Source: a virus. From it: a stretch of 64,000 bases of DNA. A program made the translations under genes and the position numbers. The stretch lies in the IMG/VR virus record IMGVR_UViG_3300045988_141143; one strand, 5' to 3'. Within the stretch, counting starts at the first letter, position 1. Every line of letters starts with the position of its first letter. Under the pieces are notes generated by a model, which saw nothing but the letters and a program-made list of their open reading frames with translations, was not told where the DNA came from and did no database searches. This document shows, piece after piece, positions 1 through 64,000 of this stretch.

Positions 1-35
1 ACTAAGCATATACTATATACTTTTAATTTTTTATA

Positions 36-43
36 TACTTTTG
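36..43 (+). promoter_or_regulatory. Candidate Bacteroidota-type -7 promoter box TACTTTTG (consensus TAnnTTTG)
   Basis: Exact TAnnTTTG match 27 nt upstream of the ATG at 71. The following leader AATACTAATAT recurs upstream of the gene at 2194. Confidence 0.45.
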
Positions 44-70
44 CAATACAAAATACTAATATTATACGTT

Positions 71-361
71 ATGAATAGGATAAAGCAAATACTAAAAGAA
101 CGCAATATTACGCAAAAGGAGTTCGCCGCCCTGCTTGGTATCTCTCCAGTCGGTTTATACCAGCAAATTAAAAAGCCATCTTATCCCACGTTAGAAAAGT
201 GGGCGGCCGTGCTTAATATTCCGATGTGGCAACTTTTCGCCAGCCCTGAAGAGGTTGCAGCCAACACGCAGCAGGAGGGGCAAGGCGTGCGCCTTGTGTG
301 TCCTCATTGCGGAAAACCTTTGCACATTGATTTAGCCAAGAGCGAAGTGTACCAAAATTAA
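71..361 (+). CDS. XRE/Cro-CI family helix-turn-helix regulator with C-terminal CPHCG motif
   Basis: ORF track 41..361; the ATG at 71 is favoured. HTH segment ITQKEFAALLGISPVGLYQQIK; C-terminal VCPHCGKPL. Confidence 0.7.
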   Translation: MNRIKQILKERNITQKEFAALLGISPVGLYQQIKKPSYPTLEKWAAVLNIPMWQLFASPEEVAANTQQEGQGVRLVCPHCGKPLHIDLAKSEVYQN

Positions 362-366
362 AAAAG

Positions 367-711
367 ATGAAATCATACATTAAAGATATACTAACCGAAA
401 AGGGCATTACACAAAAAGAACTCGCCCAGCGCCTCGACGTTAGACAAGCGACGATTTCCGCCGTAATCTCGCGGCCATCGTTTCCAACCTTGGAGCGCAT
501 CGCCGCCGCCTTGGATGTAGAGCCGTGGCAGCTCCTCGCCCCTCCTGCAGTTGTGGAGGAGGTGAAGCAAGCCAGGGCGCAGCGCGAAAGCGGTGTAGGT
601 GGTGCCCTGGTTGGTGTCGTGCGTGTCGGCGGTGAGATCTACACAGCCGACACCGTGCAACAGCTCCGCGCCATCGTGGAGAGGCTGGAGAGAGAAGAAG
701 CAAAGAAGTAA
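367..711 (+). CDS. XRE-family helix-turn-helix regulator
   Basis: HTH segment GITQKELAQRLDVRQATISAVIS. Starts 5 nt after the previous stop, so probably an operon. Confidence 0.7.
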   Translation: MKSYIKDILTEKGITQKELAQRLDVRQATISAVISRPSFPTLERIAAALDVEPWQLLAPPAVVEEVKQARAQRESGVGGALVGVVRVGGEIYTADTVQQLRAIVERLEREEAKK

Positions 712-796
712 AAAACAAAAAAAATCCCGACAGGGTGCAAACCTTGTCGGGAAAACTTCGGCTAATTTCCTAAGCTGTCAAACAAATAAAACTAAC

Positions 797-1204
797 CTAA
801 AGTATAACGGCCGCCGCCAACTCACGGGCAAAACGGTGCAAAGCGTTTATAATTTTCTCTTTCTGTGCCTGTCGCGGTTTCTTGCGTCCGTGCATATAGG
901 CCCATAGTTGTTTTTGATTTATCCCCGTGATACGCTCCATACCTGCAAGAGATATAAAACTACCGTAATAATACAAAAAGCTTTCGGTATCATACCGCCA
1001 TATAATTGTATATTCGCCAGCCTTCAGAGGTTCGGGCCAGTCCTCGCGCGGCATGTTCTTTTTTATTAACTCGATAGCTCGCACGGTGTCGGCCTTGCAT
1101 GCTTCCACGGTGTCACCAGCCGCCCAAATTCCGGGGCAATTCTCAGAGCATGCGCCGAAACTGTCGGCACTTGCAGAAATAAGCATTATAATTTCGTTTG
1201 CCAT
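797..1204 (-). CDS. hicB: HicB-like antitoxin (N-terminal HicB-type fold plus C-terminal HTH-like segment)
   Basis: CPGIWAAGDTVEACKADTVRAIELI resembles the HicB N-domain. C-terminal ITGINQKQLWAYMHGRKKP is HTH-like. Lies directly downstream of a HicA-like ORF. Confidence 0.55.
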   Translation of the reverse strand: MANEIIMLISASADSFGACSENCPGIWAAGDTVEACKADTVRAIELIKKNMPREDWPEPLKAGEYTIIWRYDTESFLYYYGSFISLAGMERITGINQKQLWAYMHGRKKPRQAQKEKIINALHRFARELAAAVIL

Positions 1205-1233
1205 ATCCTTATATATATTATTTCGTTTGTTAT

Positions 1234-1267
1234 GAAAGAGGAAAGGGGCGCGCCCCTTTCCTCTTTC
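1234..1267. repeat. Perfect 34-bp palindrome (17+17) between hicA-like and hicB-like genes
   Basis: gaaagaggaaaggggcg|cgcccctttcctctttc read directly. No adjacent U-run, so not a canonical intrinsic terminator. Confidence 0.9.
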
Positions 1268-1272
1268 TTCTG

Positions 1273-1451
1273 CTAAATTCCAATCGCTCGCGCTATGCTC
1301 CGCCGTAACGGCTCGGGCACCTCCTTTGCCCCATGAAAGGGGACAGGGGCGAGAGCTTTCCGCCCTTGGTGTAAAAGTAGTGCGAGCCTTCGGCGTGGTC
1401 GAACTTCCAGCCCTTGGCCTTGATTCTTCGGTGAAATTCTGTGTACTTCAT
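1273..1451 (-). pseudogene. hicA: HicA-like mRNA interferase toxin, frame-disrupted as assembled
   Basis: MKYTEFHRRIKAKGWKFDHAEGSHYFYTKGGK in one frame. The family-typical continuation ALAPVPFHGAKEVPEPLRRSIARAIGI* lies in the -1 frame. Span is 179 nt (2 mod 3). The break is near 1353-1364 (GGAAAG). Confidence 0.55.
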
Positions 1452-1481
1452 TGCTTTATATGTTTTATTTGTTTGACGTTG

Positions 1482-1489
1482 CAAAGGTA
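1482..1489 (-). promoter_or_regulatory. Candidate -7 promoter box TACCTTTG for hicA/hicB
   Basis: TAnnTTTG match on the minus strand about 30 nt upstream of the hicA-like ATG (1451). Confidence 0.45.
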
Positions 1490-2160
1490 GTAAAATTTCT
1501 ACCTTTTACCAAATATTTTTGCAATTATTTTTGCTTTCGTCATTATTTTTTTCTTTTCACCTTATTATATAGGCGCACGGCTGCACCTCTGCGCCATCGT
1601 CGAGAGGCTGGAGCAGGGCAGCACACCACCACCGCGGACTACTTCGCCACCGTTCAGGCATCCACAGCAGCCACCGACGAGCAACAGCACACACGACCGC
1701 CACACCCTCGCCCCGTCTGGTATGCCTCACGCCCTGAGCTGCGCACCCTCTCCCCATCCAGGGCGCACCCTCTACCGCCTGAGTGCGTCCGCATATATGA
1801 TAAGTTTTAGCTAAATCGGGTGCACGCAAGGCTCTCCAGTGCGGCGGCGCTCTCGCCTGTGAATCGAAGTTGCAAGGGAAGTTTGCAGGATGCGATTGCT
1901 CTAATTATCAATTATTTAGGTGTTCCTCTTGGGATGGCTTTTACAGGAGTGATTTTTAGTTAAGACATTGATTATTAACTATTTATAGGGGTAAAATAAT
2001 AATTCAGATACAACAAAAAAAATAGATAATATGCCTCTATTTTTACAAAAAAATACAAAAGAAAACTCTGCGAACAGATAAAACTATACTCTTTTGAACA
2101 GAAATAAACGTATATAATAATTATTTTTCAGAAAAACTTGCAAAATACAAATATATGTAT

Positions 2161-2168
2161 TAACTTTG
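2161..2168 (+). promoter_or_regulatory. Candidate -7 promoter box TAACTTTG
   Basis: TAnnTTTG match 25 nt upstream of the ATG at 2194. Its leader AATACTAATAT is shared with the gene at 71. Confidence 0.45.
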
Positions 2169-2193
2169 CAGCCAAAACAATACTAATATAAAC

Positions 2194-2487
2194 ATGAGAA
2201 CGAAAATAGACATTCGTCGCGCCATAAAAGAGCGCGGTTACACCATTACGTCTTTCTGTCAGAAGTTCGACCTAAAGACGCAGAACATCATTCAGAATTA
2301 CATCAAAGGCAACCCTACAATAAAACGTTTGGAAGACCTTTGCGAGAAACTGGATTGCGACATCACTGATTTGTTCTATCCAATAGGCGATTCGAGCGAT
2401 GCACAGTCTACTATCAACACCACCGCTTTATGTCCTCATTGTGGTGCAAAGGTTCGGGTCGGTGTGGTGCTCCTGCCCGAAGAATAA
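2194..2487 (+). CDS. HTH regulator with C-terminal CPHCG motif (paralogous architecture to 71..361)
   Basis: N-terminal HTH-like YTITSFCQKFDLKTQNIIQNYIKG. C-terminal LCPHCGAKV. Confidence 0.6.
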   Translation: MRTKIDIRRAIKERGYTITSFCQKFDLKTQNIIQNYIKGNPTIKRLEDLCEKLDCDITDLFYPIGDSSDAQSTINTTALCPHCGAKVRVGVVLLPEE

Positions 2488-2557
2488 GAAAATCCCACGG
2501 CAAGTCTTTTTGTGCATGCCGTGGGAAATGTTAAGGCTTTTGTGTGCAAGCCAGCCT

Positions 2558-2995
2558 TTAAGACTCCAGCTCGCCGCCAGGTTTCTGACCGCCGCCTTCA
2601 GTGGTGGAGCCGCCGGGCTTCACGCCACCCGTGAGGTCGTTGCCGGCAAGGATGACCTTGAGGTCATCGGTGACGAGGGAGCGCATGTAGCTGTAGGGGT
2701 TGCCGATTTTGTGCTGCGCCTTGTAGGCCTTCATCACGGCGAGGTAAGCCTCCGTGCCCTTGGCCGACGTAGCCGACGGGCGGTTCTGCTTCCACCAAGA
2801 GGAGGCGAACTGCGATTTCTTCGTAAACGAAGATTTCACCGTCTGCTGTTTCTCACTGTTCGGCTGCACGCATCCGTGATAGCCAGCCGAATACATCTTA
2901 CCCGTGCGTTTGTTGACACCAATATAAGTAGTGTCCTTTTTGCACAGTTTGCCACTAATGGAACTAACCAAGTGGCTTGGAACAATCTTTGCCAT
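2558..2995 (-). CDS. Hypothetical protein with glycine-rich C-terminal tail (GGGQKPGGELES) shared with the HU-like protein at 24288..24839
   Basis: ORF track 2558..3001; the ATG at 2995 is favoured. Its C-terminal tail and the 12-nt leader motif GTATTAACGCCC are both shared with the 24.8-kb gene. Confidence 0.5.
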   Translation of the reverse strand: MAKIVPSHLVSSISGKLCKKDTTYIGVNKRTGKMYSAGYHGCVQPNSEKQQTVKSSFTKKSQFASSWWKQNRPSATSAKGTEAYLAVMKAYKAQHKIGNPYSYMRSLVTDDLKVILAGNDLTGGVKPGGSTTEGGGQKPGGELES

Positions 2996-3056
2996 ACGCA
3001 ATAAATTTTTCCGTGAAACATTGTCCCTAAAAAGGGGCGTTAATACACTCAGAGCA

Positions 3057-3089
3057 AGTCTACTGAAAGTCTACTGAAAGTTCACTGAC
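3057..3089. repeat. Three tandem 11-bp direct repeats (AAGTCTACTGA x2, AAGTTCACTGA) in the leader of gene 2558..2995
   Basis: Read directly. One helical turn per unit. Lies between a TACCTTTA-like box (about 3104-3112, minus strand) and the start codon. Confidence 0.8.
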
Positions 3090-3173
3090 GTTGCTCATAG
3101 TGTAAAGGTACGAAAAACGTGCGTGAAACATCGGACATAAAAAATAATTACTAACTAAAATAACAGATTTATT

Positions 3174-3758
3174 ATGAAGAAAATTTTCAGTTTTTTGCTC
3201 ATGTTAGCCATGATGCTTGCCATGGGCGCGAGTGTAGCGAGCTGTAGCAGTAGCAGTGACGATGAAGGTGGAGAAAAAAATCCTCCAGAAGAAGAGTATG
3301 TCGCAAAAGAAAGCAAGTTTTGCGATGCCTTGAGAAAATTCAAGGTATCAGGGTTTGACTACCATCAATACCAATATGTCAGTAAATTCTCGCTGCATAG
3401 CGAGGCTCGCAGTGGAATAGATGCCACCGACCGATGGGAGATTGGAATGTATATAGCAAACGACCCAGGTCTGGATAAGTGGGACGGCACATACCAGTTA
3501 GACCAACTTTGGGGTACGCTCTACGGCTTTGAAAATGGGTACGAGGTGACAAAGGCATATTTAGGTACGGAAGATACTCTCCCAGTGAAAGGAGCATGGA
3601 TAAAATTCACCTACTTGCACAAAAACGACAAATACGGCAACAAGATATACACCATAGAGCTGCATATCGACGAAATGAAGGAGAAAAACGGCGACTACGC
3701 ACGCGACATCAACATCACATATACTGGTTCGATTAGTGGCGGCATGATAGAATATTAA
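3174..3758 (+). CDS. Lipoprotein (signal peptide plus lipobox)
   Basis: MKKIFSFLLMLAMMLAMGASVASCSSSSDDEGG: hydrophobic h-region then the lipobox-like SVASC followed by a Ser/Asp-rich linker. Confidence 0.7.
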   Translation: MKKIFSFLLMLAMMLAMGASVASCSSSSDDEGGEKNPPEEEYVAKESKFCDALRKFKVSGFDYHQYQYVSKFSLHSEARSGIDATDRWEIGMYIANDPGLDKWDGTYQLDQLWGTLYGFENGYEVTKAYLGTEDTLPVKGAWIKFTYLHKNDKYGNKIYTIELHIDEMKEKNGDYARDINITYTGSISGGMIEY

Positions 3759-3869
3759 AGATATATGGGTGAAAGTTTGCATGTTTCGCAAACTTTGCTT
3801 ACCTTTGCAGTGCTATAATGTGACTCGAAGTTTCAAATAGAGAGTCATAATCTAAAATTAAAAGTATGG

Positions 3870-3899
3870 ATCCCTGCTATTCGTGAGAATGGCAGGGAT
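3870..3899. terminator. 13-bp stem hairpin with GUGA tetraloop between convergent genes (possible bidirectional terminator)
   Basis: atccctgctattc gtga gaatggcagggat, with 12 Watson-Crick pairs plus 1 G-U. T-rich sequence follows on both strands. Confidence 0.5.
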
Positions 3900-3994
3900 T
3901 GTTATATGTTTTTTCTTGAAACGACCAAATTTTTTCGTTTCCAATTATTTCCTAAGAAATAAAAGGAAATAAATGGAAACGAGTTCTGCCCCAA

Positions 3995-4276
3995 TCAACA
4001 GAGCACGACAATATGATTCATCTTCAAGATATAAGCAAAGATGAAATAGTTGATGATGCTTCCCAGGATGATGACGAGGGTGTATCGCACAATATCCTCC
4101 CACTCGAACTTTGCCAAATGATAGTGTTTGTATTGATATACCTCTCTACATATCATTACAGGCAAAGCAAGCGGACCTACAAATATACTGACAAACAGCC
4201 AACAGGCGAGACCGATGAGGTCGCGCTTGTTGAGGGTGATGAGGTTTCGGAGAAATGTCTTCATACGCAGAGCCAA
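3995..4276 (-). CDS. Small membrane protein
   Basis: Two hydrophobic segments (LIGLACWLFVSIFVGPLALPVMI, YTLVIILGSIINYFIFAYIL). Overlaps the upstream membrane-protein gene by 16 nt. Confidence 0.5.
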   Translation of the reverse strand: MALRMKTFLRNLITLNKRDLIGLACWLFVSIFVGPLALPVMICREVYQYKHYHLAKFEWEDIVRYTLVIILGSIINYFIFAYILKMNHIVVLC

Positions 4277-4788
4277 TAGGTGAAATATACGTCAATGAAG
4301 CCCGCCATCTCTGCCCAATACCAGGGTTTGTAGAATGATGCCCTGCGGTCGAAGATGTAGAGGCAGAGAAGGTACTCTGCCAGTACGATGAGTGTCATCA
4401 TCCAGCATACGGACAGACTCCAACCTACACATCCTATGGCGGCTACGATGGCTCCTCCCTTATGGACAGGGTAGGCGTCGGCATCGAGATAGTTGGGTGC
4501 CGCACCGACAAAGAGCAGTCCTGCGCAACCTATGAAGGCGAGGCACTGAATGCCCTTGCCCGTGTCGAGCATACATATCATCATGGCGATGGCTGTGAAG
4601 AACATGATAAAGGTGAAGAGAAGTCCATAGTTGTGCTTCGTCTTGTTGCCTATCACCTCGCTGCCCGTGCAGTTTTGCAACTGATAGTAAATGTCGCTTA
4701 TCATGTCGGGTGCTCCGAAGCGCATAAACGACAGAAGAAGGAATCCTCCAAGCAGGAGGAATGAGATAATACTTAATATACACATCAT
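4261..4788 (-). CDS. Multi-pass membrane protein
   Basis: At least five hydrophobic helices by eye, e.g. ILSIISFLLLGGFLLLSF and LLFTFIMFFTAIAMMICML. No recognisable family. Confidence 0.55.
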   Translation of the reverse strand: MMCILSIISFLLLGGFLLLSFMRFGAPDMISDIYYQLQNCTGSEVIGNKTKHNYGLLFTFIMFFTAIAMMICMLDTGKGIQCLAFIGCAGLLFVGAAPNYLDADAYPVHKGGAIVAAIGCVGWSLSVCWMMTLIVLAEYLLCLYIFDRRASFYKPWYWAEMAGFIDVYFTYWLCV

Positions 4789-4880
4789 AATCTTTTTATA
4801 TTAATGGGTTTTGGGAATACTGACCATTTTCGTGAGGTCACGAATATGGTTATCATTTTCCCGGCATCAGGAAAATGATA

Positions 4881-5399
4881 TTATACACTCATCTCAAGCA
4901 TCTTCGGGTAGCCTGCCTTGTAGTCGTAGGCTTCCACCTCCTCGATGGTCGTCAGCTGACTGACTGCTTGCTTATGGCTCGCCGTAACGTTAAAACACTC
5001 GTAAGCATAGTTTTCGATGCTTCGCATGAGTACTTCGGCTTGCGCACATGGCATAGTAAAAGATACACCTTTTAGCCATATAGCGATATTTTCCTCGCCA
5101 AGCGCAAACTTGTCAGCAATATTCTGTCGTAAGTCCATGCGCTTTTCGACGTTAGGAGAATTAGTGTCATCCTTGTTCCATGAAATAAGCATACCGTTTA
5201 AAATAAAGCCGTTTACCTTGTCTGAGGTGTCGTAGGCTGTTATCTCTTCCTCCTTCTTTGAGATGGCATAAGCCAATTCTGCCGCCTTTACTCTTTCATC
5301 GAATTTAGCGTAAGCAGCCTTCACCTCGTCCTCATCGAATAGCGATGTCGGGATGCTACATTCATAACACCGATAAGCTCCTATCTCGCTATCCAACAC
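4881..5399 (-). CDS. Tail-fibre-associated small protein, paralog of 5974..6519 (possible fibre assembly/chaperone type)
   Basis: C-terminal similarity to the paralog: ENYAYECFNVTASHKQAVSQLTTIEEVEAYDYKAGYP versus EVYAKDCYNVTQTHLDKVAELQTIDSLIAYDITAGYP. The frame stays open upstream to an ATG at 5516 except for one in-frame TAA (5463-5465). Confidence 0.5.
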   Translation of the reverse strand: MLDSEIGAYRCYECSIPTSLFDEDEVKAAYAKFDERVKAAELAYAISKKEEEITAYDTSDKVNGFILNGMLISWNKDDTNSPNVEKRMDLRQNIADKFALGEENIAIWLKGVSFTMPCAQAEVLMRSIENYAYECFNVTASHKQAVSQLTTIEEVEAYDYKAGYPKMLEMSV

Positions 5400-5559
5400 C
5401 TCGCCAAGATGGTAGATGGTGATTGTTTCACTCTTGTCTGAACTACCGATTTCATATTTTTTTTAAAACTGGTCAGCAGGAATAATCGTACTGACAAACG
5501 AAATTGTTTTTTTCATAATTTTACCTTTCTTTTAAAGTTACTTTTTATTCTACTCTCTC

Positions 5560-5961
5560 TCAAAGAGGCAAATAGGTCAGCAAGCGTAGACAGGCAGAAA
5601 ACGAGTAGGCGACGGGCTTTCTGTTGGTGCCAATCTGATACGCGCAGTAAACAACAAACGTGGCACTACCCTGCGTTGAAGTCCATCTAATGGTTTTCTT
5701 AACGAAAGTTTCATAGGCTGTGGCAGTGCTTGCATCAAACAATTCCGTCAGAATTTCCTTGATAGTCTCAAGGTTAGCTACATGTACTAATTCCTGTCCT
5801 ATCGACATAATGAAACCACGCTGTTCTTCACCACCTAACGTAAGAATTGTGTTATATGCGTAGTCAAAGGCTGGCAAGGGGAAAGCCTGCGCTTGTCCCT
5901 CCACCATCTTCATCACTGGTATTCGCAGCGTGAAGTCGTTACCTTTAACGATTTTCTTCAT
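5560..5961 (-). CDS. Hypothetical protein
   Basis: 133-aa ORF with an ATG start, tightly packed between the two paralogs. Confidence 0.45.
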   Translation of the reverse strand: MKKIVKGNDFTLRIPVMKMVEGQAQAFPLPAFDYAYNTILTLGGEEQRGFIMSIGQELVHVANLETIKEILTELFDASTATAYETFVKKTIRWTSTQGSATFVVYCAYQIGTNRKPVAYSFSACLRLLTYLPL

Positions 5962-5973
5962 ATAGCTATAAAA

Positions 5974-6519
5974 TTAAATTGTTAGTCGTACTTTTTCGGG
6001 ATAACCTGCCGTAATATCATAAGCTATCAATGAGTCTATCGTCTGTAACTCCGCAACCTTATCAAGATGGGTCTGCGTAACATTGTAGCAGTCTTTGGCG
6101 TAGACCTCTATCTTGCTGATAAGGTCTTGAGCTGTGTCAATAGGCAGGGTATAACACTCACCGTCGAGCCACAGGGTCGTTTCCGTTCTCCCCATTCGTC
6201 TCAGTCGCTCGTTGCCCTGATACACTCTGTCTCTTGTCTCGAAGTCGAGCCAGTGAGCCTCGTCGTTGAGATAAAACGTATTCACCTCTGCGCTCTTATC
6301 GTACTCCGTTATCTGCTCGATGCACTTGATTCTCAGAGCCTCTGTCAGCTGTTCTTCTGTGGGCACCTCATCGGTATTCATACCGAGCAGCACGCAGTCA
6401 TACAGATACTCACCGTCTTCAGTCTTGCGTTCGTTCACAGCAAGACGCACCTCATTATTTTTCCATGTCGCAACCTTCGTTTCCAAAGGCGTAGCATACA
6501 ATTCCTTATATGTTATCAT
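5974..6519 (-). CDS. Tail-fibre-associated small protein, paralog of 4881..5399
   Basis: See paralog. Lies immediately downstream of the 880-aa fibre gene (6-nt gap). Confidence 0.55.
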   Translation of the reverse strand: MITYKELYATPLETKVATWKNNEVRLAVNERKTEDGEYLYDCVLLGMNTDEVPTEEQLTEALRIKCIEQITEYDKSAEVNTFYLNDEAHWLDFETRDRVYQGNERLRRMGRTETTLWLDGECYTLPIDTAQDLISKIEVYAKDCYNVTQTHLDKVAELQTIDSLIAYDITAGYPEKVRLTI

Positions 6520-6525
6520 ATTCGT

Positions 6526-9168
6526 TTAGTAATTATTGTTGCTCATTATTCCTACGTCAAGATTACCGAAAGTGGTTTCTGTCTGTATCGAATAGATTCT
6601 TCCATACCCTGCGAGTGTCATGTACTTAGCGCCGAAGGTGGCTATCTGTACATAGAAGGATGGCCTTGTCACGCTCTGCCCCTTCTTGATGGCAGGCACC
6701 AGCTTTGTGTTGTCGTAGGCCGTGGCATCCCCAGTAAGGAACACGCCATCCGCAAGATTTGTCAGCGCACCATTCTTCACCATTGTGCGGCTCGTAAAAG
6801 TCCTTCCGTCGGCTGCACTCGCAAGGTCGTAAGTACCCAATCCGTTTGCCGAGTCGGCTACTATCTTTCCGTTCACTCTTGGCGCTGAGTAACGATACAG
6901 GGTTGTCGTTTTGCCCGTCGCACCCTTAACGAAAAGAATGTAGTTGTTATCCTTCGTTGCCGTGTACCACGACTTGGTGGTATCAACCCACGGTAGGTCT
7001 ACATTCTCTCCGAGCGGAGTCGTCAGTCCTGCGTCCTCTGCTTTGATATATTGCGCAGAAGTTATCTTCGCGTCGGTCTTGCTTAGCGAGGCGATACCAG
7101 CAGGGCCGAGGTCATAGAGAAAGTTTCCGTTGTCGTCGTAGTACGACAGCACGGCCTGTCCCGAACTGTTCAGACCGAAGCGGATGTTTGCAGTTCCTGC
7201 CTTGCCGTAGATATTGATAAGGCCATCGGCTATCCTTACCATCTGTCCGTTGTGTCCTTGGGATGTAAGCATCTGCGCCAGTATCAGAGCCGCATTGATG
7301 GCTCCGTCTTTAAAGAGAGCGGCTGTCGTTGTCTGACCGGTAGAGAGCGTGTTCTCCACCTTGATTTTCTCGCCATACAGAGTTACTCCTCTCGACGTAA
7401 TCTCAAGTCCTGCCGCCTTTGCTGTGGCTCTGTCGATGAGGTCGGTCTTCCGTTCTGTATAATCAGTAAGTTGTGCGCCTTCCTCCAGTTTCGGCTTTGT
7501 CACCCAAGCCTCAGTATCGCCTGGAACACGTATCAGCACCTTGTCTGGGATTACCTCTGCTCCCTCGCCAGTATAGTCCTCTATTCGCCAATGCACCCAG
7601 TACCGCTTATAGGTCGAGGTGAGTGCGAGCTGTGCGTATCCGTCAGCCCAGCCGTCCGTATATTCGTTTCCTTCGCAGGTTTCTGTATATACATTTGCAT
7701 GAACGCTGTCTCCATAGAGAAAGACGTTGATGTTTCCGCTGCCCTTGGCAACGAAGGAGAACACATAGTCCTGATTCTTTACTATTCTCGCCTGCCCAGA
7801 AAGGGTAGCTGTTGTTGGAAATTTATATTGCAAGACTTCTGTGTACTGAGACTCTGCCGAGTTGTTTTTGTTGTACAATATACCGTAGCAGCCTTCGTAT
7901 TTTCCAAACATAATCAGTCCACTGGCAAGCTGGAGATTGCTTTTGTCAGACGATCTGGTCAGTGTCATCGTGTCCTCCATAAGGTTTCCTCCCACATAGT
8001 CGTAGTCCGTTTCCGCAGGAGTCCAGCCTGTGTACTCGCTTCCTTCTTCAAGCATTGGCATACATATCCATCCGTTGCCCGAGGCAGTATAACCAAAGGT
8101 TCCGTCCACGGTTATGCCATTGTAGACAAAGATATTCACCTCGATAAACTCTGCGTTGCTCGTATTGAAGGTGTAGTTCACCTGCCTCCACTGATTCACC
8201 TCGTTCTCCTTTGTCAGCCCGTACATGTTACCCGAGGTGGCAGTAATTCTGTCCCCTCTATCGCCATTCAGCGCAGCCATTTTGAACACCTCCGATATAA
8301 CCTGTAAGTCCTTCGTGTCGCACTTTATCCATGCCGAGAAAGTGTAGTCTGTATTCTTCTTCACAGCGATGCCGTTGACGGCCTGTCCCCAGAAAAGACC
8401 CTTGTACTGAGGCGTTCCGTTACCCGTCACCGAGAAGCGGATGGCATTATGGCCGTTTACGCCCTGTGTTATCGTAGGCTGGAAGATGCCGTTCATATAA
8501 TATATATCACCCTTCCTCGTCAGTGACGTATCTCGCAGTAGGTTATGCCGTCCTTGCTGGCTCTGAGTCACACTGAGAGTAATCTCCTTTGCTGTCTGCT
8601 TGATAGTAGATGTGTAGGCTTTGAGAACGGTAGGATTGCTTCCTTTGAGGTCGTTCTCCAATGCCTTAAATTGCGACTGATACTGCTTTGCCGTAGCCTT
8701 TACACTACCCATATACTTCGACACGTTCACCGAGAATGGAACTTGCGCAAAATAGAGAACACCAGTGTAAACAAATTGTGCGACCGCATAGCCTGATGTT
8801 GCAGAAACCTGTCCTTGATTTACCCCGTCAACAATTACATCGTTCTTTGCAATATTACTGCCTGATACAGATACTTCGATATATCCATCCTTCTGTGTTG
8901 CACTACATTTGCAATTTACACACAAATCATCCCTTGAGTTAATATTGCTGCATTCATTAGAGATATTCAGGTTACCCTTCATTATCTTTACCTTCGCAAC
9001 CTTTGATATGCTAACAGGTACAATTCCACTATCATCTGTGTCAAAAACGAGCGGAGCGTCTTCGACAATAATAGAAACGGCATCCTTGCCAGGCTTGCCT
9101 TGCGGGCCTGGCGCACCATCCTTTATCGCCGCTATCGTTATCTGGCCCCTCGCCAATAATACTGCCAT
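6526..9168 (-). CDS. Tail fibre / receptor-binding protein (880 aa)
   Basis: N-terminus MAVLLARGQITIAAIKDG is shared with the 347-aa neighbour. Collagen-like GAPGPQGKPGKD, then a long beta-rich, Gly/Thr/Asn-rich body. Distal position in the tail block. Confidence 0.65.
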   Translation of the reverse strand: MAVLLARGQITIAAIKDGAPGPQGKPGKDAVSIIVEDAPLVFDTDDSGIVPVSISKVAKVKIMKGNLNISNECSNINSRDDLCVNCKCSATQKDGYIEVSVSGSNIAKNDVIVDGVNQGQVSATSGYAVAQFVYTGVLYFAQVPFSVNVSKYMGSVKATAKQYQSQFKALENDLKGSNPTVLKAYTSTIKQTAKEITLSVTQSQQGRHNLLRDTSLTRKGDIYYMNGIFQPTITQGVNGHNAIRFSVTGNGTPQYKGLFWGQAVNGIAVKKNTDYTFSAWIKCDTKDLQVISEVFKMAALNGDRGDRITATSGNMYGLTKENEVNQWRQVNYTFNTSNAEFIEVNIFVYNGITVDGTFGYTASGNGWICMPMLEEGSEYTGWTPAETDYDYVGGNLMEDTMTLTRSSDKSNLQLASGLIMFGKYEGCYGILYNKNNSAESQYTEVLQYKFPTTATLSGQARIVKNQDYVFSFVAKGSGNINVFLYGDSVHANVYTETCEGNEYTDGWADGYAQLALTSTYKRYWVHWRIEDYTGEGAEVIPDKVLIRVPGDTEAWVTKPKLEEGAQLTDYTERKTDLIDRATAKAAGLEITSRGVTLYGEKIKVENTLSTGQTTTAALFKDGAINAALILAQMLTSQGHNGQMVRIADGLINIYGKAGTANIRFGLNSSGQAVLSYYDDNGNFLYDLGPAGIASLSKTDAKITSAQYIKAEDAGLTTPLGENVDLPWVDTTKSWYTATKDNNYILFVKGATGKTTTLYRYSAPRVNGKIVADSANGLGTYDLASAADGRTFTSRTMVKNGALTNLADGVFLTGDATAYDNTKLVPAIKKGQSVTRPSFYVQIATFGAKYMTLAGYGRIYSIQTETTFGNLDVGIMSNNNY

Positions 9169-9191
9169 ACTCTTTCATTTTTTTTATTAAT

Positions 9192-9216
9192 AAAAAATAA
9201 GGGTGAGGTGCCCTTA
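9192..9216 (-). terminator. Intrinsic terminator-like hairpin overlapping the stop codon of gene 9214..10257
   Basis: Minus strand TAAGGG CACCTCA CCCTTA followed by TTTTTT. Confidence 0.5.
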
Positions 9217-10257
9217 TTTAGACACCTCACAAGTAAACGTGCCTCTCACTGCCACGTCAGCGTTGGACACCGTGACGTAAGGCTTGCTCGAAGCATTCAC
9301 CGCACTTGATGTACCGTTCCAGTTCGTGGCTACACCGCTGGCATTGTACTTCGTCCATTTGTAGATGTAGTTCGAGGCATGGTTGCTGTCTGCCTTCACC
9401 GCTGCACCATCCTCCACTACCTTGCCGTCTTTCCAGAGTCGGGCGTAAAGCTCCGTCGACTGCGAACCGTTCACTATCTTGTCGCCGGTCAGCGAATACA
9501 CCTCCACCACGTACGGGTCGCTCGCATCGAAGAACGTGATGATAGCGCTGGCCGTATCAGCACCGTCCTTCACCGTACAGCGGAAAGTCTGGAAGTTAAG
9601 CACGTCATTGGCGCTCACGTTCAGAGTGCTCACGCCGCCCGAAGTGCTCACGTTGCCCGAAGCCACGGCGTCCCATGTTCCTGCACTGATATTCAGCACC
9701 TCCCAAGTCATTGATGTCATGGTGGTGTCCTGCACGTTGCCACGGAAGAACTTGGCTATAGCACGCAGCTTATTGCTGTTGTTGGTCGAGTCGAACGTGT
9801 TGCCGTCGGGAGTCTCAATCTGCACCGTCTGAAGCGCACCGCCACTCTTAGCCAGCGAAATGGTCTTGTAGCCGATACACGTTGTCGTAGCCTTAGTTTC
9901 GGGGTCAGTATATTTGCACGACCACTCGATGTTCTTCACGCTGCCGTTCTTGTCGATGTTGCTGGCGAGGTTAAGCTGATACGACTTGCCGCTCACAGGA
10001 GTGGCAGCCACACCATCCAACTTCCACGACCATCCCGTACAAGCCGAGGTCGGAGCCTGGTCTGTAGCACTGCCCGTCACATATACACGGGCTGTTATCA
10101 CGTTTGGTTCACTCGACGAGTAGTTCGGAGTGTACACACCCGTGTCGGGGGTGTAAATCTGAGTCTCGCCCTTAGAGCATTGTGTAAAACACTGAACGGC
10201 CTTGCCGTCATTGAGGTCAACGATAGTAATCTGACCATTAGCTAATACTTTTGCCAT
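9214..10257 (-). CDS. Tail fibre protein with Ig-like repeats (347 aa)
   Basis: N-terminus MAKVLANGQITIVDLNDG matches the 880-aa fibre. Ser/Thr/Gly-rich beta-type repeats. Confidence 0.55.
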   Translation of the reverse strand: MAKVLANGQITIVDLNDGKAVQCFTQCSKGETQIYTPDTGVYTPNYSSSEPNVITARVYVTGSATDQAPTSACTGWSWKLDGVAATPVSGKSYQLNLASNIDKNGSVKNIEWSCKYTDPETKATTTCIGYKTISLAKSGGALQTVQIETPDGNTFDSTNNSNKLRAIAKFFRGNVQDTTMTSMTWEVLNISAGTWDAVASGNVSTSGGVSTLNVSANDVLNFQTFRCTVKDGADTASAIITFFDASDPYVVEVYSLTGDKIVNGSQSTELYARLWKDGKVVEDGAAVKADSNHASNYIYKWTKYNASGVATNWNGTSSAVNASSKPYVTVSNADVAVRGTFTCEVSK

Positions 10258-10281
10258 AATCGTTTGTTTGTTTTAATATTA

Positions 10282-12597
10282 TTATATGTTACTATTAATA
10301 GTCTTTGTATCTGATACGCACACACTACATCCGAATTGTGCCTGTCTGTCTACGTCGTCACGTGTTATAAGACAGTTCCGGCCAATCCCCTCATGCAGCT
10401 TATTCCATACAGCATCATCTTCGGCATCAGCCGATTGTCGCCACCACGACCATGAGCTGTTGCCCACGGTGTCGCTTATGTCCTCGCCATTGCGTAGCAG
10501 CGTTGCCTTCAGCGTCATTTCGCCCGAACCGTTAATCATCACCGTGCCCGTATCGCTCGTTATCATTATCTGATAAGCCACGCCGTCCTCGCCCTTGTCT
10601 CCCTTCTCGCCTTTGCTTCCAGATAGAACTTTTTTCCATTGTGTCGAGCCGTCAGAAGGCTCACCTGTTACGTCCTCCTCTGAATTGGCAACACACACCC
10701 AAACGGCATTATTGTGATTTACTTGGTCGTTCTTATGATAGGTATTTCCTTCTACCCAGTCACCTCTATAATTGATGATATTAATAGTACTGCCGTCATC
10801 CGAAATCAATTCAAAGTGTGAGGAATTGATTTTCGTTCCACCCTTCGGTGAAGTCTCGAATACCGACAGAGATACTTCTTTGTTCTCGCCATTTACGCTT
10901 TTTGTGATAGTATGCTTGTACTCAGAGATATTAGCATAGCAAGCGATACGAGGAGCATAGTCGCCAGTTGTCTCAAGGATAATCACGTTCTGCCTGTCCG
11001 TCTTGTCGTACTCAAGATTGCCATTACGATGTCTGTTGCCGTCCAGCACGATTGTGTCGCCCTCAGCAGGGTCTCCCTTTATCTCAACAGGCGCATTCTT
11101 CTCTGTATATCCGTCTAAGCCTTCGGAATGCTTGCCAACGACAATCCAAGCAAACGCCTGACCATCGTACAATTCCACCTGTTCTTCTCTCGTCTGCTCC
11201 TTACCAGCTTCGTCAAGATAAGTCTCCGTTTTAGTGCCGTATATCTTCTCATTTTGCGTAGATACGCCACCATCAGGAATAGTACGCCAGTAACTCTTAT
11301 TACTTGTATCACTATATGCTCCACCAGCCACAATCTCGCCAATAGTCTGACAGCGCACTTGGTCGCCCTCCTGCCAGTAGTTCATCGTGGCAGTAGTTCC
11401 GTTGTCAGCTAAGAGATAGCATTTCCAGCCAGCGCATTCTGCATCATCCGCAGTTGTTTCTACCCAAGATATAACACCGTCAGCAGATACCGATTCCTTG
11501 ACAGGCACAACTTTGATAAGCTTGCTACCAGCTCCAGATAAATAGATGTTGCCTCCCGAATAAGACAGCTTGCGTACATCTAATTCGTGGAATATCGCCT
11601 TGCCCCAGATGGTGAGGTTCGTAACGAAGGCGTGATATTTTCCGTTATCCTTCTTAACAGCGAAACCCTGCTCTGCTTCGTTGTCGTAGTCGATGGACTG
11701 TAACGACTCAAAGATGGCACGTCCTGCCTCGTCTATCAACGCTCCTCCCTTACCAAAGTAAGCACCTCTGTTCAGCTTTACTAAAGCCTCGCTCACCAGT
11801 CCTTTGATAAAGGTAATCATGCCGTTTACCGTGTCATCATTCTCTTTGGATAAGAAATGGCGTACACCAAACTGCCCAAGGAACTCAGGAGTAACCACTT
11901 TGTTGGCTGACGTATCATCGGTGTTTTCTGTCGCTACGCCAACGATTTTATGTCCATTCAAGAAAAGGGTGGCGATAGTGGCTGTCGCTGCCTTGAGCGT
12001 AGTAAATGCTGCCACAGAGATGGTCTTCAGGAACTTGATGGTGTCGTGTACTGACTCATATCTCCACCACTGACCCTCGCCGCCGGAAGCTATCGCTTCG
12101 TCGGTGGCAAGAGAACCGTATTCCACAGTGAGAGTCCACTCACGATACTTTTCTATGATGTCCTGATCGTTCTCATCCTTACCTACATTTTTGGTCAGGA
12201 CCTCAGAGATTTCTCCTTGCAGATACACATAGTAATAGTCCTCGTTGCCCACCTGCTTGTCCGGAGATGCAATAGACTTACCGTAGATGTCAATGCGCTC
12301 GCTGGGGAATACCACCATTGCCGTACCGTTGACGCCATTGCTGACGCGCGGAATGGCTACGTAAACATACTTAGCCTTTGCATCAGGAAAGAGAGAGGGA
12401 TAAGCCACTAACGGCCAACGCTGATAGTTGTGCCCGGCATCGTAGCCCAGACCCTCAATGTCCTGCATATAGCATAGAATAGAAGCACCACTCGCCACGC
12501 TACACTGGATGTAGTTAGGCTCACCCATTGCGTTGAGTTGGATATAGAGCGCACTGCTCGAAATCCAATAATTCGTAATTTTGACTTCTGTTACCAT
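10282..12597 (-). CDS. Tail fibre / baseplate-distal protein (771 aa) with a carbohydrate-binding-like motif
   Basis: YRGDWVEGNTYHKNDQVNHNNAVWVCV resembles CBM5/12 chitin-binding-type aromatic motifs. Collagen-like GSKGEKGDKGEDG near the C-terminus. Confidence 0.55.
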   Translation of the reverse strand: MVTEVKITNYWISSSALYIQLNAMGEPNYIQCSVASGASILCYMQDIEGLGYDAGHNYQRWPLVAYPSLFPDAKAKYVYVAIPRVSNGVNGTAMVVFPSERIDIYGKSIASPDKQVGNEDYYYVYLQGEISEVLTKNVGKDENDQDIIEKYREWTLTVEYGSLATDEAIASGGEGQWWRYESVHDTIKFLKTISVAAFTTLKAATATIATLFLNGHKIVGVATENTDDTSANKVVTPEFLGQFGVRHFLSKENDDTVNGMITFIKGLVSEALVKLNRGAYFGKGGALIDEAGRAIFESLQSIDYDNEAEQGFAVKKDNGKYHAFVTNLTIWGKAIFHELDVRKLSYSGGNIYLSGAGSKLIKVVPVKESVSADGVISWVETTADDAECAGWKCYLLADNGTTATMNYWQEGDQVRCQTIGEIVAGGAYSDTSNKSYWRTIPDGGVSTQNEKIYGTKTETYLDEAGKEQTREEQVELYDGQAFAWIVVGKHSEGLDGYTEKNAPVEIKGDPAEGDTIVLDGNRHRNGNLEYDKTDRQNVIILETTGDYAPRIACYANISEYKHTITKSVNGENKEVSLSVFETSPKGGTKINSSHFELISDDGSTINIINYRGDWVEGNTYHKNDQVNHNNAVWVCVANSEEDVTGEPSDGSTQWKKVLSGSKGEKGDKGEDGVAYQIMITSDTGTVMINGSGEMTLKATLLRNGEDISDTVGNSSWSWWRQSADAEDDAVWNKLHEGIGRNCLITRDDVDRQAQFGCSVCVSDTKTINSNI

Positions 12598-12629
12598 GAT
12601 GATTTTTGATTATTTATTTTTAGATGTAG

Positions 12630-12637
12630 CAAAGTTA
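12630..12637 (-). promoter_or_regulatory. Candidate -7 promoter box TAACTTTG upstream of the 771-aa fibre gene
   Basis: TAnnTTTG match on the minus strand about 33 nt upstream of the ATG at 12597. Confidence 0.45.
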
Positions 12638-12693
12638 CCGAAAACACTTTTCTTGATAGGGACAAAGCATGACGGGAGGGTGACACTTAGATA

Positions 12694-12732
12694 CAAAAAA
12701 ACGAAGGACACAGCCCTAAAGCCGATGTCCTT
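12694..12732 (-). terminator. Rho-independent terminator after gene 12764..13816
   Basis: Minus strand AAGGACA-N15-TGTCCTT followed by CG and TTTTTTT. Confidence 0.6.
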
Positions 12733-12763
12733 TGCCAAACAAACTAAGAAAAAAAGTATTCTA

Positions 12764-13816
12764 TCAGAGTAGAAGTGAACCATTAATATCGATCACTACT
12801 TTAAACGACAAAGCATACATATTGGTGTTAGTGTCATCCTGGATAGTGGTCTCGTCTTCCAAAGTGATGGTGCATGGAATCCAAATGCCGTGCGATAGAA
12901 TCCATGCGTGTTCGCTCATGGCAAACTCGTGCAGATACCAGTCGAGCCAATTCTCGTCGAGTGGGTCAGTAGTGAGATTCCAAGTTTCTTGATCATTCTG
13001 TTTCTTGACCGACGCACGAGAGAAGGAGTTGAACGTCTCCTGCTTTGCCACAATATACGATTCTGTTGTAAGCGCCATCTTACGGCTGTTGGCTTTCGGC
13101 AGACTGACACTCTCAAGTACACCAAACAGATTGATGAAGCGTATGGTGTAACGGTTGCTCGCCTCTGTAGCAGGAAGCGCATAGAGTTGGTGAGTACCGA
13201 TGGTCTGTAGTCCTTCCTGCGTAATCTCCTTAGAGACAGACGTGGGAGGAACCAGGGTCGGACTGTTACTGAGCAGTTGTTCTGTCTCGTATGATGGAGT
13301 ATAAATAAAGGTGTCACCCACAACGACGGGTTGCGGCAATGTGTTCGGCTTTCGGGTAAACGAAACGACTCCCTTGCTGAGTCCAGACAGAAGGCGCACC
13401 ATATCAGAGAAAGCACCCGCTATGCTGCGAAGGTTCGTATTGCCGGTTTCGTCGGGGTTTTGAGGATAAAACACCTCGCCTACATTGGTATGTATCTCAC
13501 CATTGCTATCCATATATTCATCGTAGGCATGGACGTACCAGCTCACGAAAGGATAGGTTGTCGGCTCGGGAGTATATTCGTAGGAGTCGAGTGCCGCACG
13601 GAGAGCTGACGATACATCAAGCGATACATCAGTGCCCTCTTTGGTGACAGGCTCATTGAGTTGTATGACATCATAGCTGCCGTCATTGTCGAACATGACC
13701 TCTACGACGACACGATGAAAAGAAGGTGTATTATCTGGAACTGACGGCGAGATGGTAAAAGTAACCGGGTTGCCAGCAAGGATTGAACCAGATGTAAGTA
13801 AAATATTCTTTGCCAT
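12764..13816 (-). CDS. Hypothetical tail/baseplate protein (350 aa)
   Basis: Long ORF with an ATG start in the tail block. No motif recognised. Confidence 0.45.
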   Translation of the reverse strand: MAKNILLTSGSILAGNPVTFTISPSVPDNTPSFHRVVVEVMFDNDGSYDVIQLNEPVTKEGTDVSLDVSSALRAALDSYEYTPEPTTYPFVSWYVHAYDEYMDSNGEIHTNVGEVFYPQNPDETGNTNLRSIAGAFSDMVRLLSGLSKGVVSFTRKPNTLPQPVVVGDTFIYTPSYETEQLLSNSPTLVPPTSVSKEITQEGLQTIGTHQLYALPATEASNRYTIRFINLFGVLESVSLPKANSRKMALTTESYIVAKQETFNSFSRASVKKQNDQETWNLTTDPLDENWLDWYLHEFAMSEHAWILSHGIWIPCTITLEDETTIQDDTNTNMYALSFKVVIDINGSLLL

Positions 13817-13879
13817 ATCTATAGATAAAACAGGAGATGAATGTATGTGCTGAGATTTTTCTTTTGGCTGCGAAAGTCG

Positions 13880-14128
13880 CTAAGACATTTTCTTCTCTAC
13901 GATAGCTGTCACATCAGACACAAGCTGTAAGTCTTTTGCCTCTTCTGGCGAAATCTTGATATGGAACATGGTTTCGGTCTGAAGAACGAGGTCGAGAAAG
14001 TCAATAGACTCAAGAGCAAGATCATCACGCAGGTTAGCGCTGTCGGTCACTTCTGCTGTCGATGCCCAAGGTGTGCGCAGGCCTTCAACGATATTGAACA
14101 CCCGCTGACGTATATCTTCTTTGTTCAT
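13880..14128 (-). CDS. Acyl carrier protein-like (81 aa)
   Basis: Helix-II motif DDLALESIDFLDLVLQTE, with Ser at the canonical phosphopantetheine position of D-S-L/I-D. Size and acidic character are typical. Its ATG overlaps the KS stop (ATGA). Confidence 0.7.
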   Translation of the reverse strand: MNKEDIRQRVFNIVEGLRTPWASTAEVTDSANLRDDLALESIDFLDLVLQTETMFHIKISPEEAKDLQLVSDVTAIVEKKMS

Positions 14129-15339
14129 GATGGTTGATATTTAGAGATGATGAATGATGAGTTGGTGCCTCCGAAGCCAAAGGCATTGCAGAGGATATGG
14201 TGTGCTGAGTACTCGCGTGACTGCATGACGAGATTGAGTTTGGGAAAAGCATTCTCGGCTGTGGTAGCCGCACCGAAGACAGTGTCTGTGTTGAGCATCA
14301 TGGATGCTTGAACGGCCTGCGATACACCAGCCATCCAGCACTCGTGCCCCGTCATGCCCTTGGTGGCTACGATATAAGGGCTCTCGGGGAATACCTTTCC
14401 GATGGCTTCTGCCTCTGCAGCATCGCCCAGCTCTGTACCTGTGGCATGGGCAAGGAGTACATCTATCATTCCTGCATCGAGTCCTGCCGATTCTATGGCC
14501 TTAATCATTGCCACTTCTTCCTGATAAGCATCCGGGGTACAGATGTTGGTGCCGTTGGTGGAGAAGCCGCAGCCGGAAAGTTCTGCCACGGGCGAGACTT
14601 CATAATCCTCGAAACGCAAGCTGTCGGAAGGCTCAAGAATGACACAGGCTGCACCACCCGAAGGAGCAAGACCATTGCGGCCTTTGCCGAAGGGCTGCAC
14701 CTTGTCGGGCGAGAAAACGCCCATGGCATCAAACGACAGCATGGAGAAGGGACCTGTCTCCTGTGCGCCAACGACAATCACCATGTCGGTTTGGCGCGTA
14801 TCAAGAAGCATCTTGGCAAGACCGATGGCATGACCTCCTCCGGCACAAGCCCCGCTGACGGTAAGCGAAAGTCCTTTCAGTCCGTAGATAGAGGCGAGAC
14901 TCATGCTGACGGTGGAATTGAGTGTACGGAACACTGCGCCTGCCCCTAAACGTCGGGTGTCGCGCTGTGTAATGGCAGTTGTCATTGCCTGATAGTTGTC
15001 TCCAGCCGTAGTGTCGTTGCTGACGATGACCGATACATTGTGAGACTGCAAGAACTCGGGAAGAATATTGGCTTCCATCAGAGCCTCGTTGACGGCAGAT
15101 AAGGAATATAGGGTCGGTTCGGAAAGACATTGCCGTTGAGCCCTGGTGAGTTCGGATAGCTTCCAAGGGTTCGGGTCATTTATCTTTCCGCACAGGTCGG
15201 ACTGATAACCTTTCTCGCTACGTGCGGGGTCGTGGTGAAGACCGCACTCTCCATACGCCAGCTTCTGTGCGACGGAAAAGGTATCGTTGCCAAGACAGGA
15301 AACGATACCTGTGCCTGTGATTAATATTTTTCTATCCAT
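14125..15339 (-). CDS. Beta-ketoacyl-ACP synthase, KAS I/II (FabF/FabB) family
   Basis: Active-site Cys in TVSGACAGGGHAIG. His in LLAHATGTELGD. Second His in TKGMTGHECWMAG. C-terminal NAFGFGGTNSSFII. Confidence 0.85.
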   Translation of the reverse strand: MDRKILITGTGIVSCLGNDTFSVAQKLAYGECGLHHDPARSEKGYQSDLCGKINDPNPWKLSELTRAQRQCLSEPTLYSLSAVNEALMEANILPEFLQSHNVSVIVSNDTTAGDNYQAMTTAITQRDTRRLGAGAVFRTLNSTVSMSLASIYGLKGLSLTVSGACAGGGHAIGLAKMLLDTRQTDMVIVVGAQETGPFSMLSFDAMGVFSPDKVQPFGKGRNGLAPSGGAACVILEPSDSLRFEDYEVSPVAELSGCGFSTNGTNICTPDAYQEEVAMIKAIESAGLDAGMIDVLLAHATGTELGDAAEAEAIGKVFPESPYIVATKGMTGHECWMAGVSQAVQASMMLNTDTVFGAATTAENAFPKLNLVMQSREYSAHHILCNAFGFGGTNSSFIISKYQPS

Positions 15340-15368
15340 GATTATGTTTGTTTGATTAAAGAATACTC

Positions 15369-18182
15369 TTACAAAGCATAGACGGTCAGTTCCACCTCTC
15401 CAATGCCTTCCTTAGCCGTGATAGTTGTATTCACCTTGTCGATAAGACATTTCACACCTCCGATGTTCCACCACGTCTTCCAATGGTTAGGTATGTCGGC
15501 TATCTGTGCGACAGAAGCCGAACAGCGGATGATGTACTTCTTGCGGTTAAGCAGAAAATAGGCGTAGGGCAAAATGAAGGTATCAAAAAGACCGCGTGAG
15601 CGTATCTTGGTTATCACGTTGCCTTTGGCATCCACCTCGTCGGGGTCGCAGAGAGAAACATCCTTGTATTCCGGCTTACTGAGCCATGACGGCTCTTTGA
15701 AAGCGCGTATCTTGAGCGAGAAGCGTTCACCTTTGCCTCTGCCTTCCTGCACACCATTGTAGTCGAATACATTGCCCATCATGTCAAGAGAGTCGCAAGC
15801 AAGAGCATACTCGCCTGCTGCCGTGCGCCACTTGGAAGTACCGAAGTGGTCATAGTTATAGTCATAGGGCTCTGTGGTTGCATTCGTACCGCCGCCTCGC
15901 ATCATGGCCAAGGCAAATCCCCATCGTGAATCGTCTTGAAGAGGCGAGTTGCCGTCTTCGGTGTTTGACGGGTCGTAACTCTCGACGAGTTTCAATGACT
16001 GCTGCATATAGAAGTCGCAGAAAGGCGAGGAGATGGTCTGGTTGATGATTTGCTCGACAAACTCATGTTCCATTTCCTCGTCGACATAGGCGCAGAGGAT
16101 GGGCTGTCCTTCCTTGATAACGACACCATAGGTTGTTGTCTTTGAATCATCATAGTACTTTGCCGTATGAGAGCCGTAAGCAGCCTCTATCTCCTTGAAA
16201 TAGTTGACATCGTTGAACGGCACGGGAGTGAAGTCGATGGTGATGTCGTGGATGAAGTCTTCATTCTCCTCGCTGCAATCACCATACTCCACACCCTTGT
16301 ACTGGCCTACCTCGAAAAGTACAGGTTTGAGGTCGGCTGTAGTAGTGGCGTCGCCATTCACCTTCACGCGATAGGCATTGCCCGTCTTGCGGTCGATGTA
16401 GCATCTTTTATCTCCAGAACTTAAATTATGAAAGAAGTCAACGTAATCTCGATCGTAAACCGTTTCGTTGTCTCCACTTCCCGGTTCGGGATAGTCGATA
16501 TAGTCGTAATCGGTGGCATAGCCCATATTTTTATTCTTGCGGCTGTCCTTGACGTTCTGCTGCTGATCCTTGGCATCGCTCTCTTCGGAGTATCGCATAC
16601 GTACACCCGTTATCTTCTCGCTGACGGGAATGATAGAATGAATGTCTGCGCGGAACGTGCGTGCTGGCTGTCCACTCTCGCGAAGCACGTCACGGATGAG
16701 GTAGGCCGTGACTTTCTTTTGCTCATAGTCGTAGGAGAACTTGATGCCGAAGGCGCTTTCCAAGGATGAGATAATCGTGCTGACACTCTCATCGGGGAAG
16801 TTGTCGCTGTTGGCCACCATATAGAGCACGTTGGCCTGCACGTTGAACTTAGAGATTTGCGCCTCGATGCTGATACCAGTCACCTTGCCGCCCTCTTTTG
16901 TCGTCTCTCCCACCTGTATGTGTTCGGAAGTCCCTTCGTTAGTGGTGAGGGTGAGCTCGTTGACCGTCTTGTCCTCTGCCTTTACGATGTTGATTTTTCC
17001 ACCACAACCGCGCGACTCCAACCAGGAGTTGATATGATCTTGCTTCTTGAAATATCCTTCCTTAATCTCGCCTTCCTTCTTTTTCTTGGCGATGACTTCG
17101 GGGTCGTCCTTCTTGTAGTATGTTCCGTGATGTGGATGCTCTTTGGTATCGTAGGCGCAAACGGTGGTGAAGAAACAGAGGTGCTTCATATCCTCTATCT
17201 GCATCAGTGCCGACTTGTCGAAGGTGACACCCAAGTGAGCAAACAGGCAGTCGAGAAAATAGAGTACATAGAAACAAATGCCCGACTGCGGACGGCGTGC
17301 GTCCAACACCCAATAGGGATAAAGATCTTCGTTAGTCCACTTGCAATCCTTTGTGCTGATAATGTCGCTCGATGTGGTGCCATCGTCTGCCAGTCCGTGG
17401 TGCTTGTAGCAGATACGGGCATTGCAATAGGCTGCGGGACGGCCTGCGCCATCAGTCTCGCCATAGGCTGCCGATGTGTTGATATAGTCGCCATTCTTGG
17501 CGATGGCGGGCTCGTTGACTGAATTTCCGTTGGGGTAGGATCGTGACGACTTTCTCTTGGCATCGGCCTTCATGTGTAAAGGATAAAGGATATTGGTGGT
17601 GTACTCCTGGCACGATGCAGGATAGGAGAAGCCAAGAGCCTGCGGTTCGAGCACTTTACTTACACTTACGTGCTCAGCATGAATGGTTCGGGTGACAGTC
17701 TCGTCATCCTTATGCTTTCCTCCCTCCACAAATACACTGACATTTACAACAGGGTCGCTCTCGATGTCTACCATTACATTGCCTATCTTCTCGCCGATGA
17801 TCAGTTCATCCTTGATGGGGATGTCACGACAGTTGAGCGATCCGATGAGGTCGCTGAAACTCTGTCTGCCTGCATTAATACTCATAGAGAGCGAGTCTTT
17901 TATCTCTTCAGCATCCTGCATGACGAGCGTACCGTTGCGGAAGGGCAGTCCGTCGGCATGAATGCGCGTAGGCAAATGCTCCATGTTGACAGCACGAAAC
18001 GATGCCCGCACGTCATCGATGTTCTTTACCAGCCATCGGTTGCCGTCGAGCGGAATGGAAAACGGATAGGCGAACATCTCGTTATCATTGAACACAGGGT
18101 TTTGGTCCTCTATGTCGATAGAGAAATCATCGGGCAGCGACACAGGGCGGTCGTTGATAAGTATGGTGAGATGTGAGTTCAT
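15369..18182 (-). CDS. Large baseplate/tail structural protein (937 aa)
   Basis: Largest non-tape-measure protein in the tail block. ATGA overlap with the upstream ORF at 18179-18182. No motif recognised. Confidence 0.45.
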   Translation of the reverse strand: MNSHLTILINDRPVSLPDDFSIDIEDQNPVFNDNEMFAYPFSIPLDGNRWLVKNIDDVRASFRAVNMEHLPTRIHADGLPFRNGTLVMQDAEEIKDSLSMSINAGRQSFSDLIGSLNCRDIPIKDELIIGEKIGNVMVDIESDPVVNVSVFVEGGKHKDDETVTRTIHAEHVSVSKVLEPQALGFSYPASCQEYTTNILYPLHMKADAKRKSSRSYPNGNSVNEPAIAKNGDYINTSAAYGETDGAGRPAAYCNARICYKHHGLADDGTTSSDIISTKDCKWTNEDLYPYWVLDARRPQSGICFYVLYFLDCLFAHLGVTFDKSALMQIEDMKHLCFFTTVCAYDTKEHPHHGTYYKKDDPEVIAKKKKEGEIKEGYFKKQDHINSWLESRGCGGKINIVKAEDKTVNELTLTTNEGTSEHIQVGETTKEGGKVTGISIEAQISKFNVQANVLYMVANSDNFPDESVSTIISSLESAFGIKFSYDYEQKKVTAYLIRDVLRESGQPARTFRADIHSIIPVSEKITGVRMRYSEESDAKDQQQNVKDSRKNKNMGYATDYDYIDYPEPGSGDNETVYDRDYVDFFHNLSSGDKRCYIDRKTGNAYRVKVNGDATTTADLKPVLFEVGQYKGVEYGDCSEENEDFIHDITIDFTPVPFNDVNYFKEIEAAYGSHTAKYYDDSKTTTYGVVIKEGQPILCAYVDEEMEHEFVEQIINQTISSPFCDFYMQQSLKLVESYDPSNTEDGNSPLQDDSRWGFALAMMRGGGTNATTEPYDYNYDHFGTSKWRTAAGEYALACDSLDMMGNVFDYNGVQEGRGKGERFSLKIRAFKEPSWLSKPEYKDVSLCDPDEVDAKGNVITKIRSRGLFDTFILPYAYFLLNRKKYIIRCSASVAQIADIPNHWKTWWNIGGVKCLIDKVNTTITAKEGIGEVELTVYAL

Positions 18183-18847
18183 TGTTTCTTGATATTTACT
18201 TGAGCGTTGTCGTATATAGAGATAAACTGACGGGTGAAGGAGTTGACGACGGCATTACCGAAAGCGTAGACAGCTCTGTGGCCATGGTCGGTGAGTGTGC
18301 CTGCCGTGATGTTGACCACCGACATGTCATAACACTCGGCAGAGGCATTGGTGGTCAGTCGGGACTGGTTGCGTGCCACGGCGTGACCTTCCTTGACGGT
18401 GGCCCGTGAGAAGTCGCGCAACTCTACATGGCAGTCGGGATTCATAACCAGGGCAGAGGCGATGTTGTGCAGCACGACACGGGCGTTGCCCAGGATATAG
18501 GCCGTGTGGGCATGATAGAGGTGGATGGTCTCTGTGCTGTCGCCGATGAGCACATTGCCCGTAGGCGAGTCCTCGTTGTAGAAGATGCCGGCAGCATTTA
18601 TCTCACTCTTATAGTCAGGATAGAAGTCCCGAAAAGCTGCCATGACCTGCTGTGGCACCTCGGTTATCATGCCGTGCCAATACTTGTGCCAGGCCGCGCA
18701 CATCTGCTGTATGCTCTCCGTGCCACGGAAGGCGAGTTGCGACTCCTGGCAGTTGCCGCTCTGGGCAAGAATGGCGATACACAATGCCTTAAACTTTTCG
18801 GACTTCTCCATATTCTGACTCTTCTCTATTATCGAATTTCCAGTCAT
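18179..18847 (-). CDS. Hypothetical structural protein (222 aa), C-terminal beta-helix-like repeats
   Basis: ORF translationally coupled to the 937-aa gene. Repetitive hydrophobic/polar alternation in its C-terminal half. Confidence 0.4.
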   Translation of the reverse strand: MTGNSIIEKSQNMEKSEKFKALCIAILAQSGNCQESQLAFRGTESIQQMCAAWHKYWHGMITEVPQQVMAAFRDFYPDYKSEINAAGIFYNEDSPTGNVLIGDSTETIHLYHAHTAYILGNARVVLHNIASALVMNPDCHVELRDFSRATVKEGHAVARNQSRLTTNASAECYDMSVVNITAGTLTDHGHRAVYAFGNAVVNSFTRQFISIYDNAQVNIKKQ

Positions 18848-18884
18848 TTCTGACTAAAATAAGCACTAAACACAAAACGACATC

Positions 18885-19961
18885 TTAGACTCCCGCTTCG
18901 GCGATGGTCTTTGTAAGGATGGCCTCGTAGCCAGTGAGTTCGTCTTCGGTTACGATGTCGGCATACTCCTGGCGCAAACGGTCGATACGCTCCTTCAGTC
19001 CCTTAACCCTTGCCTTGGTACTTGGCTTGTCCTTGCGGATAATATACTTGATGATGGCATCAGCTTCGGCCTTGTGCTTGGCTGCCTTGTCGCGTGCGGC
19101 TTTCACCTCGGGGCGGTCGGCTGCGATTTTCTCTGCTATGCTGACAGCAAAGCGAGGATCACGCTCTTGGGCTTTCTCATAGAAGGGCTTGAGCTGAGTA
19201 CGCAGTTCCTGTGGCGACAAACTGAAAGTCTTTTCCACATAAGAGATAAATTCAGGATCGCCGTTGCGCTGATTCAATCGGAGATAGACTTCACCCATTT
19301 CACGGTCCACTGCCATGTAGATGTCGGGCAGGATGTGGCTCTCTATCTCTGTCGCACGGGTGGCGAGCAGCGCTATCTCGGCTTCAGTGTAGAGGATGCC
19401 CTTGTTCTGCTGTTGCGATTTCTCGTTGGCTTCTGCCATTGTCTTGGCTTGCTCGGCCTTGCTCGCCATTTCGTTGCGGAGGTCGCGCACGGTATTGACG
19501 CGCTGTTGAAGGGCGGGACTGAGGAAGGGACGTATCTGTGCGAGGTTGGGCATGGTGGCGGCGATGCTCTCGCCGTTGGGGTTGGCCACGATGCCGCCAT
19601 AGGTGAGTAGCTGTACGGCTACGTTGGGCTTCACCTCGGGGAAGAGCGACTGGCGGGCTTCGTCGAGGGCTTTCTGCTTCTGCTGTTCGTTGTATCGTGC
19701 CTGTTCCTCCTTGGTGGGTCTGCCCACGTGGCGCTTGGCTTCGGCAGCCTCGGGGATGGGGATAATCTGCAGGCTGGTGATCAACTGACGCACACGGCGG
19801 TGGTAGTCGCGAAAACGATGCGAGTCGCGCACGAAAGCCTGTGCGCTGGGCACGCTTTCGAGCAGTGTCAGTCCCTGCTCGAAGGCTTCTTTCTGTTCGG
19901 CAGTCAGCATTCGGGTGTTGAGTGCCGGCGTGAGTATCTGAATGATTTGCTCTTTGTTCAT
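18885..19961 (-). CDS. Hypothetical protein (358 aa), helical/charged
   Basis: Long ORF with an ATG start, in the structural block. Confidence 0.45.
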   Translation of the reverse strand: MNKEQIIQILTPALNTRMLTAEQKEAFEQGLTLLESVPSAQAFVRDSHRFRDYHRRVRQLITSLQIIPIPEAAEAKRHVGRPTKEEQARYNEQQKQKALDEARQSLFPEVKPNVAVQLLTYGGIVANPNGESIAATMPNLAQIRPFLSPALQQRVNTVRDLRNEMASKAEQAKTMAEANEKSQQQNKGILYTEAEIALLATRATEIESHILPDIYMAVDREMGEVYLRLNQRNGDPEFISYVEKTFSLSPQELRTQLKPFYEKAQERDPRFAVSIAEKIAADRPEVKAARDKAAKHKAEADAIIKYIIRKDKPSTKARVKGLKERIDRLRQEYADIVTEDELTGYEAILTKTIAEAGV

Positions 19962-19991
19962 ATTGTTGTGTCTTTTATTGTTGTCGGGGTT

Positions 19992-21101
19992 TTAGAACAT
20001 GAGTGGTGTGACGAATATCTTGCCGCCCTCCTGGTTATTCTCGTAGCTGCCGGATTTGTCTGCAGCGGATGATGAGGAAGCGGAGGACGTGGTGGAAGTG
20101 GAGGAGGAAGCGTTGCCTGCGGCGGCTTCCTGAGCCTGCTTCTCGTCCTTGAGGAGGCGATAGACGGAATCGCGGAGCGAGATGGACTCGTTGTGCGCCA
20201 GCAGACGGGTAGCCTTGTCGAAGGCGATGACGGTGGTTCGCTCCACGAGGTAGGCGGTCATCAGTCGGCGCACCTTGCGGAGGAGTTTGTCGCGGTCGTC
20301 AGCGTGCTGAAGACGGTCGATGAGCTCGTCGCCGAATACGTCGGCTATGTATTCGTCCTGCACGTAGCGGAGGTCGGGCAGCAAACGGATGAACTTGTCG
20401 CGGTTGTCGTAAATGTCGAGGTACTGCTGAAGGATGCTGCACGTAGGGATGAGGAGGTCGTGGTGCAGGTAGTAGTACTTACTCTCCTGCCACAACAGCA
20501 CTATTTCCTCGATAGCTGCGAGGCGCTCGGTACTTTCGTCCTGTGGTATGTCGGATTTTCCGTCGTCAGGTACTTCTGTACTTTCGCCCTTTGGTACTTC
20601 GGTACTTGCGCTGCCGTCTTTCGGGGCGGCTGTTTCGGCTGGCGTGTTGATGCTGACTGCCCAGTTTTCGAGAAGTATGAGGAGGTTGTTGAGTGACACC
20701 ATGGCCTCCTTTTTATATCCCGCAACTCCCTTGTCGAGGAGTTTCTCTGTAGCGGGGTCGTAGTCGGTAGAGGAGGCGATGTTGACGCCTGCGCCGTTAA
20801 CCGAAAGGATTTGCTGGTAGGCGTATCGCGCCATGGCATCGTTGACCACCATACGCTGTGCGAGGACGAGGAGGACGCTCCATGGCTTCATGACATAGGT
20901 GCCGTCGGTCATCTGCTGATAGAAGCCGTCGCCGCCCAGGGTGGTATAGTATTCGCAAAGCCGTGTGTAGAGCGGCTTGCCCAATTTGTCCTGCAGGAAG
21001 TCCTTCTCGCTGTTGTCGAGCACGCCCTGCAGGTTGGCTATCTCGTCCACGGCATTGCTGGGCAGGATAAGCCGAAGTTCTTGATTGGTGGAAAGTATCA
21101 T
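19992..21101 (-). CDS. Hypothetical structural protein (369 aa) with Ser/Thr-rich C-terminal tract
   Basis: Long ORF directly downstream of the portal candidate. Confidence 0.45.
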   Translation of the reverse strand: MILSTNQELRLILPSNAVDEIANLQGVLDNSEKDFLQDKLGKPLYTRLCEYYTTLGGDGFYQQMTDGTYVMKPWSVLLVLAQRMVVNDAMARYAYQQILSVNGAGVNIASSTDYDPATEKLLDKGVAGYKKEAMVSLNNLLILLENWAVSINTPAETAAPKDGSASTEVPKGESTEVPDDGKSDIPQDESTERLAAIEEIVLLWQESKYYYLHHDLLIPTCSILQQYLDIYDNRDKFIRLLPDLRYVQDEYIADVFGDELIDRLQHADDRDKLLRKVRRLMTAYLVERTTVIAFDKATRLLAHNESISLRDSVYRLLKDEKQAQEAAAGNASSSTSTTSSASSSSAADKSGSYENNQEGGKIFVTPLMF

Positions 21102-21173
21102 GATGTGTTGTGCTGTTATGTGCTGAGTGAAAAAAATGTTGTTGTCGGGACGGAAGTCAGGGAGGGGGGAGGG

Positions 21174-22967
21174 TTACTCCTGTTCCTGCTTCTTGACGCC
21201 TGTCTTCGAGTTGTCGAGGGTGGTGAGCACCTCACGGTCTATCTGCCATTCGAGGTGTGTGTCCCATTCATTGACATCGTCGATTACCTCCAAGGCGCGG
21301 AGCATGAGCTGCTGCAATGGGGCAAACTGTATCTGCTTGACGAGGAAACGCTCACGGAGGTCGGTGCCGCCCGATGAGGTTGCGTCGCCAGGGGTGTTGC
21401 CGATGAGCTTGGAGTCGAGACCCATGGCGAAGAAGATGATGCTCGTAATCTCCTGCAGCTCGGTCTTCTCGGCTTGCGCTTGCGAGTTGGCCTTGCTCTC
21501 TATCTCCACAATCTCCCATGCCTTGTGCTCCTTGCCGTCGGCGCCGGTGAACACGGCAGAGATGAGCGCCTGACCTGCATTGTCGGGATTGGAGAGCCAC
21601 GTGTTGATGTCGCTGAACACTTCCTGCTGAAGCTGCGCCATGGTCTTGGTCTTCTTGTCGCCCTGCTGGGTGTAGAGGTTCTTGAGATATTCCTGGTGAA
21701 TGTAGATGACGCGACCGATGATGTTGGAGTTGCGCTTACGGGTGAGTCGGTCGTCGACAATGGTGAAGGCATACTCGTAGATGCTTCCGGCAAAGATGGA
21801 ATGCCAGAGGGCATCGGCATAGTAGGGACCGCCATAGTCGCGTGGCGACATGATGAAGCGGGTGGGGCGGTCCTTGCGGCTTACCCGCTGCTGACGGGCA
21901 CGGCGCACGGCTGCCTGGAGGTCTTTCACTGCCGACACGGTGGGAAGATAGGGCACGGCGGCGATGCTCTTGTCGAGGTCGGCGAACTGGGCGGTGCGGT
22001 CTTGCGTGGGGTCGAGCCACTGGTTCGACACGTAGGCATAATTGATGCGATAGTTGGTGTCCTGTCGCTCCAGTCGGGTGGTGAAGATGCTGCGGTGTTT
22101 CAGTCCTACGACCTTGGGGGTCCACTGGCTGGTGGGTACCGGCTTGCCATCGTCGGAGAGTTGCCGCTGGTTGAGTTGCAGCTCGACGAAGCACTGCGAC
22201 ATGAGCGACATGTCGCCCGCCATGTTGAGGAAGGTCTGCATCAGGTCGTTGTCCTTCATGAATTTCTGCACCTCGCGGTTGGTCTGTTCCCACTTGGCGA
22301 GGGCATCCTTCAGTGCTTTCATCTCATCGCTGTCCTTTGGCTGGCCTTCGGTCTGCTGACTGACGGAATGCAGAGGGTCGTCGGGGTCGCCGCTGACGCC
22401 GTTCTGTTGTTGTGCCTGACGTTCTGCTGCCTCCTGTGCCTTGAGGTCGGCTATCTGTCCGCGGAGCAGTGTGCCAGCCGATGCGTAGGGGATGTATTTC
22501 TCGGTGATGTTGCCGCCTACGTACTGGGTGTAGTGGTATTTGGGCGAGGGTCCGTGGCCTACGAGTATCTTCTTGATGAAGTCGACGCCGGCAGCGGTGA
22601 AGGGCGACATCCGTGAGAGAATCCAGACGAGGTTGGGCAGTCGGTTGCCCACGCCCCATTCCATGTAGCCCAGTCCGGGTGTTCCCACGCCGTTGGGCTT
22701 GGCCTTGTTCTCGCCGCCGCTGGAGGCGAAGATGGTGGAAATCTGTCGTCGTGCTCCCGATGAGGTAGTCGAGCTGCCCTGCGCTGTCATGCCGGCTGTC
22801 TCGAAGAGCATGGAGCGGACGTAATCGTTCCATGAGAAGACTTGTGCGCCGCTGTTGGGATTGATGAAAGCAGAGGGCGACACGGCCACATATCCATCGC
22901 GCTTCAGCTCCTCACTACGATCTTGGAACTGCTGTAAGTTGGTAACTCTGTTCTTGTTGCGTGACAT
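21174..22967 (-). CDS. Portal protein candidate (597 aa)
   Basis: Size, own promoter, and a C-terminal region (GNTPGDATSSGGTDLRERFLVKQIQFAPLQQ) resembling portal stem/clip regions. Not verified by search. Confidence 0.5.
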   Translation of the reverse strand: MSRNKNRVTNLQQFQDRSEELKRDGYVAVSPSAFINPNSGAQVFSWNDYVRSMLFETAGMTAQGSSTTSSGARRQISTIFASSGGENKAKPNGVGTPGLGYMEWGVGNRLPNLVWILSRMSPFTAAGVDFIKKILVGHGPSPKYHYTQYVGGNITEKYIPYASAGTLLRGQIADLKAQEAAERQAQQQNGVSGDPDDPLHSVSQQTEGQPKDSDEMKALKDALAKWEQTNREVQKFMKDNDLMQTFLNMAGDMSLMSQCFVELQLNQRQLSDDGKPVPTSQWTPKVVGLKHRSIFTTRLERQDTNYRINYAYVSNQWLDPTQDRTAQFADLDKSIAAVPYLPTVSAVKDLQAAVRRARQQRVSRKDRPTRFIMSPRDYGGPYYADALWHSIFAGSIYEYAFTIVDDRLTRKRNSNIIGRVIYIHQEYLKNLYTQQGDKKTKTMAQLQQEVFSDINTWLSNPDNAGQALISAVFTGADGKEHKAWEIVEIESKANSQAQAEKTELQEITSIIFFAMGLDSKLIGNTPGDATSSGGTDLRERFLVKQIQFAPLQQLMLRALEVIDDVNEWDTHLEWQIDREVLTTLDNSKTGVKKQEQE

Positions 22968-23023
22968 ATTCTGTTATCCTGTTTTTAGGGGTTGATGTAT
23001 GTTGTTGTTGCTTTTTTCGACTA

Positions 23024-23031
23024 CAAATGTA
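23024..23031 (-). promoter_or_regulatory. Candidate -7 promoter box TACATTTG upstream of the portal candidate
   Basis: TAnnTTTG match. It lies in a 23-nt block identical to the one upstream of the HU-like gene. Confidence 0.5.
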
Positions 23032-23326
23032 CTAAGAATTGTCTTAGTGGTACGGACATGAGTCAGAACTGCGAGAGCTGCACGGTGCGGTTGCCTCATT
23101 CGGCGCACCGCGTATGAGCGAAAAAACTGCGGTCCCGTCGGTTCTCCCTTCCCTTTTCCGTCCACTTCATAGAATTGGAAAGTTCGAGAGTGTTGGTAGT
23201 CTTCGGGAATGAAGCCGTGCGAGCCGCAGTTAATCTAACAATATGTTTCACGTTTTTGCATTATGGCCTATATTATGTTGTTGTCGGGGTGTTGTGTTGC
23301 GTCCGCCTACATATCGTAGTCGTACA

Positions 23327-24145
23327 TTATCGTTTGATATTCCACATGTGCTCTGCCGGACCAACGAGCACGTCGATGTTTGCGCCCTGCTTCAGGGCCA
23401 CCGTCTCCACCCATTTAAGTTGAATAAACTGCTGTGGGTTAAGATTCATCTCGTTCATATACGCCTTGTCTGCCACAGCCTTTTGGCGTTCAGCCTTCTC
23501 GCGTGCCAACTGCACCTCATATTCACGTTCCTGCGTCTGCTTGGCCTGTACCATCTTTGCCGTGCGGTTCATTTCGGCAAGCTGTTCCTTGTTTGGGGTT
23601 GCCTTGCCGATGATAACGTCCTTGATGATGACGGGCATCGGCTTGTGCTTTGAGAGGGCAGCCACGTAATCCTGCATCTGCTTCAGAATCTTCTTGTCGA
23701 TGGTGCTCAATACCTGTCGGTTAGACATCAAATCGAATGGACTGTACTGCGAGATATGGTCTCTGATAAGATTGCAGAAATAGTTGTAGAGGTTGGTGTC
23801 AAACCAGTCGCGTCCATAGTTCTGCAACAGTATGGGAGACTTGCCTTGCTCCACCTGAGTGACTATGACAGAATGGAAGTCGAGTGGCGTGTTATCGTCG
23901 GAGAAGATGTCGTCAAGAACAACCTCGTGGCGTACAGGCACAATCTTGAATGTTTCAGAATGAGTACTCAGGGCACACCATGTCAAGCCACTCTGAACTG
24001 GGTCGTTGTCAACACCTCCGTGTCCGAAGAACCATGGTTTCTTTACCAACACGGTTTCCTCGTCAGCATCGGGCGACACAAAACAGCACGAGGATAACAT
24101 CACTACTGCGATAAGCGCAAAAAGAATTGAAAATAATTTTTTCAT
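23327..24145 (-). CDS. SPFH/band-7-like lipoprotein
   Basis: ORF track 23327..24391; the ATG at 24145 gives MKKLFSILFALIAVVMLSSC (signal peptide plus lipobox). The core resembles the SPFH fold, followed by a coiled coil (QTQEREYEVQLAREKAERQKAVADKA). Confidence 0.5.
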   Translation of the reverse strand: MKKLFSILFALIAVVMLSSCCFVSPDADEETVLVKKPWFFGHGGVDNDPVQSGLTWCALSTHSETFKIVPVRHEVVLDDIFSDDNTPLDFHSVIVTQVEQGKSPILLQNYGRDWFDTNLYNYFCNLIRDHISQYSPFDLMSNRQVLSTIDKKILKQMQDYVAALSKHKPMPVIIKDVIIGKATPNKEQLAEMNRTAKMVQAKQTQEREYEVQLAREKAERQKAVADKAYMNEMNLNPQQFIQLKWVETVALKQGANIDVLVGPAEHMWNIKR

Positions 24146-24287
24146 AATTGTTTTTTGTTTATATTGATTCATTAAAATCCTTATATATGACAATCGTACA
24201 TTGTCAATAGAGTGTCTGTAGGTATTCCAGTTCTTTCCAATTCTTTCAAAACTGGAAAGAACGGGAATGGCTATACACCCGCTGCCT

Positions 24288-24839
24288 TTACGACTCAATC
24301 TCGGGAGGGTTGCCACCAGGTTTCTGCTCGCCGCCTCCAGTGGTGCCGGAATCGCCCGTGCCGGGAGTTGCTGGAGCATCCGTTGCAGCATCGCCCACTC
24401 GCTTGAACGAGCCGTGCTGTGCGAAGGCGGCGGTGAACTTCTTGGAGAAGTCGATGGCTACGCCTGCGGTGAGGTCCTTTGTGGTGAGGTCGGCGGCGGT
24501 AATCTCTCGGTTCACGTCAACGTCCTCGCCTGCTGCCTTACGTGCTTCGAGCTTCGCCTTGAGCTGGCTCTGAGTGAGCGAACCGCTGACGGTAGGACGT
24601 ACCGTCATGCCCTCGGCAGACACCTGTACCTTGGTGCCCAGTGCCAACAGAAGCGGCAGCTTTTTCTCCAACTGCGTCATCACGGCCATTACGTCCGCTG
24701 CGCCTACTGTAGAGTCCTGCGCCATGTAGTCGCAAAATTCAGGGAATGACATCTGCTGCAAGTCAACGATCTGTGCGCTTGCAACCTTTTCTTTCGTGAA
24801 ATTATTCACACGAACTGCAATTCTTGTTTTGATTGCCAT
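24288..24839 (-). CDS. HU-like (HU_HIG-type) DNA-binding protein with glycine-rich tail
   Basis: N-terminal region typical of Bacteroidota HU-family proteins (AADVMAVMTQLEKKLPLLLALGTKVQV). C-terminal GGGEQKPGGNPPEIES. Confidence 0.55.
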   Translation of the reverse strand: MAIKTRIAVRVNNFTKEKVASAQIVDLQQMSFPEFCDYMAQDSTVGAADVMAVMTQLEKKLPLLLALGTKVQVSAEGMTVRPTVSGSLTQSQLKAKLEARKAAGEDVDVNREITAADLTTKDLTAGVAIDFSKKFTAAFAQHGSFKRVGDAATDAPATPGTGDSGTTGGGEQKPGGNPPEIES

Positions 24840-24900
24840 AGGTTATTTTTTGTTTGGGCGTTAATACTTCCCTCTCTGTTTTTACCCGATTCCACAAAGA

Positions 24901-24957
24901 GGTTTTTTGCAATGTGCCGACACTTTTTATCGAATGTGCCGACACTTTTTGTCAAAT
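24901..24957 (+). repeat. Three AATGTGCCGACAC sites at exact 22-bp spacing (operator-like array)
   Basis: Copies start at 24901, 24923 and 24945. They lie between the promoter box (24985-24992) and the HU-like start codon (24839). Confidence 0.85.
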
Positions 24958-24984
24958 GTGCCGACACATTGCTTTTTTCGACTA

Positions 24985-24992
24985 CAAATGTA
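24985..24992 (-). promoter_or_regulatory. Candidate -7 promoter box TACATTTG upstream of the HU-like gene
   Basis: TAnnTTTG match inside the shared block TGCTTTTTTCGACTACAAATGTA. Confidence 0.5.
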
Positions 24993-25024
24993 GGGAGAAA
25001 ATTTTGAGCGGTGCGGACATAAAT

Positions 25025-25795
25025 TCAGAACAGCGTGAGCTGTGCTTGCTCCAACTTGATGCGCTTGCAAGCCTTGTCGTAATACTCCTTGTTGAGCTCA
25101 AAGCCGATGAAGTTGCGCTTCTCTTTTATACAAGCAATGGCGGTGGTGCCGCTGCCCATGCAGTTGTCTAATATGGTGTCGCCCTCGTTGGAGTAAGTAC
25201 GGATGAGGTACTGGATGAGAGCGACAGGCTTTTGAGTGGGGTGGAAGCTGTTGTGAATATCCCTCTGAAATAAGACAATATCGGTTGGATATTTTTCGTC
25301 GGTTATCATATCCTTCACTTTGCCATAATTTCCGTAACATCTGTTGGTTTGCTCTTTCTCTTGCTTTCCTCTGCTGTGATTGCGTTCATGTGGAAGACAT
25401 TTGCGCATTTGTGGATGATAGGTTGGCTGTCCGTCGTAGAAAACGGAAATCATCTCCGTTTGCTTTAGAGGCATCTTCTTTGTGTTCAAAAAGCCAGTTG
25501 TACGGCATTTATCCCACGTGATATTATAGCGCCACATCTTTTCATTGCTCATCATCAGTTTTGCCGTGAACATACCCTGTCCGAACAATATTATAGCCGC
25601 ATTGGGCTTACTGATACGAAGATATTGCTTCCATAAAGAATCAAGTGGAATAATACTATCCCATCCTCCTCCTTCGCTCTGCTTATTGAGGACACCATAC
25701 GGCAAATCGCACACAATGCAATCCACGCTTCCGTCTGGAATCCTTTTCATTCCTTCGAGGCAGTCTTCATTATATATTTTGTTCAGTTCTATCAT
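25025..25795 (-). CDS. DNA methyltransferase, beta-class N6-adenine/N4-cytosine type
   Basis: Motif IV-like CDLPYG near the N-terminus. The AdoMet motif DNCMGSGTTAIAC near the C-terminus gives the beta-class order. Confidence 0.8.
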   Translation of the reverse strand: MIELNKIYNEDCLEGMKRIPDGSVDCIVCDLPYGVLNKQSEGGGWDSIIPLDSLWKQYLRISKPNAAIILFGQGMFTAKLMMSNEKMWRYNITWDKCRTTGFLNTKKMPLKQTEMISVFYDGQPTYHPQMRKCLPHERNHSRGKQEKEQTNRCYGNYGKVKDMITDEKYPTDIVLFQRDIHNSFHPTQKPVALIQYLIRTYSNEGDTILDNCMGSGTTAIACIKEKRNFIGFELNKEYYDKACKRIKLEQAQLTLF

Positions 25796-25802
25796 TGTCT
25801 TT

Positions 25803-26837
25803 TTACTTTTTCCTTATCTTTTCCATTTCCTCATTCTCCACCGTCAGGCGTTCCAGGTGCTCCAGCACGAGGGAATAGCTTTGGTTGTTCACCTGGTCCT
25901 CCGTCAGTCCGGCATACTTCTGCATGGTGGCGGTGGTGGCAGTGTAAATCTCCAAGGGCGTGGTGGGCTTCTGCGACTTGAGGGGCTGCACCTTGAACAC
26001 ATGACGATAACGATGAGCGAGGGTGTGCATCACGCCCGTCCACCAAAAGAGTATCACCTGCCATGCCGTTTCGGGAAAATCGCGGAAATAGGACTGGTTC
26101 GTCTCCCACTGGTTCAACTCGTAGTGGAAGTCGTGCTTCACCATGCCCGTGTTACTGTCCACATAGTCGGTCGTGCCGTTGAAGATGGTGGCGAGAAACA
26201 TCGTCCGGGCAGAACTCACGTTCTCCATCTGCCGCTGCATCTGCTCGTCGGTGAAAGTGCCGCGCTGCTGCATCTTCAAGAGGCTGTTGCTAAGTCGGGT
26301 GTAGGTCTGCATCATGTCGGAGGCGAAGCGATACTGCGCCCACGAGAATCCGTCGAGGTCGTTGGCAGGACCGCTGAACACCTTCTTGCGTCGCCACCAC
26401 GCGCGGCGTCGCCGGATGACAGGGTAGGGAAAACGGGTGAGGAAAGCACCGTTCTCGTTATCAAGCCAGTCGAGCAAGCCTGCTCCCTGAGCGATATACT
26501 CTGCCGACTTTCGGGCGTCGGTCTTTGCCTTGGGCGTCAGCCAATAGTTGATTTGCCACAGATACAGCGGAAAGGTGCCGCTGTCCTCGTCGTCCTGCAT
26601 ACGGCAGAGGTAATACTGCTCGCTGAGGTCGAGGCGAGTGTCGGGCGCTGCCACTATCTCCAAGCCCGACAGGGCAAAGAAGATCGCCACCTTCACATTG
26701 CGCATGTCGAAGGGGTGGTATCTGTCCTGCCGTTCCACCTGCTCACGTATCACGTCGGCTATCAGCTCCAACTGTTTCGTAGAGCAGAGGTTCCAGTGGC
26801 GGGGAAGATGTAAGTCTATTTTTTTTGGATTGTTCAT
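25803..26837 (-). CDS. Hypothetical protein (344 aa)
   Basis: Long ORF with an ATG start. The opposite-strand 422-aa ORF has aberrant composition. Confidence 0.5.
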   Translation of the reverse strand: MNNPKKIDLHLPRHWNLCSTKQLELIADVIREQVERQDRYHPFDMRNVKVAIFFALSGLEIVAAPDTRLDLSEQYYLCRMQDDEDSGTFPLYLWQINYWLTPKAKTDARKSAEYIAQGAGLLDWLDNENGAFLTRFPYPVIRRRRAWWRRKKVFSGPANDLDGFSWAQYRFASDMMQTYTRLSNSLLKMQQRGTFTDEQMQRQMENVSSARTMFLATIFNGTTDYVDSNTGMVKHDFHYELNQWETNQSYFRDFPETAWQVILFWWTGVMHTLAHRYRHVFKVQPLKSQKPTTPLEIYTATTATMQKYAGLTEDQVNNQSYSLVLEHLERLTVENEEMEKIRKK

Positions 26838-26859
26838 TTTTACAGAATCCTAAGTTTTT

Positions 26860-26976
26860 ATCCCAAAAATGCCAAAATTGGATTATTTTAGTCCAGAAAA
26901 ATCCAAAAATGGACGAATTTAATCCCAAAAATCCAAAAGCTGGACCAGATTTATCCAGAAAAATCCAAAAATGGAT
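26860..26976. repeat. Four 24-bp imperfect palindromes at exact 31-bp periodicity
   Basis: Units start at 26860, 26891, 26922 and 26953: ATCCCAAAAATGCCAAAATTGGAT / GTCCAGAAAAATCCAAAAATGGAC / ATCCCAAAAATCCAAAAGCTGGAC / ATCCAGAAAAATCCAAAAATGGAT. Spacers are 7 bp. Confidence 0.9.
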
Positions 26977-26993
26977 GGGAAAGTTATCAAAAA

Positions 26994-27548
26994 CTACCAG
27001 GTGATTTCCATTCCTCGGTTGTCGACGAGCGAGCCGTATCGGATGCCGTCGAGTCGACGAAGCCATCCGTCGAGGAACCGCCTCTGCGAAGGTTTGCTCT
27101 TCACCAACCGCTCATAGTACAACTTGCGGCGAGCCTTGAGGCGCGAGAAGAAAGTTTCGGGGTTCTGTCGGTTCAGGGCGGCGAGGGTGTTCTTGCCCAT
27201 GATGCCGTCGGCTTTCACACCCAGTAAGGCTTGGGTGAGGGTGACGGCAGGCGTACCGCTGATCCACAGCCAGTCCACAAGTAGGTTGGCGATGCTCTGG
27301 TCTTTGATTTCATCGGCACGGCATCGGCGCCAGTAGCATCGGCGCAGGATTTCCGTAGCATCAGTATCTGAGATAAGTCGGAGGTCGCGCACGTCTATCC
27401 GTCCGTCGCCGTTCTTGTCGTACCCCTGCTGCCGCCATGTGCCGATGGTCACGCCCTTGTTTGTAGCACCGCCACGGTCTTTCGGGTCGTTCACGAAACC
27501 GCCCTCAAACGAGAGAATGAATTTAGCTAAAGGTTCAATCTTTACCAT
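26994..27548 (-). CDS. Endolysin, glycoside hydrolase family 108 N-acetylmuramidase with C-terminal peptidoglycan-binding region
   Basis: N-terminal FEGGFVNDPKDRGGATNKGVT matches the GH108 signature EGGYVNxPxDxGGxTxxGIT. The rest has the typical layout. Confidence 0.8.
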   Translation of the reverse strand: MVKIEPLAKFILSFEGGFVNDPKDRGGATNKGVTIGTWRQQGYDKNGDGRIDVRDLRLISDTDATEILRRCYWRRCRADEIKDQSIANLLVDWLWISGTPAVTLTQALLGVKADGIMGKNTLAALNRQNPETFFSRLKARRKLYYERLVKSKPSQRRFLDGWLRRLDGIRYGSLVDNRGMEITW

Positions 27549-27847
27549 AGTTTATCGTTTTCTTGTTCTGTTATGTATAAATGTAGGGCAAAGATACAAA
27601 AAAGTCATCCATCGTGCGGGACAAAAATATCCCAGATACTTTGCATGGCAGACTGCGCACCGTGGTCGGCGCAGCCGGAAAACAATGGAAGCCGCAATGC
27701 TGCACTCTTCGTGGAGCAAAGCGGCTTCTGAAACGAAATATTATCCTGAAAAGGAAAGATTACCATTTTGCTGACGCCAGCAAAATGATATTCGGCTCTT
27801 TTTACCTTTTTACTTTTTTGTCTTAGAAATCAGCAAGAAAGCTCTTT

Positions 27848-28375
27848 TTACCTTTTTACCTTTTTACTTTTCAAACATGGCCTCATGTATTCCCATATTT
27901 TCGTACAGTCGAGTACATCTGTGTCCTTCCAGTCGGCATCACAGAAGTAGAACAAGTATGCGGCCTTGATAATCTCCTCTTCGCTCATCTCGGCGCAGAG
28001 GTCAGCATACATGGCATTGAAGGCTACATACTTGTCCCAACAATTCACCTTGCTTGGGAAGTCGAAGTCCTTGGTGGCTTGCTCAATCTCCGATTTAGTC
28101 CAGTGAGCGCCCCTGCCCATAGGCACACCCTCATCGTCCAACTTGCTGTAGAGAAGTCGGTCGACATCATGATGGGCAAACATCTCGCTGTAGTGGCGGT
28201 CGTAGAGCACGGCATGCTGGTGACGGATAATCTTCCAGTAAAGTTCAGGATTCTCATTCTCCACCTTCATCAGGTCGCACGACAACTGCTCCAAGGCAGC
28301 ATTGAGTTTTTTGTCTGTCATCTGTCCGTCAACACGGGCCTGGTTGATTAATTGATTGTACTTCATGATTTTCAT
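27848..28375 (-). CDS. Hypothetical protein (175 aa)
   Basis: ORF with an ATG start. Its 3' end (KSKKVKR*) is encoded by a repeated A/T-rich motif. Confidence 0.45.
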   Translation of the reverse strand: MKIMKYNQLINQARVDGQMTDKKLNAALEQLSCDLMKVENENPELYWKIIRHQHAVLYDRHYSEMFAHHDVDRLLYSKLDDEGVPMGRGAHWTKSEIEQATKDFDFPSKVNCWDKYVAFNAMYADLCAEMSEEEIIKAAYLFYFCDADWKDTDVLDCTKIWEYMRPCLKSKKVKR

Positions 28376-28522
28376 TTATTTTTTTAAGAATTAATGGTCT
28401 AACAATTGGGGCAAGCGCCACGGAAATGTGGAATGACGGGAAGCGCCGTCGCCTGTCCCGAATCGGGAAGAAAGAAAGAAACTTGCTCTAACTTTCTTTC
28501 TTTCTTATTTTCTCTTAGGTCA

Positions 28523-28852
28523 TCACTCGATGGTTCTGTCAGAGCCTCGGGCATGACCTTCACTTTCTTTTCTTTCATAATCGTATAGTCTTGTGAATAA
28601 TCTCTGCAGCCAAAGCAGCAAAAGCAAAAGCCAGTTGGAACAATAAGCTGCAAGAATGGACAACAGCGCAGCCCCGACGGGAGGACAACGCATACAAACA
28701 AGTACGGCAAGCACGCTCCAGAACGTAAGGCACTGAGGGCATGATGCTACCTTGTTCAACACCTGGGCTACGGCTTCAGCCAATCCCAGATGCTGAATGA
28801 GCGTCGCGGCCGTCAGGACTGCGAGGGTTACTAACAGGTACTCCGTCATCAT
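28523..28852 (-). CDS. Small membrane protein with several Cys (holin-like candidate)
   Basis: Three hydrophobic segments and a charged C-terminus (KESEGHARGSDRTIE). About 1 kb upstream (in the transcription direction) of the endolysin gene. Confidence 0.4.
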   Translation of the reverse strand: MMTEYLLVTLAVLTAATLIQHLGLAEAVAQVLNKVASCPQCLTFWSVLAVLVCMRCPPVGAALLSILAAYCSNWLLLLLLWLQRLFTRLYDYERKESEGHARGSDRTIE

Positions 28853-28861
28853 CGTCAGAGT

Positions 28862-29293
28862 TTAAGCGGTCGCTGTGATGGTGAGGGTGAGAGGCGCATC
28901 GCACACAAAGGTCTTACTGCAGCTGCAACAAGCCACACGGGCTATGCCGTTCTGAATCGCACCTACCGAAGCAGACACGGCTGTAATTGCTGTAGCACTG
29001 AACACGGGAATGGTGAAGTCCTGACTCACCACCTGGGAGCGGGTGCAGCACGTGCCGCAGTTGCAGGGCACGTAGTTGATGACACCCTCGGCGTGCATCA
29101 CCACGAGATACTGCGAAGTGCCTACCTTGACAATATTCTTCACCGAAAACTGGGGCACGAACACGGGTGTCTCGTCCACACAGGCAGGTGTGCAGAGCTG
29201 CTGCGTGATGTTCACATCATAATAAGGGGCAGTGGCTGTCGCACCTACTGCCAGAGTAGCCGTAATGACGGCTGGAATGGTTCTTTTGTTCAT
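28862..29293 (-). CDS. Secreted Cys-rich protein (143 aa)
   Basis: ATG at 29293 gives the signal-like MNKRTIPAVITATLAVGATATA. The mature part has 11 Cys, including CNCGTCC and ACCSCS. Confidence 0.45.
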   Translation of the reverse strand: MNKRTIPAVITATLAVGATATAPYYDVNITQQLCTPACVDETPVFVPQFSVKNIVKVGTSQYLVVMHAEGVINYVPCNCGTCCTRSQVVSQDFTIPVFSATAITAVSASVGAIQNGIARVACCSCSKTFVCDAPLTLTITATA

Positions 29294-29401
29294 AATCTTT
29301 TTCTTTTTTAATAAAGCGACGAAACTTGCCGCCGCATTCTTTTTAATTGATAAATAGTGCAGGACGTATCTCCTACTGTCAGAGAAAAGGCGAGGCACAC
29401 G

Positions 29402-29824
29402 TTAATGTTTCACCTGATAGCCTGTCGATGACTCCACAGGGAGGTTCTTCTGCAGAAGGTCTGCCAGCTCGTCGAGGTCATCCTCGTCGAAGGTGATCAT
29501 GCCCTCAAGGATAGAGAGCGACCCCTTGAAGCGCAACTGGTCCACCACGTCGTGAGCCATCTGCGGAATGCTCTCGTCGGGAATGTTACCGAAGTACTTG
29601 CATAGCATCGGCGTGACGAGCGCATTCACTATGGGCTGAATCATGGGTTCCATGTCGGCCTGCAGCGAGTAGTTGCCGCTCACCAGTCCCATGCTGCCGA
29701 TGGTGGCTTGCAACGACTGGAGCATGGGCAGACGCATCAGGTTGCTGGCAGCAATCTGCGAAATGGCTGGCCGTGCCCACTCGGACACGACCGCCGCCAA
29801 AATCTGAGAATTGGTGTAATCCAT
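29402..29824 (-). CDS. Hypothetical protein (140 aa)
   Basis: ORF with an ATG start, tightly packed in the cluster. Confidence 0.45.
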   Translation of the reverse strand: MDYTNSQILAAVVSEWARPAISQIAASNLMRLPMLQSLQATIGSMGLVSGNYSLQADMEPMIQPIVNALVTPMLCKYFGNIPDESIPQMAHDVVDQLRFKGSLSILEGMITFDEDDLDELADLLQKNLPVESSTGYQVKH

Positions 29825-29836
29825 ATCTCACGCCGA

Positions 29837-30355
29837 TTACTGGTTACAGCCACAACCACAACCGCAGCCGGTCTGGCATACGTTGGAGGAAGGGATAAAC
29901 ACCTTGGTGACACTCGCAAGAGATGCCACCTGCGACTTCAGCACGTCGATGTTGGCATTGGCAGCAGCATTGTATGCCACCTGCTGTGCGTTGATCGCCT
30001 GCTGTGCGTCCTTGTTGGCATCCACCTTGTCTTCCACACGGCGCAACTTCGTGTCGAGATACTGGGTTACCTCCACCAACTTCTTGTCGGTGTAGTTCTC
30101 GCTCTTCTGGATGGCGAGCTCAGTCTTGAGTGTAGAGTTCTCCTGAATGAGGTTGGTCTCACTCTTGGTGACAAAACGTGCATCGGGGTCGGAAGGGTTG
30201 GCAGTAGCCGGACCGCCGTTTCTCGTCATGCCCAACAGCGAAGCGCCACCGCCCAAAAGGCTGGTAGCCAATCCCGCAATACCAAGGCCAAGGGCTGTGT
30301 TACCTAAGCCTTTGCTGGCAACATCATAGTTGCCGTCATTAGTTTTTACTTGCAT
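29837..30355 (-). CDS. Gly-zipper membrane segment plus coiled-coil protein ending in a (CG)n tail
   Basis: GLGNTALGLGIAGLATSLLGGGASLLG, then heptad-like Gln/Ala/Lys-rich region, then C-terminal CQTGCGCGCGCNQ*. Confidence 0.45.
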   Translation of the reverse strand: MQVKTNDGNYDVASKGLGNTALGLGIAGLATSLLGGGASLLGMTRNGGPATANPSDPDARFVTKSETNLIQENSTLKTELAIQKSENYTDKKLVEVTQYLDTKLRRVEDKVDANKDAQQAINAQQVAYNAAANANIDVLKSQVASLASVTKVFIPSSNVCQTGCGCGCGCNQ

Positions 30356-30400
30356 AATGATTGATATTTAAAAAAATTCTTCCAATATCGGAATCATCTG

Positions 30401-30408
30401 CAAAAGTA
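30401..30408 (-). promoter_or_regulatory. Candidate -7 promoter box TACTTTTG upstream of gene 29837..30355
   Basis: TAnnTTTG match on the minus strand about 45 nt upstream of the ATG. Confidence 0.4.
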
Positions 30409-30530
30409 AAGGGAAACAGACAAAAAGAAAAGGGAAGTTTATGAAGTATTCTTACAGGAAAACCACGAAACAGAAATGCTTATGAAAACATAAACAGGCA
30501 CTATATATAAAGGTATAATAAGAATATCTT

Positions 30531-31439
30531 TTATCGCATGGCTTCCTCAAGAGTTCTAATATAAGGTATGGCTTCGTTGCGCACAATGTCGAGAAAAAGT
30601 TGTGCTGACCGCTTCATCGGCACGTCCTTCATCCAGTGGGCATTGCTCATCAGGTCGTGCTCAAGCCCAGCGATGGGACGGACGGTAAGGGTGGGGTGAC
30701 TCTTCAGATAAAGTTTAGGCATGAAAGTAACACAATGGGTTTCTTCCACGATGGCAAGGTCTTCGTTGGGGTCGCTCACAATACATTTTACATTCAGTTT
30801 CATCAAGTCGTATCTCAGATATTGCTGGAAGGTATTGAACACCCTTTCGCCTACATCGGGCATAATCACGTTGTGCCTTAACAAATCCTCGTATGACACC
30901 TTTTCCAGTCGGGCCAAAGGATGGGTGTCCCGCATCATCGCATAGATACGGAAAGGAATACAGGGTTCTGACTTGATACCCTCATTCTTGTAGGCAGAGT
31001 TCAGAGTGAAGGCGAGGTCAATGGAGTGGCTTCTCAACAGGTGGTTCAAGTTCGCTGCCTTGGCAAACTCGGCGTTGATTCTCACATTCGGGTATCGCTC
31101 CATGAAGATAAGTGCAGCCATCCGAATGTAAGGTGCGATAAAAGAGCCTACACCTATCCTCAGCTCGCCCACAAGGCAGTTGTTGAGCGCATTGATTTGC
31201 TCCTTGCAGTCATCCGTCTGCTTCAGTATCTCCTTGGCGCGAGGCAAAAGCGCCTCGCCGCTCTCGGTGAGCATGATGCTGTGCGAGGTGCGGATAAGCA
31301 GCTTGCACCTCAGTTCATCCTCAAGAGCCTTGATGTGCTGACTGATGGCGGACTGAGTGACACAACAGCGCGTGGCTGCAATGCTGAAAGATAAAGTTTC
31401 AGCGACATATACAAATGAGCGCAAATGACGAAGTTCCAT
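30531..31439 (-). CDS. LysR-family transcriptional regulator
   Basis: N-terminal wHTH MELRHLRSFVYVAETLSFSIAATRCCVTQSAISQHIKALEDEL. About 300 aa with a LysR-type substrate-binding body. Confidence 0.9.
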   Translation of the reverse strand: MELRHLRSFVYVAETLSFSIAATRCCVTQSAISQHIKALEDELRCKLLIRTSHSIMLTESGEALLPRAKEILKQTDDCKEQINALNNCLVGELRIGVGSFIAPYIRMAALIFMERYPNVRINAEFAKAANLNHLLRSHSIDLAFTLNSAYKNEGIKSEPCIPFRIYAMMRDTHPLARLEKVSYEDLLRHNVIMPDVGERVFNTFQQYLRYDLMKLNVKCIVSDPNEDLAIVEETHCVTFMPKLYLKSHPTLTVRPIAGLEHDLMSNAHWMKDVPMKRSAQLFLDIVRNEAIPYIRTLEEAMR

Positions 31440-31479
31440 AATAGTTAAATGTTAATAGACCAATAATAAATTCATGCCG

Positions 31480-31487
31480 CAAATTTA
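31480..31487 (-). promoter_or_regulatory. Candidate -7 promoter box TAAATTTG dedicated to the LysR gene
   Basis: TAnnTTTG match about 40 nt upstream of the LysR ATG and downstream of a terminator. Confidence 0.45.
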
Positions 31488-31544
31488 CACAAAATATTTA
31501 AAGATAACAGAAACCTCGCATTAAAATTGCTAATATTATAATAA

Positions 31545-31584
31545 CAAAAAACCCGGTATCATAGACTTATTAGCCAAGATACCG
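31545..31584 (-). terminator. Rho-independent terminator after the extension ORF
   Basis: Minus strand CGGTATC-N17-GATACCG stem followed by GGGTTTTTTG. Lies about 60 nt after the stop at 31643. Confidence 0.6.
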
Positions 31585-31642
31585 AGTCTTTGAAAGTATA
31601 AATTTTAAAATCGTAAATGTTATGCCTTACAATTTAGAGCGA

Positions 31643-31822
31643 TCAATCATCATCAATCAATGTACTGGCGGTGCTTGTCGGAGTTGTACTTGCGTCTGTC
31701 GGCTTCACACTTGCAGAGCTCGTCCTTCCCGCAGTCGCTCTCGCAGCCGCTTTCTTTGCTGCTGATGTTCCTGGGTCGGCGGAATCAGTCTCGCCCTTAT
31801 CAGTTCCGCCCGTTATCCCCCC
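31643..31822 (-). other. -1 frame C-terminal extension ORF of gene 31813..32379, entered at G_GGG_GGA
   Basis: The heptamer G GGG GGA (31822-31816) abuts the TAA stop. The -1 frame stays open for 57 more codons (ITGGTDKGETDSADPG...STLIDDD*). A 7-bp stem (31804-31810 / 31778-31784) starts 5 nt downstream. Confidence 0.35.
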
Positions 31823-32379
31823 ACTGCCTTGGAAGCAAGGAGTGAATCCCATCCTTCCGTTGCAGGATCGGTCACGTAGAGGTTAGGATAAAGCACACCG
31901 GACAATTTTGCCTCGTAGGTGGTTTTACGCTCGTCGCCGATTTTTGCGCCAGTGTCCGTTTTAATTCCACCATTGTCGAACTTCACCTTGATGTTAGGAT
32001 CGTACATGATCTGCGTCTTGTCGTTTCCCTTACCTGTTACAATGATGAAAATATCCAGGTTGTTGGCGGCGCGGGCAAGCTTGCCGGCGACCTCGTTCAC
32101 AGCGGCGACAGCAAAGTTAGAGGTGATCTCGAAGCCACCTTTATAACCAGCCGAAGAACCCTGAATCTGCTGTGTGTCATCGCTGGCTTCAACCTTGTAA
32201 AGTCCCTTACCGCTCTTGAAGGTAGGAGTAGAATAAGTGCTGCCGGTGAGAGTCAGTGGCGCAGCCAAATCACTCTTCAGACCGATATACACATTATTGC
32301 CCATACCTGCGATATTCTCCAAGCACTCGTTTTCGTTCAGTACATCCACGAGCTCAGGACATGTTGCTTTTTCTGCCAT
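31813..32379 (-). CDS. Virion structural protein downstream of the capsid gene (188 aa; head decoration or tail tube candidate)
   Basis: Beta-rich ORF with an ATG start, directly after the capsid candidate. Confidence 0.45.
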   Translation of the reverse strand: MAEKATCPELVDVLNENECLENIAGMGNNVYIGLKSDLAAPLTLTGSTYSTPTFKSGKGLYKVEASDDTQQIQGSSAGYKGGFEITSNFAVAAVNEVAGKLARAANNLDIFIIVTGKGNDKTQIMYDPNIKVKFDNGGIKTDTGAKIGDERKTTYEAKLSGVLYPNLYVTDPATEGWDSLLASKAVGG

Positions 32380-32490
32380 AGTCGTATCTTGTTTTAATGG
32401 TTTAATAAGAAAAGGCGGCGACCGACATTTTCCGTCAGGTCAGCCGACCGCCGCCCGTGAATTTATTATTATGAGCAGTCGTGCCGATGA

Positions 32491-33777
32491 TTACTCACTT
32501 GCCTTGAAGAAGGCAGTAAGACCCATACTCATACCAGTAGCGGTGATGGTGATGGACTTCTCCTTGCTGCCGTTGCTCCAATGTGAGAACTTATCCTTTG
32601 TACCGTCCTTTGCCTCAAGAGTCAGGATCTGGTTAGGAGTGGTTTCTACGGCCTTGTCGTATTTAGTACCGTTGACGGTTACTGAAGCGTCGGTAATCTC
32701 CTTGCCTTCAGTTTCTGCGATAGTCACTACAAGGTTAGAGTTGGTATAGTCGCCAGATACGAAGTCAGTGCAGCGCAGCTCACCATCCGTAACAGCCAAA
32801 GCCCATGAGAATGGATTTTCGATACCGTAGCCCTGAATACTCTGACACTGGAACTGCAGGTCACGTGTATCGTTGTCAGAGCCGAGGCGTACATCGACGA
32901 AAGTCTGATTACCCTCTGAATCAACAGCGAACACGAGGTTGCCGGCAACAGAGAAGATGATGCGGTCGCCTTCACCCATACCGTCTACAGGAGCGATAGT
33001 TACCTTTGGCAACTCAGGAATCTTGTAGTTACCGTCTGCTACTACGTCGAGCTTGTGAGTACCGTATGACTGGAGAGCATAAGCATCAGAGATATTGATA
33101 GCAGTCTCTGTAGTCATGTAAGCGAAAATCTGCTGACGACGAAGACGTGGATCAAGCTTCATGTAAGCTTCACGGAAGTTCTTGTAAGCAGAACTATCTG
33201 TGGAAGACGTAGGAGCTGAGATGGCTTCACAATGAATGAGGTTATGGTTAGCCTCACTGATCAAGCCGTCCTCGATGTCATGGTTGATACAGGTAATCCA
33301 GCCATCAGCCAAGCCCATAGCCTTCTCCTCTTCGGTAGCGCCCTCGTGATCGTTGTCGATGTCACCCCACCAGGCGTTATTGTAGATGTCATCTGCATGG
33401 GTTTTGATTACGGCCTCTACAGCAACAGTAGAAAGAGGATAAGCACCCTGCGCGTCTGTACCATGGATTGTCTCGCAATATCTGTCGATATTATCAGAAC
33501 CATGGAACCAAGCGAGCTTGGCAGTAAGTACGCGCTCTTTCAGGAAGCCCACCTCGCTGTTCATCTTAGGATTGACATCCTTTCGGCGAGTGGTGCCACC
33601 TTTACGCAAGAAGATGTTAGTTGTACGCTGATACTGGATGCCACTGATAACTTTTACTCCAAGACGCTGCATATCTTCAGGAGCTGCATACTGTGGTCCC
33701 ATCACGACGCTTTTAAAAACTTGGTTAGCTACCTGCTGAAGGACATCAATACCAATAAAGTTTTTAGGTGTATTCAT
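32491..33777 (-). CDS. Major capsid protein candidate (428 aa)
   Basis: Immediately downstream of the protease-scaffold gene. Size and composition fit an HK97-fold capsid protein with an extra C-terminal domain. Not verified. Confidence 0.55.
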   Translation of the reverse strand: MNTPKNFIGIDVLQQVANQVFKSVVMGPQYAAPEDMQRLGVKVISGIQYQRTTNIFLRKGGTTRRKDVNPKMNSEVGFLKERVLTAKLAWFHGSDNIDRYCETIHGTDAQGAYPLSTVAVEAVIKTHADDIYNNAWWGDIDNDHEGATEEEKAMGLADGWITCINHDIEDGLISEANHNLIHCEAISAPTSSTDSSAYKNFREAYMKLDPRLRRQQIFAYMTTETAINISDAYALQSYGTHKLDVVADGNYKIPELPKVTIAPVDGMGEGDRIIFSVAGNLVFAVDSEGNQTFVDVRLGSDNDTRDLQFQCQSIQGYGIENPFSWALAVTDGELRCTDFVSGDYTNSNLVVTIAETEGKEITDASVTVNGTKYDKAVETTPNQILTLEAKDGTKDKFSHWSNGSKEKSITITATGMSMGLTAFFKASE

Positions 33778-33830
33778 AATACTTTACTTTTTAAAAATGT
33801 GAATGAAAGTTTGAAAAAATAGAAATGATG

Positions 33831-35552
33831 TTAGAGAAGACCATTATCACGTTTATACTTCTCGATAGCCTTCTTTGAGCCAACAGGATCTGAAGGGTTC
33901 CAAGTGGGGTAGGCTGTATGAGGTTCGGTTACCTGTGCGCCTTCTCCGTTGTTACCTGGTGCAGTTCCTGCCGCAGGTTCCTTGCCAGCCTCTTCGGTAA
34001 GGGCGGCTATCTGGGCGTCCTTGTCGGCAATGGTCTGCTCGGCTGTAGCGAGCGATTCCTTTGCGCCTTTCAGTTCCTCTTCGACCTTGGCTTTGTCGGT
34101 TGTCAGGGCAGCTATCTCCTCATCCTTCTTGGTTGTCAGGGCAGCTATCTCCTCGTCCTTCTTGGCAGTAAGAGTTGTCAGTTCCTCGTTCTTCTTGGCG
34201 AGAGTTGCAGCCGTTTCATCAGAAAGAGTCTTAGCTGCATCGTGTTCTTTCTGAAGAGCATCAAACTTAGCCTGAAGGTCGGCGAGCTTTTGCTCTGCTG
34301 TAGTGGCTTTCTGCTTGGCATCGGCCACAGCCTGCTCGTTGGTGTTCAACTTGGTTTCGAGAGAGTCGAGCAATGGAGCATTCATGAATGTGCCTTCTGC
34401 ATTGACTTCAATCTCGCCTTCCTTGATACCACAAGCAGCGCTAATCAATGGGTAATTTTTCATATCAATATGAGTTTGGTTAAAATTGTTGTTGTTATCC
34501 TTTTTTGAAGATGGAGCGGTTGTTGGCTCTTGTGCTGAACTGGCTACTGTAGCTGAGGTAGAGGCGTTCTTAGGCTCTTTTTCTGTGCCTTCGGTATCAG
34601 TACCTTGGTCATCAGTGGTGATTTCTCTCTCGATAGGCTTTGCTGTACCATTGTAGAGATCGAAGCAGCGGTGGATGCAGTCAAGGAAAGTAGATTGACC
34701 ATCCACCAAAATGCCCTTTGCCTCTTCGGCTGTGAATATCTTTCCATGGAGATGCTCCTTTTTAGCTTTCGGGCAAGCCTTCTTTACATCTCTGCGGAAC
34801 TCGACGCCCAGTTCAGCCAACTCTGCCACGAACTTCTTCGTATTGCCGTCGTTGGCAATATCACGGAACTCGCGATTCTTGTCATAAGACTCCGGATCGT
34901 AAATCTCGTGATAAGTCTTGTTGGTGAACTTGTTGGTACTGCCGTCGGCCTCAGTATAAAAAGCACCCATCACACCGATGCAGCCTACACCGTCCTTCGG
35001 GTGCATGTAATATCGCTCATCGCAGAGAGAGGCGAGATACATACCGGCAGAATAGCAGTCGCCATCGATAAAACACAGAACTGGCTGGCCAAGTGAACGT
35101 GCGTAATTGATGGCCTGTTCATAATCATTCTTAGCCCATGCTGTACCGCCAGGTGTGTCAATAATAAAGATATGACCACGACACAAAGGATGATTGGCTG
35201 CATTAATCATTATGTTACGATGATCGACGGAACCATACGAGCAACCGCCGCCATTGCGGGTGATAGGACCATCAACTGTAAGGACAGAGACAAAAGGAAA
35301 ATTTTGTGCATCATCATCTTTGAGAGCCCACTGACTTCTCACCTGATTACCATCCTCTGAGATCTGATATTCCTCGGGATAGTAGACGCATCCGTTCTCG
35401 TCTATAGCAGTGACAAAACCGCAAGTCTTCTGAGGCTTCTCGAAAGCAGCATGAGTGTTCAGGTTCTGCTCTAAGGCCTTACGTATTCCGTGTACGAACT
35501 CGGGGTTGATCATCCACTCCTTGTTGGTCATAATTTCAAAAAGACCTTTCAT
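33831..35552 (-). CDS. Head maturation protease (S49/SppA-ClpP fold) fused to a coiled-coil scaffold domain
   Basis: IFIIDTPGGTAWA...CFIDGDCYSAGMYLASLCD...VGCIGVMG matches the S49 pattern InSPGG / aaSaayxla / GSIGV. The C-terminal 200 aa is Ala/Glu/Lys/Thr-rich coiled coil. Confidence 0.7.
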   Translation of the reverse strand: MKGLFEIMTNKEWMINPEFVHGIRKALEQNLNTHAAFEKPQKTCGFVTAIDENGCVYYPEEYQISEDGNQVRSQWALKDDDAQNFPFVSVLTVDGPITRNGGGCSYGSVDHRNIMINAANHPLCRGHIFIIDTPGGTAWAKNDYEQAINYARSLGQPVLCFIDGDCYSAGMYLASLCDERYYMHPKDGVGCIGVMGAFYTEADGSTNKFTNKTYHEIYDPESYDKNREFRDIANDGNTKKFVAELAELGVEFRRDVKKACPKAKKEHLHGKIFTAEEAKGILVDGQSTFLDCIHRCFDLYNGTAKPIEREITTDDQGTDTEGTEKEPKNASTSATVASSAQEPTTAPSSKKDNNNNFNQTHIDMKNYPLISAACGIKEGEIEVNAEGTFMNAPLLDSLETKLNTNEQAVADAKQKATTAEQKLADLQAKFDALQKEHDAAKTLSDETAATLAKKNEELTTLTAKKDEEIAALTTKKDEEIAALTTDKAKVEEELKGAKESLATAEQTIADKDAQIAALTEEAGKEPAAGTAPGNNGEGAQVTEPHTAYPTWNPSDPVGSKKAIEKYKRDNGLL

Positions 35553-35642
35553 ACGGGTTTAAAAATTAAGATTGTGAATGTAAGTTATCCTGTAAACAAT
35601 TCTTTTTACCAAAGAATGTACTATGTCAAATGTTTCTGTTTG

Positions 35643-35650
35643 CAAAGGTA
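35643..35650 (-). promoter_or_regulatory. Candidate -7 promoter box TACCTTTG upstream of the protease-scaffold gene
   Basis: TAnnTTTG match on the minus strand about 90 nt upstream of the ATG at 35552. Confidence 0.4.
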
Positions 35651-35757
35651 ATAGATTGAAGGTAGGCAAAAAGGACAAAAAAACGCCGCTATCCTCACGG
35701 ACAACGACGTTGACAACTAAATACTATTTCTGATATTTAACGAATATATTATAAAAT

Positions 35758-36246
35758 TTATTCCAACTGAATAGGAATAAAATCGGACATTGCTTTACAA
35801 GTGGCTGTTATGGTTCTCGACTCCGAACTGTTTGTAGCAGTCGAAGATGTGGCAAGTCGGAAAGTATGAGCAAGCGTATAACAGAGCCAAAACGATTCGT
35901 CTCGCCTACGAAGTACTATATAATAGTCCTTACCCTTCATTAGTTTAGACGCTTCGCATACAAGATTACCACCAGTCAACACATTTACACTCACCTCAAA
36001 GGTATAAACAGTTCCGTTTCCACCTTGCGATGGAGTTTCTTTTGCTGTAATGCTGCTTGCCAATACCGTATGTTCTCCTTCAGACATGGCGATATGCAGC
36101 GCTGGCTCGGAAAAATTGCAGTTGTTTATCTGCATAATCTGAGCGACAAATGGCGGAACAGGGATAGAGGAATGTTCCACATCATGAAAGTAAACGTCGG
36201 TTACGCCATCGAGAAACGTCTCCCTACAATTATCTGGTACAAACAT
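35758..36246 (-). CDS. Hypothetical protein (162 aa)
   Basis: ORF with an ATG start. Confidence 0.4.
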   Translation of the reverse strand: MFVPDNCRETFLDGVTDVYFHDVEHSSIPVPPFVAQIMQINNCNFSEPALHIAMSEGEHTVLASSITAKETPSQGGNGTVYTFEVSVNVLTGGNLVCEASKLMKGKDYYIVLRRRDESFWLCYTLAHTFRLATSSTATNSSESRTITATCKAMSDFIPIQLE

Positions 36247-36318
36247 ATATATCGAATATTATAATTAAACTTTTAACTTATTTTACTTTTCTTATTAACA
36301 CATTTTTAAAGGCGGTAT

Positions 36319-37050
36319 TTATAGCCATTGTATCTCGTCAATGTGCATACAGCTTTCTTTTGCGTCGCCATACTGCATATCGAAACACGAAAACGACTTA
36401 TAATTGGCGTGTTCGGTACTCAACCAGCGGTTGACGATGCGGCGAAGATTATCCTTTTCTTCGGTTGTCGGTTCTATGCCATATCTCATTAAGTATCGCT
36501 CCAGCGCAGCAGCCCTGGAACGAGCTATCAGACGGCCTTTTGACGTGCAATAATCGAAAGTAGAAAGCGACCACTCCACAATGCTTCGCTTGAAGTCATT
36601 GTTTATGGATGTAAGCAGGCGACGCACACCATGGGTATCAATCGTCCAGGAAGGAGTAACCGACTTGACTACATCTACCATCTCCACCTCATTCGGAAGT
36701 TTAATGCAAAGATAATCTTCATTGTTGGTTTTAGCGTAATCAAGTTTACCGTTCAAGTATTGAACTTCGCCATAAGAAAGATATTGGTGAACATCTCTCT
36801 TGATGACAATACTTCCACCTAAAGGATGTCTGCCTTGCATCATGTTTCGCCACTGCTGTTGCGAAAAACAAGTCATATTGATTTGCTTACAATTAGCCAC
36901 AGCCGGGGTCAGTGAATTGCGCAGAATGAAATGCTCCGGCATATAACTGTTAAAGACCAGAGGATCACACTCGGACAATACGTGGTTAGGGTCTCGATTC
37001 CTGATAAACTGGCACCGACTCAACGGAAGCCGAAGATAGATATTTGGCAT
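36319..37050 (-). CDS. Hypothetical protein (243 aa)
   Basis: ORF with an ATG start. Confidence 0.45.
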   Translation of the reverse strand: MPNIYLRLPLSRCQFIRNRDPNHVLSECDPLVFNSYMPEHFILRNSLTPAVANCKQINMTCFSQQQWRNMMQGRHPLGGSIVIKRDVHQYLSYGEVQYLNGKLDYAKTNNEDYLCIKLPNEVEMVDVVKSVTPSWTIDTHGVRRLLTSINNDFKRSIVEWSLSTFDYCTSKGRLIARSRAAALERYLMRYGIEPTTEEKDNLRRIVNRWLSTEHANYKSFSCFDMQYGDAKESCMHIDEIQWL

Positions 37051-37099
37051 CTTAAAAAATGTTTACTTTTTACATTCAGATTGGCAAGAGGGTCTTTTT

Positions 37100-38077
37100 T
37101 TACCTTTTTACTTTTTTACCTTTACTTCTATGGTAGTACAACAGGATAATATCTGTTACTCTAAAGCAATAGTTGGCTGGATCTTTATCCGCTGTGACAG
37201 TACATCCCGCCTCTTTCATCACCTTGTCGAGCCTTTCTGTCTGACTGGGCGATAAAACTTTGACGAGCGATAAAGCATCTATATACGTTCCTCCACTTTC
37301 CGTATGCTTGATAAATTCCTTATCAAAATGGGTTTCATTGTAAAAAAACAGGTTAATGGCTTCTACCATCTGCTCTGCAGTATAAACTGGCAACATGGGT
37401 GTCAGTTTACGAAGCTTCTTGCTGTAGGTAGTCAAACGTTTGCTGAGGTAATCGTCGATACTGTCAGAATATTCAAAATACAGCTGTGCTTTAGGAGTGT
37501 TGTCATCCTTACCAATAACAGACTGATAAAAGCCACGAAGTTGCTGTATCATTTTGATAACACCGTCGAACTGATGGAACTCAGTAGTATTGCCGAAGAC
37601 TGCATACATATTCGACCTGACATCCTTCACGACGCATTCCAGCATGTCGGAAAGAAACGCTACCTTATCAAGGTTGAGTGACAATGTATCTACCTTCTCT
37701 TGCATACCATCCTGAGAATAATCTACAAAATATCTCAGTAGAGTACCGAAGGAGAAAAAGTCGAAGGTAACGTTGGAACGAACATTCGCCAACACAACGG
37801 AGGAATACATCGTATAAGCCAGCTCTAAATCGCGCTTCTGTATCTGCTTCACCAGATTTTGAATTTCCGATGAACCTTGCTTCAACCGACTTGCCACCTT
37901 CGCGAGGTTGTTGCGTCTCGTCATCAACTCATTAAAGTCAGGATCACGAAAGAGTAGGTCAAGCGACTCGGTATATTTCTCCAAAGGTACGTCTTTGAAG
38001 TTAATGGAATAAATGGTAGGCTGCGCATAGATGGCATCTATGCGCTTTGCCTCTTGTTGCTTTTTGCTTTTGCCCAT
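37100..38077 (-). CDS. Hypothetical protein (325 aa)
   Basis: ORF with an ATG start. Its 3' end (SKGKKVKR*) is encoded by the same A/T-rich motif as gene 27848..28375. Confidence 0.45.
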   Translation of the reverse strand: MGKSKKQQEAKRIDAIYAQPTIYSINFKDVPLEKYTESLDLLFRDPDFNELMTRRNNLAKVASRLKQGSSEIQNLVKQIQKRDLELAYTMYSSVVLANVRSNVTFDFFSFGTLLRYFVDYSQDGMQEKVDTLSLNLDKVAFLSDMLECVVKDVRSNMYAVFGNTTEFHQFDGVIKMIQQLRGFYQSVIGKDDNTPKAQLYFEYSDSIDDYLSKRLTTYSKKLRKLTPMLPVYTAEQMVEAINLFFYNETHFDKEFIKHTESGGTYIDALSLVKVLSPSQTERLDKVMKEAGCTVTADKDPANYCFRVTDIILLYYHRSKGKKVKR

Positions 38078-38156
38078 ATTAAAATCTACTATTTATCATA
38101 ACGTCCATTAATGACCAAACGGAAAACGCATCTTTAGCCATGATTATCAAATACGA

Positions 38157-38546
38157 TTATCTCTCGTCACCATCGCCGGCAATGACATTTCGCTGCTTGC
38201 GAGAGGCAAGTTTAGCCAGGTTTTCCTCAGCCACTTCTTCGAGCGTAACACCCATCACTTTTGCCAGTCCTGCTGTCTGCCAAAGAATGTCGCCGATTTT
38301 AGAAAGCATCAGATGGCGTTCCTCGTCACTGACGTTCCACACCTGTGTATGCAGGATCTTGCCTTCCTCGTCGCGCTGGGTAGTGGTGATATGCAGCTTG
38401 CCTTTGCGCATGTGCTTACCGGCTTTGCTTGCAAACTCACCAACCTCGCCAACGAGATTGGCAAGCATATAGAAGAGGTTGTCACTCTCAGGAAGACAAG
38501 TACTCATTGCCTTGTCCTGATATTCGTTTAATGTTAAATTTGCCAT
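38157..38546 (-). CDS. MazG-like nucleoside triphosphate pyrophosphohydrolase
   Basis: ATG at 38546 (MANLTLNEYQ...). EVGEFASKAG and GDILWQTAGLAKVMGVTLEEVAEENLAKL match the MazG EXXE / GDxLW helices. Confidence 0.7.
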   Translation of the reverse strand: MANLTLNEYQDKAMSTCLPESDNLFYMLANLVGEVGEFASKAGKHMRKGKLHITTTQRDEEGKILHTQVWNVSDEERHLMLSKIGDILWQTAGLAKVMGVTLEEVAEENLAKLASRKQRNVIAGDGDER

Positions 38547-38571
38547 GATATATATATGTTTATATTGATGA

Positions 38572-39468
38572 TTATATGTCAAACTCATCACAATACTGGC
38601 GCATACGCTCGATGATGATGTTGCGTATCTTCTCACCAATAATCTTGGCATTGGGATGCGGTGTGCCCGTCTTGCCATGATAGCGAAGGTCGAGAATATG
38701 GCTCCAGTCGGAAAGCGTATAGGTATATGCCACAACGGTATAGGTATCGAGAGGCAGAACACCTCGTGCGTCCTGCGGCTTCAAGCCGGACTTCAGAAGT
38801 CGGTTGTAGCCCCACTCGCATACTCGGCATACAAGGCCATAGACCATGCGCTGCCAACGACTGCCTTCTACGTGCCAATGCGGACGTGCTATCTGTACGC
38901 CTCCCTTCTTCTCTAAATAGCAATAGCGTGTGCTCTGTTCGGCGATGCTGTTGGGCGACGTGCGGTTGAGCTCACGCGAGGTACTTATCTGCGTGGTTAC
39001 TACCAGCGTCATGCGGATAATAGAGAATGCCTCCTCGCACTCGTACTTCAGTGCCTTCTCGATAAACTCGTCTTCGCTGACACCATACTGACTAAGCGTA
39101 TTCATTATGTCCTCGTGCTCAAGCGCAAACTGAGTATTGGTACTGAACCATACCTTATGATTCTTGGTGGCATAGTTGATGTAAGGCGATGCCTCCAGAT
39201 ATGCCCAGATGTGGTTAGGAAGACCCCTTTCGTTGGGCATAAAGAAATAGACTGTGCCGTGGCGAAACATCGAGCGATGTCCGCTTTCCCAGAAGCCTTT
39301 GCAGCGTTCCTCGTCACGCTTCTGGATGAAAGTTTTCTCTTCCTCTTCGGTCATTCCTTCTTCGGGCTGCTTGCCCTTTGCCTTGTAGCATATTCTGCCC
39401 ACTCTTGCTATATGTTGTGCAAGAGTAGTCTGCTGCCACCATTCTACTTGTGGTTCGATGAATTTCAT
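38572..39468 (-). CDS. ThyX-like (flavin-dependent thymidylate synthase fold) protein with a non-canonical signature
   Basis: SGHRSMFRHGTVYF aligns with ThyX GHETPFEH. SRELNRTSPNSIAEQSTRY aligns with ARQWFRHRIASYNELSGRY, so RHR becomes RTS. ARGVLPL aligns with ARIVLPL. Confidence 0.6.
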   Translation of the reverse strand: MKFIEPQVEWWQQTTLAQHIARVGRICYKAKGKQPEEGMTEEEEKTFIQKRDEERCKGFWESGHRSMFRHGTVYFFMPNERGLPNHIWAYLEASPYINYATKNHKVWFSTNTQFALEHEDIMNTLSQYGVSEDEFIEKALKYECEEAFSIIRMTLVVTTQISTSRELNRTSPNSIAEQSTRYCYLEKKGGVQIARPHWHVEGSRWQRMVYGLVCRVCEWGYNRLLKSGLKPQDARGVLPLDTYTVVAYTYTLSDWSHILDLRYHGKTGTPHPNAKIIGEKIRNIIIERMRQYCDEFDI

Positions 39469-39509
39469 TATGGATGAATTTTAATTTGTTATTAAAAGAT
39501 AGTGCATTC

Positions 39510-40016
39510 TCATATTTTCCGAAGTTTACTCAATACTCGTCGCTGCACCTTGTCACACAGACTTTCGAGCGAGCCGTTATTGAAGATTACTGCATCGTAG
39601 AAGAACAAGGACAGAAGATTGCGCTGTTGGTCGCGGTCTAAGCGTTCCTGCGACACCCCTCGGCGCAGTCGAGTTGCTTCCCATGCCGTCACACAAATCT
39701 TGAATAGCTCGATGTCGGGGAATTTCTCGCACAAGGCTTTCAGTCCGTCCTCGTCAATGACGTAAATAGCCTTGTCCGTCACCTGGTCGATGGTGGTCCA
39801 ATACTCATAGCCGCCATACTGGGTGTATGCCAACATCTTGTCGTGCGGTACGTCGCACTTCTCTACAAAATAATGCTGCCAACCGTCAATTTCGCCTTCA
39901 CGCTTCGGACGAGTGGTATAAGAACATATCACTTTATAGCCGCCCATGTCGGACAGCATCTGAGCCACAGTGTCCTTTCCTGCACCACTCGGACCAGTAA
40001 TTGTTATCAGTTTCAT
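39510..40016 (-). CDS. Guanylate-kinase-like nucleoside monophosphate kinase
   Basis: P-loop GPSGAGKDT plus TTRPKREGEIDGWQHYF, which matches the Gmk signature T-[ST]-R-x2-R-x2-E-x2-G-x2-Y-x-F. Confidence 0.7.
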   Translation of the reverse strand: MKLITITGPSGAGKDTVAQMLSDMGGYKVICSYTTRPKREGEIDGWQHYFVEKCDVPHDKMLAYTQYGGYEYWTTIDQVTDKAIYVIDEDGLKALCEKFPDIELFKICVTAWEATRLRRGVSQERLDRDQQRNLLSLFFYDAVIFNNGSLESLCDKVQRRVLSKLRKI

Positions 40017-40194
40017 ATATTTTTTGTTTGAATTTTAACATTTGAGCAATCAGTAAACAATCAGTAAACAATCAGTAGACATGAAGTAAATACGCATAGG
40101 CTTCACTCTTTGCGAAAATCGGGGCTTTTTTTGCCGTTTTTCGAGTTTTTGATTTAACACTTGTGAAAAAGTGTTTTTATGTGATTACGACCCT

Positions 40195-41280
40195 TTAGCC
40201 ATAGATTTCCTGCATATCCTCCCTCGAAAGTGTTACCTTGGCTCTTTTGCAAAACATGAAAAAAGTATTTGCTCTTACTCTTTCGTATTTTCCGAATGAC
40301 TTCCAAGGAGCCACAAAGTCTGATTCACGGTGTCCGTGGTTGGCATCAAAGGGACGGAAACGAGAAACTCGCTTCCACATATCATAGCCTTCATTCGGAT
40401 CGATACTGTATAAAGACATTCCGCATTTAACCCAGTCATCATAGTTTTCCATAATGTCAACAGCATTCTGCTCTACCTTACGTACAAGGACACGCGCTTT
40501 GCGCAAGATGATGTCGGGTGTATCATTTTCCCAATCACCAGTATAACCCGACCTCTGACCTGACGACGTATTTTCGTAATGCGTAGCAACTTTAGTTACA
40601 GGAATTAGCGATGGCAACACAGCCATATCTTCCAGTCCCTTATACGGCACCACATTTTCATTGATATATATATGTTCGGGATCGTCCCAGGAGGCGAAGC
40701 GCACACGACCGATGTTGCTGCAAGCCTTGTCGAGCATGATGCCGATAGCGGCATATTCTTTGAGCAGAGCTTTGAACTGGTCTTTGTGTCTTTCGGGATA
40801 GGCCAGACGAACCAGACCGAAATAACCAGTACCAGAGCAAGACCGCATCATTAATCCTATCTCAGGACGAAAACGGGCAAGCTTAAATATACTTTCAAAA
40901 TCAGTTATCTGAAGATTGTCCTGCAGATCAATGTCGATGGCGAGCCAGCCCGTGTGCTGTTTCAGGTGGCTCTCTCGTCGGCTCACCATGACACGCTGCC
41001 CTGGATGCGTCAGACTGTCATCTTCATAGAGAGCGAACAAGCCGCTAAGAGTGGCACCAGGTAACATCTTCTTGGTATTGATGTACTCAGGCATTTTCTT
41101 TGCCTTGCTGCCAAATTCCTGACGCATAGCACGAAGACGCTGCACATACGGCTTCCATCTATCCGTAAGACAGAACTCGCGGATGGTCATCTGCTGAATG
41201 CACTCACCCGTCTCGCGGTCTACGAAACGGCCATAAGCATCTTGGGCAGACTCATAAATAGAGCAAACTTCGTCAAACAT
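40195..41280 (-). CDS. VirE/BT4734-type N-terminal domain protein (replication/primase-associated candidate)
   Basis: GWLAIDIDLQ, SCSGTGYFGLVRL and ACSNIGRVRFASWD resemble conserved blocks of Bacteroidota VirE_N-type proteins. Recognition is from memory only. Confidence 0.4.
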   Translation of the reverse strand: MFDEVCSIYESAQDAYGRFVDRETGECIQQMTIREFCLTDRWKPYVQRLRAMRQEFGSKAKKMPEYINTKKMLPGATLSGLFALYEDDSLTHPGQRVMVSRRESHLKQHTGWLAIDIDLQDNLQITDFESIFKLARFRPEIGLMMRSCSGTGYFGLVRLAYPERHKDQFKALLKEYAAIGIMLDKACSNIGRVRFASWDDPEHIYINENVVPYKGLEDMAVLPSLIPVTKVATHYENTSSGQRSGYTGDWENDTPDIILRKARVLVRKVEQNAVDIMENYDDWVKCGMSLYSIDPNEGYDMWKRVSRFRPFDANHGHRESDFVAPWKSFGKYERVRANTFFMFCKRAKVTLSREDMQEIYG

Positions 41281-41457
41281 ATCTTAGTTATTATACTTAA
41301 TACTTTCACTGCAAAATTAAGAAATAAAACCTAAATAACAAAATATCTGGGGTATTTTCTTGTGTATTTAAGATATATTAAAAGAAATTTAATCGAAATA
41401 TCCCAGTTGTTTCACGTAATGATAGGTATTTTTGAGTGATGAGAAGGAGCATAAAAT

Positions 41458-42150
41458 AAAATGAGACCAAAAAGAAGACTCTGGTCTCATTTCTGTATCA
41501 AAAAGTCCCATTTTTCAAAAATGAACCAAAAAGCAAAAGTCCACTCATCCTATTTTTCTCCTTTTTAGTCCCATGATTGTCTCACGATTATCACCCTGTT
41601 GCCCACTTATTTCTTGCTGTTACTTGCTTACTAATTAGCTTTTTATATTATTTTGGTCTCAAAATGATTATTTTTTTTATAAACTAATATGCGCATAAGA
41701 AATAAAATATTTATCTAAAAGATATAAAATACAGCAAAATTGGCTCAAATCCATCTTATACTTTGCTCCATTTCAATCTTGTAAGTAACTTATTGTCTGA
41801 TGTTTACGGCAAAGCCGTTAATGCTACTAACTTCTAAATTGAGGTTAGGGGCTTTTGATTTTAGGAGAATAAAAAAATTACCCAAAATTCTGATATAGTA
41901 TGCTTAGGATTCATGAAAAATGCGACCAAAACCCTGAAATGAGACCAAAAATGCGAATAAAGTCCCAATAAATGAGACTGTTACACCACTACTCTACCCT
42001 GTCACATTCATATTTGCGAAATGCGACCAGATTATTCGGATTCCATATTGACTATCGTTTTATAGCCGTTCACACCTCACAGCGAAAGAGAAAAACACTG
42101 CGTTTCACAACGAAAAAAGACCACCACGTTTCACAACGGAGCGGTCTCAT
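41458..42150. repeat. Iteron-rich AT-rich non-coding region (origin/operator candidate)
   Basis: Nine copies of ATG(A/C)GACC. Six are direct at 41461, 41521 (degenerate), 41920, 41939, 41972 and 42021. Three are inverted at 41482, 41654 and 42143. Four AAAGTCC(C/A) copies; 12-bp CGTTTCACAACG x2 (42101, 42127). Confidence 0.6.
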
Positions 42151-42199
42151 CAGAAAATACTAACTAATAAATAAGATAAAGAAAATAAAATTCGTAAAC

Positions 42200-45100
42200 T
42201 TAGCCCTTGCCTTTCATAAACTGGTTGGCTTTTGTCATGCTGTCATAAAGATTACCACGGCCATACATGTCTATCTTTGCGTAGATAGGTTCATTCAGTC
42301 GGTCGAGGAGGGTCTTGACGGCTTGCATGAGAGCGGCTTGGCTGGCTGTGTTGTTAGCGATTACATTGTTGGCCGCTGGTGCGCCCAACAGAAGATTACC
42401 ATTTTCTGCTGTAAAGCCCGCTGCTGCGTCCCCCATTGCGCTCGCAAGCTCGCCGACATTACCATTGTCAAATGCGCGTCTTGCTGCACGTCTGCCTGAA
42501 TAGTTGCTGTCGTAGTTGACGAGAGCCTTGAGGAGTGCCGGATTGTTCATCATCATGGCGTGTGTCGTCTCACGACCGATTACTATCTCGGGTCCATTCT
42601 CTGCTACAAGAGAAGGCTGGCCATTGATGGTAGTAGCCCTTGGAGTAGTTATCATTTGCACGCCAGTTTTTTGCCTGCCGTCATCCTCTGTTGCCCAATA
42701 AATATCACCATTGTCGGCTACAAATGGCTTCAGGTCTTGCACGTTACCGCTGTCATACGTAAGCATACCTGAAACGAGCTTCGTGTTTTTAGATACAGAA
42801 GAAGATTTCTTACTGCTGCTGCTGAAAGCCGAATTAAGTGCCCACTGAAGCAAGCCCATCAGAGTAGCCATCACTCCTGCTGCAGCAATAGGACCAGCAA
42901 TAGGACCTAAGAACTCAAAACACTTCGCCATTGCTCCCGCGATAGAGAATGTCACCTCTTGGTCGGTGCGGGCCGCGTCCGAGTTTGCCACATCCTGATT
43001 GTTCTGTTCTTTAGCTGCAAGATTGGTGGTCATAGCCGTCTGGGTCATATCAAGAATGGCATTCTGCGCTATCTCCGTACTCTTACTTTGCTCTTTATTG
43101 CCGGCATCGGTGATGTCAGTTATATTCTTGACACCTTGATGGGTTTCTTTCTCTCTATCCTTAGCTCCCTTTTTAACCTCTTTGCTGAGTTCTTTTTGAT
43201 GCTTCCTTTCTTTCTTGAGCTGCTTGGCTTTTTCCTTGTCGTCTCCAGTTTTCTTTGAAGAACCGCCAAGAGTGAAATTGGTATTCATCAAGTCACCCAC
43301 AAGGCTGCCTCCGATACCGGCTACGGCATCGGACAGAGTAGTACCACCTGTAATAGCACCAGCAACGGCTGTTCCCGCTTGAGAGGCTGTATCAATACCG
43401 TAAGTCTCCTTGTTATAATCATGGATAGTACCGTTTGGATGACGTTTCTTCCATGCAGCAGGAGGCTCAGTATTTGCAAGATTGTTGCCGTTGGCATCAA
43501 TATACTGACCTCCTACGACACGTACCCACATCGGGTTTTCAGCCGTGCCCAGGTTACGCCAATCCATATCAATGGTAGTAGCATTAGCATTAGCATTGGC
43601 TCTCGCTGCATCAATGCCAGGCTGTGCGTTTTTCTTGCCTTGTTTCGCTCCGGCATCATTGATGGCTTTCCACATTTGGGTGTTCACGTCATTTAGCGCC
43701 ATATTAGCCCACGACTCAATCATAGACTTCAGGGCATTCTTGATGCTCTCCTGTGCGCTTGATACGTCAGACTCCATCATGGCGAAAGCCTTGCCTACCT
43801 CTGCACCGAAGGTTTCAATAGGCTGTACGAGCTGCTGCATCTGCGAAAGGCGGTTCTTCATCGCCGTCGCCATTTGGTTGGCATAAGCAAGTTCGGCCTC
43901 CTGGCGAGCCTTATCCGCCTCGTCTACCAACTGCTTGTTACGAGAGTTCTTCAGACAGAAGGCATAGTAATCTTCTGCCAGCTGCATCTTCAGCTTCAGT
44001 AGTTCTACCTCTGGGTCAGCGGTAAGGTCGGCAAGACCGAGGTTGGAAAGAAGGTTGGTCCGCTTGCCGAAGAGAGAACTTTCCTGCTGCATCTTGCGCA
44101 GCTTTGCCTGCTGATCGAGATTGCGTTTGTTGTTTTTCCAAAGAAAATCAGAAATCTTCTTGGCTTCATCGTATTCTTTTTTCTGTGCAGCTGTATATTC
44201 ATCAACATATTGGATAAGCTTGTGATAGAATAGCTTTACATTCTGCTCAGTCTCGCCCATCAACGCAAGAAAGACAGAAGGCATCTGCATATAGTCTTTT
44301 CCAAATAAGAACTGAAGCAGCTTCTGCTTCTCCCCGTTTGTCTCAAAAAGTGCCGCCATTTGTGTGCGAGCCTTTTCCAAAACTTTTATAACATCAGCCC
44401 TATCTTTATTTAGCGTTTCAAGCGAAACGTCTGCAAAACGAGAATTTATTAATCCCAAGAAAGAATTTTGTTGAACTATGCCTGTGTAATCATGTTCAAG
44501 TAGCTCCTTCCGACGTTGCTCTATGCGTTTTTGAATCACATTGCTTGAATCGTTCTCTTTTGATGAAGCATTCAGCCACATTCGGTCAAGATAAGCACGG
44601 TCGCGTTCATCTGATTTATATCCGACAACTTGCCCTTTCTTAATTTTAGGCATTTGCTTTAATAAATCAGAACGAAGTTGTGCTACATTAGTATTCAATA
44701 TGGCATCCTCAAGCATACGAGACTGAGATTGTCCAAACTCATCGTCTTTTTCCTTGCGATATTTGTCTATTGATTTTTTAAATTTATCCCAAGTTTTATT
44801 TCCAAAGACAATAGACTGCTGCGCAGCTGCAAGGGCAGCATCCATTTGTATTTGAATGTCATTAACTGCCTGTTCTTGTAATTCTTTCTCTACACCCTTC
44901 TTTGAAAGATCCTCAACAGTAGCTGTCATTTGGCGCTTATAGAAATTCTTTATCTTCGTAATAAACTCAGATATGTTGTTGCGAGCATCATCTTCAGGAG
45001 TAGTTGTGTTACCTCCACCACCGTTGCCGCCATAAACTTTTTGACCTACAGCCATTCCATCTCCTACATCAAGTTTAGCCCCAAACTTTTTCCGTAAGGC

Positions 45101-48100
45101 TTCTTCTTGTGCGTTTATTTCATCCAGTCTTGACTGAGCCTTATCTCGCTCGCGTTTCGCAGCCGCACGTTGTCCTGCCTGTCCGATTGCACCCTGTGCC
45201 TGCCCTGGCATCATAGCACCACCAGAGGTCTGAATATATCTTCCATTAGGAGCGTTCACGTGTGTATTTGCATACGCATCTTCTTTTTTCTGCAAATCAA
45301 GAATAGCATCCACTTTCTCACGACCCAATTCTGCCAACTTAGAACGAGCGCCCTCAAGTTCGTAGTAATCTTGTAGACGTTGAAAGTTTTTCTCCCATGC
45401 CTTAGTGTTTTCCTTAACAACACCCGTCTCTGTGTTAATTTTAGCGTTGAGGTTAGGAATAGCGCCATTCAATTTATTCATAGCTTCGAGGCGAAGATTC
45501 ATTGACGCAGAAGTATCGTGCATAACATTATGCAGACGCTTCAACGATTCTTGTTCCTCCATAGCCTTACGCTTACCTTCTTCTTGTACTTCGTTAAGCA
45601 CGCGCTGTCCTGCGGATAAACCGTTCAAAGAGGAAGAATATTCGGCAAGTTTTACGACCAATATACCCAATAATCCAATTAATCCTCCCATAATACCCGC
45701 CTGCTTGGCAAACGACAAGCCATTAAATGCAGCTTTAGTTTTGGCAACAACAGCCCCCAGAGACAACATACCTCCCTCTAATCCCTGAACATAAGTAAGC
45801 AGTTTTGCAAAGCCACCCGCTAATCCTGCCATACTAATCATGGTGATCAACGTAGGAAGTATGCTCAGTAGCATCTTTATAGAGGCAAAGAGCAGCGCTA
45901 ACGCTACACGAACCTCTGTCATAAAACTCATACTGGTTGTAAGTTCCTTTACAACTTCAAACCAAGCTTTTGCTATATCACGAATAGGTCCCGAAGCCGC
46001 ACTTGAAGAAACAAACTGTTTTTCAAGAAGGTTGTTAGCCCTCTCCATATACGCGGCTGCAGTTTCCTGCTGCATATTATACTCAACCGTAACAGCAGAA
46101 CCTTCATTAAAAGCTTTATTAGACTCCTTTACCGCTTTAGTAAGCATACCATTCTTGGCAGCCATTGTTACCATAGTTTTTACCAAACGAGCGCCATCTG
46201 AGCCTAAGTCCTTAAATAAGCCATCAAGAGCAAAAAGGTTTTTAGTTTCGCCCATTCTGCGGAAAATGGTTAAGATTGCATCCATACCTCTTCCACTCTC
46301 GATCATCTTCTTCAAAGAACCAGAAGCTATACCGAGTGATTTTTCAATAGGGCTTGTACCTTTACGAAGCTCTACAACCAACTTTCCAAAAGCTGTTGCT
46401 GCAACTTCTGGCTCAAGGGCCATTGAGTCAACAGCCGCACCAAGAGCCAAAATATCTGGGGTTGTTAAAGCCGCCTGTTCGCCCAATGCAAGCATACGAT
46501 TAGAGAAATCCACAATCTTTCCGCTTGTCGCTGTAGATGTAGATGCCAGTCGGAAAATCGCAGAGCCTGTTTTCAGCATAGCCTGCTCCACTCCATATTT
46601 ATCCGCAAGACCCATCACCTCAGTAATCTTAGCAAGAGCCGTCAACGCTTCATCGCCCAAATCCTCTTTCAATGCGACGTTCACCTGGTCTGCGGCACGG
46701 ACGAAGCCAGCTAAATTTTGAGTTGTAACACCAAGTTTAGCTCCCGCATAGGCCAAGTTGTTCAGTTCTTCTATGCTTGTACGGGTATCGATTTTAGCAA
46801 GTTCCTTTGATAAATTTGCTACTTCGTCAGTTGTAGATAAAGCGACCTTACGAATATTAGTAAGCTGTTCGCTATACTTCATATTAAGACGAAACAAATC
46901 CATAAAGTACGTTTTAAGCTGATTGAACATCGCAAACAATCCGACATAAGCCGTGAGGTTCTTCAGTGCTGTCTGCCATGCGCTGCCATGCTTGTTGGCC
47001 GCACCCGTCGCCTCGTCGATGTTCTTCTTCAGCTCCTTCATCGACTTCTGCTTGTCGGCAAACTCCTTACTCTTGGTATTGATTTGGTTCAGTTCCTCTT
47101 CGAGTTGCTTGTAGGCACGGCGCAGTTCGTCGAGGGAGGCCTTACCCTGCTTGCTACGGGCGAGAATGTCGTTAAGGGCACTCTGCGACATACGGGTCCC
47201 CTTGAGGGTCTGTTCGAGCATGGAGTATTGGCGACGGAGGTCGGCCACATACTTGCTGCCAGCAGGGAGTTGCTGAATCTTCTGCTGTATCACTTCCATC
47301 GTGCGCTTGATGTCTTCGCCCGAAGCCTTGTTAGGTTCAGCCAATACCTGCTTCATCTGCTTCCAGCTCATTGATGCTTTCTGAGTCTTACCCGACACAG
47401 CCTCCAGCCGCTTCTCTATCTCCTGGAGCTCGCTGTTGTATTTTGCAATATCAGCCGAATTGCCTGTAGGTGTGTTGTCGCGAGCCTCAGTAAGCGTAGA
47501 CTTGGCTCGGCGCAAATCAGATGCTGAAGCGTTTTGACTGGTTACAGTCTGATGTGCCTCTGCCACGCCCATTTTGCCCTTGCGTCTGTCCTCCTCGGCT
47601 TCAAGTTGCTTCAATGTGGCGAGATTCTGCTGATAGGACGCATCCGATTTTTGCAGCGAACCTACGAGGTCACGCTGTTGTTTGATGGCCTTGTCGAGCC
47701 ATTGATCGGATTGGTTCTTTACATTATTCAAGCCATCGGCTATCTTGACATACTGACCTTCAATAAGGCGCATTTGATCGCCCACTTGCTTCATCTCGCT
47801 TCGTATCTGCTCTGCCTTCTTCAGGTCGGCATCCGAGCCGGTGAGCTTAGCAAGAGCCGACTTGCCCGAACCCATAGCACGACGCAGGTCACGAAGCTTA
47901 GTGTTGGTGAGGTCTTGCACCACCTCGCTCAATCGCTTCGTGTCCTCGATATTGTCACGCTGCACTTGCGACAACGCCTTCAATGTGCTCTCTGCCCTCT
48001 TACACTCAGCAGTGTTAGCCTGTCCTGCGGCAGTCATCTTCTGGATGTCGGCAGTATATTTCTGCACAAGATTGTCAATCTCTTCCAACACCTTCTTGGC

Positions 48101-48151
48101 TGTAGAGGCATTGGCCGTGATTACTACTTTTGCTAATTTTTGTGTTGCCAT
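42200..48151 (-). CDS. Tail tape measure protein (1983 aa)
   Basis: Extreme length, long Ala/Lys/Gln/Glu-rich coiled-coil segments, and a central hydrophobic/glycine-rich block (GLAGGFAKLLTYVQGLEGGMLSLGAVVAKT...). Confidence 0.8.
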   Translation of the reverse strand: MATQKLAKVVITANASTAKKVLEEIDNLVQKYTADIQKMTAAGQANTAECKRAESTLKALSQVQRDNIEDTKRLSEVVQDLTNTKLRDLRRAMGSGKSALAKLTGSDADLKKAEQIRSEMKQVGDQMRLIEGQYVKIADGLNNVKNQSDQWLDKAIKQQRDLVGSLQKSDASYQQNLATLKQLEAEEDRRKGKMGVAEAHQTVTSQNASASDLRRAKSTLTEARDNTPTGNSADIAKYNSELQEIEKRLEAVSGKTQKASMSWKQMKQVLAEPNKASGEDIKRTMEVIQQKIQQLPAGSKYVADLRRQYSMLEQTLKGTRMSQSALNDILARSKQGKASLDELRRAYKQLEEELNQINTKSKEFADKQKSMKELKKNIDEATGAANKHGSAWQTALKNLTAYVGLFAMFNQLKTYFMDLFRLNMKYSEQLTNIRKVALSTTDEVANLSKELAKIDTRTSIEELNNLAYAGAKLGVTTQNLAGFVRAADQVNVALKEDLGDEALTALAKITEVMGLADKYGVEQAMLKTGSAIFRLASTSTATSGKIVDFSNRMLALGEQAALTTPDILALGAAVDSMALEPEVAATAFGKLVVELRKGTSPIEKSLGIASGSLKKMIESGRGMDAILTIFRRMGETKNLFALDGLFKDLGSDGARLVKTMVTMAAKNGMLTKAVKESNKAFNEGSAVTVEYNMQQETAAAYMERANNLLEKQFVSSSAASGPIRDIAKAWFEVVKELTTSMSFMTEVRVALALLFASIKMLLSILPTLITMISMAGLAGGFAKLLTYVQGLEGGMLSLGAVVAKTKAAFNGLSFAKQAGIMGGLIGLLGILVVKLAEYSSSLNGLSAGQRVLNEVQEEGKRKAMEEQESLKRLHNVMHDTSASMNLRLEAMNKLNGAIPNLNAKINTETGVVKENTKAWEKNFQRLQDYYELEGARSKLAELGREKVDAILDLQKKEDAYANTHVNAPNGRYIQTSGGAMMPGQAQGAIGQAGQRAAAKRERDKAQSRLDEINAQEEALRKKFGAKLDVGDGMAVGQKVYGGNGGGGNTTTPEDDARNNISEFITKIKNFYKRQMTATVEDLSKKGVEKELQEQAVNDIQIQMDAALAAAQQSIVFGNKTWDKFKKSIDKYRKEKDDEFGQSQSRMLEDAILNTNVAQLRSDLLKQMPKIKKGQVVGYKSDERDRAYLDRMWLNASSKENDSSNVIQKRIEQRRKELLEHDYTGIVQQNSFLGLINSRFADVSLETLNKDRADVIKVLEKARTQMAALFETNGEKQKLLQFLFGKDYMQMPSVFLALMGETEQNVKLFYHKLIQYVDEYTAAQKKEYDEAKKISDFLWKNNKRNLDQQAKLRKMQQESSLFGKRTNLLSNLGLADLTADPEVELLKLKMQLAEDYYAFCLKNSRNKQLVDEADKARQEAELAYANQMATAMKNRLSQMQQLVQPIETFGAEVGKAFAMMESDVSSAQESIKNALKSMIESWANMALNDVNTQMWKAINDAGAKQGKKNAQPGIDAARANANANATTIDMDWRNLGTAENPMWVRVVGGQYIDANGNNLANTEPPAAWKKRHPNGTIHDYNKETYGIDTASQAGTAVAGAITGGTTLSDAVAGIGGSLVGDLMNTNFTLGGSSKKTGDDKEKAKQLKKERKHQKELSKEVKKGAKDREKETHQGVKNITDITDAGNKEQSKSTEIAQNAILDMTQTAMTTNLAAKEQNNQDVANSDAARTDQEVTFSIAGAMAKCFEFLGPIAGPIAAAGVMATLMGLLQWALNSAFSSSSKKSSSVSKNTKLVSGMLTYDSGNVQDLKPFVADNGDIYWATEDDGRQKTGVQMITTPRATTINGQPSLVAENGPEIVIGRETTHAMMMNNPALLKALVNYDSNYSGRRAARRAFDNGNVGELASAMGDAAAGFTAENGNLLLGAPAANNVIANNTASQAALMQAVKTLLDRLNEPIYAKIDMYGRGNLYDSMTKANQFMKGKG

Positions 48152-48171
48152 TGTTTTCTGTTTTTGTGTTG

Positions 48172-48699
48172 TTAGAGAGTGATATGGATGTCATAATCCT
48201 CGAAAGCCTTAATTATCTGTGCTTCGCCCTGGAATCCGTAGAAATCTACGAGATATTTTTGCATACGCGTTTGCAGGTGTCGAAGCTCCATCATAATGGC
48301 AGGACGCTGAGAGCGACCCGCTCCGTAGCGTTTCCAAGAACGGACATAGCGGCGAGAATAGTTGGCCTTTCGTGCGCTATCCACATCGTTGTACTTAGTA
48401 CCGAGACCTACACCCATATCCACAAAGCGCATATAGTCGTTGTAGGTAAATTCGTAGGTCCAGCCTTCGGGAGTATCGTTCACAATCCTGCCTTGGAAAG
48501 AGTTTACGCCCACTCCCTCGGCGTGCCATTGTCCGCGTGCTCCACGGGCATCGTTTATAGCCCGAAAGCCGCTGTAAATCTCCTTCGGGAAGATGCACTG
48601 CGTCTCGGTGTTTATCTTGAGCTGACGCAATACGTCGCCAAGATACCATCGTGCGGTGTCCTTGAAATCAAAGGCCGGGGCTTGTATTGGTTTTGGCAT
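48172..48699 (-). CDS. Hypothetical tail-assembly region protein (175 aa)
   Basis: ORF immediately upstream of the tape measure gene. Function unsupported. Confidence 0.4.
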   Translation of the reverse strand: MPKPIQAPAFDFKDTARWYLGDVLRQLKINTETQCIFPKEIYSGFRAINDARGARGQWHAEGVGVNSFQGRIVNDTPEGWTYEFTYNDYMRFVDMGVGLGTKYNDVDSARKANYSRRYVRSWKRYGAGRSQRPAIMMELRHLQTRMQKYLVDFYGFQGEAQIIKAFEDYDIHITL

Positions 48700-48705
48700 G
48701 ATGTT

Positions 48706-49311
48706 TTACTTTTTTTTATCATCCGAGTTTTCATCTTTCGGCACGATATACTTTCCGTTGCTGCCACACGCGAAGTTGTATAGCGGTTGCAGGCTCTTCC
48801 AGTCCATGCCCACCACGAGCCATTGTCCGGCATAGATGTCGCCCACCATGCCGAAGGAGATGGAGCTGGTGTCGATGCTTTGCAACTCTGCCATCATTAC
48901 GGCATCATCGGCGAAGCTGCGCTTTGTGACGGGACAGCGGCCTGTGCGCTTCACCTCGATAAGCCAGGCTATGAGGTCCTTGCAGTAGTCGGTGAGGTCG
49001 TTGGCCGTGCGTTCTATCTTGTTGCCGTCGTAACGGCCAAGGGTCTGCGGCGTGTCCTTCACCTTAGCGAGAAACCACACCTGGTGAGAGACCGATGCCT
49101 TCTTTGCGTCAACGAGTTCGCCGGTGGTGAGTACGCTGTATAGCATACACGGTGAGTGAACGACGTTGGCGTTTCGGGAGAAAATGTTCTCAAGGTCGAT
49201 GTAGCGGATGCGGAAGAAGCTCTGGTCTTCGAGGCGCTTGCTCTCGGGGTTGTGAGACAGGGGCTTGTAGATGGAAGCCCAATGCTCAAGAATGTTGCTT
49301 ATTGTTGCCAT
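48706..49311 (-). CDS. Hypothetical tail-region protein (201 aa)
   Basis: ORF with an ATG start, 6 nt upstream of the next gene. Confidence 0.4.
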   Translation of the reverse strand: MATISNILEHWASIYKPLSHNPESKRLEDQSFFRIRYIDLENIFSRNANVVHSPCMLYSVLTTGELVDAKKASVSHQVWFLAKVKDTPQTLGRYDGNKIERTANDLTDYCKDLIAWLIEVKRTGRCPVTKRSFADDAVMMAELQSIDTSSISFGMVGDIYAGQWLVVGMDWKSLQPLYNFACGSNGKYIVPKDENSDDKKK

Positions 49312-49367
49312 ACTCTTTTCACTTTATTAGGGTTGCCGGGCGGCGAACCGCCCATGCTGCTATATGA

Positions 49368-49898
49368 CTATTCGGGGTCGGGGGATTTTTCTTTATTCAT
49401 CTCCTCATCATCCCGCATGAGTTCCTTCAACTTGATATTGAAATGTCGCTCGGTCTTGTCGGCTACTATCTTCTGCATCACTCTCGCCCATCCTGCTCCG
49501 TTGCAGGTGCTTTCGTTCTCAAGGATGCTGACGAACTGGACTCCGCAGTAAAGGGCGGCGAGATAGTTGGCGAGGTGGAGCGGATTCATATAGTCGAGTA
49601 CGATGGTGTCGATGGCGGTGGCGAGGAAAATGGCGAGGATGAGGACGGAGAAGTCCTGCACCATCTTGGTCATCTTCTTGGATTTCAGTTTGCCGTCCAT
49701 CTGGCATTTGGGGTTCTTCTTGATGGCCTCACGATACCGGCTGTAGATACGGCGGTTGAGCCGCCATGCCGTGTAGCAATCCAGTAGAAGGGCGAAGAAG
49801 CATACACCGATGTAGTTGAGTGAGGGTTCGATGTAGCACCACAGCAGACCTATTGCGGCTGCTATGAATCGGGTAATGTTGGGTAAGATCGTTTGCAT
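49368..49898 (-). CDS. Holin-family membrane protein (toxin secretion/phage lysis holin type)
   Basis: LLLDCYTAWRL and YCGVQFVSILENESTCNG resemble the LDxxTG ... E-x-x-SI-x-EN blocks of that holin family. Three to four TM segments. Confidence 0.5.
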   Translation of the reverse strand: MQTILPNITRFIAAAIGLLWCYIEPSLNYIGVCFFALLLDCYTAWRLNRRIYSRYREAIKKNPKCQMDGKLKSKKMTKMVQDFSVLILAIFLATAIDTIVLDYMNPLHLANYLAALYCGVQFVSILENESTCNGAGWARVMQKIVADKTERHFNIKLKELMRDDEEMNKEKSPDPE

Positions 49899-49966
49899 TG
49901 TTGTGTTTGATTTTTAATGTGTGAAGTAAATGTGAAGTGTTATCCTGTTTTGATTAAGATACGATG

Positions 49967-49974
49967 CAAAGGTA
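49967..49974 (-). promoter_or_regulatory. Candidate -7 promoter box TACCTTTG at the head of the long minus-strand block
   Basis: TAnnTTTG match about 70 nt upstream of the ATG at 49898. Divergent from the plus-strand box at 50062. Confidence 0.45.
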
Positions 49975-50061
49975 ACGAAAGGCGAAAAAACGGGTGGGAC
50001 ATATTATTTCGCCATGGGGACGGGCAGCGAGGCTTGTCCCAATCGTTTTGGGACGATTTCG

Positions 50062-50069
50062 TAACTTTG
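50062..50069 (+). promoter_or_regulatory. Candidate -7 promoter box TAACTTTG at the head of the plus-strand packaging block
   Basis: TAnnTTTG match 28 nt upstream of the ATG at 50097. Overlaps a TTTGCCGACG sequence related to the TGCCGACAC repeat. Confidence 0.45.
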
Positions 50070-50096
50070 CCGACGTAACAAACAACATAAACAAAG

Positions 50097-50900
50097 ATGA
50101 GTCAGATAACACAAGGCACATTGGCACGCATCGACAAATGGTTGGCGCAAGGCATCAGTATCGAGACGATGTTCCCGAACCTGGAGCAGCGCTATCGTAT
50201 GCAACTCTGTGCGGAATATTACAAGAGGTGGGTGCAGAACAAGGACATTGACCCTCGTACCACCTGTCGCAACATTGCCAGACGCGACTACGAGTTGTTT
50301 ATCAACCAGGCCGCGCAGGGCAACAAGGAGGCTGTGGCGATGATTCAGGCGCTGGGCATCACGGTGGATGACGAGGGCAATGTGAGAAATCGCACCATCA
50401 CGGAACTCAACAACGACGTGGCGGTGTGCAATCACATCATCCGCTTCTTCACCACCGACGAGAGTCCGCGCCACAAAGCCATGTACCTCAATTCGGCAGA
50501 ATGGTTGATACGCACGGGCAAGCAGCAGAACAACGACCGTGCCGTGGATAAGGGTATGCAGGCCTTGGCCAACATATACAGCAACTTCATCGAGGAGAAG
50601 GACGCTACGGACGAGATGCCGGACATGAGCCGCATTGCCATCACGCAGGACGTGAGCATCGTGAAGCGCGACCGCATCAACTACACCGAGGAGGAGAAGC
50701 TTCGTCTGGCCCGCAAGTATGGTCTTACGGCAAAGGATATGCGGGATATAGCCGAAGAGGAATCCCTGCAGGCTGTAGGCAAAGAGAATGAGCCCGACTA
50801 CTTCGAGTACATGGAGAAGAAAGACGAGGAGGAGGACGTGATTAGACACGGGTACATGAAAGAAAGCGAAATGACGGATTCCGAAACGACGGATGAGTGA
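50097..50900 (+). CDS. Hypothetical protein with acidic C-terminus (small terminase candidate by position only)
   Basis: First gene of the plus-strand block that ends with the large terminase. The antisense 335-aa ORF has aberrant composition. Confidence 0.35.
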   Translation: MSQITQGTLARIDKWLAQGISIETMFPNLEQRYRMQLCAEYYKRWVQNKDIDPRTTCRNIARRDYELFINQAAQGNKEAVAMIQALGITVDDEGNVRNRTITELNNDVAVCNHIIRFFTTDESPRHKAMYLNSAEWLIRTGKQQNNDRAVDKGMQALANIYSNFIEEKDATDEMPDMSRIAITQDVSIVKRDRINYTEEEKLRLARKYGLTAKDMRDIAEEESLQAVGKENEPDYFEYMEKKDEEEDVIRHGYMKESEMTDSETTDE

Positions 50901-50976
50901 AAACGAAACAGAAGTATCTGTTTGATGCAAACATAAGTATCTGTTTGATATAAACAATGGGCATCGTTTGAAAAAC

Positions 50977-51145
50977 AACTTGCCGACACTTTTCATCGAA
51001 TGTGCCGACACATTAAAACGAAGGTGTTAGCACTTTTTGCCAAAAGTGTTAGCACATTTTACCAAAAGTGTTAGCACATCAAAAAAACGGAGGTTCAGTT
51101 GATTTCATCAAAAGAGTCGGCTGATTTCGCCAAAAGAGTCGAACC
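50977..51145 (+). repeat. Eight-register 22-bp periodic array: TGCCGACAC x2, GTGTTAGCAC x3, one degenerate unit, AAGAGTCG x2
   Basis: Ten-mer registers at 50980, 51002, 51024, 51046, 51068, 51090, 51112 and 51134. Preceded by AAGTATCTGTTTGAT x2 (50912, 50935). Confidence 0.85.
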
Positions 51146-51193
51146 TCGGCAAATATATAGTGCATAAATGCGCTATAAAAACACTATAAAAAT

Positions 51194-52044
51194 ATGTTAA
51201 ACGAACAACTGCAGAAAAAGGTAAAACAGTCGATAAAACTCCTGCAGAGTGTGCAGAAGCGATACGACGGCGAGATAGAGATAGCCTACTCGGGCGGTAA
51301 GGACTCCGACGTGATCCTTCAGCTGGCGAAAGAGGCAGGCATCAAGTATCGGGCCATATACAAGAATACGACCATCGACCCGCCAGGCACGTTGGGGCAC
51401 GTCAGAGAAATGGGAGTGGAGATACTGCGGGCCAAGACATCCTTCTTTCATCTCGTGGCACAGAAAGGATTTCCATCTCGCTTTACTCGTTTCTGTTGTG
51501 AAGAACTGAAGGAATACAAGGTGCTCAACAAAAGTATTATCGGCGTGCGCAAGGCTGAGAGCCGGAAACGAAACGAAAGATACAACGAGCCGACAGAGTG
51601 CCGATACTTCGGAAAGAAGAAAGAGGAAAATCACGTAGAACAGATTTATCCTATTCTGGAATGGACCGATGAGGACGTGCGTGACTTCATCATAGACAGA
51701 AAGTTGAAACTCGCACCCATTTATTACAATTCGGGGGGCAAATCGACGTGTCGAAACGTCTTGGCTGTATGTGCTGTCCTCTTGCCTCAAGGCGCAAGCG
51801 CATTATCGAGTTTCAGAAATATCCCAAGATAGCAAAGGCTTATCTCCGTGCGGGGCAACGATTTATGGAAACGCATCCTGACAGCAAGGCGTGCCAGAGG
51901 TACGACAATGTTTACGAATGGTTCGTTCGCGACGTATTTTACAGCTCCAATGCAGATTGGAGCAAGGTAAGCACAGGGCTGTTCGGTAAGCCGGACTTCA
52001 AGAAATTCTTGGAGGACAAGTTCGGTATTGACTTGACATTATAA
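51194..52044 (+). CDS. PAPS-reductase-family (adenine nucleotide alpha-hydrolase) protein, split at a G6 tract as assembled
   Basis: The SGGKDS PP-loop lies in ORF 51194..51832. The family-typical C-terminal RLGCMCCP lies in ORF 51748..52044 (-1 frame). Seven G at 51733-51738 would fuse them as ...YYNSGGQIDVSKRLGCMCCP.... Confidence 0.7.
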
Positions 52045-52065
52045 ACAACACAAAACAATAACGAT

Positions 52066-52395
52066 ATGGCAAAGATTATTTATTTCGGGACAGAAGGCAA
52101 CGGGCGAGCAGGACACTACCCTATGGGTATCGACAAATACCTTACCCTCGAAGAATGCAAAATATGGACTGAATGTGACAACGAGACGTGGATCAATAAC
52201 ATCTACAAGAATCCCGGTCGTCACTTGATAAAACATCACGGTGTTGTATATACCAACTATGCCGTGCCGTTCTCCGTAGATGATGAAAGGGGTGGGTCGC
52301 ATACTGAAGTATTTTGGGAAGGAATACACTCCGAGGAGGAAATGATAGAGCTTATTAAAAGCAACACTTTCTTGAAAAAACAATTCAAAATGTAA
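52066..52395 (+). CDS. Hypothetical protein (109 aa)
   Basis: ORF with an ATG start. Confidence 0.45.
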   Translation: MAKIIYFGTEGNGRAGHYPMGIDKYLTLEECKIWTECDNETWINNIYKNPGRHLIKHHGVVYTNYAVPFSVDDERGGSHTEVFWEGIHSEEEMIELIKSNTFLKKQFKM

Positions 52396-52401
52396 GCGAC
52401 A

Positions 52402-52683
52402 ATGATAACAATAAAAATCAAAACATGGAAGGACTGGAAGAAGGACTTCATCGATTGGGTAAAGGAGCCGCGGCGCAAGACGTGCAAGGAGTATGTGGAC
52501 TATATGGAGGCTTTACAAAAAAATACTCTCTACCAAATAATAGAGGACACTTGTGATAAATACAACAATATGCGTGAGGATCAAATCAAAGACATCACAG
52601 AAGCAGTAGAAAAATGCGTGGCTGCTTGTGCTGAAGAAGCTCGCAAGTTAATCGATGAAAGTCAGCCCGTAAAATTCTTCTAA
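52402..52683 (+). CDS. Hypothetical protein (93 aa)
   Basis: ORF with an ATG start. Confidence 0.45.
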   Translation: MITIKIKTWKDWKKDFIDWVKEPRRKTCKEYVDYMEALQKNTLYQIIEDTCDKYNNMREDQIKDITEAVEKCVAACAEEARKLIDESQPVKFF

Positions 52684-52724
52684 GACTGGAACTTTCATTA
52701 TAAGCAACAAAAACTCTACACAAC

Positions 52725-53333
52725 ATGAATAACAACATAAAAAGAAAGGACTGGGTAGGCGGCTCGGCTGCTGTATTCAAGACGTTGGGCGCGAGCAACC
52801 ATACGAATGCGGATAGACAGCGTGAGGATTACTATGCCACTGAGCCGAAGGCTACGGAATGGCTGTGCAAGCTGGAGAGGTTTGAGGGCAGGATTCTTGA
52901 GCCTTCGTGTGGCGAGGGCCACATGAGTAGAGTATTGGAGGCAGCAGGGTATGAGGTGGTGAGCCGCGATCTTGTGGATAGAGGGTACGGCGAAGTTGCC
53001 GACTTTCTCTCTATTGACAATATGGAGTGGGATGGCAATATCGTGACTAATCCACCCTACAAATACGCACAGGAATTTGTGGAGAAGGCTCTAAGCATCA
53101 TTCCCGAAGGAAAGAAGGTGGCGATGTTTCTAAAGCTGACTTTCCTCGAAGGCAAGGGTCGACGCGCTCTCTTCCGTTCTACTCCCCCCATTCGTGTTTG
53201 GGTAAGTTCATCACGACTGAAATGCGCCATGAATGGCGACTTCGAGGCTTACGGCAGCAGCGCCGCGGCTTACGCATGGTTCGTGTGGGAGAAAGGATAT
53301 AAAGGCGAGACAACTGTAAAATGGTTTAACTGA
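52725..53333 (+). CDS. Small N6-adenine DNA methyltransferase (NPPY type)
   Basis: AdoMet motif ILEPSCGEGHM followed by the catalytic IVTNPPY. Confidence 0.75.
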   Translation: MNNNIKRKDWVGGSAAVFKTLGASNHTNADRQREDYYATEPKATEWLCKLERFEGRILEPSCGEGHMSRVLEAAGYEVVSRDLVDRGYGEVADFLSIDNMEWDGNIVTNPPYKYAQEFVEKALSIIPEGKKVAMFLKLTFLEGKGRRALFRSTPPIRVWVSSSRLKCAMNGDFEAYGSSAAAYAWFVWEKGYKGETTVKWFN

Positions 53334-53372
53334 CGGAAAATAGAACAACTAACAACAACACAAAAACAACAC

Positions 53373-53603
53373 ATGAGTAACAACCGACACAAATACTTCA
53401 ACAAGGTACCGCCGTTCAAGCCGGACCCTGAACACTACACTCGCAAGCAACACTCTTGGAAAGCGAAGGAGGCCTACGAGACGGAAGATGATGCTTGGGA
53501 ATATCTCAATCAGAACCCGAAGCTGCGGGCGCAGGGCATGACGGCGTACCGATGCAGGACGTGCAACAAATGGCACATAGGACATAAGACGCACAGCGAA
53601 TAA
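53373..53603 (+). CDS. Small basic protein with C-x2-C...H-x3-H motif
   Basis: YRCRTCNKWHIGHKTH. Lies directly upstream of the large terminase. Confidence 0.4.
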   Translation: MSNNRHKYFNKVPPFKPDPEHYTRKQHSWKAKEAYETEDDAWEYLNQNPKLRAQGMTAYRCRTCNKWHIGHKTHSE

Positions 53604-53632
53604 GCTACACAACACAAAATCAGGATAACACA

Positions 53633-55627
53633 ATGCAGCAAGCACACAACATATACTTAACCAAATTCCAGCAGCAGTCACTATACATGGGAGCCAAGGA
53701 TGAGCGAGTGATTGCTGCCCGCCGTGTGGGTAAGACCGACGGACTTGTGGCTCCTTACGTCTGGACGGCAAGCAACTCCATGCCTGGTATGCTCGGCGCA
53801 TGGGTGGCTGTGTCACGTCAGCAGGGCTTCGGCAAGACCATACCGAGTACGATGGCGGCCATGGAACGTATGTTCGGATTTACGCAGGGCATTCACTTCG
53901 GTTGGGGTCGCCCACCGAAGCACGCTCGCGAGAGTATCTTCAAGCCTAAGAACTACGACAACTACATTTGGTTGGCCAATGGTGCGGGATGGGTTCTTAT
54001 CTCCCTCTCGCAGACCGCCTCTGCCAACTCCTACACGTTCTCTGCGATGGTGGGCGACGAGGCGAGATTCTTTCCCTATAAGAAAGTGACCGACGAGCTG
54101 ATGCCGGCGCTTTCAGGACAGACGCACCCCTTGGGCGACATCAACTTCTCTGACCACAACCCGATGTATAAAAGTACGCGCTTTCTCTCGGATGCCTCGC
54201 TCACAGCCAAAGGTTCGTGGTTGGAGAAGGAGGAGGAGAAGTTGGATATGACGGTGGAGACGGGTCCATTCAAGGGCAAGACCTACCGATGGGTACAGGA
54301 GCAGCTGGAGGATTATGCCGACAAGGTGATACGCTACAACGACCTGTTGTATAACGCCAAGAAGACCGGTCACGGGGTGCATGTGGTGCCGAAGGAACTG
54401 CGCACGATGATACGCGCCGTGGCGCTGAAGATGATGAAACATGAGGGGCAGTTCCGCATCATGCCCAACCATGGCCAACACGTCACGAAGGGCATGGTGG
54501 AGATGGCTGTCAACTACAAACTCATTCCGCAGGAGGATGCCGAACTGATTTACGATTACGAATACCTTATCACGCCGGAAGAGGATTTCGAGATGCAGAT
54601 GTTTCTGCGGTCGAAGAAATTCTCTGAAAACTATCTGCGTGAGCTGCGCCGTGTGGCTTTCTGCGTGCGCCGTGCGTCATCGCTCGACAATGTGGATATT
54701 CTGGGTGAAGACTATATTCGCCAGATGAAACGAGATTTGCCTCCGATGACCTTCGCTATTTCAATCCTCAACATCAAAGTAAAGAAGTCAAACGACGGAT
54801 TTTACTCCAACCTCGACATCGATCATGTTCACGGATATATCCCCGACGAGATAGACCCCTTATCGTCTGCCAAATTTTCCACGCAAAAGGTATCGGGCAT
54901 CATCGGTGGCAAGAAAGTCACGAGCGAGAGTTATCAGCCCGACTTCAAGGAGTTGGGCGAGCGCAACGACTCGCGCCAGGACTCCGACTGCATCAACTCC
55001 CTTCCTTTATATATAGCCCTCGATTACAATGCCAATATCAATACGTTGGTGGTCGGGCAGATGTACGAGCGCGACGGCATGGAATGTCTGAACGTCATCA
55101 AGAGTTTCTATGTAAAGAACGAGCGCAAGTTGCGTGAAGTGATAGCCGATTTTTCCGACTATTACGCACCGAAGCGAGCCATCAACCGTGACGTGACGTA
55201 TTTCTATGATGCTACGGCAAAGCAGGGAGCATCCTATGCTTCGTCGGACGAGCGATTCTATATGACCGTGATTGCTGAATTGGAGAAGCACGGCTGGAAC
55301 GTGACGGCCATTGATATGGGCGCACCAGAGAAGCACGAGGTGAAGCACAAGATTATCAACGACGGACTGGCTCACCTCTCCTACCCTGCCATCCGCATTA
55401 ACCAGGTGAACAATCCCGACCTTATCATCGCCATGCAGCTGTGTGAGGTGCAGATTTCGTACAAGGGATTCCACAAAGACAAGAGTCAGGAGAAGAAGCC
55501 CGAAAGCGAGGACACGCTGCCCCTGCAGCAACGTACCGACTTCACGGATGCCTTCGATACGCTGTACTTAGGTTGCAAGTTCTTCCGTGTCGGTGGCGGT
55601 TGGTTTGTGCTGCCGAGTGGAAGATAG
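53633..55627 (+). CDS. terL: Terminase large subunit
   Basis: Walker A IAARRVGKT, Walker B FSAMVGDEARF, and a C-terminal nuclease-like Asp-containing region (YIALDYNANINT). Size 664 aa. Confidence 0.75.
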   Translation: MQQAHNIYLTKFQQQSLYMGAKDERVIAARRVGKTDGLVAPYVWTASNSMPGMLGAWVAVSRQQGFGKTIPSTMAAMERMFGFTQGIHFGWGRPPKHARESIFKPKNYDNYIWLANGAGWVLISLSQTASANSYTFSAMVGDEARFFPYKKVTDELMPALSGQTHPLGDINFSDHNPMYKSTRFLSDASLTAKGSWLEKEEEKLDMTVETGPFKGKTYRWVQEQLEDYADKVIRYNDLLYNAKKTGHGVHVVPKELRTMIRAVALKMMKHEGQFRIMPNHGQHVTKGMVEMAVNYKLIPQEDAELIYDYEYLITPEEDFEMQMFLRSKKFSENYLRELRRVAFCVRRASSLDNVDILGEDYIRQMKRDLPPMTFAISILNIKVKKSNDGFYSNLDIDHVHGYIPDEIDPLSSAKFSTQKVSGIIGGKKVTSESYQPDFKELGERNDSRQDSDCINSLPLYIALDYNANINTLVVGQMYERDGMECLNVIKSFYVKNERKLREVIADFSDYYAPKRAINRDVTYFYDATAKQGASYASSDERFYMTVIAELEKHGWNVTAIDMGAPEKHEVKHKIINDGLAHLSYPAIRINQVNNPDLIIAMQLCEVQISYKGFHKDKSQEKKPESEDTLPLQQRTDFTDAFDTLYLGCKFFRVGGGWFVLPSGR

Positions 55628-55663
55628 GGGATTTTTTGAGTTTTGATATTAGAATAGAAAGGC

Positions 55664-55701
55664 GAAGGGCAGACGTTATCACAACGGCTGCCCTTCTTTT
55701 T
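55664..55701 (+). terminator. Rho-independent terminator after the terminase gene
   Basis: GAAGGGCAG-N15-CTGCCCTTC followed by TTTTT. Confidence 0.7.
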
Positions 55702-55750
55702 GTAAAATAATGAATAAATGTGCAATCTTTTGATATGATATGATTAGATA

Positions 55751-56395
55751 TTACTTATTTCTTTGTTTACCATGACGATATTTGTGCGTCTTAAAAAGAG
55801 GACGAGTAAGTCTTGCGGAGACTGAGTAATAAGACGGAGTATTGAATACCTCTGCTTTAAATCTTACCGTATAGCCCACCTTCTTTATATAACCGTTGAT
55901 GTGCTTCACATCCTCCATCGTGAGGGTAGCCATTTTGTATGTCTCCCGTAGACGCAAAGACGCATGCCTGCCAATAAGATTACAGAAACCCATCGAATAG
56001 TCACTATATGGTATCGACAAAGTATCGTCTGCCACATAGAGAGTATCAATGTTATTCGACTCGTGTACCAAAAAAGCGTAACACATGACCGTCTTCCCTT
56101 TCTCACAGGGACTTTTCAAAATGGCAATAATATACGTCCCAGGATGTTCGGAATCTAAAAACTTGTAATATATGCCGTTAGCAGCATCATAACGGTCGCG
56201 ATCTCCGAGGGCAGCACTCCCCATACTAAACTCTATATGCTTGTTCCTCTCAACACCACTGCCCTTTGCGGACAACTGACTTATGCGCTGTTCCAGCTCT
56301 TTAATGCTCTTAGCGTGCTCGTCGAGCGTATCTATTACAGACCCCATATTGTCCATCAATGCCTGCAATAGTTTTTCTTTTAATTGTTTACACAT
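55751..56395 (-). CDS. Hypothetical protein (214 aa) with N-terminal coiled coil
   Basis: ORF with an ATG start. Confidence 0.45.
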   Translation of the reverse strand: MCKQLKEKLLQALMDNMGSVIDTLDEHAKSIKELEQRISQLSAKGSGVERNKHIEFSMGSAALGDRDRYDAANGIYYKFLDSEHPGTYIIAILKSPCEKGKTVMCYAFLVHESNNIDTLYVADDTLSIPYSDYSMGFCNLIGRHASLRLRETYKMATLTMEDVKHINGYIKKVGYTVRFKAEVFNTPSYYSVSARLTRPLFKTHKYRHGKQRNK

Positions 56396-56470
56396 GTCTT
56401 TTATGTTTAAAATTCACTCTTTTTCTTCCTTCAGCATTACAAATTGCTTTGTGGGTGGGGATGGTTATCA

Positions 56471-57109
56471 TTACAAGAACACTGGCAGTCTGCGCCACAC
56501 GCCTCCGTTCGGCTGAAACTCCTCATGCCATTCCCGATATTCCACTTCAAACTTTGCACCATAATAAGCCAAACCTTTGAGAGGTAGGCTCTTGATATAT
56601 TTCTCCTGCTCCTCACGAGTCATAAAGTCGTTAGGCATGAGAATGATGCGATTGCTACGGACATGAATAAAGAACTCTATCGCAAAATTACTATTCGTCA
56701 GCATTCTCTTAATCGCGTCATAGTCCCACTTGCCTTTAGGCGAAAAGTTTATGCCATCCACATAAGGGTAAAAACGTTCGGGAAAGTTGTTTATATCCAC
56801 GTTGGCAAACATCCATCTACCAGAAGTGTAGATATAGAGCTGCTTGATGTTAGGATAATCATGGCGCAGGTGTGAGCATATATCTATGATACCAGTCACA
56901 TAGAATGGGTCTCCACCAGTAAGCATAACAGTATGTGCTGCCTTCAACTCCTCTACAGTTGCCACAGGCACCGTATCGAGGTCGTACTGCTTGTTGCAGT
57001 ACACGGGACAGGAGTTAGTACATGTACGGTTAATAATCAAGTGTATGGCTTCCTTATCGGAGCCCGGCTCGTCAGCATATTTACGTTTTGTTTCCATTAA
57101 CTTTTTCAT
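56471..57109 (-). CDS. Radical-SAM-like small protein with atypical Cys spacing
   Basis: INRTCTNSCPVYCNKQ (C-x3-C-x3-C) and VMLTGGDPFYV (GGE/D-P SAM-binding-like). ATG at 57109 is favoured over 57142. Confidence 0.5.
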   Translation of the reverse strand: MKKLMETKRKYADEPGSDKEAIHLIINRTCTNSCPVYCNKQYDLDTVPVATVEELKAAHTVMLTGGDPFYVTGIIDICSHLRHDYPNIKQLYIYTSGRWMFANVDINNFPERFYPYVDGINFSPKGKWDYDAIKRMLTNSNFAIEFFIHVRSNRIILMPNDFMTREEQEKYIKSLPLKGLAYYGAKFEVEYREWHEEFQPNGGVWRRLPVFL

Positions 57110-57259
57110 ATCTATATGTATTAGTTTTATTACTTCTAACAATATATAAGGCTTTTGCCCTTACAGGGCGCATTACCAATTGCCATTACACCCAGTGCGA
57201 TGCCCTGGGCTAAGAGCTTCTGCCCCCTTCAGGGCGTGCTGATTATATGACCTTTGCCT

Positions 57260-58291
57260 TCAGGGTGTGGTGACTCTGGAGCTGCCCGATGGGTTGTCAG
57301 ATACTTCTTGGCTCTTCTGCTGTTCCTTTACCGCACTGGACGCAGGCTTCTCATAAATATCGAACTTGCGTGTGGTTGGACACCAACTGATTCCGGCGGC
57401 GTGCAGCGCATTGTCTATTGTGATTTCAGTCGCAAGATCGGCTGGAATGATAGACAGAGGAACGCCACCTTGATAGAGGTGGTCGAGATAGATACACGGT
57501 CCAAAGTATATGCCGTTATTAAAACCAATAAAGGTCATGCTGTAATCTAAACCCCTAATGTCTTTGTTTTTCTTTACCATGGAATGCAGGTGGATGGTTC
57601 TGCTCTCCACATCGTAGCAGTTGAAGATAGCTGCATAAGAAGCCAGTCCGCAGCCAGGCCTTGCGTAGGTAAGCTCTACGTACTGACCAGTCTTGAATGC
57701 CGGAAGGAGCTTATAACCTTTACGACTGGAGAAAAGACGACCCGTAAACTTTTCTATTTTACGGTAAAGCTCTCGGGTGTCTTCTTCGTTGAGCTTGCTG
57801 TAGCTATTGACGGAAATCTTACACTTTTCGCCATCCGAGGTCTTGGGGCATTCCTCTATACTCTGAATTTCTGAATATCTGTCCTCAAATACTTCCACCA
57901 GCGGAGTAAAGGTGTTATAATCATCATTGTTTACCTTATCGACAATAAAGAATGGGCCGTCGTATTCGTAAGGACGTCTCACTACCGTGCCCTTGCGCCA
58001 TGTAAGCACGTCCCATTTCGCTTTACTTGGATTGGGATGTATCACGCAGTCGGAACCTAAAAGGTCTGAGATTTCGATGTTTCCTACCTTGAGTTTCAGA
58101 CAGCCCTCCTTATTGAACGTAAGGTAGGCGGTCTTTGGGTCGGCTTTTTTATCGGCGATGGCACAGAAAATCTCGTCATCCGTCACGTCTATCAACGTCA
58201 TCCAACCGCACAGGTCGCACCACACTTGCATTCCTACCCTGCCGTATTGAAACAGAACCTCCTTCACGTTCTCTAAATTTCTCTGGCTCAT
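57260..58291 (-). CDS. Hypothetical protein (343 aa)
   Basis: ATG at 58291 (MSQRNLENV...) is favoured over the track start at 58363. Confidence 0.45.
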   Translation of the reverse strand: MSQRNLENVKEVLFQYGRVGMQVWCDLCGWMTLIDVTDDEIFCAIADKKADPKTAYLTFNKEGCLKLKVGNIEISDLLGSDCVIHPNPSKAKWDVLTWRKGTVVRRPYEYDGPFFIVDKVNNDDYNTFTPLVEVFEDRYSEIQSIEECPKTSDGEKCKISVNSYSKLNEEDTRELYRKIEKFTGRLFSSRKGYKLLPAFKTGQYVELTYARPGCGLASYAAIFNCYDVESRTIHLHSMVKKNKDIRGLDYSMTFIGFNNGIYFGPCIYLDHLYQGGVPLSIIPADLATEITIDNALHAAGISWCPTTRKFDIYEKPASSAVKEQQKSQEVSDNPSGSSRVTTP

Positions 58292-58409
58292 AATATATAC
58301 ATTTAATAAATTGATTAAACATGCTGTTCTCTTTACTGGTCGCTGTCCGAACATCAACGCCAATCCACGAGCCGCTACATGGCGTTCATCTCATCCCACT
58401 TCTTCTTCA

Positions 58410-59048
58410 TCACTCATCGGCGGGAAAGCTGATCTTTGCATCTGCCAGTCTTTTCTTGCAGATCACACCAAGGCCTTCAATGACACCCAAACATGAGCTA
58501 CAATCCAAACAGTAAGCATAGCCAATCATGGCGCTAACGGTATTGTATGGGCATTTCTCCCCCTTTATCGCATAAAGGTGTTTGTCCTCCATAAAGGCGT
58601 GGATTTCTTTTTTTAACCCATTCAGTATTTTGTTCTCTCTTTCCAGCTCGTCGCAATGGTCGCGCATCTGCTGCATCTCAACAAGCGACTGCCTTGACTC
58701 GCGCTCCTCCTTACTGCCCAACTGGTGAGCGACATCGTTGTAATCATCCGTGAGCTTATGCACAAGCTGCTCAAGTTCTCCGTTCTTTCTTTCCAGCTCA
58801 TCACAATGGTCGCGCATCTTCATCATCTCGCCAAGCGTCTGCTTGGAAGAGTTTTCATCCTTGCGTGCCTCCAGTCCATGCTGTTGGCGCACGGCATCGT
58901 TGTAATCGTCCATGAGCTGATGCACACGTTGCGTCATCTCAATGTTCTCTGCCTTCAAGTCGGCTACGATATAGGAAAGAGCCAACATACGTTTGTTTTC
59001 TTCTGTTGTCATTGTTTCTTGGGTTTTATGTTTGTTATTCATATTCAT
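58410..59048 (-). CDS. Coiled-coil protein with an internal ~50-aa duplication and Cys-rich C-terminus
   Basis: VHQLMDDYNDAVRQQ...MRDHCDELERKNGEL repeats as VHKLTDDYNDVAHQL...MRDHCDELERENKIL. The C-terminus is CPYN...CLDCSSC. Confidence 0.5.
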   Translation of the reverse strand: MNMNNKHKTQETMTTEENKRMLALSYIVADLKAENIEMTQRVHQLMDDYNDAVRQQHGLEARKDENSSKQTLGEMMKMRDHCDELERKNGELEQLVHKLTDDYNDVAHQLGSKEERESRQSLVEMQQMRDHCDELERENKILNGLKKEIHAFMEDKHLYAIKGEKCPYNTVSAMIGYAYCLDCSSCLGVIEGLGVICKKRLADAKISFPADE

Positions 59049-59214
59049 ATACTATATGCGATGTGGTATTGCCCAGTCCGTCGCGAGGGTCGGTAATACC
59101 TATCCCGACCATTGTCGTCACGGCATTGGCTATCTGCTTGCGCGGTCGACTCTTTACGAGGCCCTTGCCGTCCTTGCCGCTGCGTACCCAACCGATGTAA
59201 TACTTGTCAATCAT
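59035..59214 (-). CDS. Mini-cistron h (59 aa), TRD-like with an IVYEYE* end
   Basis: Translated by hand: MIDKYYIGWVRSGKDGKGLVKSRPRKQIANAVTTMVGIGITDPRDGLGNTTSHIVYEYE*. Its ATG overlaps the upstream stop (ATGATTGA) and its end overlaps the next ATG. Confidence 0.35.
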   Translation of the reverse strand: MIDKYYIGWVRSGKDGKGLVKSRPRKQIANAVTTMVGIGITDPRDGLGNTTSHIVYEYE

Positions 59215-60019
59215 CGGTCTGTGGTATGGTCAGATACATTCGTTCATTAGCCTTGCACGACTCCCCTTGCATTCTACCTGCCTCTAACCCTGCTTTCTTT
59301 AGAGCTTCGTCACGCTCATGCTCCAGTTTTATGCAATATTCAGTCAGGCGATTATATTCTTTCTGCAAGGCGTTGAAATCCTCGCGCAGTTGCTCGGGAG
59401 TGTGAGTTTCTGAATCTAATGGCACAAGACGCTGCTTTCTCTTGTCCCATATTTTCCCGATTCTCTCCACGGCATTGTTGAGAAGTTTTTCTTCCGTAGG
59501 CGTGGCGTATCTCAGTTCGATGCTTACTTCTTCTGCGCATGTACCGAGAAGATCAAGATGGACGTTAGGAGTAAGTTCGTCGCTGTTTTTGCACAAGCAG
59601 GCGTATGTTCTTATCTTGGGATAAGAATCTATAAAATCCACTTCATTGAAAATCACAATGTAGGTCAGGATGTTGCCATCTTTATTTTTAATATCCATTG
59701 CCACGATGTCGCCGGGCTGGAAGTTGAGCACATTCCAATGCCGGTAAAGATGCGAGAGAAACAGCATACACTCTCCTTTTTCAAAGTTCGCTAAACGCCC
59801 ATTGCAACGAAAAAGAATGTAGTGTGCTTCATCCTCGTCAGGAATGGAGGGACCCACCAAAATACCCGAAGCGTTTGTTTCTTTCACATTCAGATAGCCA
59901 AACAAAGGTGAGTAAAGCGTGTCACCTTCAGTCAAGCCGTAGAGGAAGGCTGCCATTTTTTCAATCTCGAATAATTTAGCTTTTATCTCAGGGATGCTTC
60001 TTGTTGCTTTTTGTTTCAT
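59207..60019 (-). CDS. Hypothetical protein (270 aa)
   Basis: ORF with an ATG start. Preceded by the conserved 38-nt junction/uORF block. Confidence 0.45.
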   Translation of the reverse strand: MKQKATRSIPEIKAKLFEIEKMAAFLYGLTEGDTLYSPLFGYLNVKETNASGILVGPSIPDEDEAHYILFRCNGRLANFEKGECMLFLSHLYRHWNVLNFQPGDIVAMDIKNKDGNILTYIVIFNEVDFIDSYPKIRTYACLCKNSDELTPNVHLDLLGTCAEEVSIELRYATPTEEKLLNNAVERIGKIWDKRKQRLVPLDSETHTPEQLREDFNALQKEYNRLTEYCIKLEHERDEALKKAGLEAGRMQGESCKANERMYLTIPQTDD

Positions 60020-60072
60020 AATGTCTCTATTTTAAATTATCACTCATATTCTATCTTGTGATGTTATTCATA

Positions 60073-60363
60073 TTACCCTTTTTCTACTAATTCCCAGGTC
60101 TTTTCATCGTGAGAGGAATAGACGGTATAGGTAAGTTCACAACAGTTCTTGGCTGTCCTCACTTCATGCAACATTTCTCTCGTATAGAAGCAACGCTCCA
60201 TAAGGTACGCCAATGCCTTAAACTGGTCTTGAGTAAGAAAGACCTCCTGCTCGCCGCAAGTGATACCAACATTATCAGTAATGGTAGAATAGAAGAGCTT
60301 TACGTCCTCTTCCTTCCCTGTGTCCTCGTTCTTTACGATTATCTTTTCTGTATTGAAACTCAT
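60073..60363 (-). CDS. Hypothetical protein (96 aa)
   Basis: ORF with an ATG start. Confidence 0.4.
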   Translation of the reverse strand: MSFNTEKIIVKNEDTGKEEDVKLFYSTITDNVGITCGEQEVFLTQDQFKALAYLMERCFYTREMLHEVRTAKNCCELTYTVYSSHDEKTWELVEKG

Positions 60364-60503
60364 AATTTATTTCTCCTTTTATAATTCAACAAACACGCAA
60401 ATTCCACCACTTGCAGCGATCAGTGCGTTTACAAGCTTACTCCCATCCTCGCCATTCGAGCCGATGGCTAACGGGATGCACGGAAATGTAGATGTGGGTC
60501 ATG

Positions 60504-60965
60504 TTACTCTTGAAGATACTCGCCGTATAGTTTCCACTCCTTATCATGGATGTTGCCGACAACCTCAAAGCTCTTCATCTTCTCTTGCAAGAGATCATCT
60601 GGGATGCCGTCTTCAAGACCACCTACGTCAGAGTAGGGATTTTTTACCGTAACGATACCAAAGCAAGCTTTCTTCTCACAATAATACACTACGGCATAGT
60701 AGTCGTCGCAAGTATTGTATTCGATTCTGCTATACGGATATTCGTTCGATCGCAATACGTCGCCTTCATAAATCTCCTTGCCGTTCTTGTCGGTGAAGCC
60801 AGTGAACTGGCATACAGTAGAGGGGTCAACAGCAAACGTAAAAACAGGCCGTCCATCACTGACTGGATTATTTTTTACGAGAGTCTGGTCACCCACATGG
60901 GACAAATCGCCGTAATTCCACTTCCCGTCCTCTATACTCTTAGCCTTAAACTTAATTGTTCTCAT
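60504..60965 (-). CDS. YopX-family protein
   Basis: MRTIKFKAKSIEDGKWNYGD... and C-terminal FEVVGNIHDKEW match the YopX pattern (M-R-x-I-K-F-R-A-W ... V-I-G-N-I-H/Y-D/E-N). Confidence 0.65.
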   Translation of the reverse strand: MRTIKFKAKSIEDGKWNYGDLSHVGDQTLVKNNPVSDGRPVFTFAVDPSTVCQFTGFTDKNGKEIYEGDVLRSNEYPYSRIEYNTCDDYYAVVYYCEKKACFGIVTVKNPYSDVGGLEDGIPDDLLQEKMKSFEVVGNIHDKEWKLYGEYLQE

Positions 60966-60984
60966 AATTCTCTATTTTAAATTG

Positions 60985-61133
60985 TTACTCATATTCTATC
61001 AATACAATGGTGTGCTGTCCGTGCTCGTCGTAGAGTCCTGCCATCCGTCGTAGCGGGCGGACAATGCCGTGGAATACCCCCGACGAGGGCAAAGCTGGGA
61101 TGTGCGTAACACGAAAGGAATTTGGTTACACAT
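60985..61133 (-). CDS. Mini-cistron d (about 49 aa), TRD-like, frame-disrupted as assembled
   Basis: ATG inside the TATGTGTAA junction gives MCNQIPFVLRTSQLCPRRGYSTALSARYDGWQ. The continuation GLYDEHGQHTIVLIEYE* is in the -1 frame. Span is 149 nt (2 mod 3); the break is near 61035-61041. Confidence 0.35.
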
Positions 61134-61296
61134 AATCGGGATTGAAAAATATGCCATTTACACCTTCAATATCGATGGTGTTTCTGTTACAGTCAAAATC
61201 AGCATCACAAAACTCGTCGCCATTGACTGTTACTTCCAATTCGCCATGTTCTTTACGCAAAAGTTCAAGGCGGTTTATAAGTTCGCTTATATTCAT
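61126..61296 (-). CDS. Small ORF (56 aa), not TRD-like
   Basis: Translated by hand: MNISELINRLELLRKEHGELEVTVNGDEFCDADFDCNRNTIDIEGVNGIFFNPDYV*. Below the ORF-track length cut-off. Confidence 0.35.
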   Translation of the reverse strand: MNISELINRLELLRKEHGELEVTVNGDEFCDADFDCNRNTIDIEGVNGIFFNPDYV

Positions 61297-61306
61297 ATTA
61301 TTTTCT

Positions 61307-61480
61307 TTACAAATATTCTATCAATGCCATATTATCCTTGCCTACTGACGTAAGGGTGTTGGTTGTACTTCCCCCGTTTATCTCCATTCGCTGACAGAAG
61401 CGTCCGTTGGAGGGATGCTTGCGGTCGGACGGATTGTCGGGGTCACGGCCTCGGAAGGCTGCTATGCGAAAGTGTAGCAT
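61307..61480 (-). CDS. Mini-cistron c (57 aa), RGR-type TRD-like
   Basis: MLHFRIAAFRGRDPDNPSDRKHPSNGRFCQRMEINGGSTTNTLTSVGKDNMALIEYL*. This is part of ORF track 61307..61564. Confidence 0.45.
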   Translation of the reverse strand: MLHFRIAAFRGRDPDNPSDRKHPSNGRFCQRMEINGGSTTNTLTSVGKDNMALIEYL

Positions 61481-61644
61481 AGGAGGTTGTCTTTTGTTAC
61501 TGTTGTTATCGAATTGCTCCACGCCCACGGACTTGGGCGGTGATACTTGTCGCTGTATTTGCACCCTCCCCGGTCGCCATGTTCACGACGGAAGGTTTTG
61601 GCTTCCTCGGTGCGGTAGTGGACGAGGACGGAACGATTAATCAT
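61462..61644 (-). CDS. Mini-cistron A (60 aa), RTEEAK-type TRD-like
   Basis: MINRSVLVHYRTEEAKTFRREHGDRGGCKYSDKYHRPSPWAWSNSITTVTKDNLLCYTFA*. Confidence 0.45.
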   Translation of the reverse strand: MINRSVLVHYRTEEAKTFRREHGDRGGCKYSDKYHRPSPWAWSNSITTVTKDNLLCYTFA

Positions 61645-61789
61645 ACTCTATCAATATTTTCGGTTTATCCACGTCGTGACCTTTACCTCCCCCGGCTATG
61701 CACAAGGCTATGCCGCGCGGCGACACGATGATGCCGTTCTGCGAGGGGCTGTAGGAGCCGAGGATGATGGGGCGAGGGTTGTTATTCAT
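61637..61789 (-). CDS. Mini-cistron e (50 aa), HhaI-type TRD-like
   Basis: Translated by hand: MNNNPRPIILGSYSPSQNGIIVSPRGIALCIAGGGKGHDVDKPKILIEYD*. Compare M.HhaI QGERIYSTRGIAITLSAYGGGIFAKTGGYLV. Confidence 0.5.
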   Translation of the reverse strand: MNNNPRPIILGSYSPSQNGIIVSPRGIALCIAGGGKGHDVDKPKILIEYD

Positions 61790-61928
61790 ATATTACAATT
61801 ACGCCAGTGGCTTTGAAATTTGCTCCTTGGGTTGAAACGTCAAGAACATCGTATGCACCCTTCTTGAAATAATTGGCTTTGATAGTGCGTGATGTGCCAT
61901 CGGATTCGGTGTTGAAAGGGAATGTCAT
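61782..61928 (-). CDS. Mini-cistron g (48 aa), TRD-like
   Basis: Translated by hand: MTFPFNTESDGTSRTIKANYFKKGAYDVLDVSTQGANFKATGVIVIYE*. ATGA overlap with mini-cistron f. Confidence 0.4.
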   Translation of the reverse strand: MTFPFNTESDGTSRTIKANYFKKGAYDVLDVSTQGANFKATGVIVIYE

Positions 61929-62066
61929 AATTCTACTGCTACAAAGAACACGTCGCTGCAATCGGTGCGCGACATGATAGTTACTGCTATACCGTGAAAT
62001 GCTCCGTTGAAGCGTTCTGCGCTGAACATCGAGGCAGGGCAGGTGAGCAAACTACCCCCCAATCAT
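61925..62066 (-). CDS. Mini-cistron f (about 46 aa), TRD-like, with a G6 tract after the ATG
   Basis: ATGATTGGGGGGTAG: the ATG frame stops after the G6 run (62055-62060). The frame from the TTG at 62062 reads LGGSLLTCPASMFSAERFNGAFHGIAVTIMSRTDCSDVFFVAVEL*. G5 or G8 would put the ATG in frame. Confidence 0.4.
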
Positions 62067-62103
62067 ATCAGCTATGATACGGATTACACGGTCGGGTGGA
62101 TTA

Positions 62104-63419
62104 TCAGTTCTCATTCTTCCTCTCCATATTCTCCTTGAACATTTCTCCGAAACCATCCCAATAATGAGCGTCCATCCATTCGGGCGAGGATAAAAACTGC
62201 TCATACATCATTGTCGCAGGTATCGTCCGTAGGTATTTCTCGCAAGCCTTAACGTCTTTGTCCCACAAATCCATCCGCTCCATTTCTATCTGAAAATACG
62301 TCTTGAGGAACATTGCCGCCTCATGTGTCGGTGGCAGGTCGAATTGAAGGAATAAGGCATTGTCGGAGTCGTTTGCCTTGAGGAACTTGCTCACGGCATC
62401 GTCCTTGAGGAAATAGCGGTCAGACACTTCCTCTTCGAGCACGTCTTCCAATCGGGTAAGCAGCTCGAAAGGTTCTGGGAACTGATAGTCGAATGCCACG
62501 TCTCGGCGCATGGAGAGGCAGAACACACGGTCGCGGTTTTGTGGCACACCGTAGTTCTTGGCGTTGAGTCGCGTCCAACGGCTCACATAGCCGAGCGACG
62601 AGAGTTTGTCGAGCCACTTCTGAAAGTCTGGCAAGAACTTCTGGCTTACCAGTGCCGCCACGTTCTCCTGCAAGAGATACTTCGGGCGAAGCACCTCCAC
62701 AGCATCCGCCACACGCCAAAGCAGTGCGCTTCGGGTGTCGCTGCCCTCCTGCAAGCCCATTTGCTTGCCCGCCTGACTGATGTCCTGGCAAGGCGAGGAA
62801 TAGGTGAAGAGGTCTACTTCGCGGCCTTCGAGCGAGCTTTCCACCTCGTGCCAGTCAATCTTGGTGATGTCGCCCAGGGCGCAGTCGGCAAACTGAGGGA
62901 AGACGAGGTTGTGCATCTGACAGGCGTATTTGTCGATGTCGCTCCATCCTATACATGTCCATCGGAAGTCGGGATGCCACTCGCGGAGCACATCGGCTGC
63001 CATAAGCTGCGAGTCGTAGCCGAAGAACGTGGTAAGGAATATCTTCTCCTCGTTCTTGTTGGCTGCGGTGGGCGGCAGGGCGGGTAATGTGTCTTCGAGG
63101 TCGTCGAAGAGCGAGAGTTGCTTTTGCTTACGAGGTTTGGGCGTAGGATAGAAAAGTTGCTCGTAGATGTGGGCCAACACGTCCACCACGATGCTGTTTC
63201 CGGCTTGCTTGTACTGCTGTGAGGCAGATATAGCCATGTCTTCGGGCTTGCCCTTGCCTTTCCAGTCGGGCAGACGTTCGGCTGCTTGAGCATTGCTGCT
63301 CTGCATCGTGCCGATTACATTGTCACGAACGCCATCAGACGAAAACACTCCTTGGGTGTGAGCTTGCGGATGGCATAGCTCTTGATGGTGCGGTCGGTGA
63401 AATTGAGTTTTGTAATCAT
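62104..63419 (-). CDS. C5-cytosine DNA methyltransferase core, circularly permuted (motifs IX-X-I-IV-VI-VIII), one frame break as assembled
   Basis: AIRKLTPKECFRLMG (IX), QYKQAGNSIVVDVL (X), FLTTFFGYDSQ (I-like), FTYSSPCQDIS (IV), LLQENV (VI), GVPQNRDRVF (VIII). The 34-codon ORF from the ATG at 63419 joins ORF 62104..63348 if one base is added near 63330-63335. Confidence 0.8.
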
Positions 63420-63432
63420 ATTGTTGCTGTTA

Positions 63433-63585
63433 TTATTCGTATTCTATTAAAATTCCTGGAGCATGATTATCTGCCTTGACGCATCTATTTATTCCTTCTA
63501 ACGGAGGTCTTTTATAGTCAGGCGAAACATTCCAATAAATGCTCGATATTGCATGAGCGTGATAGTCTATTGTGATGTTATTCAT
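63433..63585 (-). CDS. Mini-cistron 3 (50 aa), TRD-like
   Basis: Translated by hand: MNNITIDYHAHAISSIYWNVSPDYKRPPLEGINRCVKADNHAPGILIEYE*. Ends 13 nt before the MTase core ATG. Confidence 0.4.
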   Translation of the reverse strand: MNNITIDYHAHAISSIYWNVSPDYKRPPLEGINRCVKADNHAPGILIEYE

Positions 63586-63709
63586 ATTCTTCAATCAAAA
63601 ATACATTTTGCTGCCACGAGTTGATTGTTACGGTCGGGCAAACGTCTGTACCTAATCGACCTCCATCGTTATTGCCACGAGGATATTGGTAGAAGTCAAG
63701 ATTAATCAT
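63578..63709 (-). CDS. Mini-cistron 2 (43 aa), TRD-like
   Basis: Translated by hand: MINLDFYQYPRGNNDGGRLGTDVCPTVTINSWQQNVFLIEEYE*. Bracketed by 19-nt identical direct repeats. Confidence 0.45.
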   Translation of the reverse strand: MINLDFYQYPRGNNDGGRLGTDVCPTVTINSWQQNVFLIEEYE

Positions 63710-63718
63710 ATTCTTCAA

Positions 63719-63976
63719 TCAAAAGAACGCTTCAGATTGCAAGTCGCCAATATAACAATAACGCTGCACTTCGTATTCGCTGATAAACATTCGCCAATTC
63801 TGTTCGTCATGATCGAAATGTTCATGTACGAAGCATGTACCACCGAGTCGCCAACAGAGAAGCGATCCTATGCAATGCGGTTGTTCTCTGGCTGGATGCC
63901 ATAACTGAACGATATTACGATATTCGGCTCTTTTATCCGTTTCTACATCGTCAGACAAGGAATCCTTAAAGCTCAC
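63719..63976 (-). CDS. Hypothetical protein (about 85 aa)
   Basis: ORF track entry. The start is uncertain. Confidence 0.35.
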   Translation of the reverse strand: MSFKDSLSDDVETDKRAEYRNIVQLWHPAREQPHCIGSLLCWRLGGTCFVHEHFDHDEQNWRMFISEYEVQRYCYIGDLQSEAFF

Positions 63977-64000
63977 GCCTTTTTTATCGGAATCGACAAA

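What the first reader, a model, noticed from the sequence alone, without database searches (positions are those of the whole stretch)
13880..15339. Complete condensing enzyme plus acyl carrier protein, translationally coupled, embedded in the tail/baseplate operon
The 404-aa ORF has every KAS I/II hallmark: Cys in TVSGACAGGGHAIG, His in LAHATGTELGD, His in TKGMTGHECWMAG, and NAFGFGGTNSS. The Cys-His-His triad marks it as a decarboxylating elongating ketosynthase rather than a KAS III. The second-His loop (GHECWMAG) deviates from the usual GHxLGAAG. The 81-aa ORF carries the ACP helix-II motif DDLALESIDFLDLV with the Ser for phosphopantetheine attachment. The ketosynthase stop and the ACP start overlap (ATGA at 14125-14128). 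The pair lies on the same strand, 29 nt after a 937-aa baseplate-like gene and 63 nt before the 350-aa protein and tail-fibre genes. No promoter box or terminator was noticed around it, so it should be expressed late with the virion genes. No acyltransferase, reductase, dehydratase, thioesterase or phosphopantetheinyl transferase is present in the window, so it would rely on host FabD and AcpS. Possible roles are acyl or polyketide-like modification of a virion or receptor-binding component, remodelling of host envelope lipids at assembly or lysis, or diversion of the host FAS. A KS-ACP pair inside a tail module is not a standard phage feature as far as I know.
Basis: partly seen in the sequence, partly recalled or inferred. 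Interest (0 to 1): 0.78.

Follow-up and report, generated by a model that had tools for sequence, protein, structure and literature searches.

The report
Phage-borne ketosynthase and carrier protein cassette
A widespread family of ~100 kb gut phages, probably infecting Prevotella, carries an intact chain-extending enzyme and its carrier protein that were captured from a bacterial pigment (flexirubin/aryl-polyene) pathway, so the phage probably taps host lipid machinery to make a special acyl chain whose product and target are unknown.

Summary
A 404-aa KAS I/II-type ketosynthase (14125-15339, minus) and an 82-aa acyl carrier protein (13880-14128, minus) overlap by ATGA. Cys165, His298, Lys327 and His332 of the ketosynthase (KS) and Ser41 of the carrier protein (ACP) are invariant in 58-59 phage copies. 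dN/dS is 0.12 and 0.18.

The interpretation needs three corrections.
- The KS is not FabF/FabB-like housekeeping. Its odd GHECWMAG loop is the signature of a Bacteroidota KS family (38-42% identical). That family sits in TAL-KR-KS-ACP-LpxL-type acyltransferase clusters of the flexirubin/aryl-polyene type II PKS kind, where KS-ACP adjacency already exists.
- The pair is a movable accessory cassette, not part of the tail. It lies between the 937-aa and 350-aa genes in all 60 clade-A contigs. It follows the tape-measure gene (order ACP-KS) in a sister clade. It is absent from 20 related contigs where the 937-aa and 350-aa genes abut.
- The 937-aa "baseplate-like" label could not be verified.

Phage KSs are monophyletic (95/100), which points to one old capture. 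No PPTase, acyltransferase, ketoreductase, dehydratase or thioesterase was found in the whole ~100 kb genome, so the pair depends on the host. The most likely mechanism is a NodE/NodF-style tap of host type II FAS/PKS, expressed late. The product is unknown.

The parts
14125..15339 (-). Ketosynthase, 404 aa. KAS I/II-type (thiolase fold) with Cys165-His298-His332, Lys327 and GFGG loop Phe387/Phe389. Member of the 'HECWM' KS family of Bacteroidota flexirubin/aryl-polyene clusters.
   Evidence: Searches give identity. Searches show the catalytic residues invariant in 58 sequences and dN/dS 0.12. Searches give family and origin.
13880..14128 (-). Acyl carrier protein, 82 aa. Helix-II motif LALESIDFLDL with Ser41 as the predicted 4'-phosphopantetheine site.
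   Evidence: Searches give identity. One search shows Ser41, Glu40, Asp43, Leu45 and Asp46 invariant in 59 sequences. One search gives dN/dS 0.18. One search shows the phage ACP profile scoring flexirubin-cluster ACPs at 31-52 bits against 26 bits for E. coli AcpP.
14125..14128 (-). ATGA overlap of the KS stop codon and the ACP start codon (translational coupling).
   Evidence: The same -4 overlap occurs in the closest relatives and a few others. Elsewhere the spacer is 2-83 nt, and once 363 nt.
15369..18182 (-). 937-aa conserved phage protein of unknown fold. It forms the upstream border of the cassette insertion site.
   Evidence: It has no family, PDB or model assignment. Homologues at 41-52% identity directly abut the 350-aa homologue in contigs that lack the cassette.
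12764..13816 (-). 350-aa conserved phage protein, beta-rich. It forms the downstream border of the insertion site.
23024..23031 (-). TACATTTG, a Bacteroidota -7-type box upstream of the 597-aa gene. It is the candidate start of the transcription unit that contains the cassette.
   Evidence: On the minus strand there is no other TAnnTTTG between 23024 and 12637. This is a consensus match only.
12705..12717 (-). Weak terminator-like hairpin followed by a T-run after the 350-aa gene. A -7 box at 12630-12637 follows it, ahead of the 771-aa tail-fibre gene.
   Evidence: Consensus matches only.
6526..12597 (-). Tail-fibre or tail genes downstream: 771 aa at 10282-12597, 347 aa at 9214-10257, and 880 aa with a CBM-like stretch at 6526-9168.
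   Evidence: One search gives phrog_17422/2929/35697 for the 771-aa protein and phrog_3267 (2.2e-59) for the 347-aa protein. One search gives a weak CBM_4_9 hit.

Best explanation
Shown:
- This is an accessory two-gene cassette made of a homodimer-type elongating ketosynthase and its own acyl carrier protein.
- An ancestor of a family of ~100 kb tailed phages of gut and rumen Bacteroidales captured it once.
- The hosts are probably Prevotella/Segatella.
- The source was the Bacteroidota KS family found in flexirubin/aryl-polyene type II PKS clusters, at the position of FlxC and its neighbouring ACP.
- In the window's clade it was inserted between two conserved late genes (937 aa and 350 aa).
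- It has no promoter motif of its own.
- It has stayed catalytically intact under strong purifying selection.

Inferred mechanism:
- Host AcpS converts the phage ACP to its holo form, and host FabD loads it with malonate.
- The phage KS takes an acyl primer from the host pool (acyl-ACP or acyl-CoA, possibly an aryl or enoyl starter) and condenses it with malonyl-ACP.
- Host ketoreductase and dehydratase process the chain. Depending on whether enoyl reductase acts, the product is a fatty or a polyenoyl chain.
- The net effect is that carbon is diverted onto a phage-specific carrier late in infection. This is how NodE/NodF tap housekeeping FAS to make a special polyunsaturated acyl chain.

Where the acyl-ACP ends up is unknown. 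It could be the outer-membrane lipid or pigment pool, a phage protein, or a diffusible product.

The confidence of 0.5 applies to the whole statement. The 'shown' part alone I would put at about 0.85, and the inferred mechanism at about 0.4.
For: Identity and integrity. The triad, Lys and gating Phe of the KS and Ser41 of the ACP are invariant, with dN/dS 0.12 and 0.18.

Family and origin:
- The motif TGHECWM[AS]G found more than 120 GTDB loci, almost all Bacteroidota.
- Their KSs are 38-42% identical to the phage KS (260-310 bits). FabB in the PDB scores 169 bits.
- Among 17 such loci, 13 carry an aromatic amino-acid lyase, 16 an SDR ketoreductase, 15 a PP-binding ACP and 15 an LpxL-type acyltransferase. 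O-methyltransferase, 4HBT thioesterase and halogenase genes also occur.
- This matches the flxA (TAL), FlxB (reductase), FlxC (KS) layout of the Chitinophaga flexirubin cluster (PMC3992019).
- KS-ACP adjacency already exists there.
- The phage ACP profile prefers those ACPs.

Phylogeny: phage clades A and B are monophyletic in 95/100 NJ bootstraps. The HECWM family separates from FabB/FabF in 91/100.

Cassette behaviour:
- 60 of 60 clade-A contigs carry it between the 937-aa and 350-aa genes.
- 20 of 20 clade-C contigs, and L402, L404 and L405, have those genes 25-50 nt apart without it. None of these appears in the uncapped IMG/VR scan for this exact motif.
- Clade B places ACP-KS after the tape-measure homologue.

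Host dependence: no other FAS/PKS or PPTase Pfam family is present in the whole genome. Aryl-polyene clusters likewise borrow FAS FabD (PMC12624758).

Late co-transcription: no TAnnTTTG box occurs on the coding strand between 23024 and 12637. None occurs in the gaps around the pair in 19 relatives.

Precedent for a KS+ACP pair tapping FAS: NodF (PMC9542644). NodE as the partner KS comes from my own knowledge.

A human-gut Prevotella genome with an aryl-polyene cluster is reported in PMC8863827.
Against: - No product, primer or acceptor is known.
- No acyltransferase or thioesterase that could unload the ACP was found in the phage.
- The biochemical role of FlxC-type KSs themselves is only postulated (PMC3992019).
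- The host assignment rests on the names of binned MAG proteins.
- Late expression is inferred from the absence of consensus motifs, not measured.
- The tree is neighbour-joining on 393 columns.
- Phage-specific substitutions next to the catalytic Cys (CAGGGHA against CASGSHS) and after the second His (AGVSQ against AGASE) may mean a substrate different from that of the cellular relatives.
- Clade C does without the cassette, so its benefit is conditional.
Confidence: 0.5

Rival explanations
1. The pair plugs into, or competes with, the host's own flexirubin/aryl-polyene-like pathway. It replaces or outcompetes the host FlxC-type KS and ACP. Synthesis of the outer-membrane polyene lipid is then boosted, altered or blocked in the infected cell, for example for oxidative-stress protection until lysis or to change the cell surface. 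This is a special case of the main explanation with a defined partner pathway.
For: The ancestry lies in exactly that KS-ACP pair. Family-specific active-site residues are retained: NDS, F-R-[ST]-L-N-S, RxGLxPS, HATxT and HECWM. The clusters occur in Prevotella and Prevotellaceae genomes (L061, L111), and in a human-gut Prevotella assembly (PMC8863827). The phage also carries a LysR regulator whose best solved relatives include OxyR.
Against: It is not shown that the hosts of this phage clade carry such a cluster. The phage KSs are only about 40% identical to the cellular ones and differ beside the catalytic Cys. There are no expression or metabolite data.
Confidence: 0.2
2. One reading: the acyl chain made on the phage ACP is attached to a virion or receptor-binding component, or the proteins are themselves virion-associated. 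On this view the pair sits among tail genes for that reason.
For: In three different genome arrangements the pair follows a tail gene on the same strand: the 937-aa gene, the tape-measure gene or a tail fibre gene. It lacks its own promoter motif. In 30 or so clade-A genomes the ACP stop lies 1-2 nt from the 350-aa start.
Against: The position is not conserved relative to any one structural gene. Clade C has the same 937-aa and 350-aa genes without the cassette. No acyltransferase was found in the genome. The 350-aa model shows no enzyme fold.
Confidence: 0.15
3. Generic auxiliary metabolic gene: the pair simply supplements host fatty-acid elongation as a FabB/FabF substitute, sustaining membrane lipid supply during infection.
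For: The best solved relatives are FabB enzymes. The best NCBIfam rows are FabB and FabF. All residues needed for elongation are present.
Against: Scores are far below the equivalog cut-offs: 191 against 630, and 180 against 494. The KS belongs to a PKS-cluster family, not to housekeeping KSs. A private ACP is unnecessary for boosting FAS. The pair appears to be transcribed with late genes. No PHROG family matches the KS in reference phages.
Confidence: 0.1
4. Host shut-off or decoy: the ACP and KS sequester or consume malonyl-ACP, FabD or AcpS (KSs can decarboxylate malonyl-ACP). Host lipid synthesis collapses late in infection, which aids lysis.
For: There is no unloading enzyme in the phage. 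The context is late.
Against: The acyl-binding and gating residues are strictly conserved as well as the decarboxylation residues. The ACP shows purifying selection over its whole length. Nothing specifically indicates inhibition.
Confidence: 0.07
5. Recent passenger, host contamination or assembly chimera.
For: None was found. GC of the KS (0.53-0.56) is slightly above that of its neighbours (0.46-0.51) but within the window's range.
Against: Identical synteny occurs in 57-60 independent contigs from many samples, at 58-98% identity. The exact protein occurs on 7 contigs. The nearest cellular relatives are only 38-42% identical.
Confidence: 0.01

Closest known systems
FlxC-position ketosynthase plus neighbouring ACP of Bacteroidota flexirubin / aryl-polyene-type type II PKS clusters (Chitinophaga pinensis flx cluster, PMC3992019)
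   Same: They share the signature loop TGHECWM[AS]G and other family-specific active-site residues. These are the best cellular matches, at 38-42% identity and 260-310 bits. The KS is directly followed by an ACP. The family groups together in the tree (91/100). Such clusters rely on housekeeping FabD in the related aryl-polyene systems (PMC12624758).
   Different: The phage keeps only the KS and ACP. It has no TAL, ketoreductase, dehydratase, thioesterase, LpxL-type acyltransferase, second KS/CLF or export genes. The phage KSs form their own clade outside the cellular one (95/100). They carry CAGGGHA and AGVSQ where the cellular enzymes have CASGSHS and AGASE. The genes sit in a phage late operon.
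NodE (KS) / NodF (ACP) of rhizobia
   Same: It is a minimal KS plus dedicated ACP pair that lacks its own transacylase, reductase and dehydratase. It uses housekeeping FAS enzymes to build a special polyunsaturated acyl chain for a dedicated acceptor (NodF: PMC9542644; NodE: own knowledge). This is the best functional analogy.
   Different: No specific sequence relationship was tested or seen. NodFE has a known acceptor and acyltransferase (NodA, Nod factor), and the phage has none. NodFE is bacterial and symbiosis-regulated.
FabB (KAS I), e.g. Vibrio cholerae 4XOX and E. coli FabB
   Same: FabB enzymes are the closest solved structures by sequence (1.3e-48, about 30% identity, full length). 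They share the Cys-His-His triad, Lys, HxTxT and GFGG loop.
   Different: The score falls far below the FabB equivalog cut-off, 191 against 630 bits. The residues after the second His (ECWM against SLGA), around FabB 105-107 (NDS/T against SGG) and at 229-232 (LAPS against FVIA) differ. It is not a housekeeping gene.
Proteobacterial aryl-polyene ketosynthases ApeR (homodimer) and ApeO-ApeC, with ACPs ApeE/ApeF
   Same: Both are type II, highly reducing PKS systems that make an outer-membrane polyene lipid. Both have a homodimeric KS option and dedicated small ACPs, and both borrow FabD (PMC12624758).
   Different: PDB chains labelled only 'Ketosynthase' or 'Beta-ketoacyl synthase' (6kxd, 6qsp) score 80-84 bits, below FabB. 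I believe these are APE KSs, from memory. The phage KS is therefore not a close sequence relative of them.
Phage-encoded acyl carrier proteins and other auxiliary metabolic genes / morons (phrog_5934)
   Same: The ACP matches phrog_5934, 'acyl carrier protein', in the category 'moron, auxiliary metabolic gene and host takeover', at 5.5e-8. The cassette shows presence/absence and positional variation typical of accessory genes.
   Different: No PHROG family matches the KS. INPHARED holds no relative of the flanking genes, and only distant KS hits (28% identity or less) apart from one bacterial-looking fragment. The cassette has no promoter or terminator of its own, unlike classical morons.

Membership tests
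KAS I/II-type condensing enzymes (Pfam ketoacyl-synt N + C) | Both thiolase-fold half-domains present over the full length | tested here: met
   PF00109 at 7.7e-26 (residues 3-238) and PF02801 at 5.8e-20 (residues 252-354). Full-length alignment to FabB.
KAS I/II-type condensing enzymes | Cys-His-His catalytic triad, active-site Lys and GFGG gating loop | tested here: met
   C165, H298, H332, K327 and F387/F389 align with FabB C163, H298, H333, K328 and F390/F392. All are invariant in 58 phage sequences.
FabB (KAS I) equivalog, NCBIfam NF005935 | Score at or above the curated cut-off (630 bits) | tested here: not met
   191.2 bits.
FabF (KAS II) equivalog, TIGR03150 | Score at or above the curated cut-off (493.75 bits) | tested here: not met
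   180.2 bits. E. coli FabF lies outside the HECWM family in the tree.
'HECWM' ketosynthases of Bacteroidota flexirubin/aryl-polyene clusters (FlxC position) | Signature loop TGHECWM[AS]G after the second catalytic His, plus NDS, RxGLxPS and HATxT | tested here: met
   The loop is invariant in 58 phage KSs. It is shared with the cellular family and differs from FabB/FabF.
'HECWM' ketosynthases of Bacteroidota flexirubin/aryl-polyene clusters | Groups with the family to the exclusion of FabB/FabF in a phylogeny | tested here: met
   91/100 NJ bootstraps for the family. The phage KSs form a separate monophyletic branch (95/100) beside, not inside, the cellular FlxC-like clade (100/100).
'HECWM' ketosynthases of Bacteroidota flexirubin/aryl-polyene clusters | Encoded in a cluster with TAL, ketoreductase, ACP, LpxL-type acyltransferase and further KSs | tested here: not met
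   Only the ACP neighbour is retained. No other cluster gene is present anywhere in the ~100 kb genome.
'HECWM' ketosynthases of Bacteroidota flexirubin/aryl-polyene clusters | Extends an aryl-polyenoyl chain | not testable with these tools
   This needs biochemistry. Even for FlxC the role is only postulated (PMC3992019).
Type II acyl carrier protein | PP-binding fold with a conserved Ser at the start of helix II (DSL-type motif) | tested here: met
   PF00550 at 22.8 bits against a 20.8 cut-off. The E-S-I-D motif has Ser41 invariant in 59 sequences. Solved ACPs match at up to 7e-9.
Type II acyl carrier protein (NCBIfam ACP models) | Score at or above the curated cut-off | tested here: not met
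   The best score is 48.1 bits against a cut-off of 66 (NF002150). This is a divergent ACP.
Type II acyl carrier protein | Is 4'-phosphopantetheinylated and carries acyl or malonyl groups | not testable with these tools
   No PPTase is encoded in the phage. Host AcpS is assumed.
NodE/NodF-type minimal KS+ACP pair (functional class) | KS and dedicated ACP encoded together without transacylase, reductase or dehydratase, so dependent on housekeeping FAS | tested here: met
   Gene content of the window and of the whole related genome.
NodE/NodF-type minimal KS+ACP pair (functional class) | Dedicated acyltransferase and acceptor for the product | tested here: not met
   No acyltransferase family was detected in the phage. 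A host enzyme cannot be excluded.
Phage accessory cassette (moron / auxiliary metabolic gene) | Presence/absence and positional variation among related phages with otherwise conserved neighbours | tested here: met
   Three insertion sites are seen. There are 20 clade-C contigs and 3 further contigs with an empty 937/350 junction. None of these appears in the uncapped IMG/VR scan for the exact motif.
Phage accessory cassette (classical moron) | Own promoter and terminator | tested here: not met
   No TAnnTTTG box occurs in the flanking gaps in the window or in 19 relatives. Only weak terminator-like hairpins are present.

The most novel reading that the evidence does not exclude
A virus encodes a working fragment of a polyketide-type lipid pathway. 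With it, the phage makes a polyenoyl or unusual acyl chain on its own carrier late in infection. The chain is then attached to the infected cell's outer membrane or to a virion or ejection protein such as the tail tip, tape measure or fibres. This would change adsorption, superinfection exclusion, membrane penetration or oxidative-stress survival. It would be the first phage-directed PKS-type lipidation, and it would occur in one of the common phage lineages of the human gut.
Probability: 0.2. Interest if true: 0.85.

Novelty: new variant of a known kind. Interest (0 to 1): 0.62.

Why it matters
Ketosynthases and carrier proteins are textbook enzymes. A minimal, catalytically intact KS+ACP pair of polyketide (flexirubin/aryl-polyene) ancestry, fixed for a long time in an abundant lineage of ~100 kb gut phages and apparently expressed with late genes, is different. 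It is not described in the literature I could search, and the KS matches no PHROG family.

If the pair is active, phages can redirect host type II FAS/PKS flux with only two genes. That would add a lipid or pigment dimension to phage-host interplay in Prevotella-rich microbiomes.

It also offers a natural experiment. Clade A carries the cassette. Clade C has the same neighbouring genes without it. Clade B carries it elsewhere. Comparing them can show what the cassette buys.

It would also give a handle on the still uncharacterised FlxC-type ketosynthases.

Tried and rejected
- **AlphaFold2 of the 937-aa protein.** The result was pLDDT 29 and unusable, because the allowed alignment was too shallow.
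- **Profile searches of the PDB.** Alignments of the 350-aa, 937-aa (clade A only, then clades A+B+C) and 597-aa proteins gave nothing significant.
- **PADLOC.** The KS, the ACP and six neighbours gave no meaningful hit.
- **INPHARED.** Megablast of 7 kb and tblastn of the 937-aa protein gave no match. tblastn of the KS found mostly records at 28% identity or less that look like host DNA or unverified contigs.
- **MT837464.1.** This best 'phage' hit (40% identity) turned out to be a NusG-like + SDR + KS + OMP fragment. It clusters with a Prevotella cluster KS, so it was rejected as phage evidence.
- **Remnants of ACP-KS at the tape-measure/primase junction.** This is where clade B carries the pair. 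None was found, and no Rfam family reached its threshold.
- **Own promoter for the pair.** None was found. Sigma-70-type hits occurred only modestly above the shuffle expectation (21 found against 12.6 ± 3.4), and that promoter type is not the one expected for Bacteroidota.
- **Literature.** Searches for phage KS/ACP, Prevotella phage KS and phage PKS found nothing relevant.
- **Rejected ideas.** A crAss-like podovirus was rejected because the 1983-aa gene is a tape-measure protein, so the phage is long-tailed. A recent host passenger was rejected.
Full report
**1. Observation**

The KS runs 14125..15339 on the minus strand (404 aa). The ACP runs 13880..14128 on the minus strand and is 82 aa rather than 81.

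Read on the minus strand, the sequence shows the ATGA overlap of the KS stop and the ACP start. It also shows a 29-nt gap after the 937-aa gene and a 63-nt gap before the 350-aa gene.

Pfam finds both ketoacyl-synthase half-domains (7.7e-26 and 5.8e-20). It finds a PP-binding domain just above its cut-off. The closest solved proteins are FabB enzymes for the KS (1.3e-48, full length) and ordinary ACPs for the small protein.

Cys165 matches FabB C163, His298 matches H298, Lys327 matches K328 and His332 matches H333. Phe387 and Phe389 are the two Phe residues of the GFGG loop.

**2. It is a conserved phage feature, not a passenger**

A search of IMG/VR with the KS returned 59 loci, mostly on contigs of about 100 kb, with KS identity of 58-98%. 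In 57 of them the gene order is the same: 597 aa, 369 aa, 358 aa, 222 aa, 937 aa, KS, ACP, 350 aa, then the 771-aa tail-fibre-like gene. The four central genes are separated by -4 to about 120 nt.

Across 58 KS and 59 ACP sequences, several residues are invariant:
- the catalytic Cys, both His, the Lys and both Phe of the KS;
- the whole GHECWMAG loop;
- Ser41 of the ACP.

Pairwise dN/dS (Nei-Gojobori, pairs with dS 0.1-1.5) has a median of 0.12 for the KS and 0.18 for the ACP. The protein database holds thousands of relatives. The best 120 are all from this clade, and two carry source names pointing to Prevotella or Candidatus Segatella bins and to 'Bacteriophage sp.'.

The window itself equals positions 38464-102463 (reversed) of a 102,463-bp ENA metagenome scaffold. 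The 1983-aa gene at 42200-48151 has a tape-measure domain, so this is a long-tailed phage. No related phage is in INPHARED.

**3. What kind of ketosynthase it is**

NCBIfam ranks FabB (191 bits) and FabF (180 bits) first. Both are far below their cut-offs of 630 and 494 bits.

A search of 1.84 billion representatives showed a set of stand-alone KSs at 36-45% identity that score much higher, 210-286 bits. Nearly all of them carry the same unusual loop after the second His, TGHECWM[AS]G.

Almost all were Bacteroidota: Flavobacterium, Chryseobacterium, Chitinophagaceae, Dyadobacter, Bacteroidales, and also Prevotella and Prevotellaceae. These KSs are 38-42% identical to the phage enzyme at 260-310 bits, and many have an ACP gene directly downstream.

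Their neighbourhoods are strikingly uniform. Among 17 loci:
- 13 have an aromatic amino-acid ammonia-lyase;
- 16 have an SDR ketoreductase;
- 15 have a PP-binding ACP;
- 15 have an LpxL-type (lipid A biosynthesis) acyltransferase;
- O-methyltransferase, 4HBT thioesterase, flavin halogenase and further KS genes also occur.

This is the layout of the flexirubin cluster of Chitinophaga pinensis. There, flxA is a tyrosine ammonia-lyase, FlxB a reductase and FlxC a ketosynthase (PMC3992019). So the 'deviant' loop is a family signature.

The family-specific residues around the active site are shared by the phage enzymes and differ from FabB/FabF. They are N-D-[ST] at FabB 105-107, F-R-[ST]-L-N-S, R-x-G-L-x-P-S, H-A-T-x-T and H-E-C-W-M. 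The phage enzymes differ from the cellular ones mainly beside the catalytic Cys (CAGGGHA against CASGSHS) and after the loop (AGVSQ against AGASE).

A profile of the phage ACPs scores the cluster ACPs at 31-52 bits and E. coli AcpP at 26 bits. That fits joint capture of the pair. No Bacteroidota AcpP was available as a control.

**4. Phylogeny**

I built a neighbour-joining tree (Kimura distances, 393 columns, 57 sequences). The window's clade (A) and a second phage clade (B) form one group in 95 of 100 bootstraps. The cellular FlxC-position KSs form one group in 100 of 100. The whole HECWM family separates from E. coli FabB and FabF and from the second KSs of the same clusters in 91 of 100.

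The simplest reading is one old capture from this PKS family, followed by divergence within phages.

**5. The pair is a movable cassette**

Clade B consists of other contigs of about 100 kb. There the order is ACP then KS, overlapping. The pair follows directly after the homologue of the tape-measure gene and lies upstream of the homologue of the primase-like gene. In two further contigs (L181, L373) it lies about 4 kb beyond a tail-fibre-like gene.

The structural genes themselves (222, 937, 597, 350, 369 and 771 aa) are present in clade B, but away from the pair.

Searching IMG/VR with a profile of the 350-aa protein gave 80 loci:
- 60 loci (350-aa identity 51-98%) have KS-ACP between the 937-aa and 350-aa genes.
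- 20 loci (350-aa identity 45-55%, 937-aa identity 42-52%, contigs of 14-100 kb, most 70-100 kb) have the two genes 25-50 nt apart with nothing between.

Three more distant contigs show the same empty junction.

It returned 76 contigs, and none of those 23 contigs is among them. So phages with the same neighbouring genes exist without any KS carrying this exact motif. The cassette is accessory, not a part of the tail machine.

The window's own tape-measure/primase junction holds no remnant of the pair.

**6. Expression context**

The Bacteroidota -7 box TAnnTTTG is absent from the coding strand between 23024-23031 and 12630-12637. The first site lies just upstream of the 597-aa gene. The second lies in the gap before the 771-aa gene.

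A weak terminator-like hairpin with a T-run sits at 12717-12705, after the 350-aa gene. A weak one also sits at the end of the 937-aa gene, and a strong one follows the 347-aa gene.

None of 19 representative relatives has a -7 box in the gaps around the KS and ACP.

The pair is therefore most likely transcribed in one unit running from the 597-aa gene to the 350-aa gene. In clade B it is most likely transcribed at the end of the tape-measure unit. These are consensus matches only, and timing was not measured.

**7. What else the phage brings**

No PPTase, malonyl transacylase, ketoreductase, dehydratase, enoyl reductase, thioesterase or acyltransferase family was found in the window. This rests and on the precomputed annotations.

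None was found in the remaining ~38 kb either, as read from a 97%-identical genome.

The pair must therefore use host AcpS and FabD, and host reductive enzymes if the chain is processed. Proteobacterial aryl-polyene clusters also lack FabD and borrow it from FAS (PMC12624758).

**8. Mechanism (inference)**

A KAS I/II-type enzyme cannot start from nothing. It takes an acyl group onto its Cys and condenses it with malonyl-ACP. With a private ACP, the net effect is to move a chain from the host pool onto a phage-specific carrier and extend it.

This is the logic of NodE/NodF, where a KS and a dedicated ACP exploit housekeeping FAS to make a special polyunsaturated chain. NodF is covered by PMC9542644. 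NodE as the partner KS is from my own knowledge.

Given the ancestry, the chain may be enoyl, polyenoyl or aryl-primed. The host's own flexirubin/aryl-polyene-type enzymes may be the partners. Such a cluster is reported in a human-gut Prevotella assembly (PMC8863827). It is also present in Prevotella and Prevotellaceae genomes in my scan.

The destination of the chain is unknown. The rivals are listed separately in this report: virion lipidation, a bulk FAS boost, or depletion of malonyl-ACP. None has positive evidence.

**9. Limits**

- The neighbours could not be assigned. The AF2 model of the 350-aa protein is poor (pLDDT 61), with generic beta-sandwich matches only.
- The model of the 937-aa protein failed (pLDDT 29). 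PDB profile searches found nothing.
- 'Tail/baseplate operon' thus rests on the downstream tail-fibre and tail PHROG hits and on synteny.
- Host identity rests on bin names.
- The tree is distance-based.
- The motif scan would miss KSs with a variant loop.

**10. Verdict**

It is a polyketide-family KS-ACP pair, fixed in an abundant gut phage clade.

It is a new variant of known kinds: a phage auxiliary gene cassette and a minimal KS+ACP pair. Its product is unknown.

Noticed in passing
window 41281-42199: This is a 920-nt AT-rich non-coding gap between the tape-measure gene and the primase-like gene. All five copies of GGTCKCATTT in the 64-kb window lie here (41459-42028), and 0 of 100 shuffles reach five. 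The only full Bacteroidota -33/-7 promoter match in this part of the window (41312-41342, minus strand) is also here, out of four in the whole window. It looks like an iteron-type origin or regulatory region. In sister clade B this same junction carries ACP-KS.
   Followed up: partly
window 30531-31439 (minus): The phage encodes a full-length LysR-type transcription regulator (HTH_1 + LysR_substrate). Its best solved relatives are NtcB and OxyR. A small-molecule- or redox-sensing regulator is unusual in a phage, and a link to the KS-ACP product is conceivable.
   Followed up: partly
L299, L266, L344 (IMGVR_UViG_3300045988_151591, 97%-identical relative): The part of the genome outside the window encodes a ParA-like ATPase, an NAD-dependent DNA ligase, a beta sliding clamp and an exonuclease. 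No integrase was detected. Plasmid-like carriage is possible.
   Followed up: no
L247 10-11.4 kb (IMGVR_UViG_3300045988_148428, 160.9 kb): A third, unrelated large viral contig carries a KS (377 aa, 33% identical) directly followed by an 82-aa ACP. They sit among DNA-metabolism-like genes. In the tree the KS groups with representative P0359, which has a GHECWAAG loop.
   Followed up: partly
L001 (GenBank MT837464.1, 'UNVERIFIED: Bacteriophage sp.'): This best 'phage' database hit to the KS (40%) encodes a NusG-like protein, an SDR reductase, a FlxC-type KS and an outer-membrane beta-barrel protein. Its KS clusters with that of a Prevotella genome. It looks like bacterial DNA filed as phage.
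   Followed up: partly
L039 11210-11572: In one clade-A relative the KS-ACP spacer has grown to 363 nt. It is filled with tandem direct repeats and several copies of a GC-rich palindrome (CGGCGGATTTGAAATCCGCCG-like). This suggests a small repeat element inserted between the two genes.
   Followed up: no
window 23327-24391, 36-41 kb and 51-63 kb: Other accessory genes are present: an SPFH/Band_7 protein (phrog_200), ThyX, guanylate kinase, MazG, PAPS reductase, a GH108 endolysin with a PG-binding domain, YopX proteins, and at least two DNA methylases (C5 and N6/N4).
   Followed up: no
L293 (Logan ERR12814188 contig, relative of the window start): A contig shares the window's 135-aa protein exactly but differs otherwise. 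It carries a weak reverse-transcriptase (RVT_1) hit next to the end of a 1970-aa protein, and a HicA toxin gene. A diversity-generating retroelement is possible in a mosaic relative.
   Followed up: no
L345, L351 against L469, L472 (IMGVR 3300045988_129266 and _131698): Two clade-C contigs lack the KS-ACP cassette yet share the window's 135-aa protein at 96-98% identity. Cassette-bearing and cassette-free phages therefore exchange genes and probably share hosts.
   Followed up: no

What the first reader, a model, noticed from the sequence alone, without database searches (positions are those of the whole stretch)
24901..24957. Same AATGTGCCGACAC site, same 22-bp phasing, in the leader of the HU-like gene
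Three identical 13-mers at 24901, 24923 and 24945 lie downstream of the candidate promoter (-7 box at 24985-24992, minus strand) and upstream of the start codon at 24839. That is a roadblock or operator position. The motif and its 22-bp spacing are identical to the first two units of the 51-kb array, which links the two loci into one regulon.
Basis: seen in the sequence. Interest (0 to 1): 0.5.

Follow-up and report, generated by a model that had tools for sequence, protein, structure and literature searches.

The report
Swappable repeat operator before phage HU gene
Three identical, evenly spaced short palindromes sit just after the promoter of a phage histone-like (HU) gene; related phages keep this layout but swap in a different palindrome, so it looks like an exchangeable on/off site whose reader is still unknown.

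Summary
The repeats are real, but the 13-mers lie at 24911, 24933 and 24955, 10 bp above the stated positions. Each is the core of a 16-bp near-palindrome. The period is 22 bp.

They start 17 bp downstream of a conserved promoter (TGTCCG-N21-TACATTTG) and upstream of an HU-HIG gene.

Among six relatives with the same core, 0 of 39 core columns vary, against 44 of 155 other leader columns (p = 2e-5).

HU-HIG cassettes with at least 80% identical proteins hold 1-3 units in this slot but use at least seven core families. The same families fill multi-module arrays in the packaging operon, including the window's 51-kb array.

So the operator position and the link between the two loci are supported. 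A single shared regulator is not.

- No protein tracks the family, neither the HU-HIG protein nor the three XRE helix-turn-helix proteins.
- Inverted units and hybrid half-sites favour double-stranded DNA sites over RNA hairpins.

Best reading (about 0.45): a three-part DNA operator for an unidentified dimeric binder. This would be a new variant of a known kind.

The parts
25014..25019 (-). Upstream promoter element TGTCCG, 21 nt before the -7 box
   Evidence: TGTCCG-N(14-26)-TAnnTTT occurs 4 times in the window against 0.38 expected. Three of these have identical spacing. The 21-nt spacing is invariant in 17 of 18 HU-HIG leaders of both leader types; the 18th (L013) has TGTCCA.
24985..24992 (-). 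Bacteroidota-type -7 box TACATTTG (candidate promoter of the HU-HIG gene)
   Evidence: The same 24-nt stretch TACATTTGTAGTCGAAAAAAGCAA recurs at 23024-23031 (-) before the 597-aa gene, there without repeats.
24955..24970 (-). Unit 1 (promoter-proximal): dyad AATGTG-TCGG-CACATT in gene sense
   Evidence: The core starts 17 nt after the -7 box.
24933..24948 (-). Unit 2: AAAGTG-TCGG-CACATT in gene sense, 22 bp from unit 1
24911..24926 (-). Unit 3: AAAGTG-TCGG-CACATT in gene sense, 22 bp from unit 2
24856..24902 (-). Conserved 5'UTR after the repeats: possible stem CCTCTTTGT/ACAGAGAGG (24902-24894 with 24879-24871) and the motif GTATTAACGCCC (24867-24856)
   Evidence: Conserved in type-1 leaders. 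The stem pairs in 90% of cells but shows only one compensatory change, and 61 of 500 shuffles do as well. GTATTAACGCCC is shared with the leader of the 145-aa gene.
24288..24839 (-). HU-HIG family gene (183 aa, glycine-rich C-terminal tail)
   Evidence: Pfam PF18291, E 2e-8. 389 homologs, the 120 listed at 80-98% identity, some in contigs assigned to Prevotella.
50977..51014 (+). Family-b module of the 51-kb array: two units, AACTTGCCGACAC and AATGTGCCGACACATT, 22 bp apart. Their centre is inverted relative to the sense of the HU-HIG leader.
   Evidence: The reverse complement matches leader units 2-3, spacer included, at about 31 of 33 positions (read).
50901..51193 (.). Multi-module array between the 267-aa gene and the PAPS-reductase-like gene. 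Modules: a x2 (50912, 50935), i x1, b x2, c x3 (GTGTTAGCAC at 51024, 51046, 51068), d x3 (about 51091-51148).
   Evidence: Syntenic arrays with other module sets occur in relatives.
23025..23058 (-). Paralogous promoter of the same class without repeats, before the 597-aa gene (a natural no-operator comparison)

Best explanation
The three units form a three-part operator on double-stranded DNA. Each unit is a 16-bp near-palindrome: A-rich flank, GTG, a 4-bp centre with a pyrimidine-purine step, CAC, T-rich flank. Neighbouring centres are 22 bp apart, about two helical turns, so bound dimers would lie on roughly one face of the helix and could bind cooperatively.

The first site overlaps the downstream edge of the RNA polymerase footprint, and the other two lie in the early transcribed region. 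Occupancy would therefore block initiation or early elongation from the TGTCCG-N21-TACATTTG promoter into the HU-HIG gene, and probably into the downstream SPFH gene.

The module is exchangeable. Recombination swaps it, together with the UTR and the first 23 or so codons, for modules of other core families. These families come from the same pool that fills the arrays in the packaging operon. This would tie a mobile HU-HIG cassette to whichever site-specific factors act in the resident genome.

Shown: the anatomy, the position, the constraint on the cores, the family swapping and the shared pool. Inferred: protein binding, repression, cooperativity and the identity of the binder, which could be encoded by the phage or by the host.
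For: - Exact triplet with a 22-bp period, far beyond chance.
- Fixed slot after a conserved promoter in all cassettes: offset 16-18 nt in type-1 leaders and about 27-31 nt in type-2 leaders.
- Core constraint: 0 of 39 core columns vary among six b-type leaders, against 4 of 18 spacer columns and 40 of 137 flanking columns (Fisher p = 2e-5 against all other columns, 0.008 against spacers).
- The layout is kept while the core changes. The families are b GTGTCGGCAC, c GTGTTAGCAC, e GGGCTAGCCC, f GGGGATAGCCCC, g AGGTTCGAACC, d AGAGTCGGCTGA and d2 AGAGTTAGCTGA, in cassettes whose proteins are at least 80% identical.
- Points favouring DNA over RNA: units are inverted inside one module (L015 unit 2, L125 units 1 and 3, d unit 1, L018 b). 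The half-site hybrid GTG-TTAG-CCC would break a 3-bp stem. Modules occur in both orientations relative to transcription of the operon.
- The same families occur in arrays, and the leader's family is present in the same genome's array for the window, _134987, _171405 and the 3300014943 pair.
- A copy of the same promoter at 23024 lacks the repeats, so they are an addition to the promoter, not part of it.
- The phage group has HTH proteins whose recognition helices vary strongly on conserved scaffolds, that is, a pool of changing DNA specificities.
Against: - No binder was identified, and the obvious candidates fail a one-to-one test:
  - XRE2 has recognition helix RQAT in the window and SRPS in _156455, yet both have b leaders.
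  - XRE3 type E occurs with b, g and d leaders.
  - The XRE1 HTH is identical with b and g leaders.
- At least a dozen families, with 4-5 per genome, would need many specific proteins.
- The site is transcribed, so an RNA role is not excluded.
- The transcription start is inferred from a consensus, not measured.
- Core invariance could be inflated if the b modules share a very recent origin through recombination.
Confidence: 0.45

Rival explanations
1. Autoregulation by the HU-HIG protein itself through shape-specific binding. The protein would recognise the common geometry (A-tract, GC-rich dyad with a central pyrimidine-purine step, T-tract, 22-bp phasing) in its own leader and in the arrays. 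Any palindromic family would then work.
For: - A DNA-binding protein gene with repeated dyads between its promoter and start codon is the classic layout for autoregulation.
- The leader and gene travel together as one cassette through different neighbourhoods.
- This explains why no other protein tracks the family.
- HU/IHF proteins prefer bent or kinkable DNA (established knowledge). The authors of the HU-HIG clade argue it is not a sequence-specific factor (PMC5499826).
Against: - All 39 core columns, including the asymmetric 4-bp centre, are invariant across b leaders. Shape reading would not demand this.
- The body of the protein (residues 24-150) is nearly invariant whatever the family. 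Residues 13-14 'HL' occur with four families.
- Arrays exist in 95-100-kb relatives that returned no HU-HIG match (_151591, _138321).
- The predicted structure was too poor to test the N-terminal hairpin (pLDDT 35).
Confidence: 0.15
2. The units work as RNA in the 5' UTR. The three mutually complementary segments would form alternative hairpins (1:2 or 2:3, or 1:3 enclosing 2), or pair in trans with the array segment of the packaging-operon transcript. This would control translation or stability of the HU-HIG mRNA.
For: - The units lie in the predicted transcribed leader.
- The leader folds better than shuffles (-40.4 kcal/mol, z = -4.7).
- In the gene sense, b and c cores are fully self-complementary if G-U pairs are allowed. 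In L015 and L125 the middle unit is the exact complement of its neighbours.
- The array's b pair is the near-exact reverse complement of leader units 2-3.
- A matching-only mechanism would explain why no protein co-varies.
Against: - No Rfam family matches.
- Single-unit stems are only 3 bp, followed by an A-A mismatch.
- The hybrid c' unit breaks the stem.
- The orientation of leader and array modules is not consistent: c has the same sense in L010 and in the array, while b is antisense.
- Free co-drift would not produce discrete families conserved across phages with 74% protein identity.
- Any palindromic repeat gives a good fold z-score.
Confidence: 0.15
3. The sites are binding sites of host (Prevotella) transcription factors that the phage has borrowed. 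The arrays would collect sites for several host factors, and the HU-HIG leader would carry one of them.
For: - The families are discrete and conserved regardless of which phage HTH types are present.
- Array content turns over rapidly between close relatives, as expected for tuning to different hosts.
- The dyads are 16 bp with a central CG or TA step, a usual format for bacterial dimeric regulators (established knowledge).
Against: - Not tested: no host genome could be scanned for enrichment of single sites.
- The one genome-collection scan for the two-unit pattern found no such modules in bacterial chromosomes. It found only a differently phased 22-bp tandem repeat in one Prevotellaceae MAG.
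Confidence: 0.15
4. The units are structural DNA sites, or selfish repeats, whose main role is not transcriptional. Candidates are packaging recognition near the terminase genes, partition or replication iterons, or a BIME- or MITE-like mosaic of palindromic units. Under this reading the copy in the HU-HIG leader is a by-product of recombination with the array.
For: - The arrays sit between a 267-aa protein and the terminase. In relatives the 267-aa protein is fused to the zinc-ribbon protein that precedes TerL.
- Copy number is unstable (c' x5 in L180).
- In L247 the HU-HIG cassette sits exactly where L185 has an array.
Against: - Every HU-HIG cassette has a module at the same distance from its promoter, whichever family it carries. 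Random insertion would not produce this.
- Many relatives with conserved terminase and 267-aa genes have no array.
- A better origin candidate lies at 41280-42200, next to a primase-like gene.
- No leader or tail with terminal inverted repeats, as in BrickBuilt, is present.
Confidence: 0.07
5. The repeats are neutral products of replication slippage and have no function.
For: They are perfect short tandem units whose copy number (1-3) varies between relatives.
Against: - The cores are invariant while the spacers and flanks vary (p = 2e-5).
- The same layout is rebuilt with seven different cores.
- The same cores recur at a second locus and in distant relatives.
Confidence: 0.03

Closest known systems
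Three-part operators OR/OL of lambdoid phages (lambda, 434, P22)
   Same: Three partially symmetric 14-18-bp sites with AT-rich spacers and about 21-24 bp between centres. They occur at two loci of one genome and are read by dimers that bind cooperatively. Specificity is exchanged as a block between otherwise similar phages (heteroimmunity). This comparison rests on established knowledge.
   Different: Here the sites lie downstream of the promoter instead of overlapping its recognition elements. No repressor gene is adjacent. The second locus is a concatenation of 4-5 different modules. No cognate protein is known.
Transcriptional roadblock operators in leaders or early transcribed regions (for example LacI O2-type sites, PurR at purB, CcpA and CodY roadblocks)
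   Same: A dimer-binding dyad placed after the promoter, which acts by blocking RNA polymerase.
   Different: Those are single sites for known host regulators. Here there are three phased identical sites, and the family is exchangeable.
Iteron- or centromere-type repeat arrays whose binding protein also regulates promoters (ParR-parC of R1, omega heptads of pSM19035, KorB sites of RK2, Rep iterons)
   Same: Phased direct repeats. The same site is reused at several loci to couple functions. Specificity diversifies between related replicons.
   Different: No par or rep gene lies next to the arrays. Several families sit side by side. The units are dyads of 16 bp at 22-bp spacing.
Phage SPO1 TF1 and IHF (site-preferring members of the HU family)
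   Same: TF1 is a phage-encoded HU-family protein with preferred sites that affect transcription, and IHF is a host-encoded HU-family protein that binds specific sites. Both are precedents for the autoregulation rival.
   Different: The body of this HU-HIG protein does not vary with the site family. The IHF consensus WATCAANNNNTTR is not present in the units.
REP/BIME mosaics of enterobacteria and the BrickBuilt 23-nt minisatellite MITE of Porphyromonas gingivalis (PMC4596501)
   Same: Clusters of short palindromic or tandem units of several types in intergenic regions. BIMEs are often transcribed, and BrickBuilt occurs in Bacteroidales with a similar period.
   Different: BrickBuilt has one repeat type without spacers, up to about 23 copies, and leader and tail segments with terminal inverted repeats. 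The units here come as modules of 1-5 copies from many families and hold a fixed slot after a promoter.

Membership tests
Lambdoid-type immunity operator (OR/OL) | Three dyad-symmetric sites with helical phasing | tested here: met
   Three 16-bp near-palindromes with a 22-bp period.
Lambdoid-type immunity operator (OR/OL) | Sites overlap the promoter recognition elements of divergent promoters | tested here: not met
   The units start 17 nt after the -7 box, and no divergent promoter is present.
Lambdoid-type immunity operator (OR/OL) | A cognate repressor gene is adjacent and co-varies with the operator | tested here: not met
   The neighbours are a DNA methylase and the HU-HIG gene. XRE1, XRE2 and XRE3 lie at least 22 kb away, and their types do not track the family.
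Roadblock or leader operator of a DNA-binding regulator | A dyad site between the transcription start and the start codon | tested here: inconclusive
   The position relative to the consensus promoter fits, but the transcription start is inferred, not mapped.
Roadblock or leader operator of a DNA-binding regulator | A protein binds the site and lowers expression | not testable with these tools
   This needs EMSA or pulldown experiments and reporter assays.
Replication-origin iterons | Next to an initiator gene, with an AT-rich unwinding element | tested here: not met
   No rep-like gene is found at either locus. An AT-rich repeat region next to a primase-like gene lies elsewhere, at 41280-42200.
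Known RNA families (Rfam 15) | A match at or near a family's gathering score | tested here: not met
   The best hits score 17-23 bits against thresholds of 37-102, with E at least 0.1.
Intrinsic terminator or attenuator | A GC-rich stem followed by a U-run | tested here: not met
   No terminator-like site is found in 24700-25150. The units are followed by an A-run in the gene sense.
BrickBuilt-type MITE minisatellite | A single 23-nt unit without spacers, flanked by leader and tail segments with terminal inverted repeats | tested here: not met
HU-HIG clade (for the gene downstream) | A match to the HU-HIG profile above Pfam's threshold, and a glycine-rich C-terminal motif | tested here: met
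   PF18291 scores 34.7 bits against a cut-off of 26.2. The tail reads GDSGTTGGGEQKPGGNPPEIES. The clade is described in PMC5499826. The fold was not confirmed because the model had pLDDT 35.

The most novel reading that the evidence does not exclude
These Prevotella phages may use a combinatorial 'address code'. A pool of at least a dozen interchangeable 16-bp dyad modules, usually in threes at 22-bp phasing, would be kept as a multi-module hub inside the packaging operon. Single modules would be copied by recombination into the leaders of mobile accessory cassettes such as the HU-HIG gene, and analogous 11-bp repeats into the 145-aa gene leader.

A cassette's expression would then be re-wired by swapping its module, not by changing a regulator. 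The readers could be host factors, an undescribed class of phage proteins, or module-to-module pairing without a dedicated protein.
Probability: 0.25. Interest if true: 0.75.

Novelty: new variant of a known kind. Interest (0 to 1): 0.55.

Why it matters
Almost nothing is known about gene regulation in the abundant, uncultivated 90-100-kb phages of Prevotella. This locus offers three concrete handles:
- a defined promoter class;
- a clearly constrained cis element;
- natural experiments: the same promoter without repeats, and the same cassette carrying seven different cores.

If the modules are operators, swapping them shows how a mobile accessory gene gets connected to a new genome's control circuit. 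It would also give a set of orthogonal sites for building genetic tools in Bacteroidota. If no protein reads them, the mechanism would be more unusual.

Tried and rejected
- HU-HIG as a family-specific reader: rejected.
  - N-terminal residues 5-23 co-vary with the family, but ENHL occurs with e and d2, DNHL with f and d2, and 'HL' with four families.
  - The rest of the protein is invariant, and the pattern fits a recombination tract running from the module to about codon 23.
- XRE1, XRE2 and XRE3 as cognate binders of the leader module: no one-to-one tracking.
- 267-aa protein next to the array:
  - No Pfam, PHROG or PDB hit.
  - All homologs are at least 73% identical.
  - The AlphaFold model had pLDDT 48.5 and was unusable, so no fold search was run.
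- HU-HIG structure: pLDDT 35, unusable.
- Rfam and terminator scans: nothing found.
- A minus-strand promoter TATATTTG (51150-51157) reading into the array: present in the window but not conserved in L024, L002 or L001, so dropped.
- Test of whether the leader's family is also in the same genome's array: it holds in the four testable cases. It is weak because b and g/d are in nearly all arrays. Exact two-unit scans found no second b or g locus in several HU-HIG contigs.
- Cultured relatives: none. TerL is at most 31% identical to any deposited phage, and the HU-HIG protein has no match.
- The 5'UTR stem after the repeats: only one compensatory change, not significant.
- Genome and metagenome scans for the two-unit pattern: mostly chance hits in high-GC DNA. 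They added two arrays and one more HU-HIG leader.

Full report
**1. Observation**

AATGTGCCGACAC occurs three times on the + strand, at 24911, 24933 and 24955. The full units are 24903-24926, 24925-24948 and 24947-24970, with start-to-start spacing of 22 and 22 bp (TRF score 100).

Allowing up to 2 mismatches, the window has 8 matches against 1.47 expected, and none of 100 shuffles reaches 8. All 8 fall in two loci. A chance triplet in register is expected about 3e-11 times.

The units lie in the 185-bp gap between the stop of an N6/N4 DNA methylase gene (25025-25795, minus) and the ATG at 24839 of a 183-aa gene. Pfam places that gene in HU-HIG (E 2e-8, above the curated cut-off). The gene has the glycine-rich tail described for that clade (PMC5499826).

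The period is not a multiple of three, so the repeat is not coding.

**2. Anatomy**

Read in the gene's sense, the order is:
- TGTCCG (25019-25014);
- 21 nt;
- TACATTTG (24992-24985);
- 17 nt;
- three units, AATGTG-TCGG-CACATT then two of AAAGTG-TCGG-CACATT, separated by A-rich linkers;
- a conserved UTR carrying GTATTAACGCCC;
- the ATG.

Each unit is a 16-bp palindrome around a central CG step, with a single asymmetric pair two positions from the axis.

No sigma-70-like promoter or terminator-like site is present. TAnnTTTG is the Bacteroidota -7 consensus (established knowledge).

The promoter assignment gains support from a class of three sites with the same TGTCCG spacing, at 3104-3137, 23025-23058 and 24986-25019 (4 matches in all against 0.38 expected). 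The copy at 23024 shares 24 nt with the HU-HIG promoter but has no repeats.

If transcription starts a few nt after the -7 box, the units cover about +8 to +75. That is an operator or roadblock position.

**3. Context**

The window is part of an uncultivated phage of about 90-100 kb:
- It encodes a terminase large subunit at 53633-55627, a head protease, a lysozyme and several DNA methylases.
- It has no close cultured relative.
- Homologs sit in contigs assigned to Prevotella, some next to an integrase.

**4. Comparison of HU-HIG leaders**

HU-HIG homologs are all at least 80% identical. I read about 30 leaders, from viral contigs, from public assemblies and from one metagenome contig.

All keep the promoter geometry. 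The TGTCCG spacing is 21 nt in 17 of 18 tallied leaders, and the 18th (L013) has TGTCCA. All carry 1-3 units at about 22-bp spacing in the same slot.

The core differs between cassettes:

| Family | Core | Where seen |
|---|---|---|
| b | GTGTCGGCAC | window, L007-009, L119-122, L247 |
| c | GTGTTAGCAC | L010 |
| e | GGGCTAGCCC | L109-118 (ten places, two kinds of neighbourhood) |
| f | GGGGATAGCCCC | L014, L015, L106-108 |
| g | AGGTTCGAACC | L011, L013 |
| d | AGAGTCGGCTGA | L012, L126 |
| d2 | AGAGTTAGCTGA | L123-125 |

L010 is almost identical to the window upstream of the module (one difference in about 170 nt). It diverges by about 7% from the module to codon 19, then matches again. That pattern is a recombination tract.

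Among six b-type leaders, 0 of 39 core columns vary. By comparison, 4 of 18 spacer columns, 20 of 63 upstream columns and 20 of 74 downstream columns vary. Fisher p is 2e-5 against all other columns and 0.008 against spacers. The cores are therefore constrained, including their asymmetric centre.

**5. The arrays**

The 51-kb array (50901-51193) lies between a 267-aa gene and a PAPS-reductase-like gene. Both are inside a plus-strand operon that runs on to the terminase.

Its modules are: a x2 at 23-bp spacing, one i unit, b x2, c x3 and d x3.

The b and c cores occur nowhere else in the 64 kb beyond chance-level hits inside coding regions.

Relatives carry arrays at the same place with other sets of modules, drawn from a pool of at least a dozen families. 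Content changes quickly: c' x5 in L180, and units with flipped centres in L018.
- L185 has a second array (b x3 plus d2 x3) between the reductase and a methylase gene.
- In L247 the whole HU-HIG cassette sits at that same junction.
- Many relatives with 93-97% identical terminase have no array.

All families share one geometry: an A-rich flank, 3-4 specific bp, a 4-bp centre with a central CG or TA step, the complementary 3-4 bp, and a T-rich flank. Centres recur with different arms: TCGG in b and d, TTAG in c, c' and d2.

**6. DNA or RNA?**

Four points favour a double-stranded DNA site read by a symmetric dimer:
- Units are inverted within one module (L015, L125, d unit 1, L018).
- Half-site hybrids exist (GTG-TTAG-CCC).
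- Modules take either orientation relative to transcription of the operon. Family b is antisense in the window's array and sense in L185's second array.
- The stems of single units are only 3 bp.

No Rfam family matches. The good fold scores are expected for any palindromic repeat.

An RNA role is not excluded:
- The units are in the leader.
- The three units can pair with one another.
- The array's b pair is the near-exact reverse complement of leader units 2-3.

**7. Who reads the sites?**

I could not find out.
- HU-HIG protein: residues 24-150 are nearly invariant whatever the family. Residues 5-23 vary but do not form a code, and they are physically linked to the module.
- Three XRE-type HTH proteins at the left end:
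  - In relatives, XRE2 and XRE3 carry strongly variable HTH segments on conserved C-terminal parts. This shows the group diversifies DNA-binding specificity.
  - Their types do not follow the leader family. XRE2 RQAT and SRPS both occur with b. XRE3 type E occurs with b, g and d. The XRE1 HTH is identical with b and g.
- 267-aa protein: no detectable family, and its model is unusable.
- Arrays occur in 95-100-kb relatives that returned no HU-HIG match.

**8. Verdict**

The position reading is supported. The link to the array is real at the level of a shared pool of modules, but 'one regulon' is not established.

The best-supported mechanism is a three-part DNA operator that blocks transcription into the HU-HIG gene. 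It is carried on an exchangeable module and read by an unidentified factor (confidence about 0.45).

The closest known systems are the three-part operators of lambdoid phages and roadblock operators. The locus fails two defining features of the former: overlap with the promoter, and an adjacent co-varying repressor gene.

The combination of a swappable module, a multi-family hub and no tracking protein makes this a new variant of a known kind.

Noticed in passing
window 2558-3140 (minus strand); repeat at 3056-3088: A second cassette has the same design. A 145/147-aa gene shares only its glycine-rich tail with the HU-HIG protein. It has the same TGTCCG-N21-TAnnTTT promoter and the same UTR motif GTATTAACGCCC, with an 11-bp tandem repeat (CTTTCAGTAGA) between them. 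In relatives the unit at that place differs: AGTACTACGAA, GGTCTTACGGT, TATTCACTnnA.
   Followed up: partly
window 3104-3137, 23025-23058 and 24986-25019 (minus strand): A promoter class TGTCCG-N21-TAnnTTT(G) occurs three times with identical spacing (4 matches in all against 0.38 expected). It may be specific to the phage.
   Followed up: partly
window 367-711 and 2194-2487; loci L258-L311: Homologs of the XRE2 and XRE3 proteins have strongly variable helix-turn-helix segments joined to highly conserved C-terminal parts, a zinc ribbon in XRE3. This suggests that DNA-binding specificity is swapped as a domain.
   Followed up: partly
window 41280-42200: An AT-rich non-coding stretch of about 900 bp contains many ATGAGACCAAAAA, ATGCGACCAAAA and GTCCCA-type repeats. 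It lies next to a primase-like gene (40195-41280) and is a plausible replication origin.
   Followed up: no
window 26856-26975: A 31-bp (or 62-bp) tandem repeat of about 3.9 copies, TTTATCCAGAAAAATCCAAAAATGGACCAA, lies between the 344-aa gene and the lysozyme gene.
   Followed up: no
window 53373-53603 and 50097-50900; loci L043-L097: The 76-aa zinc-ribbon protein just before the terminase gene is fused to the C-terminus of the 267-aa protein's homolog in the relatives of about 78% identity. The two therefore probably work together, perhaps as the small terminase.
   Followed up: partly
window 51194-52044: The PAPS-reductase-like gene appears split into two overlapping frames (51194-51832 and 51748-52044). 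In L185 the corresponding gene continues in one frame through the split point but also has a second overlapping C-terminal reading frame (2034-2906 and 2777-3160). This may be a frameshift or a sequencing error.
   Followed up: no
window 1-80; loci L130 and L131: The two assembly contigs shown that carry the first XRE gene both stop 70-80 bp upstream of it. The window start therefore probably lies at a genome end or at a repeat that breaks assemblies.
   Followed up: no
window 797-1484 (minus strand): A HicA-like and HicB-like toxin-antitoxin pair (weak Pfam hits) has an 8-bp-arm palindrome, AAAGGTAG-N8-CTACCTTT, over its -7 box at about 1475-1500.
   Followed up: no
window 24871-24902 (minus strand): A possible 9-bp stem in the HU-HIG 5'UTR, CCTCTTTGT/ACAGAGAGG. 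It shows one compensatory change (L247) and one G-C to G-U change (L010). Support is not significant.
   Followed up: yes
L222 2700-2870 (Prevotellaceae MAG CAMWKZ010000031.1): A bacterial 22-bp tandem repeat, GCTCCGCACATGGTGCCGACAC, of about 7 copies lies upstream of a queA-like gene. It contains the same 10-mer GTGCCGACAC but with a different dyad frame and a GC-rich spacer. It is probably unrelated.
   Followed up: partly

What the first reader, a model, noticed from the sequence alone, without database searches (positions are those of the whole stretch)
26828..26976. Four 24-bp palindromic units at exact 31-bp periodicity upstream of a 344-aa gene
The units are ATCC(C/A)(A/G)AAAAAT(G)CCAAAA(A/T/G)(T/C)TGGA(T/C). 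They start at 26860, 26891, 26922 and 26953 with 7-bp spacers, giving a 31-bp period of about three helical turns. Each has inverted ends (ATCCA...TGGAT or GTCCA...TGGAC). A fifth, reverse-polarity unit (GGATTGTTCATTTTTACAGAATCC, 26827-26850) overlaps the start codon at 26837. The array fills the whole gap between the endolysin stop and the next gene. Each unit also carries a TTTG on the minus strand, the -33 element of Bacteroidota promoters. Same-face repetition of a dimer-type site suggests a cooperative regulator or nucleoprotein filament, for example a late-gene switch.
Basis: seen in the sequence. Interest (0 to 1): 0.52.

Follow-up and report, generated by a model that had tools for sequence, protein, structure and literature searches.

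The report
Curved-DNA tandem repeat before a phage gene
The four 31-bp repeats are real, but they are best read as a strain-variable (4-8 copies) stretch of strongly curved DNA made of T-runs spaced one helical turn apart, sitting where a gene's promoter would be in one small group of gut Prevotella-type phages; this is a known kind of sequence feature, not a new system.

Summary
The array exists exactly as described: four 24-bp units at 26860, 26891, 26922 and 26953, with a 31-bp period. It lies between the endolysin stop and the 344-aa gene. Only two of the four units have perfect 5-bp inverted ends, and units alternate between two subtypes, giving a 62-bp super-repeat.

I collected the same array from 14 other genomes with 95-99% identical flanking genes. 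Copy number is 4, 5, 6, 7 (the commonest) or 8. The array is absent from one 97%-identical relative and from every homologous phage at 70% identity or less.

Across 34 distinct units, the invariant positions are the T-runs, three A/T-tracts per unit about 10.3 bp apart. The "palindromic" ends are less conserved.

The array is the most strongly curved segment predicted in the 64-kb window, about 72° per unit. Its point-substitution diversity is about four-fold lower than at neighbouring third-codon positions, so it appears constrained.

It is not a structured RNA, coding sequence, CRISPR array, or a recognisable origin or centromere.

Most likely it is a clade-specific, copy-number-variable curved-DNA element acting as an upstream or architectural promoter region for the 344-aa / methyltransferase / HU-like cassette. 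A cooperative regulator array is not excluded and not supported beyond geometry. Interest is modest.

The parts
26857..26976 (-). Tandem array: 4 units of 24 bp plus 7-bp spacers, period 31 bp (62-bp super-repeat of alternating type A and type B units). Holds 11-12 phased A/T-tracts.
26953..26976 (-). Unit 1 on the gene strand, type A: ATCCATTTTTGGATTTTTCTGGAT. Inverted ends 5/5.
26922..26945 (-). Unit 2 on the gene strand, type B: GTCCAGCTTTTGGATTTTTGGGAT. Inverted ends 3/5.
26891..26914 (-). Unit 3 on the gene strand, type A: GTCCATTTTTGGATTTTTCTGGAC. Inverted ends 5/5.
26860..26883 (-). Unit 4 on the gene strand, type B and promoter-proximal: ATCCAATTTTGGCATTTTTGGGAT. Inverted ends 4/5. Together with the trailer it is the best conserved block across the 15 genomes.
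26864..26871 (-). Near-consensus -7 box CATTTTTG (TAnnTTTG with C in place of T at position 1). It ends 26 nt upstream of the ATG. This is the candidate promoter element and is inferred only.
   Evidence: geometry compared with relatives' exact boxes
26838..26859 (-). Trailer AAAAACTTAGGATTCTGTAAAA between the last unit and the ATG; putative 5' leader. Nearly invariant in the 15 genomes.
26827..26850 (-). Fifth, opposite-polarity element GGATT-N14-AATCC spanning the start codon. It belongs to the same clade-specific cassette, because L005 differs from the endolysin stop codon through codon 4.
26977..26993 (-). 17-nt leader TTTTTGATAACTTTCCC between the endolysin stop and the first unit.
26994..27548 (-). 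Upstream gene: endolysin (GH108 plus PG_binding_3). Canonical -7 boxes lie at 27589-27596 and 27622-27629, and a terminator-like hairpin lies at 27761-27790 upstream of them.
25803..26837 (-). Downstream gene: 344-aa conserved phage protein of unknown function. No Pfam or PHROG family. The AF2 model is confident, with no PDB fold match.
25025..25795 (-). N6/N4 DNA methyltransferase, 7 nt downstream of the 344-aa gene and probably in the same transcription unit. It is replaced by a D12-class methyltransferase in L003 and L004.
24288..24839 (-). HU-HIG (HU-like) DNA-binding protein with its own promoter and operators. Candidate binder of curved DNA; speculative.

Best explanation
The array is a clade-specific minisatellite with variable copy number, and its conserved feature is a set of phased T-runs. 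Each 31-bp unit carries three A/T-tracts about 10.3 bp apart, so every tract faces the same side of the helix and the DNA is intrinsically and strongly curved. The model predicts roughly 70-80° per unit: half a circle for the 4 units here, more than a full turn for the commonest 7-unit form. Copies are gained and lost in register by unequal recombination or slippage between units of the same subtype.

The array replaced a short operon spacer between the endolysin gene and the 344-aa gene. It lies exactly where more distant relatives carry that gene's own sigma-A promoter.

Inferred function: it acts as an upstream curved-DNA or architectural element, UP-element-like or a platform for an HU-type nucleoid protein. 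It would act on a weak internal promoter whose -7 element is the last unit's CATTTTTG, 26 nt from the ATG. That promoter would raise or tune expression of the 344-aa gene and the methyltransferase behind it.

Shown: the repeat, its phasing, its predicted curvature, its copy-number polymorphism, its restricted distribution and its reduced substitution diversity. Inferred: promoter activity and protein binding.
For: Fifteen genomes carry 4, 5, 6, 7 or 8 units. Hybrid units mark in-register deletions: L003 equals the 7-unit form minus about 64 bp, joined inside two type-B units, and L078 unit 3 is a B/A hybrid.

T-run columns carry 2.0 bits and the unit ends carry 0.7-1.5 bits over 34 distinct units.

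The wedge-model curvature puts the array first in the whole 64-kb window at three spans: 72° over 31 bp, 123° over 62 bp and 170° over 105 bp. The other peaks fall on intergenic promoter regions.

A parameter-free test of tract phasing also ranks the array first: 11 tracts in 120 bp, best period 10.3 bp. All 15 arrays are predicted curved at 119-139° per 62 bp, with end-to-end/contour ratios of 0.18-0.53 against a window mean of 0.96. Upstream regions of relatives without the array reach 74° at most.

Among eight 7-unit genomes, array diversity (pi) is 0.0148. Third-codon positions of the adjacent gene give 0.063 overall and 0.056 in the first 150 nt.

In the relatives at about 60-63% identity, roughly half of all loci fetched, the homologous gene has an exact TAnnTTTG box starting about 30 nt before the ATG. 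Here a near-box starts at -34.

The -7 consensus and the typical 23-nt 5' UTR in Bacteroides come from PMC7366714.
Against: There is no exact TAnnTTTG in the array and no TTTG at the canonical 19-21-nt spacing upstream of the near-box.

Relatives at 54-70% identity that keep the endolysin directly upstream, and L005, have no promoter at this junction. The 344-aa gene can therefore be expressed by read-through from the endolysin promoter, and an internal promoter is not required.

The curvature is a model prediction made with wedge angles I recalled from memory, although the parameter-free phasing test agrees with it.

Low diversity could partly reflect how the genomes were chosen: they share an array structure, and 8 were found with a 23-nt exact pattern from the last unit.

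Two compensated end-pairs, GTACA/TGTAC and GTCCG/CGGAC, hint at some selection on the inverted ends. Pure curvature does not explain that.
Confidence: 0.5

Rival explanations
1. Cooperative operator array. A phage- or host-encoded dimeric DNA-binding protein recognises the inverted ends (R)TCCA-N14-TGGA(Y) of each unit, or of every second, type-A unit. It would use the T-runs by indirect readout and polymerise on one face of the helix into a nucleoprotein loop that switches the downstream cassette, as phi29 p4/p6 does.
For: Units lie on the same face of the helix. Type-A units have 4-5 of 5 complementary end positions. Two end-pairs changed on both sides and stayed complementary: GTACA/TGTAC in 10 genomes and GTCCG/CGGAC in L078. 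The array is under constraint. An HU-HIG gene is always present two genes downstream, even when the cassette is swapped. Phi29 p4 sites likewise combine inverted ends with three A-tracts (PMC3100819).
Against: The ends are less conserved than the T-runs. Of 93 copies, 42 have 3 or fewer of 5 complementary positions, and the ends are mostly lost in L080. With dozens of substitutions among the units, one or two chance compensations are expected (my estimate). The motif is unique to this locus, whereas this phage's operator-like 22-bp repeats recur at two loci. No candidate regulator was found, and the neighbouring 344-aa protein has no DNA-binding fold match. The array is absent from L005 and from more distant relatives that keep the same genes.
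Confidence: 0.2
2. Functionally neutral slippage product. A T-rich spacer inside the endolysin / 344-aa operon expanded by replication slippage or unequal recombination and is simply tolerated. On this view the curvature is a by-product of duplicating a 10-bp T-run motif.
For: The array is restricted to one clade of at least 95% identity and is absent in L005 (97% identity) and in all other relatives. Copy number varies from 4 to 8, with hybrid units. There is no canonical promoter, no RNA structure and no other copies.
Against: Point diversity in the array (0.0148) is about 4-fold lower than at adjacent third-codon positions (0.056-0.063) and lower than the all-site diversity of the flanking genes. 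A 37-nt block, the promoter-proximal unit plus trailer, is invariant in 14 of 15 genomes. T-run phasing survives in the most diverged array, L080, even though many other positions changed.
Confidence: 0.2
3. Iteron-type replication origin, centromere-like partition site or packaging site. The repeats would bind an initiator, a ParB/ParR-type protein or a small terminase, like the four curved dyad-symmetric iterons of lambda ori or the sopC/parC arrays.
For: There are four to eight partly dyad-symmetric direct repeats with static curvature and an adjacent A/T-rich stretch around the start codon. Tolerance of variable copy number is typical of iterons and centromeres (established knowledge).
Against: The array lies in a late structural and lysis gene block, with all genes co-directional. 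The neighbouring protein has no Rep, ParA or ParB family hit or fold match, and I saw no Walker A motif on reading its sequence. The array is missing from L005 and from all more distant relatives, which an essential origin would not be. DnaA-box-like 9-mers reach only 8/9 matches, at a frequency expected by chance (read by eye; my calculation gives about 14 such matches per 64 kb). The putative large terminase gene is 27 kb away. The divergent region at 50.9-51.2 kb, with four families of 22-23-bp repeats, is a better candidate for a control or origin region.
Confidence: 0.06

Closest known systems
Phased A-tract intrinsically curved DNA upstream of bacterial and phage promoters (UP-element-like curved activating sequences)
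   Same: Runs of 4-5 A or T are repeated once per helical turn over more than 100 bp, immediately upstream of a gene start. The segment is the top predicted bend in the region, and other predicted bends in this window also fall on promoter regions. A-tract periodicity is linked to curvature and nucleoid proteins in prokaryotes (PMC3940949 abstract).
   Different: Here the tracts are organised as a 31/62-bp minisatellite whose copy number differs between strains (4-8). There is no exact host -7 box, and promoter activity has not been shown.
Phage phi29 p4/p6 early-to-late switch region
   Same: About 120 bp holds four sites, each with inverted ends and three A-tracts, and is remodelled into a nucleoprotein hairpin by a dimeric regulator plus a histone-like protein (PMC3100819). 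The present units also have inverted ends plus three A/T-tracts, and the phage encodes an HU-like protein.
   Different: No p4 or p6 homologue was identified. To my knowledge the phi29 sites are not a tandem repeat and their copy number does not vary. Here the unit ends are poorly conserved. Binding is untested.
Lambda ori iterons (four dyad-symmetric repeats with sequence-directed curvature) and plasmid iterons
   Same: Both have four partly palindromic direct repeats, phased A/T spacers and static curvature (lambda side from my own knowledge).
   Different: This array is not in or next to a recognisable initiator gene. It sits in the late region. It is dispensable in close relatives.
Plasmid and phage centromere arrays (F sopC 43-bp repeats; R1 parC; pSK41 parC)
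   Same: Both are tandem repeats that contain short inverted repeats and tolerate changes in copy number (my own knowledge).
   Different: No ParA, ParB or ParR-like gene is adjacent. The array is a single clade-specific locus inside an operon.
Bacterial VNTR / minisatellite (contingency-type) loci in promoter regions
   Same: Head-to-tail repeats whose copy number differs between otherwise near-identical genomes, located upstream of a gene.
   Different: The unit length is three helical turns, so a change in copy number keeps the helical phase and does not change promoter spacing. No on/off mechanism is evident.

Membership tests
Tandem repeat / VNTR (minisatellite) | At least 2 head-to-tail copies of a unit, above chance | tested here: met
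   TRF finds period 31 x 3.9 copies (score 123) and period 62 x 1.9 copies (score 173). The core motif is enriched: 0 of 100 shuffles reach the observed count.
Tandem repeat / VNTR (minisatellite) | Copy number polymorphic among closely related genomes | tested here: met
   Fifteen genomes with 95-99% identical flanking genes carry 4, 5, 6, 7 or 8 units, and hybrid units mark the junctions.
Intrinsically curved DNA (phased A-tracts) | A/T-tracts of at least 4 nt repeated in phase with the helix (10-11 bp) over several turns | tested here: met
   There are 11 tracts in 120 bp with a best period of 10.3 bp. This is the strongest phasing in the window.
Intrinsically curved DNA (phased A-tracts) | Predicted curvature is an outlier relative to surrounding DNA | tested here: met
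   The array ranks first in 64 kb at spans of 31, 62 and 105 bp (72°, 123° and 170°). Mononucleotide shuffles give a mean of 50° at 105 bp. The wedge parameters were recalled from memory.
Intrinsically curved DNA (phased A-tracts) | Anomalously slow gel migration, or a bend shown by circular permutation | not testable with these tools
   This needs an experiment.
Bacteroidota sigma-A promoter | -7 box TAnnTTTG | tested here: not met
   There is no exact box between 26838 and 26993. There are five nAnnTTTG near-matches, the last ending 26 nt from the ATG.
Bacteroidota sigma-A promoter | -33 TTTG placed 19-21 nt upstream of the -7 box | tested here: not met
   The combined pattern has no match in the array. 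TTTG-to-TTTG distances in the array are 10, 21, 31 and 41 nt (read from the sequence).
Bacteroidota sigma-A promoter | Mapped transcription start | not testable with these tools
   No transcript data are available.
Operator array of a dimeric regulator | Palindromic half-sites conserved across units and across relatives | tested here: inconclusive
   End complementarity is 5/5 in 23 copies, 4/5 in 28 and 3/5 or less in 42, out of 93 copies. Two end-pair types are compensated. The ends carry less information than the T-runs.
Operator array of a dimeric regulator | Cognate DNA-binding protein encoded nearby, or the motif reused at other regulated promoters | tested here: not met
   The motif is unique to this locus. 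The adjacent 344-aa protein has no DNA-binding family or fold match. The HU-HIG protein is non-specific by family.
Iteron replication origin | Direct repeats adjacent to or inside an initiator gene, conserved among relatives | tested here: not met
   There is no Rep-like neighbour. The array is absent in L005 and in all relatives at 70% identity or less.
CRISPR array | Repeats of at least 23 nt separated by unique spacers of similar length; Rfam or cas support | tested here: not met
   Spacers are only 6-8 nt. The only Rfam hit, CRISPR-DR17, scores 22.5 bits against a gathering score of 42 (E = 0.11).
Structured non-coding RNA | Fold more stable than shuffled sequence, or a match to a known family | tested here: not met
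   The z-score is -0.44 for RNA on the gene strand and -0.93 for DNA on the + strand. No Rfam family matches.

The most novel reading that the evidence does not exclude
The array is a copy-number-tunable architectural scaffold. Four to eight in-phase units, each bent about 75°, would wrap a phage HU-HIG-type protein, possibly with an unidentified dimer that reads the TCCA/TGGA ends, into a loop or solenoid. This complex would set the expression level of the 344-aa gene and of a swappable DNA-methyltransferase / HU cassette behind it. Strains could then dial anti-restriction gene expression by gaining or losing 31-bp (three-turn) units without losing helical phase. That would be a phage 'rheostat' VNTR, analogous to but distinct from the phi29 p4/p6 hairpin.
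Probability: 0.12. Interest if true: 0.55.

Novelty: new member of a known kind. Interest (0 to 1): 0.3.

Why it matters
If the array works as proposed, it would be a clean natural example of sequence-directed DNA curvature packaged as a minisatellite. Copy number changes in three-turn steps, which gives a simple way for gut Bacteroidota phages to tune a gene cassette that includes swappable DNA methyltransferases. It would also provide a compact test piece for studying curvature, HU-like proteins and promoter function in Prevotella and Bacteroides, where upstream promoter architecture is poorly known. If it is only a tolerated slippage product, it remains useful as a strain-typing marker for this phage lineage. 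In either case it does not define a new class of element.

Tried and rejected
- **Structured RNA or riboswitch:** folding is no better than shuffles and nothing matches in Rfam.
- **CRISPR mini-array:** the only hit is sub-threshold CRISPR-DR17, and the 6-8-nt spacers rule it out.
- **Coding sequence:** the two overlapping ORFs (59 aa on +, 107 aa on -) are mechanical calls. A 31-nt period and indels of 30-33 nt shift the reading frame.
- **Sigma-70 promoter:** TTGGCA-17-TAGGAT matches 9 of 12 positions, at chance frequency. The host phylum does not use -35/-10 boxes (PMC7366714).
- **Intrinsic terminator:** the site at 26940-26958 has a weak 6-bp stem and occurs at chance frequency. The hairpins inside type-A units (5-bp stem plus U5) are too weak and are not conserved in L080 (my reading).
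- **DnaA-box cluster:** the best matches are 8/9 (TCTGGATAA, TTTGGATAA), at a frequency expected by chance (by eye and my calculation).
- **MITE or mobile element:** the motif was found in IMG/VR only at this same locus, with no other copy in the window.
- **Similarity to annotated phages:** the 3.4-kb query hit only the methyltransferase part in INPHARED.
- **Link to the downstream N6/N4 methyltransferase (phasevarion idea):** array-bearing L003 and L004 carry a different, D12-class methyltransferase, and array-less L005 carries the N6/N4 one.
- **Endolysin-side diversity without alignment:** the result was invalid because of an indel in L088. Only the MAFFT-aligned value is used.
- **Literature searches:** no description of this element was found.
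Full report
**Observation**

The sequence between the endolysin stop (26994) and the start codon of the 344-aa ORF (26837, minus strand) contains four 24-bp units. They start at 26860, 26891, 26922 and 26953 and are separated by 7-bp spacers, giving an exact 31-bp period.

Tandem Repeats Finder reports 26857-26975 with period 31 (3.9 copies, score 123). It also reports period 62 (1.9 copies, 85% matches, score 173). Units therefore alternate between two subtypes.
- Type A, read on the gene strand: RTCCA-TTTT-TGGAT-TTTTC-TGGAY.
- Type B, read on the gene strand: RTCCA-(A/G)(T/C)TTTGG(C)ATTTTTGGGAT.

A 17-nt core of the unit is enriched in the window: 4 matches, 3 of them in the array, against 0.34 expected, and 0 of 100 shuffles reach 4.

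The fifth, opposite-polarity element at 26827-26850 across the ATG is present as described.

The word "palindromic" needs correcting. Only two of the four units have perfect 5-bp inverted ends; the other two have 4/5 and 3/5 complementary positions. The tighter palindrome ATCCA-N4-TGGAT is no more common in the window than chance.

**Context**

The window is part of a siphovirus-like genome of about 100 kb. Evidence for this:
- A 1983-aa tape-measure protein, a head protease and tail-fibre proteins are present.
- Related contigs are 90-105 kb long.

The host is very probably in the Bacteroidota, likely Prevotella:
- Homologous contigs are binned mostly with Prevotella MAGs from human gut.
- The canonical Bacteroidota -7 box TAnnTTTG sits 31-90 nt upstream of nine minus-strand genes in the window. 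The consensus is taken from PMC7366714.

The array lies inside a long block of genes that all read on the minus strand. Reading along that strand, the local order is:
- a DUF7841 gene;
- a strong terminator-like hairpin (27790-27761);
- two canonical -7 boxes (27622, 27589);
- the endolysin gene (GH108 plus PG_binding_3);
- the array;
- the 344-aa gene;
- a 7-nt gap, then an N6/N4 DNA methyltransferase;
- a promoter with three 22-bp operator-like repeats;
- an HU-HIG gene;
- an SPFH-domain gene.

**Distribution in relatives**

I fetched 74 viral loci that encode homologues of the 344-aa protein. The array is present only in L001-L004, whose proteins are 96-99% identical to the window's.
- L005 (97% identical) has an unrelated 51-nt spacer instead. 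It differs from the array-bearing genomes exactly from the endolysin stop codon through codon 4.
- In the relatives at 54-70% identity that keep the endolysin directly upstream, the gap to the ATG is at most about 40 nt, or the two genes overlap.
- In the clades at about 60-63% identity, about half of all loci fetched, the gene follows a terminator-like inverted repeat. It has its own exact TAnnTTTG box starting about 30 nt before the ATG.

Two further sources added ten more array-bearing genomes: look-ups of exact protein sequences and one metagenome scan with a 23-nt pattern from the last unit plus trailer. That makes 15 in all.

Copy numbers are:
- 4 units: the window and L078;
- 5 units: L001, L003, L086;
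- 6 units: L084;
- 7 units: eight genomes;
- 8 units: L080 (95% identity), which has the most diverged units.

Hybrid units show that copies are lost and gained in register between units of the same subtype. L003 equals the 7-unit form minus about 64 bp, with the join inside two type-B units. L078 unit 3 is a B/A hybrid.

A scan of IMG/VR for the unit motif returned only these same contigs. A BLAST of the 3.4-kb region against annotated phages matched only the methyltransferase.

**What is conserved inside the unit**

I aligned the 34 distinct unit-plus-spacer sequences, which represent 93 copies.
- The invariant columns are the two T-runs (2.0 bits).
- The G that follows each T-run and the A-run in the spacer are nearly as well conserved.
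- The unit ends carry 0.7-1.5 bits.
- Unit-plus-spacer length is 30-33 nt.

End complementarity over the 93 copies is 5/5 in 23, 4/5 in 28 and 3/5 or less in 42.

Two end-pair types changed on both sides and stayed complementary: GTACA/TGTAC, one orthologous unit in 10 genomes, and GTCCG/CGGAC in L078. With dozens of substitutions among the units, I estimate that one or two such events could arise by chance. This is suggestive but not decisive.

The alternative palindromes across the spacers (TGGAY-N6-8-RTCCA) are no better conserved.

**Curvature**

Each 31-bp unit holds three A/T-tracts about 10.3 bp apart.

A parameter-free measure, the vector sum of tract centres over 120-bp windows, ranks the array first in the 64-kb window. 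It finds 11 tracts with a best period of 10.3 bp.

I also ran a dinucleotide wedge model. I recalled the Bolshoy-type angles from memory, so absolute values are approximate. A phased-A6 control gave 72° per 31 bp and an out-of-phase control gave 2°. The model ranks the array first at every span tested:
- 72° over 31 bp;
- 123° over 62 bp;
- 170° over 105 bp.

The window means at those spans are 16°, 24° and 32°.

Other predicted peaks coincide with intergenic promoter regions at 41.7, 51.2, 27.59, 23.0 and 24.94 kb.

All 15 arrays are predicted to be strongly curved, at 119-139° per 62 bp. Their end-to-end/contour ratios are 0.18-0.53, against a window mean of 0.96. Upstream regions of homologues without the array reach 74° at most.

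**Constraint**

I compared the eight 7-unit genomes.
- Aligned nucleotide diversity in the 252-nt intergenic region is 0.0148.
- All sites of the 344-aa gene give 0.030.
- Third-codon positions of that gene give 0.063 overall and 0.056 in the 150 nt nearest the array.
- The aligned endolysin 3' part gives 0.024.

A 37-nt block comprising the promoter-proximal unit and trailer is identical in 14 of 15 genomes.

Two caveats apply. The group was defined by having the same array length. Eight genomes were found through an exact 23-nt pattern inside that block.

Even so, the array is not evolving like unconstrained DNA at the level of point substitutions, although its copy number is labile.

**Promoter question**

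No exact TAnnTTTG and no -33/-7 pair at canonical spacing lies in the array. There are five near-boxes of the form nAnnTTTG, which follow from the T-run-plus-G design.

The last near-box, CATTTTTG (26864-26871), ends 26 nt from the ATG. This is close to the geometry of the exact boxes in the relatives at about 60-63% identity, where the box ends about 23 nt from the ATG. It also fits the modal 23-nt 5' UTR reported for Bacteroides (PMC7366714).

An internal promoter is therefore plausible but unproven. The gene can evidently also be expressed by read-through from the endolysin promoter, since close relatives have no promoter at this junction.

**Alternatives examined**

- **Structured RNA or single-stranded DNA:** folding is not better than shuffles (z -0.44 and -0.93) and no Rfam family matches.
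- **CRISPR:** the only hit is sub-threshold, and the spacers are 6-8 nt.
- **Coding sequence:** excluded by the 31-nt period and by the indels.
- **Link to the specific methyltransferase:** excluded. L003 and L004 carry the array with a D12-class methyltransferase and a different HU-HIG protein, while array-less L005 carries the N6/N4 enzyme. The functional order 344-aa gene, DNA methyltransferase, HU-like gene is nevertheless kept.

**Contrast with a better operator candidate in the same window**

The 16-bp dyad AATGTGTCGGCACATT occurs three times at 22-bp spacing immediately downstream of the canonical -7 box of the HU-HIG gene. It occurs twice more in the divergent region at 51.0 kb, next to three other families of 22-23-bp repeats.

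That pattern has a well-kept dyad and two-turn spacing, and it is reused at two loci. It is what a regulator's operator set is expected to look like. The 31-bp array has none of these properties apart from helical phasing.

**Mechanism and comparison with known elements**

The best-supported reading is a clade-specific minisatellite of phased T-runs. It is intrinsically curved DNA that has been inserted at the promoter position of the 344-aa / methyltransferase unit. It probably acts architecturally, either as an upstream curved element for RNA polymerase or as a platform for an HU-type protein.

It works like the classical curved upstream sequences of bacterial and phage promoters. In geometry it also resembles the phi29 p4/p6 switch region, which has four sites, each with inverted ends and three A-tracts (PMC3100819), and the curved iterons of lambda ori (my own knowledge).

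It cannot be filed as a member of either of those systems. No cognate protein is identified, the unit ends are weakly conserved, and the array is dispensable in near relatives.

**Verdict**

The feature is a new example of a known kind of element: curved-DNA tandem repeats, or a promoter-region VNTR.

Interest is modest at 0.3. The copy-number "rheostat" or nucleoprotein-scaffold reading is not excluded. I give it a probability of about 0.12, and it would be moderately interesting if true.

Noticed in passing
window 24911-24968 (minus strand) and 50977-51012 (minus strand): The 16-bp dyad (A/T)ATGTGTCGGCACATT is repeated three times at 22-bp spacing directly downstream of a canonical -7 box (TACATTTG, 24985-24992) and upstream of the HU-HIG gene. 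The same motif occurs twice more, 26 kb away, in the divergent intergenic region. Six matches are found against 0.5 expected. This looks like a genuine shared operator set for a phage repressor or regulator.
   Followed up: partly
window 50906-51141: The divergent control region between minus-strand and plus-strand gene blocks holds three more families of 22-23-bp tandem repeats. These are ATCAAACAGATACTT x2 (50906-50956), GTGCTAACAC-type x3 (51024-51079) and CGACTCTTTTG-type x2 (51100-51141). A predicted curvature peak lies at 51182. This is a candidate regulatory or origin region.
   Followed up: partly
window 41281-42199: A non-coding, AT-rich region of about 900 bp lies between the tape-measure gene and the next gene. 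It carries repeated GGTC(T/G)CATTT motifs and a GAGACC...GGTCTC hairpin. It has the second strongest A/T-tract phasing and curvature in the window. No Rfam family and no tRNA match.
   Followed up: partly
window 27798-27871 and 37097-37123; L020, L022-L026, L028 upstream of the 344-aa homologue: The octamer repeat GTAAAAAG / GGTAAAAAAG (three copies) recurs at several gene boundaries in the window. It also occurs at the homologous junction in other clades, where copies form the arms of long inverted repeats.
   Followed up: no
L017 and L018, about 3850-3985; L019 and L021, about 3880-3990: Other clades carry different short tandem repeats at the same junction upstream of the 344-aa gene. L017 and L018 have ACGTACA(A/G)AAG-type GTAC repeats. 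L019 and L021 have four GAATGTT repeats facing four AACATTC repeats. The junction seems prone to acquiring repeat elements.
   Followed up: no
L003/L004 5036-7050 compared with window 24288-25795: The cassette downstream of the 344-aa gene is swapped between near-identical phages. One version has an N6_N4 methyltransferase plus a 183-aa HU-HIG protein. The other has a D12-class N6-adenine methyltransferase (376 aa) plus a different 160-aa HU-HIG protein. This is allelic replacement with function kept.
   Followed up: partly
window 25803-26837 (minus strand): The 344-aa protein belongs to a large, well-conserved family found in gut phages of about 100 kb: 295 hits, with 98 invariant columns among 33 sequences. 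The AF2 model is confident (pLDDT 85), yet no Pfam, PHROG or PDB fold match was found. The fold and the function are unassigned.
   Followed up: yes
window 27761-27790 (minus strand): A 13-bp-stem terminator-like hairpin is followed by two canonical -7 boxes (27622, 27589) ahead of the endolysin gene. This marks a transcription-unit boundary just upstream of the finding.
   Followed up: partly
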